Part shown: positions 1 through 64,000 of the stretch, in pieces | Layout: every line of letters starts with the position of its first letter | How positions within the stretch are numbered: the first letter of the stretch is position 1 | Assembly: GCA_964524845.1 (NCBI GenBank) | Contig: CAZGFX010000003.1 | Location: 115,954-179,953, forward strand | Length of the DNA: 64,000 bases | Reading direction: 5' to 3' | Origin: an uncultured Gammaproteobacteria bacterium | GTDB taxonomy: Bacteria > Patescibacteriota > Patescibacteriia > CAZGFX01 | The notes under the pieces: generated by a model | Told to the model about the DNA's origin: nothing | Database searches by the model: none | What the model saw: only the letters and a program-made list of their open reading frames with translations | Program-made: the position numbers and the translations under genes

Positions 1-8159: not shown

Positions 8160-9137
8160 TATGAAAAGTGTGGAATTTATTAATAGAGTCGGTATCTTTT
8201 AAAGATTATATGACGGAATATAAATCCACACTTAATTATAAAAATGTGGTTGAGTTTTTGGGACGGTGTCACTTAGTGACTTCAATCTCCGTACTCAACC
8301 ACATATTGAACATTAATAAAAAATTATATATACCGCCTTGGGTTTATTAAGTAGCGAGATATTCTAAATAGAATTAACGAATGGTTTATAAACCCAGGGC
8401 AAAATTGTATTCCACGGATGATGTTTTTCAAACATTATTCGAAAGAATTTGTTCTTGATTACATCTCCGTGGAAAATTGTTTTACAAATCCCGCGAAGCG
8501 ATGGCGGAGCATGAGCATTGTCATGCTGAACTTGCCAGTCCTGAATGTAAATGAAGGATCACAGCATCTGCCGTGTAACTTTTGATAATATGAGCAGATC
8601 CTGAAAGGGCGCGGATCCTGAAACGACGCGGATCCTGAGACAAGCTCAGGACTAAAGGTTCAGAATGACGTTAAAAAAACAAGCCCGCCGAGCGAATCGA
8701 TGGCGGGGTATTCTCTAAGTGTTTTGTGTGGAGTTTATTATAAAGAAAGTATCTTCTAAAGATTAATAAATTTCTATAAATCCACACTTAATTATAAAAA
8801 TGTGGTTGAGTTTCGTTGGTGGTGTCACCTAGTGACTTTTAATCGGATACTCAACCACATATTGAACATTAATAAAAAATTATATATACCGCCTTGGGTT
8901 TATTTTCTTCGTCTTATTCTATTATAGAATTAAAAATATGATATGAACCCAGGGCGAAATTGTATTCCACGGATGATATTATTGAAATATTATTCAAATG
9001 AATTATAAACGCAGTCTATACTCCGTGGAAAGTTTTCTGTGTGGAATTTATTAACGGTGTAATATCTTTTAAAGATTGTTTTTCAATATATAAATCCGCA
9101 CGAACAGCCCCGTAGCATCAATGCTCGGGGTTTTTTA
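8160..9137 (+). ncRNA. Unit U1: two four-hairpin modules split by a ~220-bp dispersed-repeat insertion, then a terminal A hairpin and terminator (9107-9137)
   Basis: Module palindromes 'gtcacttagtgac' (8268) and 'gtcacctagtgac' (8826). Terminator 'ccccgtagcatcaatgctcgggg' plus T6. Confidence 0.5.
8488..8708. repeat. Dispersed-repeat block C inserted at a module boundary inside U1
   Basis: Shares a ~60-nt near-identical segment with 11304-11366: 'cattgtcatgctgaacttgccagtcctgaatgtaaatgaaggatcacagcatct(g/a)ccgtgtaactt'. Bounded by 'gcgaagcgatggcgg' and 'ccgccgagcgaatcgatggcgggg'. It replaces the usual 'gttttct' D-to-A linker. Confidence 0.6.
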
Positions 9138-9141
9138 ATAC

Positions 9142-9170
9142 TTGACAAGATAATATAAACAAGCTAAAGT
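9142..9170 (+). promoter_or_regulatory. promoter of unit U2
   Basis: 'cttgacaagataatataaacaagctaaagt'. Confidence 0.45.
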
Positions 9171-9171
9171 A

Positions 9172-10216
9172 GTATGAAAAGTGTGGAATTTATTATGCGT
9201 TTTCGTATCTGAAAAGATTGAAAAAGGGGTATAAATCCACACTTAATTATAAAAATGTGGTTGAGTTTTTTCTTCCCATGTCACTTTGTGACTTAAGAAA
9301 CAATACTCGACCACATATTGAACATTAATAAAAAATTATATATACCGCCTTGGGTTTATTAAAATAATACTATTCTACATAGAATTATGAAAAGCATATG
9401 AGCTCAAGGCAAAATTGTATTCCACGGATGATATTAACAGAAAAATATTCAAATGAATTATCAAGTTGGATATATCTCCGTGGAAAGTTTTCTGTGTGGA
9501 ATTTATTAGCGGCGCAATATCTTTTAAAGATTATGTATAGAATATAAATCCACACTTAATTATAAAAATGTGGTTGAGTTTTAGTAAAAATTGTCACCTA
9601 GTGACTTTTCCGATCGTCCTCGACCACATATTGAACATTAATAAAAAATTATATATACCGCCTTGGGTCTATTGTAGAAATTATATTCTGTATATAATTA
9701 AATCATTATTATGAGCCCAAGGCAAAATTGTATTCCACGGATGATATTAACAGTAAAGTATTCAAATGAATTATCAGCCACATCTATCTCCGTGGAAAGT
9801 TTTCTGTGTGGAATTTATTAAAATAATACTATCTTTTAAAGATTAATGTTTATTTATAAATCCACATTTGATTATAAAAATGTGGTTGAGTTTTTGGGAC
9901 AGTGTCACTTAGTGACTTCAATCTCCGTACTCAACCACATATTGAACATTAATAAAAAATTATATATACCGCCTTGGGTTTATTAAAATAATACTATTCT
10001 ACATAGAATTATGACAGGCATATGAGCCCAAGGCAAAATTGTATTCCACGGATGATATTAAGAGCGTCATATTATAAAATAATTATTGATATTATATGTC
10101 TCTGTGGAAGATTTTTTTGTGTGGAATTTATTAATTGACAACTATCTTTTAAAGATTGTCTCTCCATGTATAAATCCACACGAATAACCCTCTTCATCAT
10201 TCGGAGAGGGTTTTTT
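9172..10216 (+). ncRNA. Unit U2: three four-hairpin modules (palindromes at 9278, 9593 and 9908), then a terminal A hairpin and terminator (10188-10216)
   Basis: Same conserved stems with different loop segments. The last D hairpin is degenerate. Terminator 'ccctcttcatcattcggagaggg' plus T6. Confidence 0.5.
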
Positions 10217-10221
10217 AATAC

Positions 10222-10250
10222 TTGACAAGATAATATAAACAAGCTAAAGT
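10222..10250 (+). promoter_or_regulatory. promoter of unit U3
   Basis: 'cttgacaagataatataaacaagctaaagt'. Confidence 0.45.
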
Positions 10251-10251
10251 A

Positions 10252-10669
10252 GTATGAAAAGTGTGGAATTTATTAAAATAATACTATCTTTTAAAGATTA
10301 ATGTTTATTTATAAATCCACATTTGATTATAAAAATGTGGTTGAGTTTTTGGGACAGTGTCACTTAGTGACTTCAATCTCCGTACTCAACCACATATTGA
10401 ACATTAATAAAAAATTATATATACCGCCTTGGGTTTATTAAAATAATACTATTCTACATAGAATTATGAAAAGCATATGAGCTCAAGGCAAAATTGTATT
10501 CCACGGATGATATTAACAGTAAAGTATTCAAATGAATTATCAGCCACATCTATCTCCGTGGAAAGTTTTCTGTGTGGAATTTATTAACGGTGTACTATCT
10601 TTTAAAGATTGTCTCTCCATGTATAAATCCACACGAATAACCCCGTAGCATCAATGCTCGGGGTTTTTT
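10252..10669 (+). ncRNA. Unit U3: one module that is a mosaic duplicate of pieces of U2 modules, then a terminal A hairpin and terminator (10641-10669)
   Basis: 10261-10470 is near-identical to 9806-10015. Its D hairpin matches the one at about 9700-9790 instead. Terminator 'ccccgtagcatcaatgctcgggg' plus T. Confidence 0.5.
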
Positions 10670-10678
10670 AATTATACG

Positions 10679-10707
10679 TTGACATTGATAATATAAAGAA
10701 TACAATA
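10679..10707 (+). promoter_or_regulatory. promoter of the 10727 gene
   Basis: ttgaca, 16 nt, then 'tacaat', then the RBS 'aaaggagg' 5 nt before the ATG. Confidence 0.5.
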
Positions 10708-10726
10708 ACAAAAAAAGGAGGTCACC

Positions 10727-11146
10727 ATGCTCATTCCTCTTGATAAAGAAAAGAAATTATTGCTCATATCAGTATTCGCTACAACTATCGTATATGCGTG
10801 TCATCGCGTCTGGTCGACTGAGTTCTTAACACAAATAGAATATGACATTGTTTATTGGGGCGCTATATCATTTTCGATGTGGAGAATAGCTATTATCGGA
10901 TATTTTATTGAAAATGAACAAAAAGTATTCGTTTCATATATTCTTGTCTTTTTATATGTGTGCGTTGCTTTGACAAGTATTATATTAAATCTATCATCGA
11001 AATTACTCTCTGATGTGATACCGGTGTACGTATGTTTTTTCATCGTATATATATTGGAAAGGAAAATATATACTGAAAAACAAACAAACAGAAAACCATC
11101 TAAAGCTGTTTTTACTAATAGAAAAAGCGCGAATACTGTTTTATAA
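10727..11146 (+). CDS. hypothetical small integral membrane protein (~4 TM)
   Basis: 139-aa ORF with a strong promoter and RBS. Hydrophobic segments are visible. No family recognised. Confidence 0.5.
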   Translation: MLIPLDKEKKLLLISVFATTIVYACHRVWSTEFLTQIEYDIVYWGAISFSMWRIAIIGYFIENEQKVFVSYILVFLYVCVALTSIILNLSSKLLSDVIPVYVCFFIVYILERKIYTEKQTNRKPSKAVFTNRKSANTVL

Positions 11147-11189
11147 AATCTCTTTATTGAAAAAATGAAGGGATTTTTTATTAAAAACA

Positions 11190-11593
11190 ACACCGCCGAG
11201 CGAAGTGATGGTGAAATATTAACATTGTCATGCTGAATCTTTAGTCCTGAGTTCGTCTCAGGATCTGCGCCTTTTCAACGTCTACCGTGTAACCTTTAAC
11301 TACATTGTCATGCTGAACTTGCCAGTCCTGAATGTAAATGAAGGATCACAGCATCTACCGTGTAACTTTACCTACATTGTCATGCTGAACTCGTTTCAGC
11401 ATCTACCGTGTAACTTTTAATAATATGAAAGATAAGTTTTCCTAGAAAACATTGTATCAAGTAAGATCCTGAAAGGAATGCATAGATCCTGAAATAAATT
11501 CAGGATGACGAGGTTCAGGATGACAAGGTTCAGGATGACAAGGTCAGTTCAGGATGACATTGTTCAGGATGACATTGTTCAGGATGACATTGT
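11190..11593. repeat. Dispersed-repeat block D upstream of uvrB: 'cattgtcatgctgaa' units, hairpins 'gctgaactcgtttcagc' and 'tcctgagttcgtctcagga', then a tandem '(g)gttcaggatgaca(a/t)' array x6
   Basis: Read from the sequence. It is the inverse orientation of blocks A and B. Starts with 'caccgccgagcgaagtgatgg', as at the end of block C. Confidence 0.8.
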
Positions 11594-11634
11594 TTTGTTT
11601 GAAATAAACACGATTTCCATATACAATCGTATAT

Positions 11635-13626
11635 ATGGAAAAATTTGTTCTGACAGCACCATTCGCACCTGCAGGAGACCAACCAAAAGCGATAAAATCG
11701 CTTATACAAGGGCTGAAAAACGATGAAAAAAATCAGACGTTACTCGGCGTCACCGGCTCCGGCAAGACTTTTACTATGGCGAATGTGATTCAGAGTGTAC
11801 AACGCCCGACGCTTATCATCGCTCACAATAAAACACTTGCGGCACAACTTGCTAACGAGCTCAAGGAGTTTTTTCCGAAAAATGAGGTTCATTATTTTGT
11901 TTCATATTACGATTATTACCAGCCGGAAGCGTATATTCCGAGCACAGCGACATATATAGAAAAAGAAGTTGAGATCAATGAAGAAATTGACAGACTTCGT
12001 CATGCAGCGACACAAGCACTGCTTACACGTCATGACACGATCGTCGTCGCATCGGTGTCTTGTATATACGGACTTGGTAGTCCGGATCAATACCGTTCTA
12101 TGAGTACAGAATATTTTGTTGGACAAATATTCAAAAGACAAGAGCTTCTACATCGTCTTGTTGCTATGCAATATACGAGAAACGACGTTGATTTTTCACG
12201 AGGGAATTTCTCTGTAAAAGGAGAAATCATCGAAATATTCCCCATGTTTACAATCGATAAATATTATCGAATCGTACTAGATGAAAACACAATAGAATCA
12301 ATAGACGAGATTGATTATCTAAATCATACAATTCTTAATTCTCTCGATCGAGTTACGATATTTCCAGCAACTCATTATTCAGCACCGGAAAAAAACCGCT
12401 CAGCAATTATCGCAAAAATTAGAAAAGACATGGAACACGAGGTGAAAATTCTTGAAAAAAACAAAAAACTTCTCGAAGCAGAAAGACTCAGACAACGTAC
12501 ACAGTATGATCTAGAAATGATTGACCTAACGGGTTTTTGCAAAGGAATAGAAAACCATTCTAGATATTTTGATGGCAGGAAGGCAGGTGAACCGCCTTTT
12601 ACACTTCTCGACTTTTTCTCATCGTGTAATCCGAATTTTCTTACAATCATTGATGAATCTCATATGACAATTCCTCAGATTGGTGCCATGTATAGTGGTG
12701 ATCGAGCACGAAAAGATACGCTTATTGACTATGGTTTTCGTCTTAGTGCTGCACGCGATAATCGTCCATTACGATTCGAGGAATTTAAGAGTAGAGTTGG
12801 CCAGACAATATTCGTATCGGCAACTCCAGGAAAATACGAACATGAACACTCGTCAAAAATCGTAGAACAAATCATCAGACCAACCGGACTTCTCGATCCA
12901 AAAATTGAAATCCTTCCTACAAAAGGACAAATTGATAATATACTTCATGAAATAAACAAAAGAATAAAAAGAGGACAAAGATCGATCATTATTACAATCA
13001 CGAAAAGAATGGCGGAAGATCTGACGGAATATCTTAAGGAGGCTCACATCAAAGTTCAATATATTCACTCTGATATAGAAACACTTGATCGAATTGATAT
13101 CATCAGAGACTTAAGAAACGGAACATACGATGTCCTCGTTGGTATTAATCTTCTTCGTGAAGGACTTGATATGCCGGAAGTCTCGCTCGTCATGATTCTT
13201 GATGCAGATAAAGAAGGTTTTTTGCGCTCAGAAACAGCGTTTATTCAAATAATAGGGCGCGCCGCCCGACATGAAGAAGGAATGGTACTAATGTATGCAG
13301 ACTTGGTCACAGGATCAATGGAACGCGCAATTGCCGAAACCGAGCGGCGGCGCGCCCTTCAGGAAAAATTTAATACCAAAAACAATATCATTCCACGATC
13401 AATAACCAAATCAATCACCTCGCGCGTTACAGCATCAATAACACAAAACAAAGAAAGTGTGAAGAAAATAGATACTGATGGATTTAAACTTCTTAACAAG
13501 AAACAAAAAGAAAAATATATTCGCATACTTCGTGAACAAATGAAGATAGCTGCGGAAAACCTTGAATATGAAAAAGCAATAGAAATTCGTGATGAAATAA
13601 ATCTTCTCGAAAATACACGAAAATGA
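11635..13626 (+). CDS. uvrB: excinuclease ABC subunit B
   Basis: Walker A 'GVTGSGKT', helicase motifs, the beta-hairpin region, and the C-terminal UvrB/UvrC interaction motif '...EKAIEIRDEI'. Confidence 0.95.
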   Translation: MEKFVLTAPFAPAGDQPKAIKSLIQGLKNDEKNQTLLGVTGSGKTFTMANVIQSVQRPTLIIAHNKTLAAQLANELKEFFPKNEVHYFVSYYDYYQPEAYIPSTATYIEKEVEINEEIDRLRHAATQALLTRHDTIVVASVSCIYGLGSPDQYRSMSTEYFVGQIFKRQELLHRLVAMQYTRNDVDFSRGNFSVKGEIIEIFPMFTIDKYYRIVLDENTIESIDEIDYLNHTILNSLDRVTIFPATHYSAPEKNRSAIIAKIRKDMEHEVKILEKNKKLLEAERLRQRTQYDLEMIDLTGFCKGIENHSRYFDGRKAGEPPFTLLDFFSSCNPNFLTIIDESHMTIPQIGAMYSGDRARKDTLIDYGFRLSAARDNRPLRFEEFKSRVGQTIFVSATPGKYEHEHSSKIVEQIIRPTGLLDPKIEILPTKGQIDNILHEINKRIKRGQRSIIITITKRMAEDLTEYLKEAHIKVQYIHSDIETLDRIDIIRDLRNGTYDVLVGINLLREGLDMPEVSLVMILDADKEGFLRSETAFIQIIGRAARHEEGMVLMYADLVTGSMERAIAETERRRALQEKFNTKNNIIPRSITKSITSRVTASITQNKESVKKIDTDGFKLLNKKQKEKYIRILREQMKIAAENLEYEKAIEIRDEINLLENTRK

Positions 13627-13629
13627 AAA

Positions 13630-13663
13630 TCCTCCGGTATATATGCCGAAGGATTTTTTATTA
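13630..13663. terminator. bidirectional intrinsic terminator between uvrB and tmk
   Basis: 'aatcctccggtatatatgccgaaggatt' flanked by A and T runs. Confidence 0.5.
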
Positions 13664-13677
13664 TAAGTTTATATTTA

Positions 13678-14325
13678 TTACAAGATGATACCGAGCCGAT
13701 CCTTAAGAACACCTAAGGCTCGTTCCAGTGTTTCTTCTTTTGTTCCGTTTGCATCTATAAGAACACACTCAGGATAAAATGATGGAAGAGACTGATACGA
13801 TTCAATAACTCTTTCATAAAAAGACGTAACCTGTAGATCCATTCGATCGTGTTTTTTCGTCTTATCTAGACTACGTCGTTTGATAAGCGTATCGATTGTT
13901 ATAGAAAGAATGATACAGAGATCAGGGTGATGATTTCCATAACATTTCTTGTTATTGAATTGGATCGTTTCAATATCCAGGCCTCGTCCGCCACCCTGAT
14001 AAGCATGTGTCGAATAACCTGAACGATCGAACAGTATAAGATCATACTTCTTTGCAAATTTTGGAATAAGTGACTCAAATAACTGTGCGCGTGAAGCAAA
14101 ATAAAGGTACATTTCACAACCGGGTTTAATATTTCTTTCTTTATCAAGCAACATTTCTCTTATTGCCTGAGCATCCGGATCCCCCCCCGGTTCGATAACA
14201 CACCGAATATTAAAGCCTTGTTTTTTAAAAAGAGTTTTTAACCTTTTGATAAGTGATCCTTTTCCGGAAAAATCAATTCCTGATATCACTACGATTTTTG
14301 CTTTTTTTTCTATATTTTCTTTCAT
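13678..14325 (-). CDS. tmk: thymidylate (dTMP) kinase
   Basis: P-loop 'ISGIDFSGKGS', the 'EPGG' motif, and a 'DRSGYST.AYQGGGRG' LID-like region. Confidence 0.85.
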   Translation of the reverse strand: MKENIEKKAKIVVISGIDFSGKGSLIKRLKTLFKKQGFNIRCVIEPGGDPDAQAIREMLLDKERNIKPGCEMYLYFASRAQLFESLIPKFAKKYDLILFDRSGYSTHAYQGGGRGLDIETIQFNNKKCYGNHHPDLCIILSITIDTLIKRRSLDKTKKHDRMDLQVTSFYERVIESYQSLPSFYPECVLIDANGTKEETLERALGVLKDRLGIIL

Positions 14326-14403
14326 TTTTTTGTTCCTTTCTTTTTTTCACAGATAAGATTTTTTCATCTATTTGTTTTTGAATAAATTATAATTTTTCTT
14401 TTT

Positions 14404-14931
14404 TTACAATGTAGACGGATTCATTTCGTGAATCAACACTAACAAATCCTCGTGATTCAGTGTAAAACCGACTATTTTATAATCGATGATGTTGAAAAAT
14501 ATCTTTTCCGCATTATACGCAATATTAATGTTCGAATGTACCAAACTGGATGGTTTTGATTTTTCACAAGACATGATATCCAAAAAAGGATTTTCTTCAC
14601 AATCTTTGTTTTTCAAAAACACATCAAAATATGCTGGTATTTTAAAAGTAGTATTTACTTCTTCGAGCCTTTCTTTAGTTAATTTATGAAAATGCCACAA
14701 CAAGACATTAATTGCATCTATATTTAGAACAAATCCGACAACATCCTCATTGGACACACATAAAAAAACTTCTTTTTCGCCTTTTAAAATACTTACTGTT
14801 GGTGCGTTTTCTAATGATACAGAATTATTTTTTGGTATAAGACCAACCTCATGCGCTTTTTGTTTTGCCCTTTCCACATAAAAAGGGTTTGGGCCTGGTG
14901 TTCTCTCGCTCTTACTTATAAACAGTCTCAT
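14404..14931 (-). CDS. hypothetical protein
   Basis: 175-aa ORF. No family recognised. Confidence 0.4.
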   Translation of the reverse strand: MRLFISKSERTPGPNPFYVERAKQKAHEVGLIPKNNSVSLENAPTVSILKGEKEVFLCVSNEDVVGFVLNIDAINVLLWHFHKLTKERLEEVNTTFKIPAYFDVFLKNKDCEENPFLDIMSCEKSKPSSLVHSNINIAYNAEKIFFNIIDYKIVGFTLNHEDLLVLIHEMNPSTL

Positions 14932-15127
14932 AGATAACTCCTTCCAGCCAAAACTGGTCAGCTTTATCCTCAGCCAATAGCTGACAGGATTTTAGCCGAT
15001 TGTTTAATTGATTGTGTTTTTTATTATTATTTCAAATTCATATTTTTCACTCAACAATATCACGACCGATTAAAAAGTTCAAATAGAGTCAGTTTTTGCG
15101 AAAAAACGCATTATTTTTACAAACGAA

Positions 15128-15166
15128 AATGAAAAAACCACGAAAAACATTCGTGGTCTTCTCCAT
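15128..15166 (-). terminator. intrinsic terminator (minus strand) after the SIMPL-domain gene
   Basis: The minus strand reads 'aagaccacgaatgtttttcgtggtttttt'. Confidence 0.5.
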
Positions 15167-15179
15167 TACGGAATTATGT

Positions 15180-15908
15180 TTATCGCAGTGTAAAATTAGC
15201 TTTGACGGTCACCATCGCTTCTTTCTCAATGTTCATCGTATCATACGAACCATAGTCAGAAATATCAACGGAATTGACGGGCAAAAGTTGAACCACTCCC
15301 ATTCCTGCGGATTTGAGAGAACCTATATTTCTATTTCCGCTTTCTGCTATTTTTTCAGCACGTACTTTCGCGTCTTTTACAGCTTCTGAGAGAAGGTCGA
15401 TACGGAGATCAGCCAGTTTAGAATAAAAATATTCGAGAGATTGTGTCGTAAATATTACTCCCTTATCAATAATATCCTGAATGTTTTTCGCAAGATCAGT
15501 TACTTTTTGTACGTCTTGTGATTGGATAGTAATGATTTGTTGAAGATTATAATATCTGTTTTCCGGAGTTGAATTTTGATAATTATAATCATAATTCTGA
15601 TACATTGTTACAGGAGAAATCGTTAAATCTTTTTCCAAAAAACCATTACTTATATAGAACTTCTTTACGATCTCAATGTCTTTTGCCATCTGAGAATAAC
15701 CACTTTTAAGCTCCGGCATCGTGACGGTACGAGCAATCATCGCCGTCCATTTTACTGTGTCAGAAGTGATAAGACGTTTCGCGGAACCAGTGACAGCAAG
15801 CGAATCATCTGTGGAACGTGCTTTAAAAAACGCAAAAGAAAACAAAGCCATCCCAACAACAAAAAATATTCCCAAAATAATACCCAAACGATTTAATGAT
15901 GTATTCAT
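15180..15908 (-). CDS. SIMPL-domain (DUF541) protein with N-terminal TM anchor
   Basis: Size, the N-terminal TM, and '...LAVTGSAKRLITSDTVKWTAMI...' resembling the SIMPL consensus. Recalled from memory. Confidence 0.55.
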   Translation of the reverse strand: MNTSLNRLGIILGIFFVVGMALFSFAFFKARSTDDSLAVTGSAKRLITSDTVKWTAMIARTVTMPELKSGYSQMAKDIEIVKKFYISNGFLEKDLTISPVTMYQNYDYNYQNSTPENRYYNLQQIITIQSQDVQKVTDLAKNIQDIIDKGVIFTTQSLEYFYSKLADLRIDLLSEAVKDAKVRAEKIAESGNRNIGSLKSAGMGVVQLLPVNSVDISDYGSYDTMNIEKEAMVTVKANFTLR

Positions 15909-15997
15909 AACATTTTTTAATTTAATAATATACTCGAGATGAGTTTAGCATATTTTTTTATGTAAAAAAATACCAAACAGTTTCTGAAAATAACTTA

Positions 15998-17341
15998 TTA
16001 CCACCCAATCAACTCCTTGCCAATCCACTCCATAACCGCATCCGTGCGCATAGCGTTTTCAAGATATCGAAAATACTCCTCTGTGTTTGACATGGATAAA
16101 AATTGTTCGATTTCTTTTTTTGCTTCAGCAGCCTCCTTGGACCCATCATTTTTTATACGAAGAAGCGTCGCCTGATATGCTTCTCTGTCTTTGTTTATTT
16201 TGTTTTTGATTTCTTCTTCTTTTATGGATATCTTTTCTGCGTTGGCAATCTCTTTAATAATCAAAAATACTTTTGCTCTTTTCTCGGCTTGCGGAATAAA
16301 ACCTTTTTTAAAGTCCTCTTCTTTTTTATTCTCCTGCAATAGAAAATCGTTCCAAGCGAGCCCATTTTGAGAAAGCATCATCTTTAGTTCGTGTATCATT
16401 TTTTCAAGCTCGTGATCAATCATTTGCTCAGGAATTTTTTCAAATGACGAATTTTTTATCACCTCATCGAAAAAATCAATTTCATCCTTCTCGCGTTGTT
16501 TTCTTTCTTTTTCCAATTTCATGTGATTTGTGATTCTTTCACGAAGCAGTGAAAAAGACTCCACTCCAAACCATTTTTTTACATTTTCATCAGTCATCTC
16601 TGGAAGAATGAGTTCGAAAACTCCTTTTACTGTAATCGAAAAGGTTACTTTTTTACCAGCAAGTTGCTTGTTATGATATTCTTTCGGAAAAACCAAATCA
16701 AAGCTCTTAGTATCACCTTTTTTAAGTCCATAAACCTCTTCTTCGAATCCAGGAATAAAATGACTATCACCAAGCTCAATCGGCATATCATGAGCATGTC
16801 CGTGTTCTACAGGAACTCCGTTCAAAGTGATTGTGTAATCTACATAAACCACGTTTCCTTTTTCTCCTGACCCGTCTTTTGGTTTTTCCTGAGCTCTCTC
16901 TTTAATAAGATGTCCAATTTTATGATCAACATCTTTTTCATCAACAGCGACATCTTTTTTCCGAACAGTTGTTTTTTTATAATCACCAATTGTTACTTTC
17001 GGTAACAGAGAAACCGTAAAAACAACTTCTACTGGATTTTCCGGAGCCGTTTTTTTCAAAGAAACTTTTGGTGACCCAATTGTAACAAATCCTTCCTTTT
17101 TAATAGTGTCCGCATAAAAATCCGTTAACATAGGTTCCAAAGCCGCTTCCAAAATTGCATGCTCTCCGACTTTTTGTTTCACATTATCATAAGGAACTTT
17201 CCCTGATCTAAATCCAGGAATACTTACATTTTTACTTATCAAAACAGCAGCCTGCTCAAGATATTTCTTTTGGTCAGCAATATCGATTGTCATCGATATC
17301 TCGATCTCCGTGTCATGGTTTTTTTTTGTTGTATACTGCAT
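15998..17341 (-). CDS. tig: trigger factor
   Basis: An N-terminal ribosome-binding domain, a '...VSIPGFRSGKVP...' FKBP-type PPIase region, and a C-terminal domain. Confidence 0.85.
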   Translation of the reverse strand: MQYTTKKNHDTEIEISMTIDIADQKKYLEQAAVLISKNVSIPGFRSGKVPYDNVKQKVGEHAILEAALEPMLTDFYADTIKKEGFVTIGSPKVSLKKTAPENPVEVVFTVSLLPKVTIGDYKKTTVRKKDVAVDEKDVDHKIGHLIKERAQEKPKDGSGEKGNVVYVDYTITLNGVPVEHGHAHDMPIELGDSHFIPGFEEEVYGLKKGDTKSFDLVFPKEYHNKQLAGKKVTFSITVKGVFELILPEMTDENVKKWFGVESFSLLRERITNHMKLEKERKQREKDEIDFFDEVIKNSSFEKIPEQMIDHELEKMIHELKMMLSQNGLAWNDFLLQENKKEEDFKKGFIPQAEKRAKVFLIIKEIANAEKISIKEEEIKNKINKDREAYQATLLRIKNDGSKEAAEAKKEIEQFLSMSNTEEYFRYLENAMRTDAVMEWIGKELIGW

Positions 17342-17346
17342 ACTGT

Positions 17347-18675
17347 TTATTTATTATCGGAATCAGTATTGGTCTCACTGTCTGAAACCGTCTCTTCTGA
17401 TGACTCTTTTTTTGTTTCTTCTATCACTGATTCTTGCGATTCGTTTTGTTTTGTTTCAGAAACATCTTTCATTATGACAGTTTCATCATTAGAAAAATCT
17501 GTTGTCTGATCAAAAGAAGCACCATCTTGCGATCTGCCAGCATTTGGATCTGTCATGTATTCACTCTCGTTTTCGCTTAATACATTTATTCTCCAACCAA
17601 CTAGACGAGAAGCAAGTCTTACGTTCTGTCCTCCTTTTCCTATAGCAAGTGAAAGCTGATCATTTGAAACCAAAACATTTGCAGTTTTTTGTTCTGGAAA
17701 CAGTTTAATATCAATTAGGTCTGCCGGTGATAGAGCAGATGTAATAAACACGGCCATATCATTTGAATAACTTACAATGTCTATCTTCTCTCCGCCAAGT
17801 TCATTAATAATAGTTTGTACACGTGTTCCTCCCTGTCCAACACACGAACCAAGCGCATCAATTTTTGGATCCGTGCTCGCAACCGCAATCTTCGTTCGTG
17901 CTCCAGCTTCACGCGCAACACCTTTGATTTCGACAAGCCCTGATGCAATTTCCGGAACTTCTGCTGTAAACAATTCTTTTACTAGATCAGGATGACGATG
18001 AGAAAGAATTATTGAAACGCCTCGTGGACCGGACTCAACACGTAAAAGATAAAATTTAAATCTGCTTCCTTGCGCATATCTTTCTCGTGGAAGTTGTTCC
18101 TCATATGGCAATATGGCAGAATGTTTTCCGAGCTCAAGTATAATATTTCTTCCATCCTGACGAAGTACTTGTGCAATGACAATTGTGCGCTCTTTGTCTT
18201 TGTATTGTTCAAACACTGATTCGCGTTCTGATTCTCGAAGTTTTTGTATCACAACTTGTTTTGCTGTAAGAGCAGCGACACGTCCGAACTCACCAGGAAT
18301 TTCAAGTGGTGTTATAACCTCTCCTCCGATCTCGAGTGTTTTATCTATTTTTTTTGCATCTTTAAGCATTATCTGATATACAGGATTGAATCGCTTCACG
18401 ATAGGCTTACCTAATTCATTGAGTTCTGGTTCCGCTGGTTGTACAACATTACCCTCCTCATCAAATTCCATGTCTTCAACAACTTCTTTTACCTCAAAAA
18501 CATCTATTTTTCCAGTATTTATATCAAATTTTGTACGAATATGGTGATCTTTTGTTGCAAAATCTTTTCTATATGCAGCAGCAAGAGCCTGCTCGATTGT
18601 TGCGAGAACAATATCAAAAGAAAGTCCTTTTTCTTCGCATATTTGCTCTATAGCTAGCTTTATTTCGTTTGCCAT
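17347..18675 (-). CDS. nusA: transcription termination/antitermination factor NusA, with an acidic Ser/Glu/Asp-rich C-terminal tail
   Basis: An N-terminal NusA domain, an S1 domain, KH motifs 'GKGGQNVRLA', and a low-complexity acidic tail. Confidence 0.9.
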   Translation of the reverse strand: MANEIKLAIEQICEEKGLSFDIVLATIEQALAAAYRKDFATKDHHIRTKFDINTGKIDVFEVKEVVEDMEFDEEGNVVQPAEPELNELGKPIVKRFNPVYQIMLKDAKKIDKTLEIGGEVITPLEIPGEFGRVAALTAKQVVIQKLRESERESVFEQYKDKERTIVIAQVLRQDGRNIILELGKHSAILPYEEQLPRERYAQGSRFKFYLLRVESGPRGVSIILSHRHPDLVKELFTAEVPEIASGLVEIKGVAREAGARTKIAVASTDPKIDALGSCVGQGGTRVQTIINELGGEKIDIVSYSNDMAVFITSALSPADLIDIKLFPEQKTANVLVSNDQLSLAIGKGGQNVRLASRLVGWRINVLSENESEYMTDPNAGRSQDGASFDQTTDFSNDETVIMKDVSETKQNESQESVIEETKKESSEETVSDSETNTDSDNK

Positions 18676-18802
18676 AATAATTTTTAACCAATTAAAAAAG
18701 CCAGCTTTTAGTAAGCTGACTTAATACAATACAAGTCTATCAAAACAAATAATTGTGTCAATTGCGAAATTTTTACAAAGACAGGCTACGGATATTTTGA
18801 AC

Positions 18803-19792
18803 TTATTCTTTTTTGTTATCCTCTTTTTCAATGATGGATTCGTTATATATGTTCTCTATTTTTGTTTTTGCTGCATCATATAACAAACGAGTGTTTTTTA
18901 TGATGTTTGATATGTACGACTTAATAGATAAAATAATGTTGGATATTTTTTCTTTTATATTTGGTGTTTTTGTTGATATTTTTTCGTATATGTAATTCCA
19001 TAATGATAGAACAAAGTCTGTGCACGTATTCATTGTTTTTCTTAATATAAATAAAAACTTATTATACCAAGAAACACCATCTTCGATTATTTCTTTGTTT
19101 TCTATTTCGTTGTCCTCATCATCTCTTCGAGTAATAATAGCCACTATAATTAAAACAACGAAGATCCCAATAATAGCATAACCTATCACAGTGCCATACG
19201 AACCTTTTGTGTCGGTAGGCACAGATGGTATTGTGTTTTGAAAATCTTCTTTTGCTTGTTCATTTTGAGAAGGTGTTATAATCACTTCTTTTTCAACGGT
19301 TTTAGAGGCTGGTTCTGTTGTTTTTCCGTCTTTTTCTTTTTCGGTTATTATCGCCTTGTCTGTGGTATTTTCATCAATCAATCGATCTCGAAGAACAACC
19401 CCAGTATAATTAAGATAAAAAGGGAAAACGTCTGATTTATAGCTTCGATCGCGTTTACTTAAATTATATGTAATGAAAAATAAATAATGTTTTCCATCAG
19501 TAAGTTTATCTGCAATATCAATATTCCAAGAAACAACATCGTTTTTTCCTAAACGGTCCACCTCGGCATCTCCAAGCCATATACCTTGATCCGTATATAC
19601 CTCAATCACTGTGTTTCTCCATGTGATACCGAACATTCCTCTCTCATTACTTCCTGTGACAAGTGCTGCTGGGACAGGACATGCATACAAACTTTTTGTA
19701 CACGGATCCGGAAGTTTCAAAAAAGCATTTGCTGATGGAGCAAGCGACAATATGCACAATGCAATAAAAGAGATAATAAATGTTTTTCTCAT
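18803..19792 (-). CDS. hypothetical secreted protein with signal peptide and C-terminal TM anchor
   Basis: 'MRKTFIISFIALCILSLAPSANA' signal peptide. A hydrophobic segment 'YAIIGIFVVLIIVAIIT' in the middle. Confidence 0.5.
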   Translation of the reverse strand: MRKTFIISFIALCILSLAPSANAFLKLPDPCTKSLYACPVPAALVTGSNERGMFGITWRNTVIEVYTDQGIWLGDAEVDRLGKNDVVSWNIDIADKLTDGKHYLFFITYNLSKRDRSYKSDVFPFYLNYTGVVLRDRLIDENTTDKAIITEKEKDGKTTEPASKTVEKEVIITPSQNEQAKEDFQNTIPSVPTDTKGSYGTVIGYAIIGIFVVLIIVAIITRRDDEDNEIENKEIIEDGVSWYNKFLFILRKTMNTCTDFVLSLWNYIYEKISTKTPNIKEKISNIILSIKSYISNIIKNTRLLYDAAKTKIENIYNESIIEKEDNKKE

Positions 19793-19900
19793 ATGTGTTT
19801 AAGTGTTACATGAAAAGCGTATAAACCGCTTTACTGCGTTCAACGTACATACTAGCGCACTTATTACGAAGTCGTAACACCTTGGGTGTTGATAGACTGT

Positions 19901-20290
19901 TTATAACATAATGTTTTTTAAATGCTCTATCTTCAATTGATTTTTGGCTTTCTTTTCTATAAAAAGTCCGTCAATTCGAACAGACTGTACCCACGGATGG
20001 GCCAAAATATAATAATCAACCATCATATATAGTTTTTTCATTTTTTGCTCATTAATTGCATATATTCCGCCTCCGAACTGGCTTGTTCGCCTCAGTTTCA
20101 CTTCAACAAAAACATGTTCTTTCGTATCTCCATCAACAGCAACAATATCTATCTCTCCACATCGTGCATATACATTCCGACCAACGATCATATAACCGCG
20201 AAATTGTAAATATCGAACAGCGATTTGTTCACCAAATGATCCGAGTTTTTTCGCACCGCGGAAACTACTTTTTGAAATTTCTTTTTTCAT
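19901..20290 (-). CDS. YraN-family (UPF0102) putative endonuclease
   Basis: 'GEQIAVRYLQFRGYMIVGRNVYARCGEIDIVAVDGDTKEHVFVEVK' matches the UPF0102 consensus. Confidence 0.8.
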   Translation of the reverse strand: MKKEISKSSFRGAKKLGSFGEQIAVRYLQFRGYMIVGRNVYARCGEIDIVAVDGDTKEHVFVEVKLRRTSQFGGGIYAINEQKMKKLYMMVDYYILAHPWVQSVRIDGLFIEKKAKNQLKIEHLKNIML

Positions 20291-21072
20291 ACTCCATTAA
20301 TATTATTTTTAACGGTGTTCCATGCGAGCGGATTTCGACGAATATATTCTCTTGTTCTGTATAATTCTTTTTCATCCCGAATAATTCGATCATAAAACAA
20401 TGATTGCCATGCGAAATCAGGATTTATTTTTTTTCCACATTTTGTCACTCCTATTTTAAAACCTCGAATTATTGATGCTATATTGAGAGACTGTGGGCCA
20501 AATCTATTACCAGTGCTTTGTTTGGCAAAATTCTGTGGAGATATAGTAGCCTGTGGTGGAGACACAATAGCCTGTGGAGACACAATAGCCTGTGGAGACA
20601 CAATAGCCTGTGGAGACACAAAATTTTGTGTCTCCACAGTCTTCACAGAAAAAACTGTTTTTTCAAAAGATTGTGTCTCCACAGTCTTCACAGAAAAAAC
20701 TGTTTTTTCAAAAGATTGTGTCTCCACCACAGACTTTTCAAAAGATTGTGTCTCCACAGAATTTTGCCCTTTCAAAACCTGTTTTCTTACCTTGTATTTT
20801 ATCCGAATGATGCCATGAATATGATCTGGCATAACAACAAAAGCATCAACTGATACATGTCTGAAATGTTTTGGTATATCCAACCAACAACGACGAACAA
20901 TATATCCCAATCGCGAATATTTCATCTTTATTCCGCATATCTCACCGAAATAATGAACTCTGTTTTTGGTACATATTGTAATGAAATAATATCCGGGAGA
21001 CGAATAATCCCAAAACGGCAATCGTGTTGACGAAATCCTATATATTCCACGAAAATATAATTTGTTTTTCAT
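20287..21072 (-). CDS. REP-associated tyrosine (Y1, IS200-like HUH) transposase with an in-frame ~100-aa repeat insertion
   Basis: HUH motif 'MPDHIHGII'. N-terminal 'YYFITICTKNRVHYFGE'. C-terminal 'QSLFYDRIIRDEKELYRTREYIRRNP' (Y1 transposase). Between them lies 'VETQSFEK...VSPQAIVSPQAIV', encoded by DNA tandem repeats. Confidence 0.7.
   Translation of the reverse strand: MKNKLYFRGIYRISSTRLPFWDYSSPGYYFITICTKNRVHYFGEICGIKMKYSRLGYIVRRCWLDIPKHFRHVSVDAFVVMPDHIHGIIRIKYKVRKQVLKGQNSVETQSFEKSVVETQSFEKTVFSVKTVETQSFEKTVFSVKTVETQNFVSPQAIVSPQAIVSPQAIVSPPQATISPQNFAKQSTGNRFGPQSLNIASIIRGFKIGVTKCGKKINPDFAWQSLFYDRIIRDEKELYRTREYIRRNPLAWNTVKNNINGV
20500..20790. repeat. Intragenic tandem and palindromic repeat cluster: 18-nt 'cctgtggagacacaatag' x4, the perfect palindrome 'ctgtggagacacaaaattttgtgtctccacag', and a 45-nt unit x2
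   Basis: Read directly from the sequence. Inverted copies of 'ctgtggagacacaa'. The reading frame stays open. Confidence 0.85.
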
Positions 21073-21153
21073 AAAAATAAAACACCATGCTCAATGGTGT
21101 TTTGCTGGGAAATGATACGCTCAATGTAAAATTAAGACGATTCTTTCAAAATA

Positions 21154-21606
21154 TTATTTCCGTTTCTGATTGTGTTCTGGAAGATATTTCGCATACTCCT
21201 GTGTGTGTTTCGCTGCTATAAACTGCTCGTTGCGACGTTTTTTTTGAAACATTCTCAAAATTGAAATCCCATTGTATTTTAAAATCGCACGAATAATATT
21301 AATTCCTGTAACAATAAACAACAACAAAAACCATATTCTCATACTAATATACACGGCGTGTTGCATTCGAGAAAATAATATAAAACCTCCGAAAAGCGCG
21401 AACCAAAAACAAATACCGATAAGGCTCGATAAAAGTTGTTTTGTTTTTTCTTGTAAATGTTTTTTTAATTTCTTGAAAACAAACAATACGATTGATGCAA
21501 CAAAAACACCAACAAACAAAACAATGAAAAACTTTTCCATGTAATCAACAAATGGAACCGGTGATCGATCAAACCAAAAATAAAATCTGAAAAAATTTGG
21601 ATTCAT
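21154..21606 (-). CDS. hypothetical integral membrane protein
   Basis: 150 aa, 3-4 hydrophobic helices, basic C-terminus. Confidence 0.5.
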   Translation of the reverse strand: MNPNFFRFYFWFDRSPVPFVDYMEKFFIVLFVGVFVASIVLFVFKKLKKHLQEKTKQLLSSLIGICFWFALFGGFILFSRMQHAVYISMRIWFLLLFIVTGINIIRAILKYNGISILRMFQKKRRNEQFIAAKHTQEYAKYLPEHNQKRK

Positions 21607-21919
21607 ATAATACTAGAATTACATGTTAGATATTAGCAAATAATTATAATAAATGTAAACCCCTTCGCGTCCTCGAGAAAATGGGGTTATTTTAAGAAAG
21701 AAACAAATTATTTATATTTAGAATTGTATTATAAAAAAACATTGTGGCGTTTGGGGTAAATCCCGTCTTTTTATGCCTATAATAAGAGCTTATTATTGTT
21801 TTTAAGCGAGCTCTAATTCATTGATTAATAAATATTATCGTAAACGACCGGGATAAATCTAAGAAAAGAAGTCGCAAATATTTTTTCATTATAGATAATC
21901 CTTTTCAATCCTTAAAAAA

Positions 21920-21955
21920 TAAAAGTCCGATGCATGTTATGCAAAGGACTTTTGC
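21920..21955 (-). terminator. intrinsic terminator (minus strand) after the 21967..22344 gene
   Basis: Minus strand: 'aaaagtcctttgcataacatgcatcggactttt' plus T-run. Confidence 0.5.
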
Positions 21956-21966
21956 GACTTGTGGTT

Positions 21967-22344
21967 TCAATTGATATCGACCACAATGACTTTTCCAGCT
22001 CCCCTCATATTGACCAGTTCCTCGACAGGATCACGAAACTTATATCGCCCGGGCGGAAGATCGTGAACGATAAGCTCTTCACCAAAACGAGCAACTTCCT
22101 CATTGAGTCGGCTCCGCCAGTTTTCCGGCGTTATATCCGAAAAATCAATCCCCTTGAGTTGTGGAAACTGTTCGAGAAGAAACGGCTCGCACTCATCCGA
22201 GGCACGCTTAAACTGATGTTGTAAAAGGCTGTCGCCTGTCATGAAATTCAGGATGTCGCGTACTCCATCCATGCAGCGAGGCGACACTAACTTACTGGTT
22301 GTAATACTAAGAATATCGCCCAAATGAAACTTTTTTGTTGCCAT
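21967..22344 (-). CDS. hypothetical protein; GC-rich island
   Basis: 125-aa ORF. Its GC content (about 50%) is clearly above the flanks. Confidence 0.4.
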   Translation of the reverse strand: MATKKFHLGDILSITTSKLVSPRCMDGVRDILNFMTGDSLLQHQFKRASDECEPFLLEQFPQLKGIDFSDITPENWRSRLNEEVARFGEELIVHDLPPGRYKFRDPVEELVNMRGAGKVIVVDIN

Positions 22345-22647
22345 TTTTAACCTCCTTGTAAAAGATCTGTTCCACGATTCTCTCGTGTAGAGAAAGCCAA
22401 TTAAGCTTCAAAGTATAATAGCAAAATATATTAAAAATGTCAAGCAAACAAGTTTATCCGGCTACAAACCAGGAGAAATCTAACCTATAAAAAAACAATT
22501 CTAGATGTTTTCCACTAATATGTATTATGAGGAGATTAAACCGAACACAAAATACTAGATATTTATTTCACGATATAAGTTCGTAATCTCTCCATCTCAT
22601 AATTCTTAATTCGCAATCCGTAATCTCCTATCTCTTAATTCTCTTCT

Positions 22648-23364
22648 TTATGAATTAATAAACACCAACCCAAAATGATAATCTCCTGGAACAAATTCTC
22701 TCTCTAGAATATACCCGCGTTTTGTTGCAATAGCTATTAACTCTTCTTTCTTTACTCTTTGTTCTTTAGGTGGCCCCATATTATCTGTTTCTGGCAACCA
22801 ATCAACTATAACGAGTCGCCCTCCTGGTTTAATAAGCCGATGGATTTCGAAAAACATATCTGAACGCTTCTGTGATTGAAAAAATAAATTAATCGCAAGA
22901 CCAACATCAACACAATTATCAGGAAGGTTTGTTGCGTTATACATTTCTAAATCGGTCCAAATCGGTTCCACATTAAAAACACCTTCATCAATACATCTTC
23001 TTTTTATTACCTCAAGCAATTCTTTTACGACATCAATTGCATATACTTTCCCTCTTGCTCCTACGAGCTTCGCAGCTTGTATTGAATAATATGCAGCCGC
23101 CCCACAACCAAAATCAGCAACAACATCTCCGACACCTATTTTTGCGTATGTTTCAAGAATAAGTTTTGCATCAATAAAATTTGCACCTCCGGAGACAGTT
23201 TTAGATCCTGGAGCAGCAAGCACAGCGGAAGGAATCGGTCTGCCGTGTTCACGAAGCGCAGACGCCGAATTCGTAAGATTCGGCTCAATATGAGACAAAT
23301 CGGCGGGATCAATTCCCGCATCAATATTCATATCATGAAACTGGGTCGGTGGTGTTAAAGACAT
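22648..23364 (-). CDS. class I SAM-dependent methyltransferase
   Basis: Motif I 'VADFGCGAAAY', motif post-I 'AIDVV', and the 'IKPGGRLVIVD' region. Confidence 0.8.
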   Translation of the reverse strand: MSLTPPTQFHDMNIDAGIDPADLSHIEPNLTNSASALREHGRPIPSAVLAAPGSKTVSGGANFIDAKLILETYAKIGVGDVVADFGCGAAAYYSIQAAKLVGARGKVYAIDVVKELLEVIKRRCIDEGVFNVEPIWTDLEMYNATNLPDNCVDVGLAINLFFQSQKRSDMFFEIHRLIKPGGRLVIVDWLPETDNMGPPKEQRVKKEELIAIATKRGYILEREFVPGDYHFGLVFINS

Positions 23365-23602
23365 TGTTGTGTTTTTTTATTATATATGTATTATATCATT
23401 TTTCTCCAATTAAAAAAACTAATGACACTAATACATGAACGAACAAAAAATAAAAATATATATAACAAATTTTAAAATTATTTCAAAATGAAAATGTATT
23501 ATTTTCTTTCTAACAAGAATTGTGCGTTTTCAATTAATTCTTATCAAAAAATATTTATTAATCAACTATTATTTGATAAATAACATTAGATCGAGACCCA
23601 TT

Positions 23603-24220
23603 TTATATTTTTCTGTTATTACAAAAACTTACAAGCGGTTCAAAACTCATTCTATGAATAGGACATGGACCATGCTTATATATTGCTTCAACGTGTTTCT
23701 CTGTACAATATCCGACATGATGATCAAAACCATACAGAGGATACTTTTCAGACTCTTTTGTCATAAGAGTATCGCGATATACTTTTGCGATAATGCTGGC
23801 CGCGCCAACACATTTATACTTACTATCACCTTGTATTTCGTTTTTATATGGAACCTCTTTGTGTTTCGCGAGGCGCCCGCGATCGAGAACAAAGCCCTTC
23901 ATAAAATCAGAAATTATTATATCAATTGTCGTGTTCACAGAATTGATAATATCATAAACGAGATTATACTGCGCTTGCACGATACCATCTCGGTCAATCA
24001 CTTCCGCGGGCGCCTCGCGAATGAAGCACTCAACAGCATGTTCTCTAATAAAAACATCAAGCTCGTTCCTTTTCTTTTTTGTGACAAGCTTCGAATCTTT
24101 AATATGCTGAAAAAAATCATCTGTTTCACAATCTGCGCACATGACAACTCCTCCGACAACAATCGGTCCCGCGACACAACCCTTACCAACCTCATCAATA
24201 CCAAGAATAAATGTGCTCAT
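23603..24220 (-). CDS. rnhB: ribonuclease HII
   Basis: 'ILGIDEVGKGCVAGPIVV', 'DSKLVT', 'ASIIAKVYRD', 'GYCTEKHVEAIYKHGPCPIHRMSF'. Start placed at the internal Met 'MSTFILG'. Confidence 0.85.
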   Translation of the reverse strand: MSTFILGIDEVGKGCVAGPIVVGGVVMCADCETDDFFQHIKDSKLVTKKKRNELDVFIREHAVECFIREAPAEVIDRDGIVQAQYNLVYDIINSVNTTIDIIISDFMKGFVLDRGRLAKHKEVPYKNEIQGDSKYKCVGAASIIAKVYRDTLMTKESEKYPLYGFDHHVGYCTEKHVEAIYKHGPCPIHRMSFEPLVSFCNNRKI

Positions 24221-24316
24221 AATAATATTATATATCAGAAGAATTAATCCGTACAATTGACCATAATTACCCTCTTCTTCTAAAAAATCAACAAATCTCA
24301 TTTAAAAATTAGAAAT

Positions 24317-24345
24317 AAAAAAACCCCTTCTTTGTTTAAAAAGAA
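24317..24345 (-). terminator. intrinsic terminator (minus strand) after the 24364..26724 gene
   Basis: Minus strand: 'cctcttctttttaaacaaagaagggg' plus T7. Confidence 0.45.
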
Positions 24346-24363
24346 GAGGTGTTTAATAAATTG

Positions 24364-26724
24364 TTATGTGCTAAAAGGTATTCCAGGACGCTGATGTTCC
24401 GCAATACCATCAGGAAACAATGTTTCTTCTACTTCAGAATCTTCATCAAACAAATGACGCTCTTTTAATATACGAGACTTCAATATATCGATTGAATGAG
24501 CTATGTTCATGTTGTGTTCTAGAAGAGGTTCAATATCCTTAAAAACGTTCAACCACCATTCTTTGTCTCCTATAAGAGAGACGAACACTGTTTGAGAATT
24601 TGTTTTTCCTTCTTTGTTTTTCTTTATTTGCTCATAAAGAGATGAGTTTACCCATCTCCTATATGAACCAAGAACAACCAGTTCGAAGGGCGAAAGTCCT
24701 TTCAATAAATCGACGACTCTTTTGTGATTTTCTTCTGTAAAAGAAGGGTTGAGCAATCGTTCCATACCAATTTGCATTCGTTCCTGAATATCAAGATCAT
24801 TAATATTATCGGGCATACCATCACGTTGATAATTTCTTTTTCCACTAACCGCTTCTGTTATGTCTGCCAAACGAATCATTGTAACAAGAAATAATTTGTG
24901 AGAAAACGCCACAAACTCATCCGAAATATCATCAAAAACCAGAAACGCCTCATCTTTAGCCATTTGAGAATAAGCCTCGTGGTGTTTTCCAATAACAAAT
25001 TTTTCATTATCAGAAAAAATCTCCGCAATAATCTCACCAAGAAATGAGTGCATATCTATAACCGAACGTTCATATGGAGTAAGTTTCAGTTCGCTTTTTA
25101 AAATATGCGACGGCGTTGATAATTTTCCTATATCATGATACGTGGCATATTTTTCTAACTCGAGAATAAAACTCGATTTAGGATCATAGATCTTTCCGAT
25201 GCGCTCAACTCCCTCTTGTGTTGCTTTTTCAATAATTGATTTTTGTTCTATCGGACCTGAAGCGTTCTTATATAAATCAATCTCAGAAGAAAGAAAATAC
25301 ACCATGCGCACCTTAAACAAAAGAGCGCAATAGTGTGGAAGCAGTTCCGGAATTGAAACGGTAATCATGTTTCGAATATGTGTTGATGTTGCTTCTGAAT
25401 CCTTATACAGGATCAGTGTTTGGATAAATCTTTGTTTATTCGCTTCTTTTATCTCAGGCGTCTCAAGGAAATTTAAATCCATAAGTTTTATTTCTCTTGA
25501 AATAATCCACTGAAGTGAGGTAACGGCATCCCGCATAGCAAGATTATCCATTCCTTCGATATGATATTGAGCAATATCAACAGTATGAACATCTTCTGGA
25601 TTAAGAATCCTACCTATTTCTACTTCTAGCATTTCGGATAATAGGCTATATCCACTCTTTTTTCCATATATTCGTAATGAAGAAAGATTTTCCAATGTTT
25701 TGGTTCCGTAGACCTGTCCTGTAATTATTTCTGCCCGAACTATTTGATACATTAATGACAATGGTAATTCGTTTGTGAGAATGTCTTTTTTTACAGTACT
25801 TTGAAATTCGTTTAGAAGCATACGTCCCATATGTATGGCTTTTTCTATATCCTCTTGACGATAAATGTCCGTCGAAATCTTTTCCGGAAGAAAACGCCCA
25901 TTCGAAACCTCATCTACCAACAAACTCAAATAATTTGTACACAGAAGAATTTCGAAATTTGGAAACATAAAAGGCTCTTCTTCTTTAAATTCCTTTTGTT
26001 TGTTTTCGAACTCTTTTTGAACCTTATTAATACGATCTGATGCACCAACATAATCTTGTGCCGCAATAAGCGCGTCTACTTCATTAAGACGAAAGACGTT
26101 TACGCGAAGACTAATCTGGTTTTGTTTCTTAAGTCCGATAATTTCAAAACGATTTTCATGATAAAAAAAGTCGTTGTATACATCAATAATATACTTATAC
26201 GATTCCAAAATCGATTGAGCCGTCATGTAAAAGTGCGATTGACATTGCAAATACAGAACTATAAATCTGAAATAATAAATTAACTGTAGACTACAACCCT
26301 CTTTAGCAATCTGTTGATATATAACATAAGAGTGTTCATCTATTAATTTCATAATTCCTTTTATATCGAGATACACGGAATCAAGAACGGTTTTTACGCG
26401 AATAGGAGTAAGATAAAAACTCTTACCTATTGTGTTCAGTATTTCTATAATCACGTGCATTAAACGAAGATAATCCCCTGTTTCATAATATACATCTTTA
26501 AGCAAATCAAAAATTTCTTTTGGATTTGAAAAAATTAGAAACGGAAGATATCGACGAATTTTTTCAGTATTTTTATGATGCCGTTCAGTTCCCAAAAAAG
26601 GTAATCTTTTGTCTCCTTTATGACGTCTGTTAAGTTCGCTTATTGCCGTAAGATATATAACAATATCGTTTATATCAGGTTTGTCTGGCAAATTTACAAT
26701 TGTCGATTCTGATATAAGATCCAT
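24364..26724 (-). CDS. large HD-domain (HD-GYP-like) phosphohydrolase-family protein with an unknown ~500-aa N-terminal region
   Basis: 'YHDIGKLSTPSHILKSELKLTPYERSVIDMHSFLGEII' resembles the HD-GYP core 'HDIGK..IP..IL.K...LT..E...M..H...G'. 'GKHHE' follows downstream. Confidence 0.5.
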   Translation of the reverse strand: MDLISESTIVNLPDKPDINDIVIYLTAISELNRRHKGDKRLPFLGTERHHKNTEKIRRYLPFLIFSNPKEIFDLLKDVYYETGDYLRLMHVIIEILNTIGKSFYLTPIRVKTVLDSVYLDIKGIMKLIDEHSYVIYQQIAKEGCSLQLIYYFRFIVLYLQCQSHFYMTAQSILESYKYIIDVYNDFFYHENRFEIIGLKKQNQISLRVNVFRLNEVDALIAAQDYVGASDRINKVQKEFENKQKEFKEEEPFMFPNFEILLCTNYLSLLVDEVSNGRFLPEKISTDIYRQEDIEKAIHMGRMLLNEFQSTVKKDILTNELPLSLMYQIVRAEIITGQVYGTKTLENLSSLRIYGKKSGYSLLSEMLEVEIGRILNPEDVHTVDIAQYHIEGMDNLAMRDAVTSLQWIISREIKLMDLNFLETPEIKEANKQRFIQTLILYKDSEATSTHIRNMITVSIPELLPHYCALLFKVRMVYFLSSEIDLYKNASGPIEQKSIIEKATQEGVERIGKIYDPKSSFILELEKYATYHDIGKLSTPSHILKSELKLTPYERSVIDMHSFLGEIIAEIFSDNEKFVIGKHHEAYSQMAKDEAFLVFDDISDEFVAFSHKLFLVTMIRLADITEAVSGKRNYQRDGMPDNINDLDIQERMQIGMERLLNPSFTEENHKRVVDLLKGLSPFELVVLGSYRRWVNSSLYEQIKKNKEGKTNSQTVFVSLIGDKEWWLNVFKDIEPLLEHNMNIAHSIDILKSRILKERHLFDEDSEVEETLFPDGIAEHQRPGIPFST

Positions 26725-26870
26725 TTTAATCTCCTTTATTTTTTATTTTTATTTTATTTTTATCATTTTATTCTATGAATAAACAACAAAAAAAGCAAGT
26801 CAGCGTCTATTTCACAATGATATAGCCCTCTTGTCATCTTTCTATCGCAAAAATGTTATTTTTATAGAAA

Positions 26871-26900
26871 AAAACCACCTGTTAAGATGGTTTTTTGTTT
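26871..26900. terminator. bidirectional hairpin terminator
   Basis: 'aaaaaaccacctgttaagatggtttttt'. Confidence 0.45.
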
Positions 26901-26918
26901 GAATGATTAAAACAATAA

Positions 26919-27662
26919 TTAAGCGCAGAAGCACAATAAACAATAAGTATCAGACCAACCGCTATCGAAATAATCCTGACTAAATATATTAGACCTGATC
27001 TCGCAAAATGGTGCCAAACTATTACCATCGGTGTCTTTCAAAAGAGATTCTTCTTCATCAAAAGATGCAACTCTTTTTTCTATAAGAAGATTTTCTCCTT
27101 TCAGACTCAGGTTATAAGCAAGAAACAATCCGTGTGTACCAACGAGTATGGCGTTCTGTTTTTTTAAAAACGCAATACACTCTTCGCCTGTTACTGTTTT
27201 CAATATTGGGAAAATTTTGACTGTGTATGTCTTTCCGGGTTCCAATCTTGTGGATGCTTTATCAAAATTTTTACATGCCGGATCCAAATGTTCTTCGTTG
27301 CCATAAAACCACGCTTTTTCAAATTTTGGGACATTCTTCATAAACTCATCACACCACACATCGTGATTATAGTCTGCAGGAACACTTAATTTAAACTCCT
27401 TAATTGATGGGCCGAAACGAGAAAATATCTTTGCTTCAAACTTATTTGCATATCTTTTTCTAGCTTCCACCAATGGTAATATTTCCTTATGATAATCCGA
27501 GGATGATAAGTATGCGCCTCCTTCGTTTCCAAATCTTGCTATACAACAAAGTCCTGTGAAAGAGCTTTCACAAACATATAAATCGTAATTTTCATATGTT
27601 CCGACAAAAAGACAACGATCACAATCGTGTTCGTAACGTGGATTATCTTGATTTTTTTTCAT
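26919..27662 (-). CDS. hypothetical protein with Cys-rich C-terminus; paralog of the 1098..1817 gene
   Basis: See the 1098..1817 entry. The upstream DNA motif 'ttattcactccccgat' matches 'ttattcacttcccgat' at 1052-1067. Confidence 0.55.
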   Translation of the reverse strand: MKKNQDNPRYEHDCDRCLFVGTYENYDLYVCESSFTGLCCIARFGNEGGAYLSSSDYHKEILPLVEARKRYANKFEAKIFSRFGPSIKEFKLSVPADYNHDVWCDEFMKNVPKFEKAWFYGNEEHLDPACKNFDKASTRLEPGKTYTVKIFPILKTVTGEECIAFLKKQNAILVGTHGLFLAYNLSLKGENLLIEKRVASFDEEESLLKDTDGNSLAPFCEIRSNIFSQDYFDSGWSDTYCLLCFCA

Positions 27663-27772
27663 TTCAATTCCCCTTTCAAAGATTTTTTATTTTTGTTTTT
27701 ATTGTTTTAAATTAATTTTTCTTATTCACTCCCCGATTAGCTTGGCCAATCGGGAAGATCAATGAAAAACTT

Positions 27773-28306
27773 TTATTTTAGATTAATTGTGTCTCCGTTT
27801 AAATCCCTGAAAGTAACACTAAACTCTATCAAGGTATCATCAGAATTAGTTACTACCATAGGCATAGAGTTTATACTAGGAGAGAAAAAATCTCGACTAT
27901 AAGATTCATGCATAGATATACCGGCGTGTTTATCGTTTGCATTAGGGTCAATTAGTGGTTTTTTTATTTCCTCTATCTTTTCATCGTACCTGTTGTATTT
28001 AATAACAAGTAATGAATCACCACACCTTTCTGATACTGTTCGGCTCACATGATATTTATCAGGCGGGTCCTGTAACAAAGAAGCGCACGTAGTGTAAGTC
28101 TGAACATTTAAATACACTATACCTATCGACCCCACAAATAAGATTCCCAAAAAAAGAAGAAAAAGAAATAAAGAAATTATAATAGAAGAAAGATGTATAA
28201 AATCCTCCTTATCAAAAGTGTATATTTTAGGATCACAAGCAGATTTAAAAATCTCTTTCACTTCTAATAAAACACCTAATACCAACTGTTTCAGAAATGC
28301 TTTCAT
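27773..28306 (-). CDS. hypothetical membrane protein
   Basis: 177 aa. TM 'IIISLFLFLLFLGILFVGSIGIV'. Confidence 0.45.
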   Translation of the reverse strand: MKAFLKQLVLGVLLEVKEIFKSACDPKIYTFDKEDFIHLSSIIISLFLFLLFLGILFVGSIGIVYLNVQTYTTCASLLQDPPDKYHVSRTVSERCGDSLLVIKYNRYDEKIEEIKKPLIDPNANDKHAGISMHESYSRDFFSPSINSMPMVVTNSDDTLIEFSVTFRDLNGDTINLK

Positions 28307-28475
28307 TTCAATTCCCCTTTATTTTTTTGTTTGTTAATTTATTTAACTTATTTATTTATCAAGTAATTATACACCGTTTGAAGTAAAAAGTCAATATATA
28401 AAATATAGCCAAAATAAGCCAATTTTGGGTTTTTATGCCTTTCTCATCAACCAATTCGATTGGTATTATCTTTTA

Positions 28476-28632
28476 GATCGAACATTGTCACCCCAAGCAT
28501 TTTTAATGTCATCTCGACCGAAGGAGCCTGTCCTGACGGATGTCAGGAAGAGATCTCCAACGATTCCTTCGACCAACATTGTCTCCTCGAGCACGAAAGC
28601 GCCTGTCCTGACGAATATCAGGAAGAGGTCTC
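28476..28632. repeat. Dispersed-repeat block E: two copies of '...cgaccaacattgtc...gcctgtcctgacg(g/a)at(g/a)tcaggaagag(a/g)tctc'
   Basis: Hairpin 'cctgacggatgtcagg' and variants. The overlapping ORFs (28425..28787 and 28460..28648) are artefacts of the repeats. Confidence 0.7.
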
Positions 28633-28660
28633 ATCCACACGAAACTAACAACTCTAATTT

Positions 28661-29320
28661 TCAACAATTAAAAACATCATCCTTTGTCTCGGAGAACAAT
28701 TTCACAAGCGTTTTCTTCCCCTCCGGAAACAATGATAGTTTTTTTGCAACAACAGGACGAAGAGATAAAACAAATTTTCCAATATAAAAATAATCAATCA
28801 TTGATAGTCTCGTATCCAGAAGCATCTTCCCTGCTTCTTCAGCACGCTCCGGAACGTATTTAATTATACGACGTAAATCTTCTTTTAATATTTTCTTTGA
28901 ATTCAAAATAACATGTGCGGCAACAGAACGAAACTCCGACACCCAGCGTATCGCATATCGAAGTTGTCGCTGATCCAGATGTTTGTCTTGAAGCAAAATC
29001 GCAACACTAGAAAATATTTCAGGAACATACCTGGCTGTAATCAAAAGTGAATATATGTCGACATATCGCCCGATCATTTCTACTCCTGCTGCTTCCCGAA
29101 ACTCCTCTATGTTTCTCATTATAAAAATAAGATCGCTCTTGTTCGGGCCGGCCGCGCGAAGTGCCTCCCAAGCCTCACTACGCAATTCCGGCACGCTTTG
29201 TAAAACCCTACGAATATAAAAAGGTCGCGGCCGGCCCGCTAAAAAATCTTTCCACACATCCATGCGTCGTTTTTCATCACGACGCATAACAGAACAAGCA
29301 TCAATAATTTTCTTATTCAT
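28661..29320 (-). CDS. hypothetical helical-repeat protein; loosely AlkD/HEAT-like
   Basis: Start at Met 'MNKKIID'. Its ATG overlaps the gdh stop in 'ATGAATAA'. Functional guess only. Confidence 0.35.
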   Translation of the reverse strand: MNKKIIDACSVMRRDEKRRMDVWKDFLAGRPRPFYIRRVLQSVPELRSEAWEALRAAGPNKSDLIFIMRNIEEFREAAGVEMIGRYVDIYSLLITARYVPEIFSSVAILLQDKHLDQRQLRYAIRWVSEFRSVAAHVILNSKKILKEDLRRIIKYVPERAEEAGKMLLDTRLSMIDYFYIGKFVLSLRPVVAKKLSLFPEGKKTLVKLFSETKDDVFNC

Positions 29321-30569
29321 GATCAAATCCTCTGATTTCAATCGCGTGCGCGATTCTATCAACTCCAATAAGAAACGCCGCTGAACGTGCGTTTGTATCA
29401 AATTTTTGCATCGTGTTCCACACTTCGTGTGTCGCCTCTCTCATAAGACGCTCGAGTTCCGTCGTCACAGCTTCTTCCGACCACATTTTTTCTCCTGTGT
29501 TTTGCATCCATTCGAAATATGAAACAATCACACCGCCTGCGCTTGCAAGCACATCAGGAATCACATTCACTCCTTTCGTACTATGAAGATAAATATCTGC
29601 TTCTGGAGTTATTGGGTTATTTGCAAGTTCTAAAATTATTTTAGCTTTGATTGTATCGGCGTTTTGCATTGTGATGACATTTTCGACAGCTGCCGGAACA
29701 AATATGTCACACACTTTCGAAATTAATTCCTCGTTAGTAATTTGTTCAACGTTTGAATCTCCAAATCCTTTTATACTATCATTATTGTTTTGTTTATATG
29801 ACAAAACTTCTGAGGGAATAAATCCTTCCGAGTTATATATTGCCCCTGTGGAATCTGATATTCCAACAATCGTATAACCGGCTTCATATGCTAAACGAGC
29901 AAACTCTGCTCCAACGACACCAAATCCTTGTACAACTATTGATAAGTCTTTCGATGATCCCATATGATCTAAAAACTCCTCGAGAACAAATAATCCTCCG
30001 CGCGCAGTAGCTCCGGCACGACCTTTTATACCACCAAGATCAACTGGTTTTCCTGTAACTACACCAGGCTCACTCTCTCTAACTGTTTTTGAATACTCAT
30101 CATACATCCAACCCATTGCAGAAGCATCCATATATATGTCCGGTCCGGGAACATCTGTTTTCGAACCTATGTTCGGAGCAATCATTCGAGTATATGATCT
30201 CACAATAGCCTCGCGCTCCTTCTCACTTATCGCTTTCGGATCAATAACAACTCCTCCGACAGCTCCTCCGTAAGGAATATTCACAACTGCTGTTTTTATA
30301 GCCATCCAAAAACCAAGTGCCGTTACCTCATCCCACTGAACACTCGGGGCTAGACGAACACCTCCTTTATAAGGGCCTCTTGCGTTCGTATATTGAACTC
30401 GATATCCTGTCAAAACTTTTTTGGTCCCATCGTCCATAACAACAGGAACGGAAACTTCAATAATACGATTTGGTTTTTTTAGTCTTTCATATACAGCTCC
30501 ATCTACCTTCAAAAGATCAAGTGCTTGTTTGAGCTGATATACGGCTGATTGGAACGGTGTGTTTGGCAT
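29313..30569 (-). CDS. gdh: Glu/Leu/Phe/Val dehydrogenase family, glutamate dehydrogenase-like
   Basis: 'KGGVRLAPSVQWDEVTALGFWMAIKTAVVNIPYGGAVGGV' catalytic motif. NAD-binding 'VQGFGVVG'. Confidence 0.85.
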   Translation of the reverse strand: MPNTPFQSAVYQLKQALDLLKVDGAVYERLKKPNRIIEVSVPVVMDDGTKKVLTGYRVQYTNARGPYKGGVRLAPSVQWDEVTALGFWMAIKTAVVNIPYGGAVGGVVIDPKAISEKEREAIVRSYTRMIAPNIGSKTDVPGPDIYMDASAMGWMYDEYSKTVRESEPGVVTGKPVDLGGIKGRAGATARGGLFVLEEFLDHMGSSKDLSIVVQGFGVVGAEFARLAYEAGYTIVGISDSTGAIYNSEGFIPSEVLSYKQNNNDSIKGFGDSNVEQITNEELISKVCDIFVPAAVENVITMQNADTIKAKIILELANNPITPEADIYLHSTKGVNVIPDVLASAGGVIVSYFEWMQNTGEKMWSEEAVTTELERLMREATHEVWNTMQKFDTNARSAAFLIGVDRIAHAIEIRGFDHE

Positions 30570-30595
30570 ATATATTACATTAATAAATTAAAAAT

Positions 30596-30907
30596 TTATT
30601 TTGTAAGCAACTCAATTAAAGAATCTTTTGACTGTAATCCGACAAGTCTTTCGGACACTTCCCCGTTTTTGAAAATAATAAGTGTCGGAATAGACATAAC
30701 TCCAAATTGTGCGGCAAGCTCTCCTTCAGAATCAACATCAACTTTTACAATTTTTGCCTTCCCTTCTACCGCTTCAAAGACCTCTTCGAGAATCGGTGCC
30801 TGCATAGAACAAGGACCACACCATTCAGCATAAAAATCAACTAGCACCGGAACACCGGACTTGAGAACCTCTTTGTCAAAATCAGCGCGTGAAATATGAG
30901 CTACCAT
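30596..30907 (-). CDS. trxA: thioredoxin
   Basis: 'WCGPC' active site. 103 aa. Confidence 0.9.
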   Translation of the reverse strand: MVAHISRADFDKEVLKSGVPVLVDFYAEWCGPCSMQAPILEEVFEAVEGKAKIVKVDVDSEGELAAQFGVMSIPTLIIFKNGEVSERLVGLQSKDSLIELLTK

Positions 30908-31167
30908 ATTGTTTTGTATATTAAATAATTAATACTGTATACCTCAGTATAAAGCATTCTCTCGTGATTGCAAACTTATTTTTTCCGCTTTACAAAGCTT
31001 TTCGTTTCACGTTTTTTTCTTTAAAAACCACTTGTAGAAAGATGATTGGCTATATGATGTATTTTGTAAAATTTTTCGAAATACTAAATTGCGAGATGAA
31101 TTATAAATAAAAAAGCGCTTATAAAAAGCGCCTTATGAAAAATATTTTAAACAAGTGGTGTAAAAGA

Positions 31168-32001
31168 TTAATTTGCTTTATTCTCCTCTGTTTTTGGTGA
31201 AACAGGAATAACTTTATTTTGTTCTGAATTATCAGAAGTGATACCAGAGCCAGCGCTTACCCCAGAAACATTATTATATACAATTCCAGAAAGCGCGGAG
31301 TGAGAATTAGGAATCGCCCCAACAACAAATATAGTAACCTGTACTCCATTAATAAATGTAATATATTCTCTCACATCTCCCAACTCAGCAATTTTCGTAT
31401 CATCAAACAAGAAGCCTCTTCCTTCTATTTCAACAAATTCGAAACGACCAATATTTTCTTTTTTTGAAATCGTCTCACCGCGAGAATTGAAATTGCTTAC
31501 CGATAATGGTTTGAATCCTGAACATGTCTTTTTTGATACACACTCTTTCCCAAAAACATCGAGATGCTCACTGTCTGTAAATGCAACAGCCTTTATATAA
31601 GTTCCCTGAATACTTTTTGGGTCGTTAGAAAGCACATACGCAGACGCATTGTCTCTGAAATTTTTCTTTTCTTCGAAAACAAAATTTCCTGGAATGGTTA
31701 TGTTTAAATTTTTATATGATAAAGTATTTTTTGTTTTTTCTTTCACAACATCTTTTCCGAGAACAAACTTGTTGTCTATCTTTTTATCAGAATCATCCGC
31801 ACGAACGTTTTTTAAATCATCAATCTCTTTTTTTAGAACACTATTTTCAGCCTGAAGTTTTTTAATCTGAGACTGTAATTCTTCTTTACTGTTCCCAACA
31901 GATTGAACACCGCACCCTGTTGTGAGAAAAACAATAGAAATGGCTAAAATAAGCGCAAAAGATGTCTTTATAATATAATTATATATTATCATATTACTCA
32001 A
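31168..32001 (-). CDS. hypothetical lipoprotein
   Basis: Lipobox 'LTTGC', then a coiled-coil 'ELQSQIKKLQAENSVLKKEIDDLK'. Confidence 0.5.
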   Translation of the reverse strand: MSNMIIYNYIIKTSFALILAISIVFLTTGCGVQSVGNSKEELQSQIKKLQAENSVLKKEIDDLKNVRADDSDKKIDNKFVLGKDVVKEKTKNTLSYKNLNITIPGNFVFEEKKNFRDNASAYVLSNDPKSIQGTYIKAVAFTDSEHLDVFGKECVSKKTCSGFKPLSVSNFNSRGETISKKENIGRFEFVEIEGRGFLFDDTKIAELGDVREYITFINGVQVTIFVVGAIPNSHSALSGIVYNNVSGVSAGSGITSDNSEQNKVIPVSPKTEENKAN

Positions 32002-32013
32002 TAATTGAATGTG

Positions 32014-32865
32014 TTATTTCTTAAAATAAATATACAATTGTGCACCAAGAGTGATTGAAAACATATAGGCCATGTTTGTTAAAACAAACAGAACGACATA
32101 ATAAATAATATTTTCATACCATAATGAGGTAATGAAAAAATCATAATGTAAGAAGGTCTTCACAGCAAAAAACATCATCCACAAAACAATGTTTGTGATA
32201 AACATAGCAATGATTCCTCGTAAAAATATGGCCCACCACTTTCCGTTTGTCATATCAATACTTCGTTCCACGGAAGTTTTTGGACGAACATTTTCTTTTA
32301 CGAAAACATAAGGAGCAAAAAACACATTAATACTTCTTATAAATGCTACGAACAACAGAATAAACGATACAAAACTAAGCACAATAATCGTCACAAAATG
32401 AGGATAAACAAGACGAGCAAGCACAAGTATAACGAATATTATAAGTAATGATGGTGTAGCTGAATATACCAAACTTTTCCAAAGCACAGCAATATATGGA
32501 AAAATCTTTTTGAAACCAAAAGATATGCACTTCCCTACCGACAAACGAGTGCCATCAAAAATTTTTTTCATTACAGCCAAGTGTGAAACAACAAATAAAA
32601 ACAAAGAAATAATTGATATGATCCAACCTATAACACTTATATAAGTAGGCATATCTATACCGGCAACCAAGCTAACTTCATCAAGTACATCGAAAAATAT
32701 TCCAAACAAAAACGCGAGTATCGTTCCAATAAGTGAAAACAGAAACAAGGACCAAAAATATGTAAACATTGTTTCAAGCGAATCCATATAGAGCTCGCGG
32801 AAACCAATGATTGTTTTTTTCATTTTTTTCATCATGGATTTTAAATAACACGCATATTTTAACAC
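32014..32865 (-). CDS. hypothetical polytopic membrane protein
   Basis: Six or more hydrophobic helices. Confidence 0.5.
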   Translation of the reverse strand: MLKYACYLKSMMKKMKKTIIGFRELYMDSLETMFTYFWSLFLFSLIGTILAFLFGIFFDVLDEVSLVAGIDMPTYISVIGWIISIISLFLFVVSHLAVMKKIFDGTRLSVGKCISFGFKKIFPYIAVLWKSLVYSATPSLLIIFVILVLARLVYPHFVTIIVLSFVSFILLFVAFIRSINVFFAPYVFVKENVRPKTSVERSIDMTNGKWWAIFLRGIIAMFITNIVLWMMFFAVKTFLHYDFFITSLWYENIIYYVVLFVLTNMAYMFSITLGAQLYIYFKK

Positions 32866-32990
32866 AAATAAAACATTATATAAAATTAAGTGTTTAAAAT
32901 AATTTCCTTAACATTTATTTTCCCTCTAGTCCAATTAATTGGATAATAATGATATGTTGAAACAAACAAATTCCTTATTAAAACTGTTCT

Positions 32991-33112
32991 GTCGACCAAC
33001 ATTGTCATTTCAAACGAACGTGCTTGCCCTGACGTATGTCAGGGAGAAATCTCTTCCTCATTATCACTCGAACCAACATTACAAATTGTTCCTCATGGAA
33101 CAATGTAAAAAC
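32991..33112. repeat. Dispersed-repeat block F plus an adjacent palindrome
   Basis: 'cgaccaacattgtcat...cgaacgtgcttgccctgacgtatgtcagggagaaatctc'. Followed by the palindrome 'acaaattgttcctcatggaacaatgtaa'. Confidence 0.6.
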
Positions 33113-33237
33113 TTGGCTAATAATGAGTGTAATACGGAGCTTGACATTATTAACCAGTCAATTTACACTAGAATGATTTAATATAACCAAAAAAACACAA
33201 ACAACAAAAACTCAGCTAAGTGCTGAAGGAGTAAGTC

Positions 33238-34341
33238 ATGAAAAATTTATTTGTCTTTTTATTTATTGCCTTAATCGGCAACTGCTCGTTTAAATTGTGG
33301 GCGCAAGAAGAGACTACGACAAGCGAAGAGTACGAATATGAAGAATTCGTACCATTTAAAAAAACTGCGGTGAACATAGGTGGAGAAGGCCTAATAACCA
33401 AAAACTGGTATGAGTACAAAAGCAGGGGAAACGAACCCTTAAATAGTGGTTCTTTCCAAATCTCTACCTTCATAAATCAAAATATTTTAGGAAGGTTTGA
33501 TTTTATCGCAAATACCAGGATAATCCTTGGTGTTGATACTTTTGAAAACAATAGAAAAAACAGAAATTTGTATTTAGAATATATTGGTGCTCTATACATG
33601 GAACTGAATACTTCTGTTGGGGACATAAGATTTGGTAATACACCAAAAACCAATGTTTTTATAAGCGATTTAACGCTTGTGGAAAATTTGTATTTACCAT
33701 TAAGCAAAAGAAATGGCTTCGCTTACGCCGATATAGGCGTTGGTTTTATAAATAAAAACATTGGCCTAGGAGCCAATCTGTCAAGAAATCAGTTTTCAAA
33801 AAAGGGCTGGGAATGGGAGGTTCTGTTTTCCAAAGAAAATATACTTCCTAATATAAAAGGCGGGGAACTGGCTTTTATTAAGTCCTTTGGGACTGATGGG
33901 CCTGAAAAAATAAAATACACCCAATTTATTGGGTCCGTAAAAACCGACTTTCTTGATTTCCTGAAAATGGAAGTTTCAGGTTTTTATAGAAACACAAGTA
34001 AGAAGATCTTCTTGAATACAAACGACACCATTCCAAGTAACGACTCTTCTTACACAAAAGAATATCCTGCTTTCGGAGTATATCTTGAAGCTGGTATATA
34101 CCAAGATGTCGACGAAAAAGTATTACTGAATTTGTATGGATTTCTTGATATATATAAAAATAGGCTGGATCCCTTGTATATAAATAGACCGGTATTTACT
34201 GGTCCAAAAAATACGAGGACGGGTGTTGGTCTACGTATGGAAACAAATAAGATAAAAACAGATCTTATTATGTTCCACAACGTAGGAACACTTGAAAAAA
34301 GCGCCAACATATTAATAAATGTGGCGTATAAAATAGAATAA
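33238..34341 (+). CDS. hypothetical secreted beta-rich protein with signal peptide, bracketed by repeat blocks F and G
   Basis: Signal peptide 'MKNLFVFLFIALIGNCSFKLWAQ'. Alternating hydrophobic pattern with Gly/Asn/Tyr-rich strands. Confidence 0.5.
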   Translation: MKNLFVFLFIALIGNCSFKLWAQEETTTSEEYEYEEFVPFKKTAVNIGGEGLITKNWYEYKSRGNEPLNSGSFQISTFINQNILGRFDFIANTRIILGVDTFENNRKNRNLYLEYIGALYMELNTSVGDIRFGNTPKTNVFISDLTLVENLYLPLSKRNGFAYADIGVGFINKNIGLGANLSRNQFSKKGWEWEVLFSKENILPNIKGGELAFIKSFGTDGPEKIKYTQFIGSVKTDFLDFLKMEVSGFYRNTSKKIFLNTNDTIPSNDSSYTKEYPAFGVYLEAGIYQDVDEKVLLNLYGFLDIYKNRLDPLYINRPVFTGPKNTRTGVGLRMETNKIKTDLIMFHNVGTLEKSANILINVAYKIE

Positions 34342-34454
34342 ATGTATCCTCCGCCCCAGTGGATACTACCAATAAAAGCCTCTTATCGAACCTGGATAAG
34401 GGGCTTTTCTAATATACAAACATGAATTGTTCCACGCGGAACAACTTGTAATTT

Positions 34455-34850
34455 CATCTTGATTATCTTTAATGTCGTTTTGACTATCTTTAATGTCATC
34501 CCGAACTTCTTTAATATCACTTCGAATCCCGCCATCGGCGGGAAGAAACCCCCAACATTGTATTTCTATGTCATCCTGAACCCTTAGTCCTGAGCCTTTA
34601 GTCCTGAACAATGTCATCCTGAACTGACCTTGTCATCCTGAATTTATTTCAGGATCTATGTATTCCTTTCAGGATCTATGTATTCCTTTCAGGATCTGCA
34701 CCATTTCAGGATCTGTCTTGACACATTGTTTTCTGGAAAAACTAACTTCTCATATTATTAAAGCCACACGGCAGATGCTGAAATAAATTCAGCATGACAG
34801 TTTTAAAGTATCAACAGTTTATCAACACCTTATTTACAGCATGACAAATA
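34455..34850. repeat. Dispersed-repeat block G
   Basis: 'tctttaatgtc' x3, the hairpin 'cccgccatcggcggg', 'ttgtcatcctgaa' units, the junction hairpin 'gtcatcctgaatttatttcaggatct', 'ttcaggatct' x4 at 20-nt spacing, and the hairpin 'gctgaaataaattcagc'. Confidence 0.8.
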
Positions 34851-34940
34851 AATTGTATAAATAATATTATTTTTATAACACTATTCTAATTATTCTCAAA
34901 ATATGTTATTATATAAATGTTATTAAATTAAGAAAAGTCC

Positions 34941-36305
34941 ATGCCCAAAAGAATAAAAATAATTGCAACACTTCTTTTAATAGTGTTTGCAACAACTCTT
35001 TCCGGATGCGGGGATACTCCTACCGGAGCTGTGACAAATTATAAAAAAGTTACGCTTAATTTTTGGGGTGTCTGGGATGACACGTCAACGATTCAACCAA
35101 TTATAAATTCCTTTACCGCTTTGTATCCGAAAATACAAATCAATTATAAAAAAGTAGGTTACGATAATTACAAAGAAGAACTTCTTAATGCATGGGCGGA
35201 TGGGGCTGGTCCTGACATACTTTCAATTCCAAATGATTGGATACGAGAATTCCAACACAGACTTACGCAAATGCCACGAAGTGTAAAACTTCCTAAACAA
35301 GTTGTACAAGAAGATTTTTCAGGAAAGAAAACATTTTACACAGTGCTCGAAGATGCTCCGCTTAAAACACCAAAAGTAATCAAACAAGAATTTGTTGATG
35401 TGGTTACACAAGATGGAATCATTAACAACGAAGTTTATGGACTTCCATTCAGTATCGACACGCTTGCTCTCTATTACAATAAAGCGATGATTACGACCGC
35501 GGGTATTCCTCTTCCTGCAAAAAACTGGACCGACCTTGTATCACAAATTCCTTTTCTTACGAAGCTCGATTCAACCGACCAAACAAAAATAATTCAGTCC
35601 GCTATCGCACTTGGTGGATCAAAAAATATAACTCGCGGATCTGATATTTTGGCACTACTCATGATGCAAAATGGTGCTCCAATGAGCAGTGATAGAGGGG
35701 TTGATTTTGGTGCTGAGTCAGGCGTTCGTTCTCCTGCATACGAAGCACTTTCTTTTTATACTGACTTTGCAAACCCAAACAAGGTTGTTTATTCATGGAA
35801 CGACACTCTCCCAAACTCACTTGAAGCGTTCACATCAGGGCGATGCGCATATTTTATAGGATATGCATATCATAAAAAAGTTTTGGAAGAAAGGTCTCCA
35901 AAGATGGAAATTGGTGTTGCGCCAATGCTTCAAATCGATCAAAGCAAGCCTGTTAATTTCGCACGATACTGGATGAATGTCGTATCAAACAAATCAGAGC
36001 ACGCTGATCTTGCGTGGGCATTTCTTACTTATGCAACTGACGCACAAAATGTAATTCCTTATTTAAATGCTACGAATGCACCAACCGCACTTCGCTCGCT
36101 TATATCAGCACAAAAACAAGATGAAACTGTTGAAATTTTTCTCGATCAAGTTCTTACGGCACGAAGTTGGTACCGAGGAAAAAATGCACTTGCAACCGAA
36201 ACTATTTTACAAAACCTCGTCGCATCATTTATGCTTGTAACAAAACCGGACGATCAGCTTGGTATAATAGGACGAGCATCCTCACAAATTAACGCAACAT
36301 ATTAA
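34941..36305 (+). CDS. extracellular solute-binding lipoprotein (ABC transporter SBP family 1-like)
   Basis: Lipobox 'LSGCG'. About 450 aa. Sugar-SBP-like composition. No cognate permease or ATPase in the window. Confidence 0.55.
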   Translation: MPKRIKIIATLLLIVFATTLSGCGDTPTGAVTNYKKVTLNFWGVWDDTSTIQPIINSFTALYPKIQINYKKVGYDNYKEELLNAWADGAGPDILSIPNDWIREFQHRLTQMPRSVKLPKQVVQEDFSGKKTFYTVLEDAPLKTPKVIKQEFVDVVTQDGIINNEVYGLPFSIDTLALYYNKAMITTAGIPLPAKNWTDLVSQIPFLTKLDSTDQTKIIQSAIALGGSKNITRGSDILALLMMQNGAPMSSDRGVDFGAESGVRSPAYEALSFYTDFANPNKVVYSWNDTLPNSLEAFTSGRCAYFIGYAYHKKVLEERSPKMEIGVAPMLQIDQSKPVNFARYWMNVVSNKSEHADLAWAFLTYATDAQNVIPYLNATNAPTALRSLISAQKQDETVEIFLDQVLTARSWYRGKNALATETILQNLVASFMLVTKPDDQLGIIGRASSQINATY

Positions 36306-36316
36306 ACACGCCACAT

Positions 36317-37363
36317 ATGATACATTCTATTTTATCTTTTTTCTCATATATAGGAGCACAAATACTTCCAATCATTGCAAATGCTGCCGATACGAGCACA
36401 ACATCTCAAAATGCTTTTAAGCCAATTTCAAATATAAGCCGAGGATGTTATGCGCATGGAGATTGTACTTTGTGTGATTTATTAGATGTGTTTTCGTCCG
36501 TTGCAGAGTGGGTGATAGGTTTCTCCGGTTCTGTTGCATTGCTCATGGTAGTGTGGTTTGGTCTTAAACTTCTACTCCCAAACAATGCTAGCGAAGGAAT
36601 AAAAAAAGCAAAAACCGGAATTATAGCTTCTGTTACAGGGCTCGCAGTAGTATTAGGTGCATGGACGATGATGAACTGGGGACTTGCGTTTCTTTTAAAA
36701 CCAGACATTGCTCCAGCAAACCAAGAAAAATATATAAAGCCCGCATTATTTAAAAGCAACAATGCATGGTACTCTATATGTGAAGAGTATAGATATAGAA
36801 ACATTGCAACAAATTATAATATCGAAACACTTGGATATGAATGTAATAATGATGGTGCTCTTTGCGGATTTAAAAAAGACCAAAACAACGACTGTCAGAC
36901 TGGACCCTGTGTTTATGGGGTGTGTAATATAATAAACAACAACAAAACAACATATTGCACAACACTTTCTTATGGTAAAAATTTTACAACAAATGGAAAA
37001 TTTAATGGGTCAAACGTTGACGTAAACTATGATACAAAATTTAACACATGGTGCGCATATAGATATGGTGGTACATGTTCTCCAATAAAAGAAATTCGAG
37101 ATGGAACGGTTATATATGAAGACGAGGGAACCCCTGTTATTATAGAAGGAGGAAACACTGGTGGAATCTGTCCTAATGGATCAGGGTGTATATATCCAAA
37201 AAACCAGTCTTGGAGCGTAGAAAAGGGGTTAGATTTAATCAACAGAACCGGTGGTTGTGAAAGTATAAAATCACCAGCTGGATGTACAGCATGGTCTTCG
37301 GAATGCAAATGGGAAGCTGGAAAATCAGGGGCCACTGGCAAATGTAGCAAATCTTCTAAATAA
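36317..37363 (+). CDS. T4SS pilin-like (TrbC/VirB2-type) protein with a ~200-aa Cys-rich C-terminal domain
   Basis: TM1 'VALLMVVWFGLKLLL', then 'GIKKAKTGIIASVTGLAVVLGAW', then 18 or more Cys in the C-terminal half. Confidence 0.55.
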   Translation: MIHSILSFFSYIGAQILPIIANAADTSTTSQNAFKPISNISRGCYAHGDCTLCDLLDVFSSVAEWVIGFSGSVALLMVVWFGLKLLLPNNASEGIKKAKTGIIASVTGLAVVLGAWTMMNWGLAFLLKPDIAPANQEKYIKPALFKSNNAWYSICEEYRYRNIATNYNIETLGYECNNDGALCGFKKDQNNDCQTGPCVYGVCNIINNNKTTYCTTLSYGKNFTTNGKFNGSNVDVNYDTKFNTWCAYRYGGTCSPIKEIRDGTVIYEDEGTPVIIEGGNTGGICPNGSGCIYPKNQSWSVEKGLDLINRTGGCESIKSPAGCTAWSSECKWEAGKSGATGKCSKSSK

Positions 37364-37375
37364 CGAATAATAATT

Positions 37376-37762
37376 ATGTTTATCACTATGAAATCTTTTC
37401 TTAAAAAACATGCATATACAATTATGTGGACGGTTGTGTGTGTTGTAGCAGGAGTAATGTTCTATAAATATCAAAGTGTATATGCTCAAACACTTCCTGA
37501 TCCACTTGGAACAGATCCCAATAAACCACTTACACCACAAACACTTATAGGACGAGCTGTGAGATATCTTTTCGGAGTAGCTGGATCATTAGCACTTCTT
37601 AATTTTGTTATTGCTGGAATTCGTATGATGATGGCACAAGGAGTTCCTGACAAAGTAAACGCAGCCAAAAAATCGATGCAATATACTGTAATTGGCTTAG
37701 TTGCGATGTTTACAAGCTATGCAATTATTCGATTTATCATAATTTTGCTTCAAAACAAGTAA
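37376..37762 (+). CDS. T4SS pilin-like small membrane protein
   Basis: 'LALLNFVIAGIRMMMAQGVPDKVNAAKKSMQYTVIGLVAMFTSYAI'. Confidence 0.6.
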   Translation: MFITMKSFLKKHAYTIMWTVVCVVAGVMFYKYQSVYAQTLPDPLGTDPNKPLTPQTLIGRAVRYLFGVAGSLALLNFVIAGIRMMMAQGVPDKVNAAKKSMQYTVIGLVAMFTSYAIIRFIIILLQNK

Positions 37763-37919
37763 TTTTCGTGTTTTATAAAATAGTGATATACACTTTTTTC
37801 GTAAAATGGGGTATAATAATATTGTTGTCTTAATGACAACTCTGAACTTAAGTTCGGACATCCGTTTTTAATACGGATTCCAAATACTATATTAAAGTTT
37901 AACAATTAAGACTTAGTCT

Positions 37920-38291
37920 ATGATGAATAAGGTTAAGACGCTTGTTGCACCTATCGCGGCGTTTGCCATAACAGCGTTTGCAAATTCTGCAAAAGCTATT
38001 TCTGTAAATTTTGACGTCGTATCAAGCACTGGTCTTGGTACAACTGGTCTCGAAGACTCAATTGCTCGTGTAATTAACATTGCACTTGGCTTCTTGGGTT
38101 TGATTTCAGTTATTATCATTCTCCTTGGTGGATTCAAATGGATGACATCAGGTGGTGATGGTGAAAAAATAAAAGGCGCTAAAAAACTTATTGGCGCTGG
38201 AGTAGTTGGTCTTGCTATCGTCCTCGCGGCGTATGCAATCGCTCAGTTTGCTGTAAGCAAATTACTAAATGTTACAGGAGGCGACCAATAA
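37920..38291 (+). CDS. T4SS pilin-like small membrane protein
   Basis: 'LISVIIILLGGFKWMTSGGDGEKIKGAKKLIGAGVVGLAIVLAAYAI'. Confidence 0.65.
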   Translation: MMNKVKTLVAPIAAFAITAFANSAKAISVNFDVVSSTGLGTTGLEDSIARVINIALGFLGLISVIIILLGGFKWMTSGGDGEKIKGAKKLIGAGVVGLAIVLAAYAIAQFAVSKLLNVTGGDQ

Positions 38292-38323
38292 TTTATTTCT
38301 TTAACATACATAAACAAAATACT

Positions 38324-38809
38324 ATGCGAACAAACTCTTTCAGACTTCTTACAACATCACTGGCCATAGCAAGTATTTTGTTTGGTTTGTTGCAGACAGA
38401 TTCTTTGGCATATGCCAAAGAATCTACTGTGCACCAAACAAGCGAGAGAATGCTCCTCGCACAAACAACAACTCAACCGAACACATTCGGACTTGATGAA
38501 TCAAAAGTTGAATCCGGAGTAAAATTTACGGAAGGATCTCCTTACTCATTAATCGGAATAGTCATCAATGTAATACTCAGTTTTCTTGGAATCATATTCT
38601 TAGTCATAGTTATATATGCGGGCGTACTATGGATGACTGCGAGCGGAAACAGCGATCAGATTAAGAAGGCGAAAAATATGATCCAAAACGCTATAATCGG
38701 ACTTATTGTTGTCGCGATGGCATATATCATTACTCAGAACATATATGATCTCATAACGACAAAACTCCCAAGTGGAACCGGAAATCAACAACAGACACCA
38801 ACCCAATAA
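38324..38809 (+). CDS. T4SS pilin-like small membrane protein
   Basis: 'IIFLVIVIYAGVLWMTASGNSDQIKKAKNMIQNAIIGLIVVAMAYII'. Confidence 0.65.
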   Translation: MRTNSFRLLTTSLAIASILFGLLQTDSLAYAKESTVHQTSERMLLAQTTTQPNTFGLDESKVESGVKFTEGSPYSLIGIVINVILSFLGIIFLVIVIYAGVLWMTASGNSDQIKKAKNMIQNAIIGLIVVAMAYIITQNIYDLITTKLPSGTGNQQQTPTQ

Positions 38810-38832
38810 CGAATATATTTAATAATACCTCG

Positions 38833-39978
38833 ATGAAAACAACCCTTATCAATCACGGAAGCATTAGTAAATGGACGAAAATACTCACTATAATGTTCGC
38901 CGTGTCTGCTTTTTTTATTTTTGGAAATTCCGCAAGCGCTGAATTTACAGGACAGTGCCAGGGAAATCCAATCGAAGGCACAAACAACAAAGAAACGGAA
39001 TTTTCTGTATCTGTTATAAAACAAGTAAACAACAACGGACGAGAACAAGAACCAGAAGTAAAAAATGGTTCTGTAACAGTTACTTTTATAGGAGATTATG
39101 TGAATGTAATATTAAGTGGAATTGGTGGATCAACCGCACAACAAGCAAAAATAGATCTAGAGAGCATTAGTGCTGATGACAAAAATACGATTTTAAAAGA
39201 ATTGTATGAAGAATATATAAAAAATGACACATATAAACCATATCGTGATACAGCAAAAGAAAAATGCGGAAATGATTGTTATGGTAATGACTATGTAGAC
39301 GAAAATTATTTTTTAGAAAAAAACCAATCAACAACTTTCAAGATCAATTTTTTATCGGATAAACTTGATAAAAATAATTTAGAATCTTTTATAAATAAAT
39401 TGAAAATATCCTCAACAATAAAAATCCCAGTAATATGTACACTAAAGAAATGTAATGATTTTTCATACGAAACGTGCCCGACCGCAAAAGGGTGTAAAGT
39501 TACAAACATTAACACATGTGTTGATACGTCTGAGACAGGTGACAGTGGAGGAGATTTTTTAACAAACCTTAAAGAAACACAAAGAAAAACAAGTTTATAT
39601 AAAGAACAAACAAATATATCGTCAACAGCAACAATTGATGTGATTGCTAACATAATAGAAAGAATTTTGCAATTTTTAGGAATAATTCTGATGCTTCTTG
39701 TCATGTATTCCGGCTATCTATGGCTTACAGCAATGGGTAACAAAGACAAGATAACTAGAGCAAAAACAATTATTGTAAACGCTGTCATAGGAATTGTAAT
39801 AGTCGCCGCTGCGTATAGTATAACCGCATTTGTCATGAGCAGAATACAATCAGCGACAGAAACAGGGGACACAGAAAGTGTTGGATGTGAAAAATACAAA
39901 GAAGAAACACAGTGTAAAAACATACCAGAATGTTTATGGAACAAGGTGTCCGGTATTTGTGAAGATATAAATAAATAA
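38833..39978 (+). CDS. T4SS pilin-like protein with a long N-terminal extracellular domain and a Cys-rich C-terminal tail
   Basis: 'ILMLLVMYSGYLWLTAMGNKDKITRAKTIIVNAVIGIVIVAAAYSI', followed by 'CEKYKEETQCKNIPECLWNKVSGICEDI'. Confidence 0.6.
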   Translation: MKTTLINHGSISKWTKILTIMFAVSAFFIFGNSASAEFTGQCQGNPIEGTNNKETEFSVSVIKQVNNNGREQEPEVKNGSVTVTFIGDYVNVILSGIGGSTAQQAKIDLESISADDKNTILKELYEEYIKNDTYKPYRDTAKEKCGNDCYGNDYVDENYFLEKNQSTTFKINFLSDKLDKNNLESFINKLKISSTIKIPVICTLKKCNDFSYETCPTAKGCKVTNINTCVDTSETGDSGGDFLTNLKETQRKTSLYKEQTNISSTATIDVIANIIERILQFLGIILMLLVMYSGYLWLTAMGNKDKITRAKTIIVNAVIGIVIVAAAYSITAFVMSRIQSATETGDTESVGCEKYKEETQCKNIPECLWNKVSGICEDINK

Positions 39979-39987
39979 GTTTATTAT

Positions 39988-40533
39988 ATGAGCAAAATAA
40001 AAATAACAAATATTATAATATTATCAATTTTTTGCTTATTGTTTACAATTATAATAATTTCTCCTGTCATAAGCGCAGCAGATTGTACAAACACAACAGA
40101 AGGTCAAATACCAGATCCCGATTGTGCACTTAAAAATGTAAAATCAAATATCGATTCATATAAATCACAGGAACCGGACACTACAAATCCTGAGTTTTAC
40201 GCGGGCGCCCTTATCCAGACAATACTTATATATGTAGGAACCGTATTTCTTATACTTATGCTATATGCAGGAGTTAATTGGATGCTAGCGAATGGGAATC
40301 CTGACAGAATAGCCAAATCAAAATCAATACTTCAGCACTCTGTAATAGGACTTATTGTTATCGTATTTGCATATTCTATCGCGCTATTCGTAGTACAAAG
40401 AGCCGAGAAGATAAAGAATCCGGTTGGTTTTACAAGGTGTGAATTATATACTAATCAGACACAATGTGAACAAAACACATCTTGCGTATGGATAAAATCA
40501 ACTGATAATCCAAATGGTGGTGTGTGTAAATAA
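39988..40533 (+). CDS. T4SS pilin-like protein with a Cys-rich C-terminal tail
   Basis: 'VFLILMLYAGVNWMLANGNPDRIAKSKSILQHSVIGLIVIVFAYSI', followed by 'CELYTNQTQCEQNTSCVWIKS...GGVCK'. Confidence 0.6.
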   Translation: MSKIKITNIIILSIFCLLFTIIIISPVISAADCTNTTEGQIPDPDCALKNVKSNIDSYKSQEPDTTNPEFYAGALIQTILIYVGTVFLILMLYAGVNWMLANGNPDRIAKSKSILQHSVIGLIVIVFAYSIALFVVQRAEKIKNPVGFTRCELYTNQTQCEQNTSCVWIKSTDNPNGGVCK

Positions 40534-40537
40534 TTTT

Positions 40538-41167
40538 ATGAAACATTCTTTTTTACAAAAAACAATAATTACATGTGTCTCTTTTGTCTTTTTATGTATC
40601 CCTGTTTTTTCTTATGCACAACTTGGTACAGCAACAAGTGAAAAAATCCAGGAAAACACAACCCAAACAGGAGTAGAGGCAGGACTTATAGCAAATAGGG
40701 AAGCAGCTGCTAAAGAAGATATAAAAACAAAAGCGATACAAATTGTACAATACGCACTTGCTCTACTTGGTACAATACTTGTCATTATGATTTTGTGGGC
40801 AGGAACACAAATATTATTTTCTGGTGGAAATTCTGAAAAAATAAAGGCTGGCAAGAAAACGATCATAAATGCAATTGCCGGACTTGCTCTTATTCTCGTG
40901 GCTTACAGCGGAACCGTATTCCTAACAAAACGACTTAATCAAGTATTTAGCGAACCTCAAATAGGTACACCGTGTAAGAGCGACGCCGATTGTCCGAAAG
41001 GGACTCGTTGCGCATCACAACTTCTAAGTAAGAGTGTTTGCGCCCCATGGGGGGTAAATGCTTTTTGCAACAAATGTACATCTGATACAGATTGCCCAAG
41101 TAATCAAAGATGTGTCGAGGGTAGTTTTATTCCTGGGGTTGTGGTAGGTCAAAAGTGTTGTAAATAA
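40538..41167 (+). CDS. T4SS pilin-like protein with a Cys-rich C-terminal domain
   Basis: 'ILVIMILWAGTQILFSGGNSEKIKAGKKTIINAIAGLALILVAYS', followed by 'CKSDADCPKGTRC...CNKCTSDTDCPSNQRC...KCCK'. Start taken at the internal Met 'MKHSF'. Confidence 0.6.
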   Translation: MKHSFLQKTIITCVSFVFLCIPVFSYAQLGTATSEKIQENTTQTGVEAGLIANREAAAKEDIKTKAIQIVQYALALLGTILVIMILWAGTQILFSGGNSEKIKAGKKTIINAIAGLALILVAYSGTVFLTKRLNQVFSEPQIGTPCKSDADCPKGTRCASQLLSKSVCAPWGVNAFCNKCTSDTDCPSNQRCVEGSFIPGVVVGQKCCK

Positions 41168-41205
41168 TATATATCTCGTAATTCATAATTATCTAAAATA
41201 TTCAT

Positions 41206-41571
41206 ATGAAAAAAATACTTCTCATAATGTCGACTATGTTCTATTCTTTTCTATCAAATGCTAGTTCTGTGTTTGCTCAAGACTCACAAAGCCTAGATAG
41301 GTTTGGAAAACAAGCAGGATATGCAACTGATACCGCAAAAGACCCTGGAATAATAGCGAGCGATTTTATTTCAACATCATTATCATATATCGGAATCATC
41401 GCTGTTATCCTTTTCGTCATTGCAGGATTTATATGGATGACAGCAGGAGGAAATGCGAAGAAAGTCGAGACTGCAAAACAAATGATATTCAGTACTGTTA
41501 TAGGTCTTGTTATCATCTTCGCCGCATTTGCTATAGTAATGACAGTTATCCGCACCGTCGGAACAAAATAA
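41206..41571 (+). CDS. T4SS pilin-like small membrane protein
   Basis: 'IAVILFVIAGFIWMTAGGNAKKVETAKQMIFSTVIGLVIIFAAFAI'. Confidence 0.65.
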   Translation: MKKILLIMSTMFYSFLSNASSVFAQDSQSLDRFGKQAGYATDTAKDPGIIASDFISTSLSYIGIIAVILFVIAGFIWMTAGGNAKKVETAKQMIFSTVIGLVIIFAAFAIVMTVIRTVGTK

Positions 41572-41589
41572 AACATACCCAATAAGAAA

Positions 41590-41624
41590 ATCCGTCCCGT
41601 GTTACGGGACGGATTTATTTTTTT
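41590..41624. terminator. strong bidirectional intrinsic terminator closing the pilin array
   Basis: 'atccgtcccgtgttacgggacggat' plus 'ttattttttt'. Confidence 0.7.
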
Positions 41625-43002
41625 AATAAACCGTTATTGGTTTTTCCGCTCCATATTCTGTGTTACCTAATTGAATATAAGAGTCGGGAATTATCGTTTC
41701 TTTCTCCTTTAACGATTCTTTTCCAGAGAAATAATCAATACTTCCGAAAAAAGTAGCCACTATTGTACTTCTTTGGGCACGTGCCTTTTTGTCTATAACG
41801 GGACACTTATCAAAAGCTGCAAAGTTCGGATGCACTAAAATTAAATGAAGTTTTTTCGCTTTCCCTTTGTGCTCTATATAATAAGAACTTCCTATTACCT
41901 TAACTGGCACATATCTGTCTTCTGGTACTTCAATCGCTACTATCCAACCAGGATCAACCATAAGTGTTTTTCCACCAAACATGATCTCAAACGTTTTATC
42001 AGATCTGGTGTTTGTGAAGGCGATGATGTAAGATCTGGTTTTTTTCTTCTCTGTAACGGAATAAAATCCTCCGTAAGTGCTGTAAATAGGATATAGTTTT
42101 AATTTATCCTTGCCATCACTTATTTCAGGAAGAAAAAGATAAATACCTGACTCTTGATCAAAATACTCATCAACTGATTTTTTGTTGTTTCCACCTGTTC
42201 TACGAGAAATTTCTTTCTCGTACCATTTCTTGCTGATAAGTATTTTTGTCAGTGTGAAACCGCTTGTTACCAAGTCTGAAAAATTATCATAGCCTCCTTC
42301 ATAATAATTATGAAAGTTACTATTAAACACATTCCATGTAACACCTGGCATCACCCAGTCAAAACATCTGACGTCCTCAGAAGACAGCACAATCCACACA
42401 TTAAACGTGAGATTATAAATGTCAGTAAATTTGTGCTTTTTGAAAAATGTATCCTGAGACACAGATTTCAGTGTTAGTGCCACCCCCAAATTGTTCGAAT
42501 CAAGCGAACCAAACATTTTCGCTATATCTTTTTCACTCCTGTTCGGGGATGTTCCCATTAAATCAACGTCTTTTCCAACTGAATCATCTGATGATAAAAG
42601 CAACATCTCTGTAGGAACAGGCGAGAATTCAGAAAGAAATTTAATGTGCTTATTAATGACCTTGCGATCGCTTTCAATAAACAGTTTATAAGTCTTTCCG
42701 TTTCCGTCCCGAACAGAAATTTCTTTTCCATCATCCCTGAGTGGAATTTCAACCGGGAAAACATCTCCTTCCAAAATCGTTTTTCCTTTGTACGTAAAAG
42801 GGTTAATGTCCTCGTTTTTCACAATAACGAAGACTTTTTCAGATGCTTTGTTTGTTAAGTCTCTTTCACTGATTCCTTTTTCTTTGTTAGGAGAAACCCA
42901 TTTTGCATTCTGAGTTCCTGCGCAAGAAACAAAGGAAAAAGCAATTAAAACGCTGGCAAAGAACAACATTAAGGTTTTCATGATATCCTCTTTCTGTCTC
43001 AT
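41623..43002 (-). CDS. hypothetical lipoprotein
   Basis: Signal plus lipobox 'SFVSCAG'. 459 aa. No family recognised. Confidence 0.5.
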   Translation of the reverse strand: MRQKEDIMKTLMLFFASVLIAFSFVSCAGTQNAKWVSPNKEKGISERDLTNKASEKVFVIVKNEDINPFTYKGKTILEGDVFPVEIPLRDDGKEISVRDGNGKTYKLFIESDRKVINKHIKFLSEFSPVPTEMLLLSSDDSVGKDVDLMGTSPNRSEKDIAKMFGSLDSNNLGVALTLKSVSQDTFFKKHKFTDIYNLTFNVWIVLSSEDVRCFDWVMPGVTWNVFNSNFHNYYEGGYDNFSDLVTSGFTLTKILISKKWYEKEISRRTGGNNKKSVDEYFDQESGIYLFLPEISDGKDKLKLYPIYSTYGGFYSVTEKKKTRSYIIAFTNTRSDKTFEIMFGGKTLMVDPGWIVAIEVPEDRYVPVKVIGSSYYIEHKGKAKKLHLILVHPNFAAFDKCPVIDKKARAQRSTIVATFFGSIDYFSGKESLKEKETIIPDSYIQLGNTEYGAEKPITVY

Positions 43003-43235
43003 TTATGAGACTTTTTGGTTTTTTAAACATGTTTATTATTAACTATTTTATCATTTAATTATAGCAAATAGTACAACAAAAGTCAATTAGTGTGTTCTTG
43101 GCTAAAATAAGTGATTTTAATATATATTTATTCGAAATACTCGAAAAAACAAATTATTATAAAAAGACTAAAAACAGTGGTTTTTACAAAAATAAAAAAG
43201 AGCGGTTATGTTTAATAACCACTCTTAATAAAAGA

Positions 43236-44027
43236 TTACTTGTTTGATCCGAGTAAATGAACAGACTCGATTCTTTTTAAATAAATAAGTCGATTTGATC
43301 CAGACTTATTATTTTTGTCATATTCTGTTGCTGGGTTAAAAATCGAAATACCTGTATAAGAAATTTTAGACGAAGAAAAATAATTTTTTACTTCCTCACA
43401 AAACTTCTTTGCCCTCATATCAGAAACCCACTTATATGACCGAAGTGTAATATCCTTTTCTCCTTTCGAATCATATTCACTTACAATCTTCCTGATGTTT
43501 TTTGGAACAGATCCGGCATCGGACAATGCAGTATAGTTTGCATTAGAAACAATTTTGATATTTGGAAAAGATCCTTTTTCGTTATAAAATCTATCGAATA
43601 CTACTCCAAGAATTTTCGCAATATCCTTGTGTTTCTGATTAAGATCTGTTTCCCACTTATCAAATTCTGTTCCTTCTAAAACAAGTTCTGATACCGATAA
43701 TTTTCCTTCGAGAAACAACCATAAATTATCAACGGTTTCCTGTACAACCTGAGTGTCGGTTCCACCAATCCCCAAATCCCTGACGAGCGGAGCACCAACA
43801 TCAGACACAGTAGGAGCAAGTGTAACGATTTTTATCGGTTCAGGACAACCACAATTGTCCCATGTTCCAGAAGCCAAATCACACTTATCCCAAACATCAG
43901 GAACACCATCATCGTCGGAATCCTGTTGCGCAACATAACGCGACGGCGCACACGAAACAGCGACGAGAGAAAATGTAATGGCGACAAGCCAAAACATGTT
44001 TTTGAACTTAACGAAAAACTTTTTCAT
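43236..44027 (-). CDS. hypothetical lipoprotein
   Basis: Signal plus lipobox 'VAVSCAP'. Hairpin 'ccccgtttgcgggg' in the 5' leader. Confidence 0.5.
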   Translation of the reverse strand: MKKFFVKFKNMFWLVAITFSLVAVSCAPSRYVAQQDSDDDGVPDVWDKCDLASGTWDNCGCPEPIKIVTLAPTVSDVGAPLVRDLGIGGTDTQVVQETVDNLWLFLEGKLSVSELVLEGTEFDKWETDLNQKHKDIAKILGVVFDRFYNEKGSFPNIKIVSNANYTALSDAGSVPKNIRKIVSEYDSKGEKDITLRSYKWVSDMRAKKFCEEVKNYFSSSKISYTGISIFNPATEYDKNNKSGSNRLIYLKRIESVHLLGSNK

Positions 44028-44153
44028 GGTAATCTCCTTGCCCCGTTTGCGGGGCTTTCAAATGTTTTTTTGATTTTAATTTATTTTAATGTATTTAAAT
44101 CCCTAAACCTTAGTACAATTCCATTAATCTGTCAAATATGATATACTGTTTAT

Positions 44154-46010
44154 ATGAAAACATGGCTCAAATTAGCGATTGCGATACTTGTGTATAACTC
44201 TATATTTATCTGTTTTTGTCTATACAAGTACTTTCATTACCTGTATAACGGGCTTGATCTGGCTATATACACGAACGTTCTCCATAATATAATAAATGGA
44301 AACGGAGCTTGGTCGAGCATACAAATGCAAAATTATTTCGGTGATCATTTCGAACCATTTCTTTTTATTATTTCTATATTTTATTCTCTGTTTCAATCTC
44401 CTATTACGCTTCTTGTTATACAAACAATTGTTATCAGTTTATCCGTCATACCAATATATTTCATTTCAAAAAAATATTTTGATGAGAAAAAATCATTTCT
44501 CGTTTCAGTCGTGTGGCTTCTTATTCCGTTACTGCATAATATCAACTCATTTGAATTTCATATTTTGTCATTCGCGATACCGCTTATCGCATGGACATAT
44601 TATGCATATCAAAAAAACAACTTCTCACTATTTTGTATAATTGCTATTCTATCACTTCTTGTTCGAGAAGACGTCGCACTTGTAATTATGATGTTCGGGG
44701 TTCTATCTTGGATAGACAAAAAAGCGCTTCGTTGGAAGGTTTTTCCTGCTGTTATGGGATTTTTATACTTCCTCACAACAACATACTTTATAGGAAGATT
44801 ATCTGACAGCGGATCTTATAAATTTCTCGCATATTATGGATGGATACAAGCAAACACCCCACCATGGGAAATAATTATACATATTTTTAATCCTGCGAAT
44901 ATTCTTTTTGTATTTGTACTTCTCTGTATTTTTATCTTTCTTCCTATTTTTAAGTTACGAACTCTTATATTAATCATTCCGATTATTTTTCAAATCATAT
45001 TACAAGGAACAAACCACACATGGATCGTGCTCACAACACATTATACCAGTCTTCTCCTTCCTGTTTTTTTCATAGCGTCAATTCAGGGTTATTCCTCAAT
45101 AATCAAGGATGATAAAAATATTTTTTCTCGTTTTTTCGGCCAACACAAAGAACTTCTTCCTGTGCTTATAGGAGCTACAATCGTTTATACTACTATGGTT
45201 ATAGGGCCTTTTCTTGGCCTAATAAAGCCAGTTTATGATATAAAAACACAAATTTATAATGAACTTCTCTCTTCGATTGAGAAAAACACCGGAAAAACAA
45301 TAAATGCAACATTGGCAGTACTTCCGTTATATGCGAACACAGAAAACACATACTCACATCATTATACATTTCTAGGAAGATCACAATTCGGGGCACGAGA
45401 ATATAAAATTCCGAGTACACCAGATTACCATATAATAGACTTCGATGATTATTTTTATTATCAAAACAATTTTAAATATAATCCCGTTGTAGAAAGATAT
45501 TGGTCAGAAGCGACAAGTAATATAAAAAATGTTTTAGACCCAAAAAATTATTCAATAGAAAATTGTATAAACTCTTTGTGTGTTTTCAAAAAAGGCGGTT
45601 CTTATGAAATGTCTCGTTTCTATGAAAAAAGTGATTTCACAAGTAAAAAGGATTTTGAAGTGACGCTTGCAGAACAAAACAAAAACAATCAATTTATTGA
45701 CATAAAGATAAAATATCAGCAAAAAAACGTGGATAATAAGATGCTTTTTGCAAAATTCTCATATGAAAAGAATGGGCAAAAAATATATGAGACCTTAATA
45801 CCGGTTAATTATGGTTTTAAAAACTCTGACGAATGGGAGGCGAGAAGTGCATATATAAACTCGTATCATTTGTTTGTTCCTGATCCATCAATAATAATAC
45901 GAATGCAAGTCATAACGGCTCGCGGATATGAAACAATAGGAAGCATGCGCGAAACAATTCACAAGCTCAATAAGGAAAAGATTCTATACGAAACAATTTT
46001 GAAAAATTAA
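44154..46010 (+). CDS. polytopic membrane protein, DUF2079-like (putative envelope glycosyltransferase)
   Basis: About 12 TM in the N-terminal ~350 aa, plus a soluble C-terminal domain. 'GLDLAIYTNVLHNI' N-terminal motif. The family call is from memory. Confidence 0.4.
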   Translation: MKTWLKLAIAILVYNSIFICFCLYKYFHYLYNGLDLAIYTNVLHNIINGNGAWSSIQMQNYFGDHFEPFLFIISIFYSLFQSPITLLVIQTIVISLSVIPIYFISKKYFDEKKSFLVSVVWLLIPLLHNINSFEFHILSFAIPLIAWTYYAYQKNNFSLFCIIAILSLLVREDVALVIMMFGVLSWIDKKALRWKVFPAVMGFLYFLTTTYFIGRLSDSGSYKFLAYYGWIQANTPPWEIIIHIFNPANILFVFVLLCIFIFLPIFKLRTLILIIPIIFQIILQGTNHTWIVLTTHYTSLLLPVFFIASIQGYSSIIKDDKNIFSRFFGQHKELLPVLIGATIVYTTMVIGPFLGLIKPVYDIKTQIYNELLSSIEKNTGKTINATLAVLPLYANTENTYSHHYTFLGRSQFGAREYKIPSTPDYHIIDFDDYFYYQNNFKYNPVVERYWSEATSNIKNVLDPKNYSIENCINSLCVFKKGGSYEMSRFYEKSDFTSKKDFEVTLAEQNKNNQFIDIKIKYQQKNVDNKMLFAKFSYEKNGQKIYETLIPVNYGFKNSDEWEARSAYINSYHLFVPDPSIIIRMQVITARGYETIGSMRETIHKLNKEKILYETILKN

Positions 46011-47647
46011 CGAGAATTTTTTATAAACAAAATAAATCCATCAAATATCTTTGCTTCAAAGAAATTATTTGCCAATAGATTAGAACGCGCGAAATCAATT
46101 CGTTCATTAGAATTGTTTTTTGTATCAATCACCACATAATTTATTCTAGAATCCATGTCCTTCTTTTCTCCGTATATCAACGGGTATATTGAAGCTGATT
46201 TTTTATATGAAATGGTTTCAGCCCAATGCCCCGCAAAAACATTGTGTCCCGTATAAAAAGGTATCATAAAAGATAAGCGAGGGCTCGCAAGAACAACCCC
46301 TCGATCAAGTGTTTTCATGTAATCTAAGAGCTTTTTTTCTTCTTTTGTCATAACCACGGGTGGTTTTTCACGAGTTTGTTCAATAATAGATGTGCTTTCT
46401 GTCGCATACCCATGAATTGTAATTCCAAATAAAATTGTATAATAAATGAAAAACATGGCACACGAAAAAAACAATGATGCAACAACCCCTCTCAAAACAT
46501 ATCGAGACCATTTTGCAATAACAGAAGTATCAATACACGACAACGCTTGAACCGTAAGAATTGCAAATGTGAAATTCATTCCCTCTATATTTCTTCTTTG
46601 TTGGGAATATGGGGCAAACAAGAGAAACAATTGTATAAGACCGAGTGCGCACACATATAAAAAAACACTTCTTTGTTTCCAGTCATTTCTAAAACGCTCC
46701 CATACATACAAAAAAGAAAAAACAATTAAAAAACCAAAACTACCTAGAATATTTGAAAGAGGAGGGGTCTGAGTTATATTATTAAGCGCAACACTACGAA
46801 GCACGTCATTTATCGAATAAGCATATAAAAAATAAACGGCTGAAACCAACGGAAATAAGCCAAAAATACACGCTCTTTTAAAAATAAATAGTATATTTTT
46901 CTTATCAGCAAAATAAAACAATGCCCGCACAAAGAAAAAGAGTGTAACAACCGGAATATAATATGGGTGAAATTGTGCCAGAACGCCAAACACGAGGGAA
47001 CCTTTCCACGCGTATCCTATTTTTCCATCTGAGAAAATACGAAGTATATAATAAAAACACAGAATTAGAAGTGTCCATGAAAAAATAAAGTGAGGGGTTT
47101 CAAACATGGAAAGATAAGGAGAAATTTCGGTCGCCCATATATCCATAAAATAATACGAGGCCATGTTGTGTTCCGCATATCCAAACATACGAAGGATAAG
47201 TATTACATACCCAAAACCTCCACCAAATAACATAATAGAATGAGCGAGTTTCGTTTTCTTGTTATCACCAGAAAAGATATATTGTAAAACATAGAATGAA
47301 ACAAAAATAAGAATTGGGGATAACAAGTATTTTAGAAACATGAAGGTTCCAACCGGACTAAAACCAAGAAATTTTCCTAAAAGGCCTGAAACAAGCCAAA
47401 ATATATTGAAGAAACCAATAGCATCCACAACCGGATTAAATTGATTATGAACAAAAACACCACCATCAATAATCTGACGAATGTACTGAAAATAAACGAA
47501 TGTATCTGGATTAAAAAACTGTCCCAAAAACACGGTGTCTTTGTCTCCAAATAAAAATACAATTATATACGGCAATGAGGCCAGACACCAAACAAGAAGA
47601 ATAATACCTAGAAGCCACTTCCAATTTTTTCGTATAACTTCCAACAT
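46007..47647 (-). CDS. polytopic membrane protein (putative glycosyltransferase, PMT/ArnT-like)
   Basis: Twelve or more TM, plus a C-terminal soluble domain. Confidence 0.4.
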   Translation of the reverse strand: MLEVIRKNWKWLLGIILLVWCLASLPYIIVFLFGDKDTVFLGQFFNPDTFVYFQYIRQIIDGGVFVHNQFNPVVDAIGFFNIFWLVSGLLGKFLGFSPVGTFMFLKYLLSPILIFVSFYVLQYIFSGDNKKTKLAHSIMLFGGGFGYVILILRMFGYAEHNMASYYFMDIWATEISPYLSMFETPHFIFSWTLLILCFYYILRIFSDGKIGYAWKGSLVFGVLAQFHPYYIPVVTLFFFVRALFYFADKKNILFIFKRACIFGLFPLVSAVYFLYAYSINDVLRSVALNNITQTPPLSNILGSFGFLIVFSFLYVWERFRNDWKQRSVFLYVCALGLIQLFLLFAPYSQQRRNIEGMNFTFAILTVQALSCIDTSVIAKWSRYVLRGVVASLFFSCAMFFIYYTILFGITIHGYATESTSIIEQTREKPPVVMTKEEKKLLDYMKTLDRGVVLASPRLSFMIPFYTGHNVFAGHWAETISYKKSASIYPLIYGEKKDMDSRINYVVIDTKNNSNERIDFARSNLLANNFFEAKIFDGFILFIKNSR

Positions 47648-47679
47648 AATATTATAGGTGATATTATTATATCATACAT

Positions 47680-48987
47680 ATGAAAAAAATATTTTTGACA
47701 ATAAAAAATAATTATCATTTTTTATTACTACTATTTGCTTGCGTATTATCTACTATCATATATATAAAATTTAATGGCAGGCTGTTTTCTATAAAACACG
47801 ATAGTTTGTTACTACTAAGTAGCATTCTTCTTTTTCAAACAATCACTTGGGTTCTTGTGAGAAAACATATTAACACAATTTGGATCGTACTTCCTGTGTT
47901 TGGAATTTTGTGCGGACCCATTTTCTCCGCCGACTCTTATTTTTATATAGATAAATTTTATCAACTTATTCATCTCGGACAAAACCCATATTATACACTA
48001 AGTTTAGTACCGAATACGGAGCTACCCTATTTTAATATTTATAAAGATTCATTTTTCGCATACACCAAATTGATTTACGGACCTGTCTGGCTTCTTATTG
48101 GAAGTTTGTCAGTTTTATTTTCAAAAGCATCAACAATAATTCCTTTTATCATTCAATACAAAATATTATCAGCGGTTTTTGTCGGTGGAATTTCTTTTCT
48201 TATTTATAAATTCTCGGGAGATAAAAAATATGCTATCTGGTATGCGGTGGCGCCGATCGTCGTGTTTGAACTGATTATCGACGCGCACAATGACGCGATG
48301 ATGATATTTTTCATCGTACTTTCTCTTCTGTTAATGAAGAAAAAATATATAGTTTGGGCAAGTATGGCATTTGTTGGGGCCTTATTAGTTAAGTACTCAG
48401 CGCTTCTGCTGTTGCCTTTTTTTGGCTTATATATAATAAAAAATCGTCTTATAACGTGGAAATCGTTTATCGGCATAGTGATCGGCGCCACCGTGCTTGT
48501 ATTAGGATTCTACGCTCCTTTTTTTCGTGATTTTCACATGTTTGATGGTTTTCTGGAATTTGCACGCGGAGGCCATGTGCTTAGTGCTGGAATACTTGGA
48601 TATATCATGACAAATATTTTTTCTCTTTCGGAAATAACAAACACTTTAATAAAAGCAATTTCTTTTATAATAATCTTTTCAATAATAATTTTCATAACGA
48701 GAAAGAAGTTTTCCATTGATTCTTATATATACTCATCTATTTTTGTTTATATCTTTTTTGGAATGATCATGACTTATTGGGCGATGCCATGGTATCTCAC
48801 ACTTCCTTTCACACTGCTTTTCTTTTTAGAGAACCCGAAAATGAGAAACACCCTTATTTACACAATAATTTGTATTTGGCTGATTTTTTTCGCTACACAA
48901 TACAGTTTTATAGGCTCATCAATGCTTTTTATGTTGTGTATTGCGTATGGTGTTTTTCGTATTACAAAACAAGTAAATACGCCCTAG
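47680..48987 (+). CDS. polytopic membrane protein (putative GT87/DUF2029-like glycosyltransferase)
   Basis: About 12 TM. No soluble domain. Confidence 0.35.
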   Translation: MKKIFLTIKNNYHFLLLLFACVLSTIIYIKFNGRLFSIKHDSLLLLSSILLFQTITWVLVRKHINTIWIVLPVFGILCGPIFSADSYFYIDKFYQLIHLGQNPYYTLSLVPNTELPYFNIYKDSFFAYTKLIYGPVWLLIGSLSVLFSKASTIIPFIIQYKILSAVFVGGISFLIYKFSGDKKYAIWYAVAPIVVFELIIDAHNDAMMIFFIVLSLLLMKKKYIVWASMAFVGALLVKYSALLLLPFFGLYIIKNRLITWKSFIGIVIGATVLVLGFYAPFFRDFHMFDGFLEFARGGHVLSAGILGYIMTNIFSLSEITNTLIKAISFIIIFSIIIFITRKKFSIDSYIYSSIFVYIFFGMIMTYWAMPWYLTLPFTLLFFLENPKMRNTLIYTIICIWLIFFATQYSFIGSSMLFMLCIAYGVFRITKQVNTP

Positions 48988-49079
48988 TGATCGTGATATG
49001 AATATTTTTAAATCCATACTGGTTGATTTTATGTAAAAAAAACAGTATTATCGCTTTATAATACATTCACAATATTGTT

Positions 49080-49790
49080 ATGTCAGGTCATTCGCACGCA
49101 TCAAATGTTGCTCGTAAAAAAGGGCTCGTAAATGCAAAGAAGGGGGCTCTTTTCACGCGTCTTGCTCAAAATATAACACTAGCGGCAAAAAGCGGTGACG
49201 ATATTAATTTCAATCCCTCGCTCCGTATGGCAATAGAAAAAGCGAAAGAAGCGAACATGCCGAAAGACAATATAGAAAGAGCTATAAAAAAAGGAACAGG
49301 CGAACTTGGTGGCGCAAGCATAGAAGAGGTTGTATATGAGGCGTTTGGTCCGGATGGGATAGCACTTCTAATTAAATGCGTCACTGACAACACAAATCGC
49401 GCCCTCACATCTGTCAAAACAACATTGAGTAAAAACAATGGTAATTTCGCGTCAGCCGGAGCCGTTGCGTGGATGTTTGATGAGCGTGGTTGCATCGAAA
49501 TTGAAAAAACAAACTGGAACGATGAAAAAGAACTTGAAATTATCGATGCCGGCGCTCTTGATGTCGAAGTGGGAGACGACAGAATATATGTCACAACAGA
49601 AAAAAATACACTTAACACAGTAAGAGAGGTGCTCGAGAAAAAAGGATTTACAATAAAAGGAATCGAACTTGTTATGATTCCAAAAAACACAGTGAATGTT
49701 CCTGATAAAGAAAAAATTATGGCTTTTCTGGATGTGGTCGAAGAAGCAGAAGATGTTAATGAGATATTTCACAATGCTAATTTAAACTAA
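49080..49790 (+). CDS. yebC: YebC/PmpR family DNA-binding transcriptional regulator
   Basis: 'MSGHSHASNVARKKG...KGALFTRL' canonical N-terminus. Confidence 0.9.
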   Translation: MSGHSHASNVARKKGLVNAKKGALFTRLAQNITLAAKSGDDINFNPSLRMAIEKAKEANMPKDNIERAIKKGTGELGGASIEEVVYEAFGPDGIALLIKCVTDNTNRALTSVKTTLSKNNGNFASAGAVAWMFDERGCIEIEKTNWNDEKELEIIDAGALDVEVGDDRIYVTTEKNTLNTVREVLEKKGFTIKGIELVMIPKNTVNVPDKEKIMAFLDVVEEAEDVNEIFHNANLN

Positions 49791-50275
49791 TGCCAAAATC
49801 TCGCATAGTTATGGGAATTGATCCCGGGTTTGCAGACATGGGATACGGTGTTATAGAGGTTTCCGGGAATAGCGCGCGTGCGCTTGAATATGGCTCTATA
49901 AAAACAGACCCGAAACAAGATTTTTCAAAACGACTCGAAGATCTTTTTTACAAAATAGGAGCTATTATCGACAAACACTCTCCGTCTGTTATAGGAGTGG
50001 AAGAAATTTATTTTTCAAAAAATATAAAAACAGGAATCGATGTCGCGCACGCGCGCGGTGTAATTTTACTCGCAGCATCAATACGAAAAATACAAATATA
50101 CGAATGTTCCCCGCAAAACGTGAAAATGACAGTAACGGGATACGGAAATGCTGAAAAGGCACAAGTACAAAAAATGGTCAAAACAATTCTTAAACTTTCC
50201 GAGATTCCACACCCTGACGATGCCGCTGACGCACTTGCAATCGCTTTGTGGGCAGGACAGCAAAAGCTTTTGTAA
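49790..50275 (+). CDS. ruvC: crossover junction endodeoxyribonuclease RuvC
   Basis: 'IVMGIDPGFADMGYGVIE'. C-terminal 'HPDDAADALAIALW'. Confidence 0.9.
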   Translation: MPKSRIVMGIDPGFADMGYGVIEVSGNSARALEYGSIKTDPKQDFSKRLEDLFYKIGAIIDKHSPSVIGVEEIYFSKNIKTGIDVAHARGVILLAASIRKIQIYECSPQNVKMTVTGYGNAEKAQVQKMVKTILKLSEIPHPDDAADALAIALWAGQQKLL

Positions 50276-50282
50276 GAAAGGC

Positions 50283-50332
50283 TTTCCCGAACGAAAGTGC
50301 CTGCCCTGATGTATATCAGGGAGGGATGTTTT
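50283..50332 (+). repeat. Dispersed-repeat hairpin copy H, probably doubling as the ruvC terminator
   Basis: 'cccgaacgaaagtgcctgccctgatgtatatcagggaggg', then 'atgttttttt'. Confidence 0.55.
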
Positions 50333-50418
50333 TTTATTGACACTTGTTCTTGACAGGTGTTTTTTTGTGCGATAGTGTGAAAGGAAATAAAATAAAACCA
50401 AAAACAAGCGAGGGAAAA

Positions 50419-50649
50419 ATGGAAAAACTTTTGGTATACATGATAAAAACAAACGGCGCGTCAATTATTATCGAAAAAGACACCGACACATATTATACCA
50501 GATTAGGAAACGAGGAGAAGCCTTTTTTGACAACAATATCTGAACTTCTTGTTTTACGGTGCATACTTGGTAGAAAAGAGATAACACCAGAAGACAGAAA
50601 AGAAATTGAAAAAAGAATAAAAGAACTAGAAGAAAAAGAATCAGAATAA
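50419..50649 (+). CDS. hypothetical small protein
   Basis: Promoter 'ttgaca-N17-tagtgt' at about 50350-50378. 77-aa ORF from the internal Met. Confidence 0.35.
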   Translation: MEKLLVYMIKTNGASIIIEKDTDTYYTRLGNEEKPFLTTISELLVLRCILGRKEITPEDRKEIEKRIKELEEKESE

Positions 50650-50912
50650 TTTAAAATACAAACACATAAACAATTTCAAACATTAAACGAGGCAATATAA
50701 ATTGCCTCTTTTTCATTACAAAAAACAAGTGTTTTTATGTGTCCGAACATTGTTTTTGTTAAAGAATCGAATTATGCACAAGACGAAAAACAGCTTAACG
50801 GGGCCCAAAAATGTGCTTTTCACTCCTTATTGACACTTTACAATTTTTATTGTTTATCCTATAATAAAAAGAGTTAAAAATAAAATAAAAAACAATTTAA
50901 AAGGAGATTGAA

Positions 50913-51197
50913 ATGGAAAGAAAGTATTTTTTTCTTCTTGTCATAGTTGTTTCTGTAATGTTGTCTTTTTTTACAACTATTGCGACATATCTGATTAACG
51001 TATTAGGATTAAATATTGATCTCAATCCGGCAATCAGCTACGTACTAAATCTTGCCACGTGTTATTTAATTGTCTTGTACTTGTGCAAACAGTTTTGGAT
51101 TCACTATTTCGGAGCCTGCGAAGATTGGATGAATAAAAACACAAGGCTTTTTCCAAAAAAAGAAAAAAACAGAAAATTACAACAAACCACCGCGTAA
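50913..51197 (+). CDS. hypothetical small membrane protein
   Basis: RBS 'aaaggaga'. Two TM helices. Imperfect terminator downstream. Confidence 0.4.
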   Translation: MERKYFFLLVIVVSVMLSFFTTIATYLINVLGLNIDLNPAISYVLNLATCYLIVLYLCKQFWIHYFGACEDWMNKNTRLFPKKEKNRKLQQTTA

Positions 51198-51311
51198 CCG
51201 CGAGTGGTTTTTTTATTTACAAAACAATATAAAAGGTATATATTCGAGACAAGAAAAACACATTTAATAAACCAACCAGAACAAATCAGCCAAAAAAGGA
51301 GGTGTTTAATA

Positions 51312-51617
51312 ATGCACAAACAAACAGAAAAAATCATAAAAACACCAAAAGAGACAGCAAAAGAAATCCTTTCTTTTGTTCTAGGACTAGACTATGACGT
51401 TTGTCTAAAAGAACACAACGGAAAACGCTTAATTGCTTTATTAAACGAAAATAAAGAAAATTATCCTTATTTACTAAGTGTTGATGAATTGTTTTCTTTT
51501 TATAAAAGCTACTCTAACAAGTTTTCTAATATTAAAAAAGAAATATTAGAAACAGCTCGACAATTATTATCAAACAAAGAGTTTGAATATTTACTGGAAC
51601 TCGTTAATGAGAATTAA
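51312..51617 (+). CDS. hypothetical protein
   Basis: RBS 'aaaaaggagg'. 101 aa. Confidence 0.4.
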   Translation: MHKQTEKIIKTPKETAKEILSFVLGLDYDVCLKEHNGKRLIALLNENKENYPYLLSVDELFSFYKSYSNKFSNIKKEILETARQLLSNKEFEYLLELVNEN

Positions 51618-51621
51618 AAAT

Positions 51622-51653
51622 GAAAAACCGCCATCAAAAAGGCGGTCTTTTTT
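51622..51653. terminator. bidirectional intrinsic terminator (also serves tyrS)
   Basis: 'aaaaaccgccatcaaaaaggcggtcttttttt'. Confidence 0.6.
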
Positions 51654-51675
51654 TATACCCAAAAACACAGCTGTA

Positions 51676-52890
51676 TTATTTTTTTATCAATCGAACAAAT
51701 CTTCTTTTTCCTATCTGAAGTACATCTCCTGTGTTAATAAGGACTTTTTGAAGACGAGATGTAACAGGAATCTCGTTTATTTTCACACCTCCTTGCTCGA
51801 TCAATCGTCGTGCCTCATTTTTTGAAGGCGTCAGATTAGTCATAAAAACAAGCTCTTCTATAACGTATTCGTCATTTTCCACCTTCATTTCAGGAATGTT
51901 TTCAGGTATTGATCGCTCACTAAATACAGTGACAAAATATTTTTGTGCGACATCCGCTTCTTTCTCTCCGTGATACATACGAACAAGCTCGTGTGCAAGA
52001 TCCATCTTAAGATCTTTCGGATTTTCTCCTCCATCAAGGCGCTCCTTGATCATCTCAATCATGTCAATATCAATTCTTGTGCAACACAAAAAATATTTAA
52101 CAATCAGATCGTCTCGAAGCCCCATGATCTTACCAAACATATCATTTGGAGTATCTTCAAAATTAACCGTATTACCATAACTAGAACTCATTTTTCTTCC
52201 ATCGAGACCCTCAACAATCGGGCCCATCAAAATATTTTGTGGTTTTTGTTTAAAAACAGCTTGTAGAGTTCTGCCTGCAAGAAGATTAAATCTCTGATCC
52301 ATACCTCCAATCTCAACATCTGCACTTATGGCAACTGAATCGTAACCTTGCATAAGCGGATAAAGAACCTCGCGAAGAGAAACGCGTGTTCCTGCATCAA
52401 GACGACGACGAATATTATCTCTGGAAATAAACTCGGCAAGCGAAAAATTATTAGCAAGTTCTCCAACTCCAGTAAAATTAAGCTTATTGAGCCAAGAACT
52501 ATTAAAATATGTTTCGACTTTTTTCATATCAAGTATTTTTCCAGCCTGCTTTTTATACGTCGTGAGATTCTTCTTTATTATTTCTGAAGAAAGCATCGGC
52601 CGTTCGGAATCCTTGTCAGATGTATCGCCAATTACTCCTGTCGCATCCCCGATAATAAGTACGATCTGATGTCCAAGCTCTTGAAAGTCTCGAAGCTTCA
52701 AAAGAGGAACGGATCTACCAATATGAATATTTGATGACGTCGGATCTATTCCTAGTTTTATCCTGAGTTGTTTTCCGGAAATAAGTTGTGTGCGAAGATT
52801 GTCTCGATCAATTACTTCATCGACTCCGCGCGAAAGAAGTTCGTCGATTTTTTTCGAATCAGTGCACACGGTTTTTTTGAATATTTTCAT
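51676..52890 (-). CDS. tyrS: tyrosine--tRNA ligase
   Basis: Class I 'HIGR' (HIGH-like) motif, 'KMSSS' (KMSKS), and a C-terminal S4-like domain. Confidence 0.85.
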   Translation of the reverse strand: MKIFKKTVCTDSKKIDELLSRGVDEVIDRDNLRTQLISGKQLRIKLGIDPTSSNIHIGRSVPLLKLRDFQELGHQIVLIIGDATGVIGDTSDKDSERPMLSSEIIKKNLTTYKKQAGKILDMKKVETYFNSSWLNKLNFTGVGELANNFSLAEFISRDNIRRRLDAGTRVSLREVLYPLMQGYDSVAISADVEIGGMDQRFNLLAGRTLQAVFKQKPQNILMGPIVEGLDGRKMSSSYGNTVNFEDTPNDMFGKIMGLRDDLIVKYFLCCTRIDIDMIEMIKERLDGGENPKDLKMDLAHELVRMYHGEKEADVAQKYFVTVFSERSIPENIPEMKVENDEYVIEELVFMTNLTPSKNEARRLIEQGGVKINEIPVTSRLQKVLINTGDVLQIGKRRFVRLIKK

Positions 52891-53035
52891 ACGAAATTAT
52901 ACAAAAGCAGTGTATCATATTTCACCTTTGTTTTACTATGTTTCTTGACAAAAAAAATATATTTTGTTTTGATAAATATGTGTGGAGATAGTTTAAATTG
53001 TTGTTATAATAAATACATAATGAAATTAATTACGT

Positions 53036-54154
53036 ATGGGAAACACAACAAGAGAGTGGGCGGAAAAGCTTCTCGCCCATGCTGATATACAAATTAATGG
53101 ATCTCGTCCGTGGGATATTCAGGTTCATAATGATTTGTTTTTTAACCGAGTGGCGCGTCAAGGATCTCTCGGACTTGGAGAATCATATATGGATGGGTGG
53201 TGGGATGCAAAAAACCTCGACCAGTTTTTTTACAAGATTCTTTCAGCTCATCTTGATAAAAGAATTGGTTTCTCATGGACTCTTGTAATGACTTTCTTAA
53301 AATCCTTTTTATTTAATTTACAAACAAAAGATCGTGCATATACTGTTGGTGAACATCATTATGATATTGGTAATGATTTATACTCAGTAATGCTCGATAA
53401 ACGACTTACTTATACTTGTGGTTATTGGAAAAACGCAAAATCACTCGACGAAGCTCAGGAAGCGAAGTTAGATCTTACGTGCAAAAAGATCGGGTTAAAA
53501 AAGGGAGACCATGTTCTTGATGTTGGATGCGGATGGGGAAGCTTTTTAAAATTCGCAGCGGAAAACTATGGCGCACATGGAACTGGAATCACCGTAGCGA
53601 AAGAACAAGTAACACTTGCTCGAGAATTATGCAAAAACCTTCCAATAGAGATAAAACTACAAGATTATCGCGAAACAAAAGAACAGTTTGATCATGTTGT
53701 CTCGCTTGGCATGATAGAACATGTTGGATCAAAAAACTATCGAACCTATATGGAAACAGTTCACAAATGTCTCAAAAACAGTGGTTTGTTTCTATTACAT
53801 ACGATTGGATCAAACAAATCAGTACGATCAACAGAGCCGTGGATTGAAAAATATATTTTTCCAAATTCAATGCTTCCATCGCTCACACAATTAAGCAAGG
53901 CAACTGAAAATCTTTTTATAATAGAAGATGTTCATAATTTTGGTGCAGACTATGACAAAACCCTCATGGCATGGTTCGAGAACTTTGACCACAATTGGCC
54001 GACACTTAAAAATAACTATTCGGAACGATTTTATCGCATGTGGAAGTATTATTTACTATCGTGTGCCGGAAGCTTCCGAGCTCGTCACATACAATTGTGG
54101 CAAATTATTTTATCAAAAGACGGTGTTCCAGGAGGATATATTCCTGTCCGATAA
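53036..54154 (+). CDS. cfa: cyclopropane-fatty-acyl-phospholipid synthase family methyltransferase
   Basis: 'VLDVGCGWGSF' SAM motif in a CFA-synthase/CMAS-like context. About 370 aa. Confidence 0.8.
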   Translation: MGNTTREWAEKLLAHADIQINGSRPWDIQVHNDLFFNRVARQGSLGLGESYMDGWWDAKNLDQFFYKILSAHLDKRIGFSWTLVMTFLKSFLFNLQTKDRAYTVGEHHYDIGNDLYSVMLDKRLTYTCGYWKNAKSLDEAQEAKLDLTCKKIGLKKGDHVLDVGCGWGSFLKFAAENYGAHGTGITVAKEQVTLARELCKNLPIEIKLQDYRETKEQFDHVVSLGMIEHVGSKNYRTYMETVHKCLKNSGLFLLHTIGSNKSVRSTEPWIEKYIFPNSMLPSLTQLSKATENLFIIEDVHNFGADYDKTLMAWFENFDHNWPTLKNNYSERFYRMWKYYLLSCAGSFRARHIQLWQIILSKDGVPGGYIPVR

Positions 54155-54205
54155 ACAAAAAAACGAATTAAAATTCTTTTTATTGTATGAAACAAAAAAC
54201 AAGGA

Positions 54206-57178
54206 ATGTGTTATAATAACCACATGGAAAACAAAAGACGTTATCTTGATATCAAAACACAAAGAACAAACAAGCAGCATCGCTCATCTGTTTTTTCAAC
54301 TAGTCAACAACACAAAAACAAGCGCCGCTTCAAAATAAAAAAAGAAAACAAACAACTTCTTATAAAATTAGTGGTTGTTGTTTTGTTGTGCGGAGCTCTT
54401 ATTGTTTTTGGTCTTTTCGCATGGATATCGCGAACACTTCCTGATGATAATGATATTAATAACTCAATTGTTGCGGAAAATACCATTATATACGATAAAA
54501 CAGGCGAACACGTTTTGTATGAAATACACGGGGACGAAAAACGCAATATTGTTCCTTTCTCTGACTTCTCAGACCATTTAAAAAAAGCATTTATAGCGGT
54601 TGAGGATCAACAGTTTTATTCTCATGGTGGTTTTAATTTATGGGGAATGACACGATGTGCCATAAAAGGCGTGTTTGGACAAATGTGCGGAGGATCAACA
54701 ATTACACAACAATATATAAAGAATGCGATTCTCGGAAACAAAAAAACTCCGATAAGAAAAATAAAAGAACTTATAATTGCATATGCGATAGAAAAAAAAT
54801 TTACAAAAGACCAAATACTTGAAAAATATCTCAATACAATTCCGTTTGGTTCAAATTATTACGGAGCCGAGGCTGCGGCACAGGGATATTTCGGAAAACC
54901 AGTACACGAACTCAATCTCGCGGAATCAGCCACGCTTGCGGCAATGGTACAACGCCCTTCTTATTATTCTCCATATGGAAACAACGTGGACAAACTCAAG
55001 TTACGAGAACTCACTGCTCTCGAGCTCATGAAAAACGAGGGATATATTACGGAAACACAACTCAAAGAAGCGAGAGATTATAAGCTGGAGTTCAAAGAAA
55101 ACATCACTAATATAACAGCACCTCATTTTGTTTTTTATGTGAAAGAACAATTGGTCGAACAATTTGGAGAGTCGTTTGTAGAAAAAGGTGGTTTGCGCGT
55201 TTATACGACACTTGATTATGACAAACAAAAAATAGCGGAGGATGTTATAACAAAAAATGAAGACAAGCTCGCTGAATCAGAAGCTAATAATGTTTCATTG
55301 GTTGCAATAGAACCAAAAACAGGTCAAATATTAACAATGATCGGATCACGAGATTATTTTAATGATGAGATTGACGGAAAAGTAAATGTAGCGCTCCGTC
55401 CAAGACAACCGGGATCATCTATTAAACCACTTGTATATATCAGATCTTTCGAGAAAGGGTATACTCCCGAAACAATATTTTTTGATACTTATACGCAATT
55501 TTCAACAGATACTGGAAAACCATATGAACCAAAAAATTATGACGACAAGGAAATGGGTCCTTTGTCACTTGCAAAAGCATTAGGAGGGTCTCGTAATCTT
55601 CCGGCTGTAAAATTACTATATATGGTTGGTATTGAGGATTTTATAAAATTTGCTGAAAAGCTCGGATACACAACGTTTGCTGATAGAAGTCGTTTTGGTC
55701 TTTCTCTTGTTCTTGGAGGCGGGGAAGTCAAACTACTTGAACACACGAGCGCTTATGCGACACTTGCAAACAATGGTATAAAGAAGAACGTCATTTCAAT
55801 TCTTCGTATCGAAGACAAAAACAAAAATATTTTATTTGAGTGGAAAGACACACCAGGAGAACAGGTGATCGATAATGAATCTGTTGCCGCCATAAACAAT
55901 GTTCTCTCAAACAATGAGAACAGGGCGTGGATATTTGGTCAGAACAATCTTCTGGTGGTTCCTGGACATACGGTTGCGGCAAAAACAGGAACAACAAATA
56001 GCTATAATGATGGTTGGCTCATGGGATACACGCCATCAATCGCTACAGGAGTGTGGGTAGGAAACACCGATAACTCACCAATGCGTCGCGGAGACGGTGG
56101 AAGCAGAGTAGCAGGACCTGTGTGGAACGGTTTTATGAGAGAAGCACTTAAAAATACACCGGACGAAGCGTTTTCCAAATATATACCAAAAAAAATAGAC
56201 AAACCTCTTTTTAATGGGCTTCCTTATTCAACAGAACGTGTTGCGATAGATACAATAAGCGGAAAAAGAGCAACCGAACAAACCCCAGCTCAGACAATTA
56301 TTAGAAAAGAGTTTAGCGCAATTCATGATATTCTTCATTATGCAGACAAAAACGACCCAACCGGTCTAGCACCAACAAACCCCGGAGCAGATCCACAATA
56401 TACACTGTGGGAAGATGGTTTAAAAAAATGGCTCGACACAAATACCGATAATCCGATACTTAAAGAGTTAAATTTTCAATCTCCTCCATCAGAATACGAT
56501 GATATTCATAAGGCAGAAGACATTCCTAATATTGAAATCGTTTCACCTTACGACGACTCGTCTGTTATGGAAAACATTTCTGTAACAACAAGAACAAAAA
56601 CTGTCCGCCCAGCACAAAGAATTGAGTATTATATAGATGATCAAAAAATAGAATCTTCTTTGTTGAGCGGACAAACTGGCGAATACCAATATGAAAAAAA
56701 CATTTCCATACCACTTGGTATAGAACAAGGAAAACACTCTCTTAAAGTGAGGATTTTTGACGATATCGAAAATACCGCACTTTCACAAAAATCTTTTGTT
56801 CTTGAAAGACAGGTATCGTCTCCAATTTCAATTTATTGGAATAATTTTTTACAGGAACCTGTGCCAATAAATGATTTTCCAAAAGAATTTACACTACCTA
56901 TTAATGGGGACAAAAGCAGAATTAAACAAATTGATTTTTTCTATACCAATCCACTTATAGATACAGGTGGCTTCATCGATTATGTTATACCAAAAGACGA
57001 AGTATCAATAATATGGAACACTCCTCCTGATCCCGGAACATATAGGATATATGCCATTATTACAGGTGTGTCGGGAGATATATACAGAGATTCTGGAACA
57101 TTAATAACAATAGCTCCTCGGGTTATTGAAGAAAAAAAAGAAGAAGAAATAAAAACTGAGACAATTACAACAGAATAA
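54206..57178 (+). CDS. class A penicillin-binding protein (GT51 transglycosylase plus transpeptidase) with a ~300-aa C-terminal extension
   Basis: GT51 motifs 'EDQQFYSHGG' and 'GGSTITQQ'. TPase motifs 'SSIKP', 'SRN', 'KTGTT'. Confidence 0.9.
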   Translation: MCYNNHMENKRRYLDIKTQRTNKQHRSSVFSTSQQHKNKRRFKIKKENKQLLIKLVVVVLLCGALIVFGLFAWISRTLPDDNDINNSIVAENTIIYDKTGEHVLYEIHGDEKRNIVPFSDFSDHLKKAFIAVEDQQFYSHGGFNLWGMTRCAIKGVFGQMCGGSTITQQYIKNAILGNKKTPIRKIKELIIAYAIEKKFTKDQILEKYLNTIPFGSNYYGAEAAAQGYFGKPVHELNLAESATLAAMVQRPSYYSPYGNNVDKLKLRELTALELMKNEGYITETQLKEARDYKLEFKENITNITAPHFVFYVKEQLVEQFGESFVEKGGLRVYTTLDYDKQKIAEDVITKNEDKLAESEANNVSLVAIEPKTGQILTMIGSRDYFNDEIDGKVNVALRPRQPGSSIKPLVYIRSFEKGYTPETIFFDTYTQFSTDTGKPYEPKNYDDKEMGPLSLAKALGGSRNLPAVKLLYMVGIEDFIKFAEKLGYTTFADRSRFGLSLVLGGGEVKLLEHTSAYATLANNGIKKNVISILRIEDKNKNILFEWKDTPGEQVIDNESVAAINNVLSNNENRAWIFGQNNLLVVPGHTVAAKTGTTNSYNDGWLMGYTPSIATGVWVGNTDNSPMRRGDGGSRVAGPVWNGFMREALKNTPDEAFSKYIPKKIDKPLFNGLPYSTERVAIDTISGKRATEQTPAQTIIRKEFSAIHDILHYADKNDPTGLAPTNPGADPQYTLWEDGLKKWLDTNTDNPILKELNFQSPPSEYDDIHKAEDIPNIEIVSPYDDSSVMENISVTTRTKTVRPAQRIEYYIDDQKIESSLLSGQTGEYQYEKNISIPLGIEQGKHSLKVRIFDDIENTALSQKSFVLERQVSSPISIYWNNFLQEPVPINDFPKEFTLPINGDKSRIKQIDFFYTNPLIDTGGFIDYVIPKDEVSIIWNTPPDPGTYRIYAIITGVSGDIYRDSGTLITIAPRVIEEKKEEEIKTETITTE

Positions 57179-57229
57179 AAAAACCTCATTTTTAGCAGGA
57201 TTTATTCCGAATAAAAATGAGGTTTTTTA
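57179..57229. terminator. bidirectional intrinsic terminator between the PBP gene and dnaA
   Basis: 'aacctcattttt...aaaaatgaggtt' (12-bp stem) flanked by A and T runs. Confidence 0.6.
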
Positions 57230-57254
57230 TTACCGAAAAATATTTTTTATTATT

Positions 57255-58682
57255 TTATGAAGCGTATAATCGCTGACGTATGAGATCGAGATCGTTTCTA
57301 AGTTTTTCGTCTGCTGAAAGATCCTCAGAAACCTTCGAATAAGCATGGATAGCTGTCGTATGATCTCTTCCTCCAAGCTGGTGTCCAATGCTTGGATATG
57401 AGGCTTTTAGCTCTTCTCGCATAAGATACATGGCAATCTGACGCGGTGTAACGAGTTCTTTTTTTCGACTCGGCCCCTTAAGGTCTTCAACACTGATATC
57501 AAAATAATTCGCAACATTCTCCATGAGTACTTTTGGTGTTACACTTCCTTTTTTCGGAGAAGAAGCTATGTTCGATAATATGTCTTTTACTGAATCTAGT
57601 GTTATTTGTTTATTTTCGAGCTGGTGTTGGGCTATGATTCGATTAAGGGCTCCTTCTAGCTCTCTGATGTTTGTTGATATGTTCTGAGCAATAAAATGAA
57701 TAATTTCTCCATCGAGGTTATAGTGACGCTCCTGACATTTTTTCATAAGAATCGCAACACGAGTTTCGAGATCCGGCACACCAATATCAGCTATCATTCC
57801 CCACTCAAAACGAGAAATAAGACGTTGTTCAATGGATGAGAGCATTTTTGGAGCACGGTCAGATGTCAAAACAACCTGCTTATTTGTTTGATGCAAAACA
57901 TTAAATGTATGAAAAAACTCTTCTTGTGTTTGTTCTTTTCCAGCAATAAACTGAATATCATCGATTAATAATGCGTCAGCGGATCTATATTTGTTTTTAA
58001 AACGATCGATTGTGTTTGATTTAATTGCCGAAACAAACTCGTTTGTAAATTGTTCAGAAGTAACATATACGACATTTGCTTTTGGGTTGTTTTTCTTAAT
58101 TTTGTTTCCGACGGCTTGCATAAGATGTGTTTTTCCAAGACCGACACCACCATATAAAAATAATGGATTGTATGAAAAACCTGGATTTTCAGCCACAGCC
58201 ATACACGCAGCGTTTGCAAGTTCATTTCCTTTTCCTACAACAAAACTATCAAAAACATATTTTGGGTTAAGTCCTGTTGAGTCTGATTGAATCATTGGTT
58301 GAGAACGTATTACAACAGAAGGAGGGGTAATGGTTCGCTTCGGCATCGTACTTAAAGAAGAAACATCAACTGGTTCTTCTTGTGGTTTTTCTTTTAATAA
58401 ATTTTCAATTGGTTCGTGTTGCGATTGTGTTGGTTTACTTGCCACCTTAAAATTAACATCTTTAATTTCAATTGGGGAAACCTTCTTGAGTGTCTGGAGA
58501 ATCTCTTTACGATATTTCTGTTCAAGCCATGATTTGGTAAATCCGTTTGGAACTCCGACGGTTACCACACCCTCATCAAACATGTCGACAAAAGTACTTT
58601 TGAACCACGTTGTAAAATTAGCCTTGCTTAAAGAGAGTTCGAGTTCGGCGAGAACCGCCTTCCACAAAGAGAGATTATCCAT
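57255..58682 (-). CDS. dnaA: chromosomal replication initiator DnaA
   Basis: AAA+ Walker A 'GGVGLGKTHL', sensor motifs, and the C-terminal DnaA-box-binding domain '...RDHTTAIHA'. Start placed at the internal 'MDNLSLWK'. Confidence 0.9.
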   Translation of the reverse strand: MDNLSLWKAVLAELELSLSKANFTTWFKSTFVDMFDEGVVTVGVPNGFTKSWLEQKYRKEILQTLKKVSPIEIKDVNFKVASKPTQSQHEPIENLLKEKPQEEPVDVSSLSTMPKRTITPPSVVIRSQPMIQSDSTGLNPKYVFDSFVVGKGNELANAACMAVAENPGFSYNPLFLYGGVGLGKTHLMQAVGNKIKKNNPKANVVYVTSEQFTNEFVSAIKSNTIDRFKNKYRSADALLIDDIQFIAGKEQTQEEFFHTFNVLHQTNKQVVLTSDRAPKMLSSIEQRLISRFEWGMIADIGVPDLETRVAILMKKCQERHYNLDGEIIHFIAQNISTNIRELEGALNRIIAQHQLENKQITLDSVKDILSNIASSPKKGSVTPKVLMENVANYFDISVEDLKGPSRKKELVTPRQIAMYLMREELKASYPSIGHQLGGRDHTTAIHAYSKVSEDLSADEKLRNDLDLIRQRLYAS

Positions 58683-59131
58683 GGGATTTTTTGTTAGTTT
58701 TTTATGTGCAGCCAAAATATAACAGAATAAGAACACACACTCAATCTCATATGAGTACAAGTAGGTGTTAATTCTGTTGATAACACATTTGCATTTTTTT
58801 CAAAGTAGTATTAAGAAGAAATGAAAAAAACAAAAAGAAGGGCGGTGATTGAAATGAATGTGTTTATTGAATTATTAAAAGACTTTTTTAGTCTTGTGTT
58901 GTTATTAGTAATAGCCGGGGTGTTTCTGAATGTTTTAAACAGGTTTCTCTCCACAACGAACACCACCGATGAATCCGAAACAAAAAAAAACATAATATCA
59001 ACTAAAAAAACAAAGCATCCTAAATTGGGTGTTTTTTTATTTATATATAAATTAAGTGTTTTTATTAAAAATGGCTTACACCATTGACTAAAAGACTTCT
59101 TTAATATATTATCCATTTGTTATACTAATAT

Positions 59132-59293
59132 ATGCCAAAAAGAAAGTATCAGCCGAAGAAACTAAAAAGGGCTCGAAAACACGGGTTTCTTTCGCGCATG
59201 TCTTCTCCAACAGGAAAGGGTGTGCTTGCTAGACGCAGAGCAAAAGGACGAAAGAAACTTACTGTTGCAGATGCTCGAAGTTACAAGAAATAA
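59132..59293 (+). CDS. rpmH: 50S ribosomal protein L34
   Basis: 53-aa ORF '[45 protein letters not shown]...'. It falls below the ORF-track length cutoff. Confidence 0.9.
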
Positions 59294-59302
59294 AAAAACA
59301 CC

Positions 59303-59644
59303 ATGCTTCCACGTATCAATCGTTTAAAAAAACAAATCGATTTTAAACGAGTTGCGACACGAGGACGTGGTTTTTTTATTTATGGAATTTCTTGTAAAAC
59401 ACTTCCTAACAGACTCCATGAAAGCAGATATGCAATTGTTGTTTCAAAAAAAACACATAAACACGCGACAAAAAGGAACTATATCAGAAGACGAATATCA
59501 GAAATAATAAGAAAAAACCAAACCGATTTTAAAAATGGTACCGATATTATTATTATGGTAAACAAAGACATTCTCAAAACCACTCATAAAGAATTACAAG
59601 AAATGGTTTTTAATCTGTTTAAAAAAGCTTTTCTATATAAATAA
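59303..59644 (+). CDS. rnpA: ribonuclease P protein component
   Basis: 'RINRLKKQIDFKRV', basic, about 113 aa, located directly after rpmH. Confidence 0.85.
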   Translation: MLPRINRLKKQIDFKRVATRGRGFFIYGISCKTLPNRLHESRYAIVVSKKTHKHATKRNYIRRRISEIIRKNQTDFKNGTDIIIMVNKDILKTTHKELQEMVFNLFKKAFLYK

Positions 59645-59648
59645 TATT

Positions 59649-59894
59649 ATGCATGCTTTTTTAATAAGAATCACCATAAAAACAATACAAATATACCAAA
59701 AAACAATCTCTTCGGATCATGGAGCCGGAAAATATATTAAACCACATCATCGATGTATTTTTTATCCATCGTGTTCGCAATATATGATTGATGCAATTGA
59801 AAAAAAGGGTTTACTTATCGGAATAACAAAGGGCGTGTATCGTATTCTACGATGCAATCCATTTAATAAGGGTGGGGTTGATTTGATTGAATGA
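59649..59894 (+). CDS. yidD: membrane protein insertion efficiency factor YidD
   Basis: 'SCSQYMIDAIEKKGLLIGITKGVYRILRCNPFNKGG'. Confidence 0.85.
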   Translation: MHAFLIRITIKTIQIYQKTISSDHGAGKYIKPHHRCIFYPSCSQYMIDAIEKKGLLIGITKGVYRILRCNPFNKGGVDLIE

Positions 59895-59986
59895 TTGTGT
59901 AATATGTAACAGAGGTATTGAAAAATACTGTAATATATAGTATTATTTGTTTGTTTTAAAAACTCGTACAATTTTAATTATAAAAT

Positions 59987-60742
59987 ATGTTCAACACACT
60001 TCTTGTTAATCCGTTGTTTAATGCGATGGTTTTTATATATGACATTCTTCCAAATCATGATATTGCGACAACAATTATTGTTTTGACTCTTATAATAAAA
60101 ATTATTCTCCTTCCTTTTGCTGCAAAAGCACATAAAAACGGCCTTAAACTTCAAAAAATCCAACCCGAGCTTGATGAAATACAAAAAAAACACAAGGACG
60201 ATAAACAAAAAGCAGGTGTTGAGATTATGGCTTTATATAAGAGAGAAGGAATTAGTTATACGTCTACATGTCTGACTCAGGTTATACAAATTGTTGTGCT
60301 CATAGCTATCTATAGAGTGTTTTATACTGGTCTCCACATAGACAAGTTAGATTCTTTATATAGTTTTATTCCTCGTCCAGAAATAATTAATACCGTTACT
60401 TATTTTGGAATTGATCTTGGTCAGCCTGTAATTGTTATTGCTGTTCTTGCTGGTATTGCTCAGTTTGTTCAGGCAAAAACAATGATGACCAAAAATATTA
60501 AAAAACCCGATTCCTCGACAAGCCAGATGCAATCAATGACCCAGTCGTTTGCGAAAAGCATGATGTATGTTGGGCCAATTTTAACAGTGTGGCTCGGAGC
60601 AAAATTTCCCGGAGCCTTAGCTTTGTATTGGCTGGTCTCGGTTGGTTTCTCGGCTATTCAACAAATCATAATAAACAAACACGTGAAACAAGAAATAATA
60701 AAAAATATCGAGCCACAAAAAACAATATCAGAAACACACTAG
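59987..60742 (+). CDS. yidC: YidC/Oxa1-family membrane protein insertase (short form)
   Basis: Five-TM core. Located after yidD. Confidence 0.8.
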   Translation: MFNTLLVNPLFNAMVFIYDILPNHDIATTIIVLTLIIKIILLPFAAKAHKNGLKLQKIQPELDEIQKKHKDDKQKAGVEIMALYKREGISYTSTCLTQVIQIVVLIAIYRVFYTGLHIDKLDSLYSFIPRPEIINTVTYFGIDLGQPVIVIAVLAGIAQFVQAKTMMTKNIKKPDSSTSQMQSMTQSFAKSMMYVGPILTVWLGAKFPGALALYWLVSVGFSAIQQIIINKHVKQEIIKNIEPQKTISETH

Positions 60743-61228
60743 AAAAACAGATCGTACACTAATGTATGGTCTGTTTTTTCAAACAAAACAAATTAAGTGA
60801 AATGAATATTTTTGAAGCATATATAAATTATTTTTTATTAGATAGTTTTTTTATATACTATAAACATGTTTATAAACATAATTATACACACTCATCTCAC
60901 AAATTGTTTTTTTAATAATTACAAGACGATAAACTCTTAATAACTGTGTTCGTATGTTTAGTATAAGTACATGTGAAGTATATGAATAAGTGTTGTTTTG
61001 TATGAGTATAAAAAAAGAGTTACACACCTGTCTTTTTTTACGTGTTAATATGTTTAAAAAAACAAAAACTTATGAACATACTTATCCTTTTTTTATTTTT
61101 TGTTTTTTTAAAAAAAACTATCTAACAAAGACCTTTTTTATTTTTTTTCTCGATATATCCACATATCCACTCCCTCTACTATCATTATTGATTTATATAA
61201 ATTAATATATACATAGAATATAGACCAT
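60743..61228. other. AT-rich intergenic region upstream of dnaN: candidate oriC / DNA-unwinding region
   Basis: About 485 bp, very AT-rich. Has 'atatatccacatatccac' (two overlapping TATCCAC DnaA-box-like motifs) and 'cttatcc'. Confidence 0.3.
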
Positions 61229-62335
61229 ATGAAATTAATTTGTACCCAGAAAAATCTTAAGAAGGGTTTATCAATAGTTGGAAGAGTTGCTTCAAAAAAC
61301 ACACACCTACCAATACTTGAAAATGTTCTTATTGAATCAAAAGAAGGTGTACTTAAACTTACATCAACAAATCTTGATATTGGTGTTTCTTGTATTGTTG
61401 CAGCAAAAATAGAAAAAGAAGGTTCTTTTACGGTTCCAGCAAGTCTTTTAAATTCATATATAGGACTTCAATCAGGAGATAAAGTCGAAATAGAAGTAGA
61501 AGATTCTATTCTTCATGTTATGTGTGGAGATAGTTCAACACACATGAAAGGAATTGATGCGCACGATTTTCCACATATGCCACAAATTAATGGAGGAATA
61601 TCTTTTTCTATACAAAGTAATACATTAAGAAACATTCTTCAAAAAGTTGTTTTTTCAATCAAATCAGATGATAATAGACCGGAAATAAGTGGTTTGTTTT
61701 TAAAAATAGAAAATAATAAATTATCTTTAGTCGGAACAGATAGTTATAGATTATCAGAATATAATTATAATCTAGAAGAACAAAACAACACACAAACAGA
61801 AATAATAATTCCATTAAAAACAATTCAGGAAGTACAACGTATTTTACCAGAAGAAAACACAATTGTTTTTATTACAATTGCTGATAATCAAATTTTATTT
61901 AAAACAGGTGATATTGAATTATTATCTCGTTTAATAGAAGGAAAATATCCAGATTACCAGCCTATTATACCAACAGAATCAAATATTGTTTGTGTTGTTG
62001 ATTCTGAAAAGTTTGCATCGCTTATAAAAACAGCATCGTTGTTTTCAAAACCAGGAATAAACGATATAAGAATATCTCTTCTTGGGGCTCAAAACGAACT
62101 GATTATAACATCTACAAACAACACAGTAGGAGAAAATATTTCAAAAATGCAGGCAAAAATAAAAGGAGGTGATGTGGATATTGTTTTTAATTATCGTTAT
62201 ATATTAGATGTACTTCCTCATTTGGAGAGCGATGAAGTTGTTTTGTTTTTATCAAATAATACAACAGCGGTTATTATTCGTGGAAAAGAAGATGAAAAAA
62301 ACTTTTTATATTTAGTTATGCCGATCAGACAATAA
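61229..62335 (+). CDS. dnaN: DNA polymerase III subunit beta (sliding clamp)
   Basis: 'MKLICTQKNLKKGLSIVGRV...PILENVLIE' canonical N-terminus. 368 aa. Confidence 0.9.
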   Translation: MKLICTQKNLKKGLSIVGRVASKNTHLPILENVLIESKEGVLKLTSTNLDIGVSCIVAAKIEKEGSFTVPASLLNSYIGLQSGDKVEIEVEDSILHVMCGDSSTHMKGIDAHDFPHMPQINGGISFSIQSNTLRNILQKVVFSIKSDDNRPEISGLFLKIENNKLSLVGTDSYRLSEYNYNLEEQNNTQTEIIIPLKTIQEVQRILPEENTIVFITIADNQILFKTGDIELLSRLIEGKYPDYQPIIPTESNIVCVVDSEKFASLIKTASLFSKPGINDIRISLLGAQNELIITSTNNTVGENISKMQAKIKGGDVDIVFNYRYILDVLPHLESDEVVLFLSNNTTAVIIRGKEDEKNFLYLVMPIRQ

Positions 62336-62338
62336 TAT

Positions 62339-62626
62339 ATGAAACTATTATATTCAGACCTGGTTTTAAAAAAAGTTTTTACAGAGAGTGGTGAGTTTGT
62401 TGGTTATGTGAATAATATTACTTTTGATATTAATTCTTATACAATAATTTCCTTATACATATCGAAAAAGATTTTTTGGATATTCTTTTATAACACAATA
62501 CTAATAGATATCTTGTCTATTATTAGTATTACAAAAAACAAAATTATAATAAAAGACTCAACTGAAAAAACAAGTGTTTTTAATGATAATAAAAAAATAT
62601 CACACCAATTAGATGTGAGCACATAA
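62339..62626 (+). CDS. hypothetical small protein, possibly PRC-barrel-like
   Basis: 'LVLKKVFTESGEFVGYVNNITFDINSYTIISLYI' resembles a PRC-barrel pattern. Weak call. Confidence 0.3.
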   Translation: MKLLYSDLVLKKVFTESGEFVGYVNNITFDINSYTIISLYISKKIFWIFFYNTILIDILSIISITKNKIIIKDSTEKTSVFNDNKKISHQLDVST

Positions 62627-62687
62627 AAAACAATCAACGTCTCGTAAATAATATAAAACTGATTTGTTTTCGGTTAAAAACAAAAAA

Positions 62688-63449
62688 CTAGAACTCAAAA
62701 ACCCTATCAGGACCAACAATTATTTTTATGGCATTGTGAAGAACCTCTATGTGTGCTGGTGTTTTTATGATTTCGCCATCGTCTATGATGATAGAAACCG
62801 GTTTATTAGAGTCGCTAGATATGGTGATGTCTGATATTGAAAGTTGAGTATTTATTTTTTTCTTATGAAAAAACTTCTTCTCTTGTTCGAAAACAAACAA
62901 ATCAAGCGAACCATCCATGGGATTACCAAGTCCAAAAACATTGTTTTTTGTAGGTGAAAAATTTTGAATTGAAACAATATTATTATCAAGAAACTGAATC
63001 GAATACTTCGGTGTCGTCATGATTGTTTCGGGACTTGTTGTAAGTAAAATATTTTTAAAAAATATTTTTTCGTTTATTTTTCCAACATCAAACGGACGAG
63101 TGATTCTGCTTGATACAACCTCACATGCTTTTTCGATATCCTTCGGAACACCAAGTGTTTCTGCAATATTTGTGTTTTCTCCAATTGGAATATACCCGAC
63201 AGTTATTTTTTTATCGAGTGTTACCAATGCATTAATAACCCTGAAGAGCGTTTGATCATCACCAACCGCGACGACTGTGTGAATATTTTCGTGCGTGTGA
63301 AGACGAATACTCTCGGTAATGCTTTTTAGTGTGTTAAGCTTTGTAACAGATCCTTTTATATCAAGTGAAATAAGTTTTATTTCCATCTTATCTATGGCCT
63401 TCGCATATTTTGGTTTTTGAATAAAAGAATCATGAACGTATAAATACAT
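62688..63449 (-). CDS. diacylglycerol kinase catalytic-domain family lipid kinase (YegS/DagK-like)
   Basis: 'HTVVAVGDDQTLFRVINAL' and 'IPIGENTNIAETLG' (GGDGT- and GTGN-like motifs). Confidence 0.55.
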   Translation of the reverse strand: MYLYVHDSFIQKPKYAKAIDKMEIKLISLDIKGSVTKLNTLKSITESIRLHTHENIHTVVAVGDDQTLFRVINALVTLDKKITVGYIPIGENTNIAETLGVPKDIEKACEVVSSRITRPFDVGKINEKIFFKNILLTTSPETIMTTPKYSIQFLDNNIVSIQNFSPTKNNVFGLGNPMDGSLDLFVFEQEKKFFHKKKINTQLSISDITISSDSNKPVSIIIDDGEIIKTPAHIEVLHNAIKIIVGPDRVFEF

Positions 63450-63470
63450 ACCCTGTGTTTTTTAAGGGTA

Positions 63471-63818
63471 TTATTCCTCGTGATTATTATCGTAGTGTAC
63501 ACCGCCGGTTTCCAGGCGACCATTAATTACAGCTCCATGATCAACAGAAATATTTGTTGTTCTAATATCTCCTGTTACTATGGCCGTACCGTTTATTTTC
63601 AGTGTTTCTTTGACTGTGATATTTCCTTTTAATTTTCCTCCGATGGTTGCGTTTGAACAAGTTACAACAGCATTGACTTCGGCTGTTTCAGTAATTTCAA
63701 TGTTTTCGTTCGTATGAATTGTACCGTCGACAACGCCTTCGATTATAATATCGGAATCACCGACGAGATCACCAGTTAATTTAACTGATTGACCTATGAT
63801 AGTGTTCGATCCTTTCAT
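63471..63818 (-). CDS. bactofilin-family cytoskeletal protein
   Basis: Repetitive beta-helix pattern 'IIEGVVDGTIHTNENIEI...VVTCSNATIGGKLKGNITV...'. 115 aa. Confidence 0.7.
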   Translation of the reverse strand: MKGSNTIIGQSVKLTGDLVGDSDIIIEGVVDGTIHTNENIEITETAEVNAVVTCSNATIGGKLKGNITVKETLKINGTAIVTGDIRTTNISVDHGAVINGRLETGGVHYDNNHEE

Positions 63819-64000
63819 ATTAAGAAGTTTATATTATTAAAATATGGACAATACACACTGCTTATATTAATATGTACGCATACTAAAGTAAATATATTAT
63901 GAATACAGAAGGATTGCGGAAAGATGCTATATATTGCATAACAGTGAATTTTTTGATTATTGTCTTTATTGTAGTGCTTTATTTATCGAACATTAATGTT

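Follow-up and report, generated by a model that had tools for sequence, protein, structure and literature searches.

The open reading frame at positions 20287-21072 of the window (the whole 64-kb stretch of DNA analysed here) very probably encodes a domesticated Y1 HUH nuclease of TnpA_REP subclass 2.4 (RAYT Group 4), whose cognate double-foot REP resides inside its own coding sequence, within the beta3-alphaC surface loop, as it does in most of this lineage. This arrangement has been known for the subfamily since 2018, and the window gene carries this known peculiarity to an extreme. The arms of its palindrome have been amplified to four and five, giving a nested palindrome of 245 nt and a linker of 104 aa. 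The gene and the principal motifs of its product are the following.

20287..21072, minus strand: RAYT / TnpA_REP-type Y1 HUH gene of 261 aa with an ATG start (open reading frame list, profiles, homologues, 4ER8).
20815..20823, minus strand: HuH motif H84-I85-H86, within MPDHIHGII (translation).
20503..20814, minus strand: linker from HuH to FGPQS, residues 87-190, 104 aa; the variable beta3/alphaC loop, predicted to be disordered (linker extraction, AlphaFold).
20488..20502, minus strand: FGPQS motif F191-S195, the first invariant block past the linker and the start of alphaC (homologue alignment).
20404..20409, minus strand: WQ motif W222-Q223, invariant in the homologue alignment and aligned with the WQ of 4ER8.
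20329..20346, minus strand: Y motif YIRRNP with the catalytic Tyr, Y243 (homologue alignment and 4ER8, DYIYINP).

The Y1 signature MPDHIHGII and the C-terminal YDRIIRDEKELYRTREYIRRNP quoted in the preliminary description are both present in this frame. H84 and H86 are invariant in the homologue alignment and align with the HMH of 4ER8; Y243, N247 and P248 are likewise invariant. The only sequence match in the PDB is 4ER8, the E. coli TnpA_REP with a REP hairpin (E 9.5e-7, both halves aligned). It is also the best structural match in a fold comparison, where IS200/IS605 TnpA fits the window protein less well. The RAYT-type Y1 identity proposed at the outset is thus borne out by sequence and fold, with the catalytic motifs retained, including the Tyr. 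W222-Q223 is the counterpart of W94-Q95 in the GTAG-binding region of E. coli TnpA_REP, a role described in PMC6006769.

The window protein has REP_Tyr_transpos as its sole NCBIfam family match, at 52.3 bits against a cut-off of 80, and scores 16.8 bits against a cut-off of 23 with Pfam Y1_Tnp. Both scores fall under the curated cut-offs because the insert splits the match, and a precomputed Pfam match is absent from most of the homologues too. In all, 4413 homologues were retrieved, and the best 120 of these have a median length of 199.5 aa (range 172-307). The 261-aa window protein had been described as about 100 aa longer than typical; this is true against E. coli TnpA_REP (165 aa), but the excess is only about 60 aa over the median of its own family. 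Its closest relatives, at about 45% identity, include a Patescibacteria MAG. The host genome appears to be small and low in GC.

The AlphaFold model gives pLDDT values above 90 for the core, values of about 37-64 and no secondary structure for residues from about 96 to 190, and values rising above 90 again from about residue 195. In this model the linker, the longest of the 70 linkers listed, sits after strand E84-91 and before helix H198-213. The catalytic core is therefore predicted to be intact and the linker disordered. Judged from its sequence, the open reading frame is a genuine and probably functional RAYT, whose REP-derived linker is unusually long.

Two features adjoin the gene.

19901..20290, minus strand: yraN/UPF0102 gene; its ATG and the RAYT stop share 4 nt (ATGA) (open reading frame list; Pfam UPF0102, 4e-22).
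21079..21103, minus strand: terminator-like hairpin belonging to the upstream gene, its end 6 nt ahead of the RAYT ATG; not a REP (terminator scan).

Model R1, the profile of the family REP, has no match in the latter hairpin. The neighbours of the RAYT gene are housekeeping genes, neither tnpB nor element-type terminal hairpins are present around it, and tblastn found no second copy in the 64-kb window. An IS200/IS605 insertion sequence was rejected on these grounds (single copy, no terminal hairpins, no tnpB, housekeeping neighbours) together with the yraN overlap. An intein, an intron and a programmed frameshift were also rejected: no feature supports them, the reading frame runs on without a break, and the homologues can be aligned on either side of the linker. 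An Rfam scan of the window returned 0 matches, with no known RNA overlapping the repeat region.

The linker DNA is built around a single palindromic structure and two arrays of arms.

20524..20768, no strand: composite nested palindrome of 245 nt, its two sides carrying five and four arms (inverted-repeat search, fold, arm map).
20610..20637, no strand: complete 28-nt double-foot REP GTGGAGACACAAAATTTTGTGTCTCCAC, read as VETQNFVSP (palindrome scan, model R1).
20535..20621, plus strand: array of GTGGAGACACAA arms with an 18-nt period, starting at 20535 (degenerate), 20556, 20574, 20592 and 20610 (Tandem Repeats Finder, 12-mer search, arm map).
20626..20757, minus strand: four coding-strand GTGGAGACACAA arms at 20626-20637, 20671-20682, 20716-20727 and 20746-20757 (Tandem Repeats Finder, 12-mer search, arm map).

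The perfect 32-nt palindrome of the preliminary description was located at 20608-20639, and the 28-nt REP forms its core. This REP has the layout GTGG AGACACAA AATT TTGTGTCT CCAC, with 14/14 positions paired, and it alone in the window matches model R1 (44.7 bits, E 4e-10, without filters). The repeat cluster reported with it is real, although its separate pieces prove to be one composite palindrome. The outer ends of this structure (20524-20541 / 20751-20768) are perfectly complementary over 18 nt, and a 3-nt GTG insertion in one arm is mirrored as CAC in the opposite arm. Each strand holds four exact arms, and there is one degenerate arm in addition. The 12-mer GTGGAGACACAA occurs 8 times, four per strand and always within 20556-20757, against 0.09 expected in shuffles.

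The plus-strand array forms the right arms on the coding strand and encodes (A)IVSPQ repeats. Tandem Repeats Finder reports it as a period-18 array at 20556-20621 (3.7 copies, 100% matches) with a degenerate extension to 20535. The fourfold 18-mer described earlier is approximate, as exact copies lie only at 20571-20588 and 20589-20606, a third carries the GTG insertion, and the fourth merges into the palindrome. The coding-strand arms are spaced by codon-aligned units of 45/45/30 nt that encode VETQSFEK(TVFSVKT). Tandem Repeats Finder detected these at period 45 over 20619-20727 (2.4 copies, 96%) and at period 30 over 20705-20765. In the predicted fold, each unit forms a small A/T hairpin that reads GAAAAAAC-A-GTTTTTTC in the coding strand. 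As ssDNA, the whole repeat region folds at -86.5 kcal/mol (z = -13), and 0/100 shuffles fold as well. The region is also stop-free in two plus-strand frames. The earlier remark that the reading frame stays open is consequently less telling than the finding that the frame is kept.

The comparison with homologues shows that the palindrome is a family trait. Among 69 homologous loci from many phyla, which include independent assemblies with a like architecture, the 28-nt palindrome GTAGAGACGCAA-NNNN-TTGCGTCTCTAC lies in the linker of 59, with 0 matches in shuffled loci. The suggestion that a REP-like element sits in frame within its own mobiliser was thus right in kind, but the insertion is not peculiar to the window gene. 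Palindrome copies are read as VETQNFASL in 44 cases and as xRDAMHCVST in 10; the second reading frame also appears as CRDAKFCVST (P0098) and CRDTKFCVST (P0089). Both the reading frame and the centre variant of the palindrome track the protein clade, which indicates that the palindrome is old and co-inherited with the gene.

The synonymous-codon entropy within the palindrome is 0-0.3 bit, in genes whose GC content ranges from 31 to 49%. The invariant FGPQS/Y/NP residues of the same genes show 1-2 bits for four- and six-fold codons and 0.4-1.0 for two-fold codons. Double-sided changes occur in 7/12 stem pairs and 96% of the cells are paired, with 0/500 shuffles as high, although these pairing and covariation statistics are inflated because the palindrome set was chosen for pairing (>=12 of 14 pairs). 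Amino-acid changes also come as complementary pairs, such as ACG->ACA with GCG->GTG, and in the window GTA->GTG with CTA->CCA. With its synonymous sites frozen, its stem changes compensating for one another and its DNA read in two frames, the palindrome is under selection as DNA and not as peptide.

The number of arms varies freely. Proteins that share 96-97% identity with P0119 have lengths of 201, 211, 221 and 231 aa, in steps of a 10-aa unit, and two members of a single 90%-identity cluster, of 217 and 235 aa, are set apart by one unit of 18 aa. The alternative offered in the preliminary description, an evolving linker, was in part correct, since the loop is a hypervariable in-frame repeat in which whole units distinguish proteins of at least 96% identity. 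The palindrome is nonetheless not indispensable to the protein, as it is absent from the linker of a few family members, e.g., P0078, P0084, P0088 and P0099, and is decaying in others (L008, L030).

Away from the gene the REP is scarce. It is present in the gene at 59/69 loci, in the flanks (within 300 nt) at 23/69 and at a distance at 6/69; a flanking copy is therefore common but not universal. Within 935 kb of homologue flanks there were 16 matches more than 1 kb from the gene, 10 of which lie in one array. In the 64-kb window, neither the 12-mer search nor model R1 with filters off found a REP of this family outside the RAYT gene, and no REPs flank the gene in a REPtron-like layout. The copies elsewhere that had been anticipated were thus missing from the window. 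This absence matches the low REP density of the family, and it is not counted against the REP identity. A scan of metagenome contigs with the 14-mer CTGTGGAGACACAA gave at least 120 loci with one match each, and among those listed none has the full palindrome; a 14-mer is too short for such a collection, and the scan is uninformative on other copies in the source genome.

The palindrome is probably kept as the enzyme's own putative ssDNA recognition site. A REP inside the gene would be physically linked to its RAYT, and selection on the protein would shelter the in-gene copy. Arms would be gained and lost while the region is single-stranded during replication. This could occur through slipped-strand or hairpin mispairing, or through cleave-and-rejoin activity of the RAYT itself at feet beside CT/CC dinucleotides. 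Selection would then keep only variants that differ in length by whole codons. The palindrome itself can be read without a stop in two of three frames and, by symmetry, in either orientation, and the peptide repeats VETQSFEK... and IVSPQA... are presumably passengers.

Other accounts of the repeat region have to be weighed against an in-gene REP of subclass 2.4. One that has a modest chance of being correct, and that would refine the reading as an in-gene REP rather than exclude it, is that the hairpin regulates the RAYT in cis. The protein could bind the hairpin of its own gene or mRNA in autorepression, or the stem-loop could stall ribosomes or direct RNA processing; either would hold a nuclease that could be genotoxic to very low amounts. 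The nucleotide-level conservation of the palindrome, independent of the peptide, is consistent with this, as is the greater constancy of the in-gene copy over flanking and distant ones. The amplified palindrome folds very stably, and its central part was flagged as terminator-like on the coding strand. Against it, some family members lack the palindrome, and free variation in arm number among near-identical genes would be odd for a tuned regulator. It is distinctly unlikely that a dispersed palindromic element (GTGGAGACACAA..TTGTGTCTCCAC), either a REP/REPIN or a MITE, came from elsewhere in the genome, entered the gene recently by chance and kept the frame by luck. REPs are known to enter genes (PMC6006769), and the perfect 18-nt terminal inverted repeats would suit such an element. 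However, the palindrome occupies a like loop in 59/69 distant homologues with frame and centre following the clade, no further copy lies in the 64 kb, and the metagenome matches listed were single chance ones, none with the full palindrome.

A decaying pseudogene, or a foldback or chimeric assembly artefact that seems open since its repeats lack stops, is very unlikely. The repeat region is indeed open in several frames on both strands, palindromes are error-prone in assembly, and an exact look-up found the window protein on record nowhere else. Yet the spacers differ by side (18 nt vs 45/30 nt), which a simple foldback would not give. Over 312 nt the frame is maintained, with FGPQS, WQ and Y..NP still in frame, independent assemblies show the same kind of architecture, and the RAYT is translationally coupled to yraN through the ATGA overlap. 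There is hardly any likelihood that the region is an ordinary low-complexity linker, with the peptide VETQNF[AV]S[LP] under selection, growth by slippage and an incidental palindrome. Predicted disorder and repeat units in multiples of three would fit such a linker. Nevertheless, the motif shows almost no variation at synonymous positions, whereas residues that never change have randomised ones. Other members translate this DNA in a second frame, giving RDAMHCVST or RDAKFCVST; amino-acid changes are paired and complementary; and palindrome copies also lie in the flanks outside the open reading frame. The two-frame reading, the compensatory stem changes and the frozen synonymous sites effectively refute this account.

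The window annotation can thus be regarded as settled: a RAYT with a REP-derived linker, as opposed to a disrupted transposase, the site of a MITE insertion or a misassembly. For annotators, VETQNFASL and RDAMHCVST are translated palindromes and not protein domains. The REP/RAYT system serves as a model for domesticated or "nested" replicators, and the mechanism of REP-RAYT linkage is a question of the field. Of all REP copies, the one in the gene is the most constant. Its nucleotide sequence is conserved across phyla, it is read in two frames, its arm number changes between near-identical genes, and REPs are nearly absent away from the gene. Together, these sequence patterns suggest that the in-gene REP is actively maintained. 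A further proposal, speculative and rather improbable as a whole, is that the in-gene REP is the ancestral, selectively kept "master copy" of a minimal self-contained REP-RAYT unit. Arm gain and loss would here be driven by cleavage and rejoining of the enzyme's own single-stranded gene and not by plain slippage, so that the nuclease would continually rewrite its own loop. The hairpin would also throttle expression, and the REP population of most hosts would amount to roughly the gene and its immediate flanks.

TnpA_REP subclass 2.4 was described by Quentin, Siguier, Chandler and Fichant in 2018 (BMC Genomics 19:475, PMC6006769), who equated it with the RAYT Group 4 that appears in the 2017 study by Bertels et al. 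(PMC5581495). In their account, double-foot REPs of the form GT[AG]G...C[TC]AC lie in frame inside the gene, between HuH and Y, and the beta3/alphaC insertion is variable in length and sequence and built of short DNA repeats. The window gene agrees on both points, as its 28-nt REP and extra arms stand in frame between HuH and Y, and its linker consists of 18-, 45- and 30-nt repeats at beta3/alphaC. An 8-aa insertion at the end of alphaB is a further trait of the group. The consensus motifs given in PMC6006769 are NH[IFV]H for HuH, WQ, and YIxNNP for Y. The window protein has DHIH, with D for N as in P0004, P0017 and P0074, and YIRRNP, with R for N at one position. Table S1 of the same paper lists this 28-nt family REP, GTAGAGACGCAATGCATTGCGTCTCTAC, for a subclass 2.4 member. 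The window REP differs from that of its family in its GTGG foot and in an A:T pair where the family has G:C. A proposed tie between the GTGG foot and an H->R change in the WQxxFYD[HR]IIR region was dropped, as DR variants also occur with GTAG-type (..ASL) palindromes.

By the usual description, a double-foot REP is a 20-40-nt palindrome with a 5' GT[AG]G and a 3' C[TC]AC, and the window REP has this form. It is physically associated with a RAYT gene, being inside it. Many dispersed, mostly extragenic copies, a further mark of REPs, are not seen within the 64-kb window. Group 4 as a whole is reported to have a low genome-wide REP count, with about 14 occurrences of flanking 16-mers (PMC5581495). 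The window departs from the layout described for subclass 2.4 in having no flanking REPs within about 1 kb and no REPtron. It stands at the extreme of arm amplification in its family, with 8 exact arms, 1 degenerate arm and the 104-aa linker. Patescibacteria, found among the lineages of the closest relatives, are not named for subclass 2.4 in the part of PMC6006769 considered here. The family-level counts add detail to that 2018 description.

E. coli TnpA_REP, of RAYT Group 2 (4ER8; PMC3479197; PMC8266576), shares with the window protein the Y1 HUH fold and the GTAG-reading WQ...R region, and its gene is likewise a single-copy, domesticated one amid housekeeping genes. Studies have shown that this enzyme acts on a GTAG-footed ssDNA hairpin, cleaving at a CT beside the REP and performing strand transfer in vitro (Messing et al. 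2012, PMC3479197; Corneloup et al. 2021, PMC8266576). Unlike the window protein, it has 165 aa and no beta3/alphaC insert. The E. coli REPs are extragenic and bulged, flank the gene and number in the hundreds, whereas the sole REP seen in the window is inside the gene and has a perfect symmetric stem. The TnpA of IS200/IS605 elements (IS608, ISDra2) shares the catalytic fold and HuH/Tyr chemistry. Its substrates are subterminal ssDNA hairpins, which it recognises together with a 4-nt guide on their 5' side, a mode that may be comparable by analogy. These transposases differ in being mobile, multi-copy and about 130-150 aa long, and their hairpins are located at the element ends and not in the open reading frame. 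REPs in unrelated genes and in-frame minisatellites of the contingency type resemble the window linker in that palindromic or tandem DNA is tolerated in flexible loops and changes copy number by whole codons. In the window family, by contrast, the host gene encodes the enzyme that would recognise the element, and the palindrome is not sporadic but conserved across phyla at one site.

The RAYT gene (REP-associated tyrosine transposase, TnpA_REP) occupies 20287..21072 on the minus strand and encodes 261 aa. On translation, MPDHIHGII lies at about residue 81 and YDRIIRDEKELYRTREYIRRNP close to the C-terminus, both as quoted in the preliminary description. With the domain split by the insert, profile matches are weak (Pfam Y1_Tnp, 16.8 bits; NCBIfam REP_Tyr_transpos, 52 bits). 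A database search returned 4413 homologues; the 31 that were aligned show no variation at H84, H86, the FGPQS block, W222-Q223 and Y243..N247-P248. The profile of this alignment has a sole PDB sequence match, 4ER8 (E. coli TnpA_REP bound to a REP hairpin), with the HuH and WQ/Tyr halves both aligned. The AlphaFold model reaches pLDDT >90 at residues ~25-95 and 195-250, and structurally it matches 4ER8 best and IS200/IS605 transposases next. The proposed RAYT/IS200-like Y1 identity is thus upheld and the Y1 HUH core is intact, with the catalytic motifs retained around the insert. Residues ~96-190 are modelled without secondary structure and at low confidence, and the linker loop between the HuH motif and FGPQS is predicted to be disordered. 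This linker, at 104 aa, is the longest of 70 listed. The protein had been put at about 100 aa longer than typical; its excess is ~60 aa over the family median of 199.5 aa (range 172-307, best 120 of the 4413 homologues).

The linker DNA contains the following repeats:
20556-20621, 18-nt tandem array, 3.7 copies, 100% matches, degenerate back to 20535 (Tandem Repeats Finder)
20619-20727, 45-nt tandem array, 2.4 copies, 96% (Tandem Repeats Finder)
20705-20765, 30-nt repeat stretch (Tandem Repeats Finder)
20608-20639, perfect 32-nt palindrome (palindrome scan)

The 12-mer GTGGAGACACAA occurs in four copies per strand, confined to 20556-20757, where 0.09 are expected by chance. All arms (half-palindromes; eight exact, one degenerate) form one nested palindrome at 20524-20768, the outermost 18 nt of which pair perfectly. 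The predicted folding energy of this region as ssDNA is -86.5 kcal/mol (z = -13). On these grounds the repeat cluster described between the Y1 motifs is real. The ORF had also been noted to stay open; the frame is indeed kept, but the repeats are stop-free in other frames as well, so that the kept frame is the informative point and openness itself is not. One arm carries an inserted GTG triplet and its partner, 146 nt apart, the mirror-image CAC, which suggests inverted duplication or hairpin-templated correction. A further palindrome, composed of A and T alone and reading GAAAAAAC-A-GTTTTTTC along the coding strand, lies in each 45-nt unit (20648-20664 and 20693-20709); it is translated as EKTVFSVK, and the predicted fold shows it as side hairpins.

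The peptide VETQNFASL occupies the same place in the linker of nearly all homologues in the 31-member alignment, and the DNA behind it is a 28-nt palindrome, GTAGAGACGCAA-AATT-TTGCGTCTCTAC. Eighty homologous loci were taken from GTDB genomes, spanning Bacteroidota, Balneolaceae, Ignavibacteria, Patescibacteria, Elusimicrobiota, Omnitrophota, Cloacimonadota, Spirochaetia, Cyanobacteria, methanotrophic Gammaproteobacteria and others. With a filter requiring ≥10 of 12 stem pairs and no more than three mismatches to the consensus arm, the linker palindrome is present in 59 of 69 loci. An additional copy lies within 300 nt of the ORF in 23 of the 69, and a copy more than 1 kb off was found in only six (16 matches across 935 kb of flanks, of which 10 belong to one tandem array). 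Shuffled loci gave zero matches under the same filter, and a covariance-model search agrees with the counts. The in-gene palindrome is characteristic of the family and no accident of this locus; the suggestion of a REP-like element within its own mobiliser was right in kind, though the case is not peculiar to this gene and belongs to a published class. The window copy, GTGGAGACACAAAATTTTGTGTCTCCAC, scores 44.7 bits on R1, the family model of the 28-nt 'double-foot' REP. A check for copies elsewhere had been proposed, and the R1 search of the 64 kb, with filters off, returned none besides the in-gene REP.

The tandem array (L025 7950-9961, Candidatus Cloacimonadales chromosome OY762463.1) repeats a 179-nt unit 11.3 times with 91% matches. 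Two REP-like palindromes of the RAYT-linked family, opposite in the orientation of their 'foot' (GT[AG]G), are present in every unit, and the array stops ~40 nt upstream of the RAYT homologue, as a BIME-like array adjoining the gene. Flanking REPs have been absorbed into the called ORFs of homologues P0073, P0040/P0125 (N-terminal extensions) and P0036 (C-terminal extension). The VETQNFASL peptides in such extensions are spurious and not part of the true protein, an annotation artefact that recurs in this family.

In the 43 loci reading frame 0, synonymous-codon entropy at the palindrome's nine codons is 0-0.3 bit (e.g., GCG 40/40, ACG 37/39, CAA 42/42). The invariant FGPQS, Y, N and P of those genes give 1-2 bits at four-/six-fold codons and 0.4-1.0 at two-fold codons, with gene GC of 31-49%. 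Of the 12 stem pairs, 7 have changed on both sides, and pairing holds in 96% of cells (0/500 shuffles as high; 28-59% in slid controls), values inflated by the pre-filtering of the set for pairing. The frame and codon results are not subject to this filter in the same manner. The window REP itself shows double changes, A:T->G:C at the foot (GTGG/CCAC) and G:C->A:T (ACA/GTG). The 44 frame-0 copies all fall in the clade with 'G' after the HuH motif. A second frame, xRDAMHCVST (centre TGCA), is read in 10 loci, all of the 'A' clade; P0098 has it as CRDAKFCVST and P0089 as a variant, CRDTKFCVST. A TAG occurs in the third frame. Frozen synonymous codons, compensatory stem changes and the use of two reading frames support selection on the DNA of the palindrome and not on the peptide.

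Whole-unit copy number changes fast. Length differences within 90%-identity clusters are whole repeat units: P0182/P0180/P0119/P0179 measure 201/211/221/231 aa with three to six copies of SLETQDFSPH (96-97% identical to P0119), and P0170 and P0007 differ by one 18-aa unit. Extra half-arms beside the complete palindrome are common (3-5 core 10-mers per gene in 12 of the counted loci). P0173, a near-identical relative in the P0007 cluster, is truncated by a frameshift immediately after the in-gene REP, suggesting that repeat changes do fall out of frame at times and then inactivate the gene. The element is absent in a few family members and decaying in loci L008 and L030; the protein can therefore do without it.

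A cognate-type REP, conserved as DNA, sits in the disordered loop. It is probably the recognition hairpin of the RAYT enzyme itself, which selection on the gene would keep linked and sheltered there. Arm gain and loss would take place while the DNA is single-stranded, through hairpin or slipped mispairing or else through cleavage and rejoining by the enzyme itself, with only in-frame products surviving. Each arm in the window follows a CT, and the complement of the foot includes CC and CA, which the PMC8266576 model predicts as the dinucleotides for a GTGG guide; this could fit cleave-and-rejoin at the arms, and is suggestive only. A putative regulatory role of the in-gene hairpin is possible.

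The gene is single-copy within the window and neighboured by housekeeping genes (uvrB, tmk, trigger factor, nusA, rnhB). Its stop overlaps the start of yraN (UPF0102) by 4 nt as ATGA (20287-20290), and rnhB (RNase HII; 23603-24301, same strand) lies ~2.5 kb upstream, placing it within the common rnhB-yraN neighbourhood. A terminator-like hairpin with a trailing T-run, AAAACACCAT-TGAGC-ATGGTGTTTT at 21079-21103 (-), ends 6 nt ahead of the start codon, so the gene may be insulated from transcription of the upstream gene or expressed by read-through only. Palindromes or hairpins at 38398-38425, 2516-2546 and 41588-41616 are non-REP, namely the perfect 28-nt AGATTCTTTGGCATATGCCAAAGAATCT and two stems of 12-13 bp. 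No Rfam family reaches gathering score in the 64-kb window, and therefore not one tRNA is found there. GC is ~30-37% throughout.

The mechanism of RAYTs is known from Groups 2 and 3: a GTAG guide, CT cleavage and strand transfer on ssDNA. Quentin, Siguier, Chandler and Fichant 2018 (PMC6006769) define TnpA_REP subclass 2.4, with 'double-foot' REPs placed in frame between the HuH and Tyr motifs of the gene itself, and equate it with Bertels' RAYT Group 4; their Table S1 gives GTAGAGACGCAATGCATTGCGTCTCTAC for a subclass 2.4 member. A literature search found no later publications on in-gene REPs. Within the 64-kb window, the element has neither the dispersal nor the extragenic location of classical REPs. 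The low REP density seen outside the gene is consistent with Bertels et al. 2017, where Group 4 flanking 16-mers occur only ~14 times genome-wide. The gene is an extreme case within an already published class and does not represent a new kind.

Follow-up and report, generated by a model that had tools for sequence, protein, structure and literature searches.

Tandem arrays of genes for VirB2-like pilins of type IV secretion systems (T4SSs) are already known from the Patescibacteria. A survey of this phylum found 441 such arrays, of 2-11 genes with an average identity of 25% and often near dnaA, and a pilin gene near virB4 in 1,135 of 1,948 assemblies; its authors suggest an adaptation to differing host strains (Quinonero-Coronel et al. 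2025, PMC12102498). In Ca. Southlakia epibionticum ML1 an essential six-gene pilin array, SEML1_0014-0019, lies directly after VirB6 inside the T4SS cluster, with no solute-binding protein (SBP) gene (Wang et al. 2023, PMC10633639; PMC12857230). According to the literature on these arrays, a pilus has not yet been observed on any Patescibacterium. The locus described here is a further example of this published kind of array, and an earlier note on the same DNA, which called tandem pilin arrays common in CPR genomes, agrees with the published record (PMC12102498, PMC10633639).

We confirmed that the locus is a row of eight divergent genes for VirB2-like secretion-system pilins on a Patescibacteria (CPR) chromosome. 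An ORF check of the window, meaning the whole 64,000-nt stretch of DNA that was analysed, found all eight (P1 to P8) on the + strand at 36317-41571, tandem and co-directional as the earlier note had described. The window also holds dnaA, 16 kb from the array, and the nearest relatives of its UvrB, SBP and pilins are named Patescibacteria, Kerfeldbacteria or Komeilibacteria. The array extent given before stands for the pilins but not for the operon, whose first gene is an SBP gene at 34941-36305 (+ strand), 11 nt 5′ of P1. Intergenic gaps across the array are 4-38 nt, apart from 157 nt between P2 and P3. A bidirectional intrinsic terminator at 41588-41616 (13-bp stem with seven G-C pairs, 3-nt loop, T-runs on both strands) separates the array from a convergent gene at 41623-43002, and the tight spacing and strong terminator that had been reported are thus both present. 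Such close packing, with just one strong terminator for the whole operon, suggests that the pilins are co-expressed.

A sigma-70-like promoter at 34841-34870 (+ strand; ATGACA-18-TATTAT, 10/12 consensus matches) lies within the 600-nt repeat-rich intergenic region 5′ of the SBP gene, 34342-34940. It is a candidate only, because promoter-like sites in this region are no more numerous than expected from shuffling. The sole long gap, 37763-37919 between P2 and P3, contains a TATAAT sequence and a small hairpin at 37841-37858 (+ strand; 7-bp stem with three G-C pairs, from a scan for terminator-like structures). The hairpin may be a putative attenuator, and the gap may hold a putative internal promoter that splits SBP-P1-P2 from P3-P8.

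The N-terminal signal-like segment of every pilin is hydrophobic and corresponds to a Sec-type signal peptide, cleavable at an A-x-A-like site. Behind it come two hydrophobic helices with a short basic loop between them, and additional domains are found at the N- or C-terminus only. The two-helix architecture and common W-M-T core proposed earlier hold throughout, as all eight align without gaps over 82 columns around the motif W-M-T-A-G-G-N...K-I..AK..I...IGL, with a mean pairwise core identity of 27.6% (range 17-41.5%). The Pfam search that had been proposed returned PF18895 (T4SS_pilin) as the top match for 8/8 (E 3.7e-5 to 8.3e-11), so that the shared core is not due to chance; six of the eight exceed the gathering score of 26.6, with P3 and P5 slightly under it. 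P8 also matches TrbC/VirB2 (PF04956) weakly, at 18.6 bits and E 0.0022 (GA 27.9). The short canonical pilins are P2 (37376-37762, 128 aa, PF18895 42.3 bits, one Cys), P3 (37920-38291, 123 aa, 24.1 bits) and P8, the last in the array (41206-41571, 121 aa, 29.7 bits). P4 (38324-38809, 161 aa, 35.4 bits) has a Thr/Gln-rich N-terminal extension and, like P3 and P8, no Cys.

Wider searches led to the same family. At E≤1e-3, a profile built from the eight found 80,363 cluster representatives; no further ORF of the window matched it. With a profile made from the eight cores, 1,229 proteins were retrieved. The best 120 of these are without exception short PF18895 proteins, and about a quarter of them match PF04956 as well; where the sources name core-profile matches, 'pilin' and 'VirB2 component' are among the names and the origin is Patescibacteria. 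The alignment of a 123-sequence family profile with Agrobacterium VirB2 is in register, starting at the mature N-terminus and covering both helices (hhalign probability 69%, E 4.4e-5). A profile search of the PDB gave no significant similarity to solved pilins (VirB2 E 5.1). AlphaFold2 (AF2) modelled the core helical hairpins of P1 and P7 confidently (pLDDT 84-94; P1 87-94, P7 84-92). Foldseek gave no match at E≤1e-3, and its weak matches include the Aeropyrum conjugation pilus 8dfu (TM 0.57 normalised to target).

Cys-rich segments are confined to the pilin termini. The four Cys-rich C-terminal tails claimed by the earlier note (P1, P5, P6 and P7) are real, and the peptides it quoted are found in the sequences, but the extra mass of P5 is mostly an N-terminal domain. 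Of the 18 Cys of P1 (36317-37363, 348 aa, PF18895 27.3 bits), 15 belong to the 221-aa C-terminal tail, which has a 4-Cys module at its end (aa 314-343); the P1 core spans about aa 46-127, and the Cys motif C-x5-C-x2-C lies directly before helix 1. P5 (38833-39978, 381 aa, 25.5 bits) has 12 Cys, eight N-terminal and four in the C-terminal tail. Its N-terminal domain, about 220 aa long and predicted to be extracellular, includes a 4-Cys module at aa 207-229 and is followed by the core (aa 258-339) and the C-terminal 4-Cys module CEKYKEETQCKNIPECLWNKVSGIC (aa 352-376); the tail has a weak Pfam match to PSI (E 0.16). P6 (39988-40533, 181 aa, 27.6 bits) has seven Cys, including an N-terminal pair and four in the C-terminal tail, where the module CELYTNQTQCEQNTSCVWIKSTDNPNGGVC occupies aa 151-180. 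P7 (40538-41167, 209 aa, 40.1 bits) has 13 Cys, 10 of them in a 75-aa tail made of two Dickkopf/knottin-like C-x5-DCP-x4-RC repeats, with Pfam matches to Dickkopf_N (26.4 bits, GA 25) and Squash (23.6, GA 22). The longest ORF for P7 starts at 40514 (217 aa); 40538 is most likely the true start because the sister-strain ortholog P0002 begins at that Met (M9). AF2 gave the P7 tail short beta strands at moderate confidence (pLDDT 58-81). The model of the P1 tail has low confidence, mostly below pLDDT 50, and is therefore uninformative rather than evidence of disorder.

The Cys-rich tails are predicted to be extracytoplasmic rather than cytoplasmic: the inter-helix loop has a net charge of +2 to +3 in 8/8 pilins, and seven of the eight have an acidic or neutral N-flank (+1 in P7). 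Such tails occur in 12/80 related pilins, without homology between loci, and some relatives have a peptidoglycan (PG)-binding domain in their place; in loci L008 and L009 the SBP-adjacent pilin carries PG_binding_1. A tip or adhesin role for the Cys-rich pilins is plausible, making them candidates for such a function.

The first gene of the operon encodes an orphan solute-binding lipoprotein of the SBP_bac_1 (CUT1 sugar-type) family (Pfam SBP_bac_1 95.4 bits, SBP_bac_8 76.2 bits) with a lipobox-like TLSGC motif; its closest solved structures are maltose/sugar SBPs (E 1e-10), and no permease or ATPase gene adjoins it. Pilin genes lie directly 3′ of its homologues (33-42% identity) in 10/10 evaluable SBP-seeded loci, and an SBP_bac_1 gene lies 5′ of the pilin gene in 7/7 pilin-seeded loci, these 17 sampled loci being biased toward relatives of this array. 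At several of them the SBP and pilin genes overlap by 4 nt or are 1 nt apart. Judging from these neighbourhoods, the SBP, presumed to be co-transcribed, is a conserved partner of the pilins.

Each paralogue in the window is closer to a pilin of another genome than to its own paralogues. The six best matches to P1 outside the genome are all position-1 (SBP-adjacent) pilins, the best external matches to P2 are at array positions 2-3, and the P3 core is 50-58% identical to pilins in other arrays. On sequence comparison, then, the paralogues are shown to be ancient, older than the species splits, with array position partly conserved. Sister-strain orthologs are 88-90% identical (90% for P8 and its ortholog P0005), with substitutions concentrated in the signal peptide; between P7 and P0002 the tail is identical at 71/75 positions (95%), and every Cys is kept. 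Some relatives have 2-15 pilin domains in one polypeptide, and two of these, from related loci, are continuous table-11 ORFs (one on an NCBI genome contig, one on a JGI metagenome contig).

Our preferred reading, with a probability of about 60%, is that the SBP lipoprotein and eight ancient VirB2/TrbC-like PF18895 pilins form one CPR operon for a T4SS-built surface filament, a function that we infer by analogy. The mature pilin would be a membrane helical hairpin with a cytoplasmic loop and its two termini on the outside, as expected from the positive-inside rule and from established knowledge of VirB2 and TraA. A VirB4-containing T4SS of the Gram-positive (MPF-FATA-like) type, encoded elsewhere in the genome, would extract the hairpins, which might then be built into a surface filament or conduit at host-cell contact. 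The paralogues most likely have distinct structural roles (major/minor or base/tip subunits) and are not interchangeable copies, given that they predate species splits and partly keep their positions. The disulfide-rich modules of P1, P5, P6 and P7 would be exposed on the outer surface and could contribute to stability or to specific binding.

As the earlier note had claimed, VirB4, VirB6 and VirD4 are absent from the window: Pfam scans of nearly all ORFs of at least 110 aa were negative, and among the large ORFs a Walker A motif occurs in UvrB and DnaA only. In related loci with Pfam-marked or scanned neighbours, genes for T4SS ATPases or channels are likewise missing up to 10 kb from the array. 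The link to a T4SS is therefore drawn from homology and from other lineages, and polypeptides of 2-15 pilin domains and PG-binding fusions do not easily fit a pilus with one hairpin per subunit. These same observations, with the SBP gene directly 5′ at all sampled loci and sometimes overlapping, would suit an envelope module independent of any T4SS, in which membrane-resident hairpins anchor or scaffold small extracellular domains (disulfide knots, peptidoglycan-binding) without a filament and, together with the SBP lipoprotein, capture glycans or solutes from the host. We think this unlikely, however, as the proteins are homologous to VirB2 (hhalign), the Southlakia members follow VirB6 in an essential T4SS cluster without an SBP (PMC10633639, PMC12857230), pilin genes are near virB4 in the majority of surveyed assemblies (PMC12102498), and the sampling of loci is biased.

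More doubtful is that the paralogues are interchangeable major pilins that vary the surface for evasion or host-range switching, as proposed for VirB2 of Bartonella and Anaplasma. The low paralogue identity (17-41%), the variable, non-homologous tails and the host-strain adaptation suggested by the 2025 survey (PMC12102498) would fit. However, their closer relatives in distant genomes and partly conserved positions mark the copies as old and individually maintained, sister strains differ mainly in the signal peptide and hardly in the Cys-rich tail, and the single-terminator operon suggests co-expression. That these are an unrelated two-TM family (holin-like or generic membrane peptides) mislabelled as pilins is largely refuted: they are short two-helix membrane proteins with modest Pfam scores (24-42 bits) and scattered weak matches to FixQ and DUF898, yet none of the eight was assigned to a holin or other two-TM family (no holin family at E≤1 in Pfam), PF18895 is the top match throughout, PF18895 proteins recovered by the family profile run to tens of thousands, the VirB2 alignment runs from the mature N-terminus across both helices, and all have a cleavable signal peptide.

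Against the published Patescibacteria and Southlakia arrays, the surface-filament operon proposed here shares the family (PF18895, with or without PF04956), phylum, chromosomal location often near dnaA, and tandem co-directional arrangement of 2-11 genes whose products are about 25% identical to one another. It differs in that an orphan SBP_bac_1 gene comes first, here and at the 17 related loci, whereas the Southlakia array follows VirB6 within a T4SS cluster and has no SBP; here and at the related loci scanned, no T4SS genes lie within 10 kb. Cys-rich terminal domains are present on four of the eight pilins. Neither this feature, nor an SBP gene heading the array, nor the great age and partly conserved positions of the paralogues was found in these published accounts of such arrays (PMC12102498, PMC10633639). 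The Mbov_0395 family of Mycoplasma ICEs (NCBIfam NF045849) is likewise two-helix and pilin-like, from a wall-less/monoderm lineage with an MPF-FATA-type system. Seven of the eight paralogues match its whole 80-residue model weakly (16-30 bits, cut-off 40), and it is a single-copy ICE gene whereas ours form a chromosomal array. Bartonella and Anaplasma are also host-associated bacteria with several divergent tandem VirB2 copies; theirs lie within the virB locus and are taken as variation repertoires, whereas the paralogues here are ancient, partly position-conserved across distant genomes and apart from T4SS genes. With Agrobacterium VirB2 and PF04956 the pilins share a long cleaved leader, the pattern D-P...I..lG..G...G..WM into helix 1, a loop and helix 2. 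Only P8 scores against PF04956, however, and that weakly; the loop is about eight residues longer than in VirB2, the host is monoderm, no virB operon adjoins, and there is no sign of cyclisation. To our knowledge, canonical VirB2/TrbC pilins do not carry fused terminal domains. PrgZ and TraC, encoded on enterococcal conjugative plasmids, are SBPs that bind pheromones; they are members of the oligopeptide SBP family 5 and have a signalling role. Like the SBP here on our preferred reading, each is a solute-binding lipoprotein encoded with a Gram-positive conjugation/T4SS system and without its own permease, but they belong to family 5 and ours to family 1, the sugar type.

The eight tandem pilin-like ORFs that the earlier note had placed at 36317-41571 (P1-P8, in order) are all present, consecutive and on the + strand, and encode 348, 128, 123, 161, 381, 181, 217/209 and 121 aa. 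The likely start of P7 is 40538, as proposed there, rather than 40514, because the ortholog in a sister strain begins at the corresponding Met. Intergenic distances of 4-38 nt agree with the tight spacing that had been described, except for one gap of 157 nt between P2 and P3. The strong terminator said to close the array is a hairpin at 41588-41616 between P8 and the convergent gene, with a 13-bp stem (7 G-C) and T-runs on both strands.

The T4SS-pilin assignment was confirmed by profile search. PF18895 (T4SS_pilin) is the top Pfam match for all eight paralogues, and six reach its gathering score of 26.6 bits (P1 27.3, P2 42.3, P4 35.4, P6 27.6, P7 40.1 and P8 29.7). P3 (24.1 bits) and P5 (25.5 bits) fall 1-2.5 bits under the cut-off with PF18895 still their top match, and align with the other paralogues across all 82 columns of the shared two-helix core. 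The core alignment has no gaps, a mean pairwise identity of 27.6% (range 17-41.5%), and three Gly and one Lys that are invariant. A profile of the eight cores retrieved 1,229 proteins from a word-indexed database; the best 120 of these are all PF18895 proteins of 101-144 aa, and several, from Patescibacteria, Falkowbacteria and Kerfeldbacteria, are named pilin or VirB2. The family is very large: an exhaustive HMMER search with this profile matched 80,363 cluster representatives (E<=1e-3). Membership of P1-P8 in PF18895 is solid.

Homology to VirB2 is moderately supported. P8 alone matches PF04956 (TrbC/VirB2), at 18.6 bits versus a cut-off of 27.9, and a precomputed PF04956 match is on record for roughly one in four of the nearest family members. 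A 123-sequence family profile aligned in register with authentic Agrobacterium VirB2 (the Ti plasmid sequence) at an hhalign probability of 69% (E 4.4e-5), covering the mature N-terminus, helix 1, the W-M motif and helix 2; the loop is ~8 residues longer in the window's family than in Agrobacterium VirB2. Neither core profile (8 or 123 sequences) had a significant match among PDB sequences, where VirB2 (8exh) scored E 5.1 and the remaining matches were spurious 'Pizza' designer proteins. Weak matches of seven paralogues (P2-P8) to the NCBIfam model NF045849, a pilin-like conjugal transfer protein of Mycoplasma ICEs, hint that VirB2-like pilins may not be wholly absent from the MPF-FATA-type systems of wall-less/monoderm bacteria. 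A holin or other two-TM family was rejected, as no holin family matched at E<=1 in Pfam or NCBIfam. Type IV pilus pilins were also rejected: P1-P8 have Sec-type leaders with A-x-A-like sites and two helices instead of one, carry no class III signal peptide (G/FTLIE-type prepilin peptidase site), and match no N_methyl or type IV pilin Pfam family at E<=1.

Every paralogue has the architecture typical of PF18895: a cleavable signal peptide (a hydrophobic leader with an A-x-A-like end), then two strongly hydrophobic 19-residue segments joined by a short basic loop. The net charge of this loop is +2 to +3 in all eight, and the segment preceding helix 1 is neutral or acidic in seven (+1 in P7). In VirB2 and TraA pilins the loop is cytoplasmic and both termini face outward; by analogy with these, and by the positive-inside rule, the loops of P1-P8 would face the cytoplasm and their termini the outside. 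AF2 models of P1 and P7 have confident helical hairpin cores (pLDDT 84-94). Foldseek with the P7 model found nothing in the PDB at E<=1e-3, a two-helix hairpin being too generic a query.

The cysteines of the decorated paralogues concentrate in these predicted outward-facing termini. P1 has three before helix 1 and 15 in its 221-aa C-tail, P5 has eight in an N-terminal domain of ~220 aa and four in the tail, P6 has two N-terminal and four in the tail, and P7 has 10 in a 75-aa tail. The Cys-rich C-terminal modules reported for four paralogues are thus found on P1, P5, P6 and P7, although eight of the P5 cysteines are N-terminal. A 4-Cys module, C-x7-8-C-x5-6-C-x-[WV]-x5-10-C, terminates P1, P5 and P6, and occurs in no other window ORF of at least 100 aa. 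The large N-terminal domain of P5 (aa 37-257, 38833-39600), predicted to be extracellular and without a Pfam match, has a further copy of the module at aa 207-229, which leaves P5 with decorations on either end.

The P7 tail consists of two C-x5-DCP-x4-RC repeats and is narrowly over the cut-offs of Dickkopf_N (26.4, GA 25) and Squash (23.6, GA 22). Its top Foldseek matches, the double-knot spider toxin 2n8f and Dkk4 (5o57), are not significant (E 0.2-0.4). Structure prediction bore on the idea of small disulfide-knotted domains unevenly: AF2 gave a moderate-confidence fold for the P7 tail (pLDDT 58-81) and an uninformative model for the P1 tail, because the tails lack alignment depth. When P7 alone served as the query for homologues, the only sequences found were P7 and an ortholog at 88%.

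Among related loci from public genomes and metagenomes (L002-L017), Cys-rich C-tails were found in 12 of 80 pilins and in 8 of 14 loci, which puts the window, with four of eight, towards the upper limit. Tails from different loci are not homologous to one another: when the window tails and the N-domain of P5 were compared by BLAST with every fetched pilin and locus, nothing matched across loci apart from one weak Cys-repeat similarity between the P7 tail and the fetched protein P0263. The pilins at position 1 share a Cys-bearing motif immediately before helix 1 and often have a C-terminal domain, which is Cys-rich in the window, L002, L005, L014 and L015. In L009, a Kerfeldbacteria genome contig, and L008, a JGI metagenome contig syntenic with it, a peptidoglycan-binding domain (PG_binding_1) takes the place of the Cys-rich tail of P1 (pilin genes at 8465-9274 and 8455-9270, respectively).

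The earlier note missed a conserved partner of the array. A 454-aa lipoprotein gene (SBP, 34941-36305, + strand) ends 11 nt upstream of P1; its product matches SBP_bac_1 at 95.4 bits, with a visible TLSGC lipobox-like motif as lipoprotein signal, and its closest solved relatives are sugar/maltose-binding proteins. No cognate permease or ATPase gene is adjacent to the SBP gene in the window or in L005-L012; the only ABC genes seen, of MacB type in L009, are 6 kb distant and unrelated. A search of public genomes and metagenomes with the single SBP protein gave 11 homologous loci (33-42% identity). A pilin is the next gene in all ten that have downstream DNA (nine independent, since L007 and L016 are apparently the same organism), with arrays of up to 11. 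In the reverse test, which started from seven pilins of the profile search that lie on long contigs, an SBP_bac_1 gene directly precedes a pilin gene on 7/7 contigs. The loci sampled are biased toward the clades closest to the window's array. In L005, L008 and L009 the two genes share 4 nt or are separated by just 1 nt.

The intergenic region upstream of the SBP gene contains short tandem repeats, one with a 14-nt unit (x2.6, 34574-34609) and one, perfect, with a 20-nt unit (x2.5, 34647-34697), as well as the repeated inverted motifs GTCATCCTGAA / TTCAGGATC. An independent Logan contig that ends approximately at the repeat region (34574-34697) carries the whole operon and the same downstream genes, and a chimeric assembly was therefore rejected.

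The window covers ordinary chromosomal DNA around the origin, with genes for DnaA, DnaN, YidC, UvrB, NusA, trigger factor, RuvA/RuvC, TyrRS, a PBP1-type protein, GDH and FemAB; no tRNA or Rfam element was found in the 64 kb. The nearest relatives of its UvrB share just 57-61% identity and carry the names Patescibacteria, Kerfeldbacteria or Saccharibacteria; the host is therefore a Patescibacterium without a close sequenced relative. In line with the reported lack of VirB4, VirB6 and VirD4, none was found in the 64 kb, where a Walker A motif is present in just two large ORFs, UvrB and DnaA, and no T4SS ATPase or channel family is recorded within 10 kb in related loci with Pfam-marked or scanned neighbours. 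Elsewhere in the window, an IS110-family-like transposase ORF (578 aa, weak Transposase_20 match) lies within 6311-10727 and is followed by ~2.7 kb without an ORF of at least 110 aa.

The gene order NTP_transferase, SBP, pilins, DUF2079, GT-C-like membrane proteins, YebC, RuvC recurs among the loci, with NTP_transferase often 5′ of SBP in relatives. The window matches this block from SBP onward, apart from two lipoprotein-like genes (459 and 263 aa, - strand, 41623-44027; no Pfam match) between the array and DUF2079. The pair looks like an insertion in the window's lineage, since the array adjoins DUF2079 directly in L008 and L009. Downstream, at 44154-50275 and in L008, L009 and L010, large GT-C-like membrane proteins (DUF2079, MptA_B, PMT_2 and DUF6798) precede YebC and RuvC. 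Given these neighbours and the Ser/Thr-rich, predicted exposed segments of the pilins, a link between the array and glycosylation is conceivable.

Each window paralogue has its best match in the array of another genome, not among its own paralogues. The six best matches of P1 are all position-1 (SBP-adjacent) pilins, and those of P2 are at array positions 2-3. We compared P7 and P8 with their orthologs in the sister strain (JGI contig 3300075153) by protein identity, per region for P7, as the paralogues (~25% identity) are saturated for dN/dS. P8 is 90% identical and P7 88%, the latter made up of 15/28 in the signal peptide, 98/106 in the mature N-terminus and core, and 71/75 in the tail, where all ten Cys are kept. 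These comparisons point to old, individually maintained subunits, probably under purifying selection, and the array does not look like a fast-turnover variation repertoire; the age and fixed positions of the paralogues argue for a heteromeric structure over antigenic variation.

The reading we prefer, with a probability of about 0.6, is that the helical-hairpin pilins are exported via Sec and that a T4SS encoded elsewhere would assemble them into a heteromeric surface filament or conduit. The disulfide-rich modules would be displayed on its outer side, where they may act as adhesins, and the SBP would be a conserved accessory. Of this picture, the analysis establishes the family, the operon structure, the synteny and the age of the paralogues, and it supports the predicted topology; assembly by a T4SS, the filament and the adhesin role are inferred. 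The main rival, which we consider unlikely, is an envelope module built around the SBP and independent of any T4SS. It is favoured by the consistent absence of T4SS genes from the neighbourhood and by the PG-binding fusions on some position-1 pilins. It is also favoured by the existence of polypeptides with several pilin domains, which are not easily squared with the classical pilus subunit of a single hairpin.

Many family members are such single polypeptides, with 2-15 tandem pilin hairpin domains (among the fetched proteins P0124-P0273); examples are P0125 (552 aa, 6 repeats) and P0126 (1775 aa, 15 or more). Genes of this kind at 9242-9943 in L008 and 9048-9899 in L009 (an NCBI genome contig) are continuous table-11 ORFs and hence not gene-calling artefacts.

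A bolder proposal, to which we give quite a low probability, is that the SBP-headed, virB4-detached operon encodes a distinct conserved machine of non-Saccharimonadia Patescibacteria. The orphan sugar-type binding lipoprotein would act with pilin paralogues whose set is old and fixed, beginning with a base or anchor subtype next to the SBP that carries Cys-knot or peptidoglycan-binding domains and continuing with canonical and decorated subunits. The filament or conduit that they build together might span the wall and either capture or channel glycans or solutes from the host. If true, this would tie epibiont T4SS pilins to nutrient acquisition and not to the export of DNA or effectors.

A large part of bacterial diversity belongs to Patescibacteria, which live attached to other cells. 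In Ca. Southlakia epibionticum, the single species tested, both the T4SS and the pilin array proved essential (Wang et al. 2023, PMC10633639), and a 2025 review still treats the pilus of monoderm Patescibacteria as hypothetical. That such arrays are common in CPR genomes, as the earlier note held, is borne out by Quinonero-Coronel et al. (2025, PMC12102498), who used PF04956 and PF18895 to search 3,035 Patescibacteria genomes and reported 441 arrays of 2-11 pilin genes with a mean identity of 25%; T4SS genes were frequently near dnaA, and pilin genes near virB4 in 1,135 of 1,948 assemblies. Our locus belongs to this published kind of array, and some of its details are undocumented: SBPs and Cys-rich pilin domains are unmentioned in this context in the texts examined in a limited literature search. 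It adds nothing categorically new, and it sharpens three points. The constant companion of the pilin array in one large group is a solute-binding lipoprotein, not the secretion ATPase. The paralogues are old and keep their places in the array, in favour of the heteromeric structure. The pilins can bear surface domains, disulfide knots or PG-binding modules, that are candidate determinants of specificity or anchoring. Two leads are worth following, the SBP as a conserved partner and the pilins that are specific to an array position and decorated with extra domains. The Southlakia array (SEML1_0014-0019) follows VirB6 and has no SBP, whereas that of the window is headed by one; arrays headed by an SBP are therefore organised differently, at least among the nearest clades to the one in the window.
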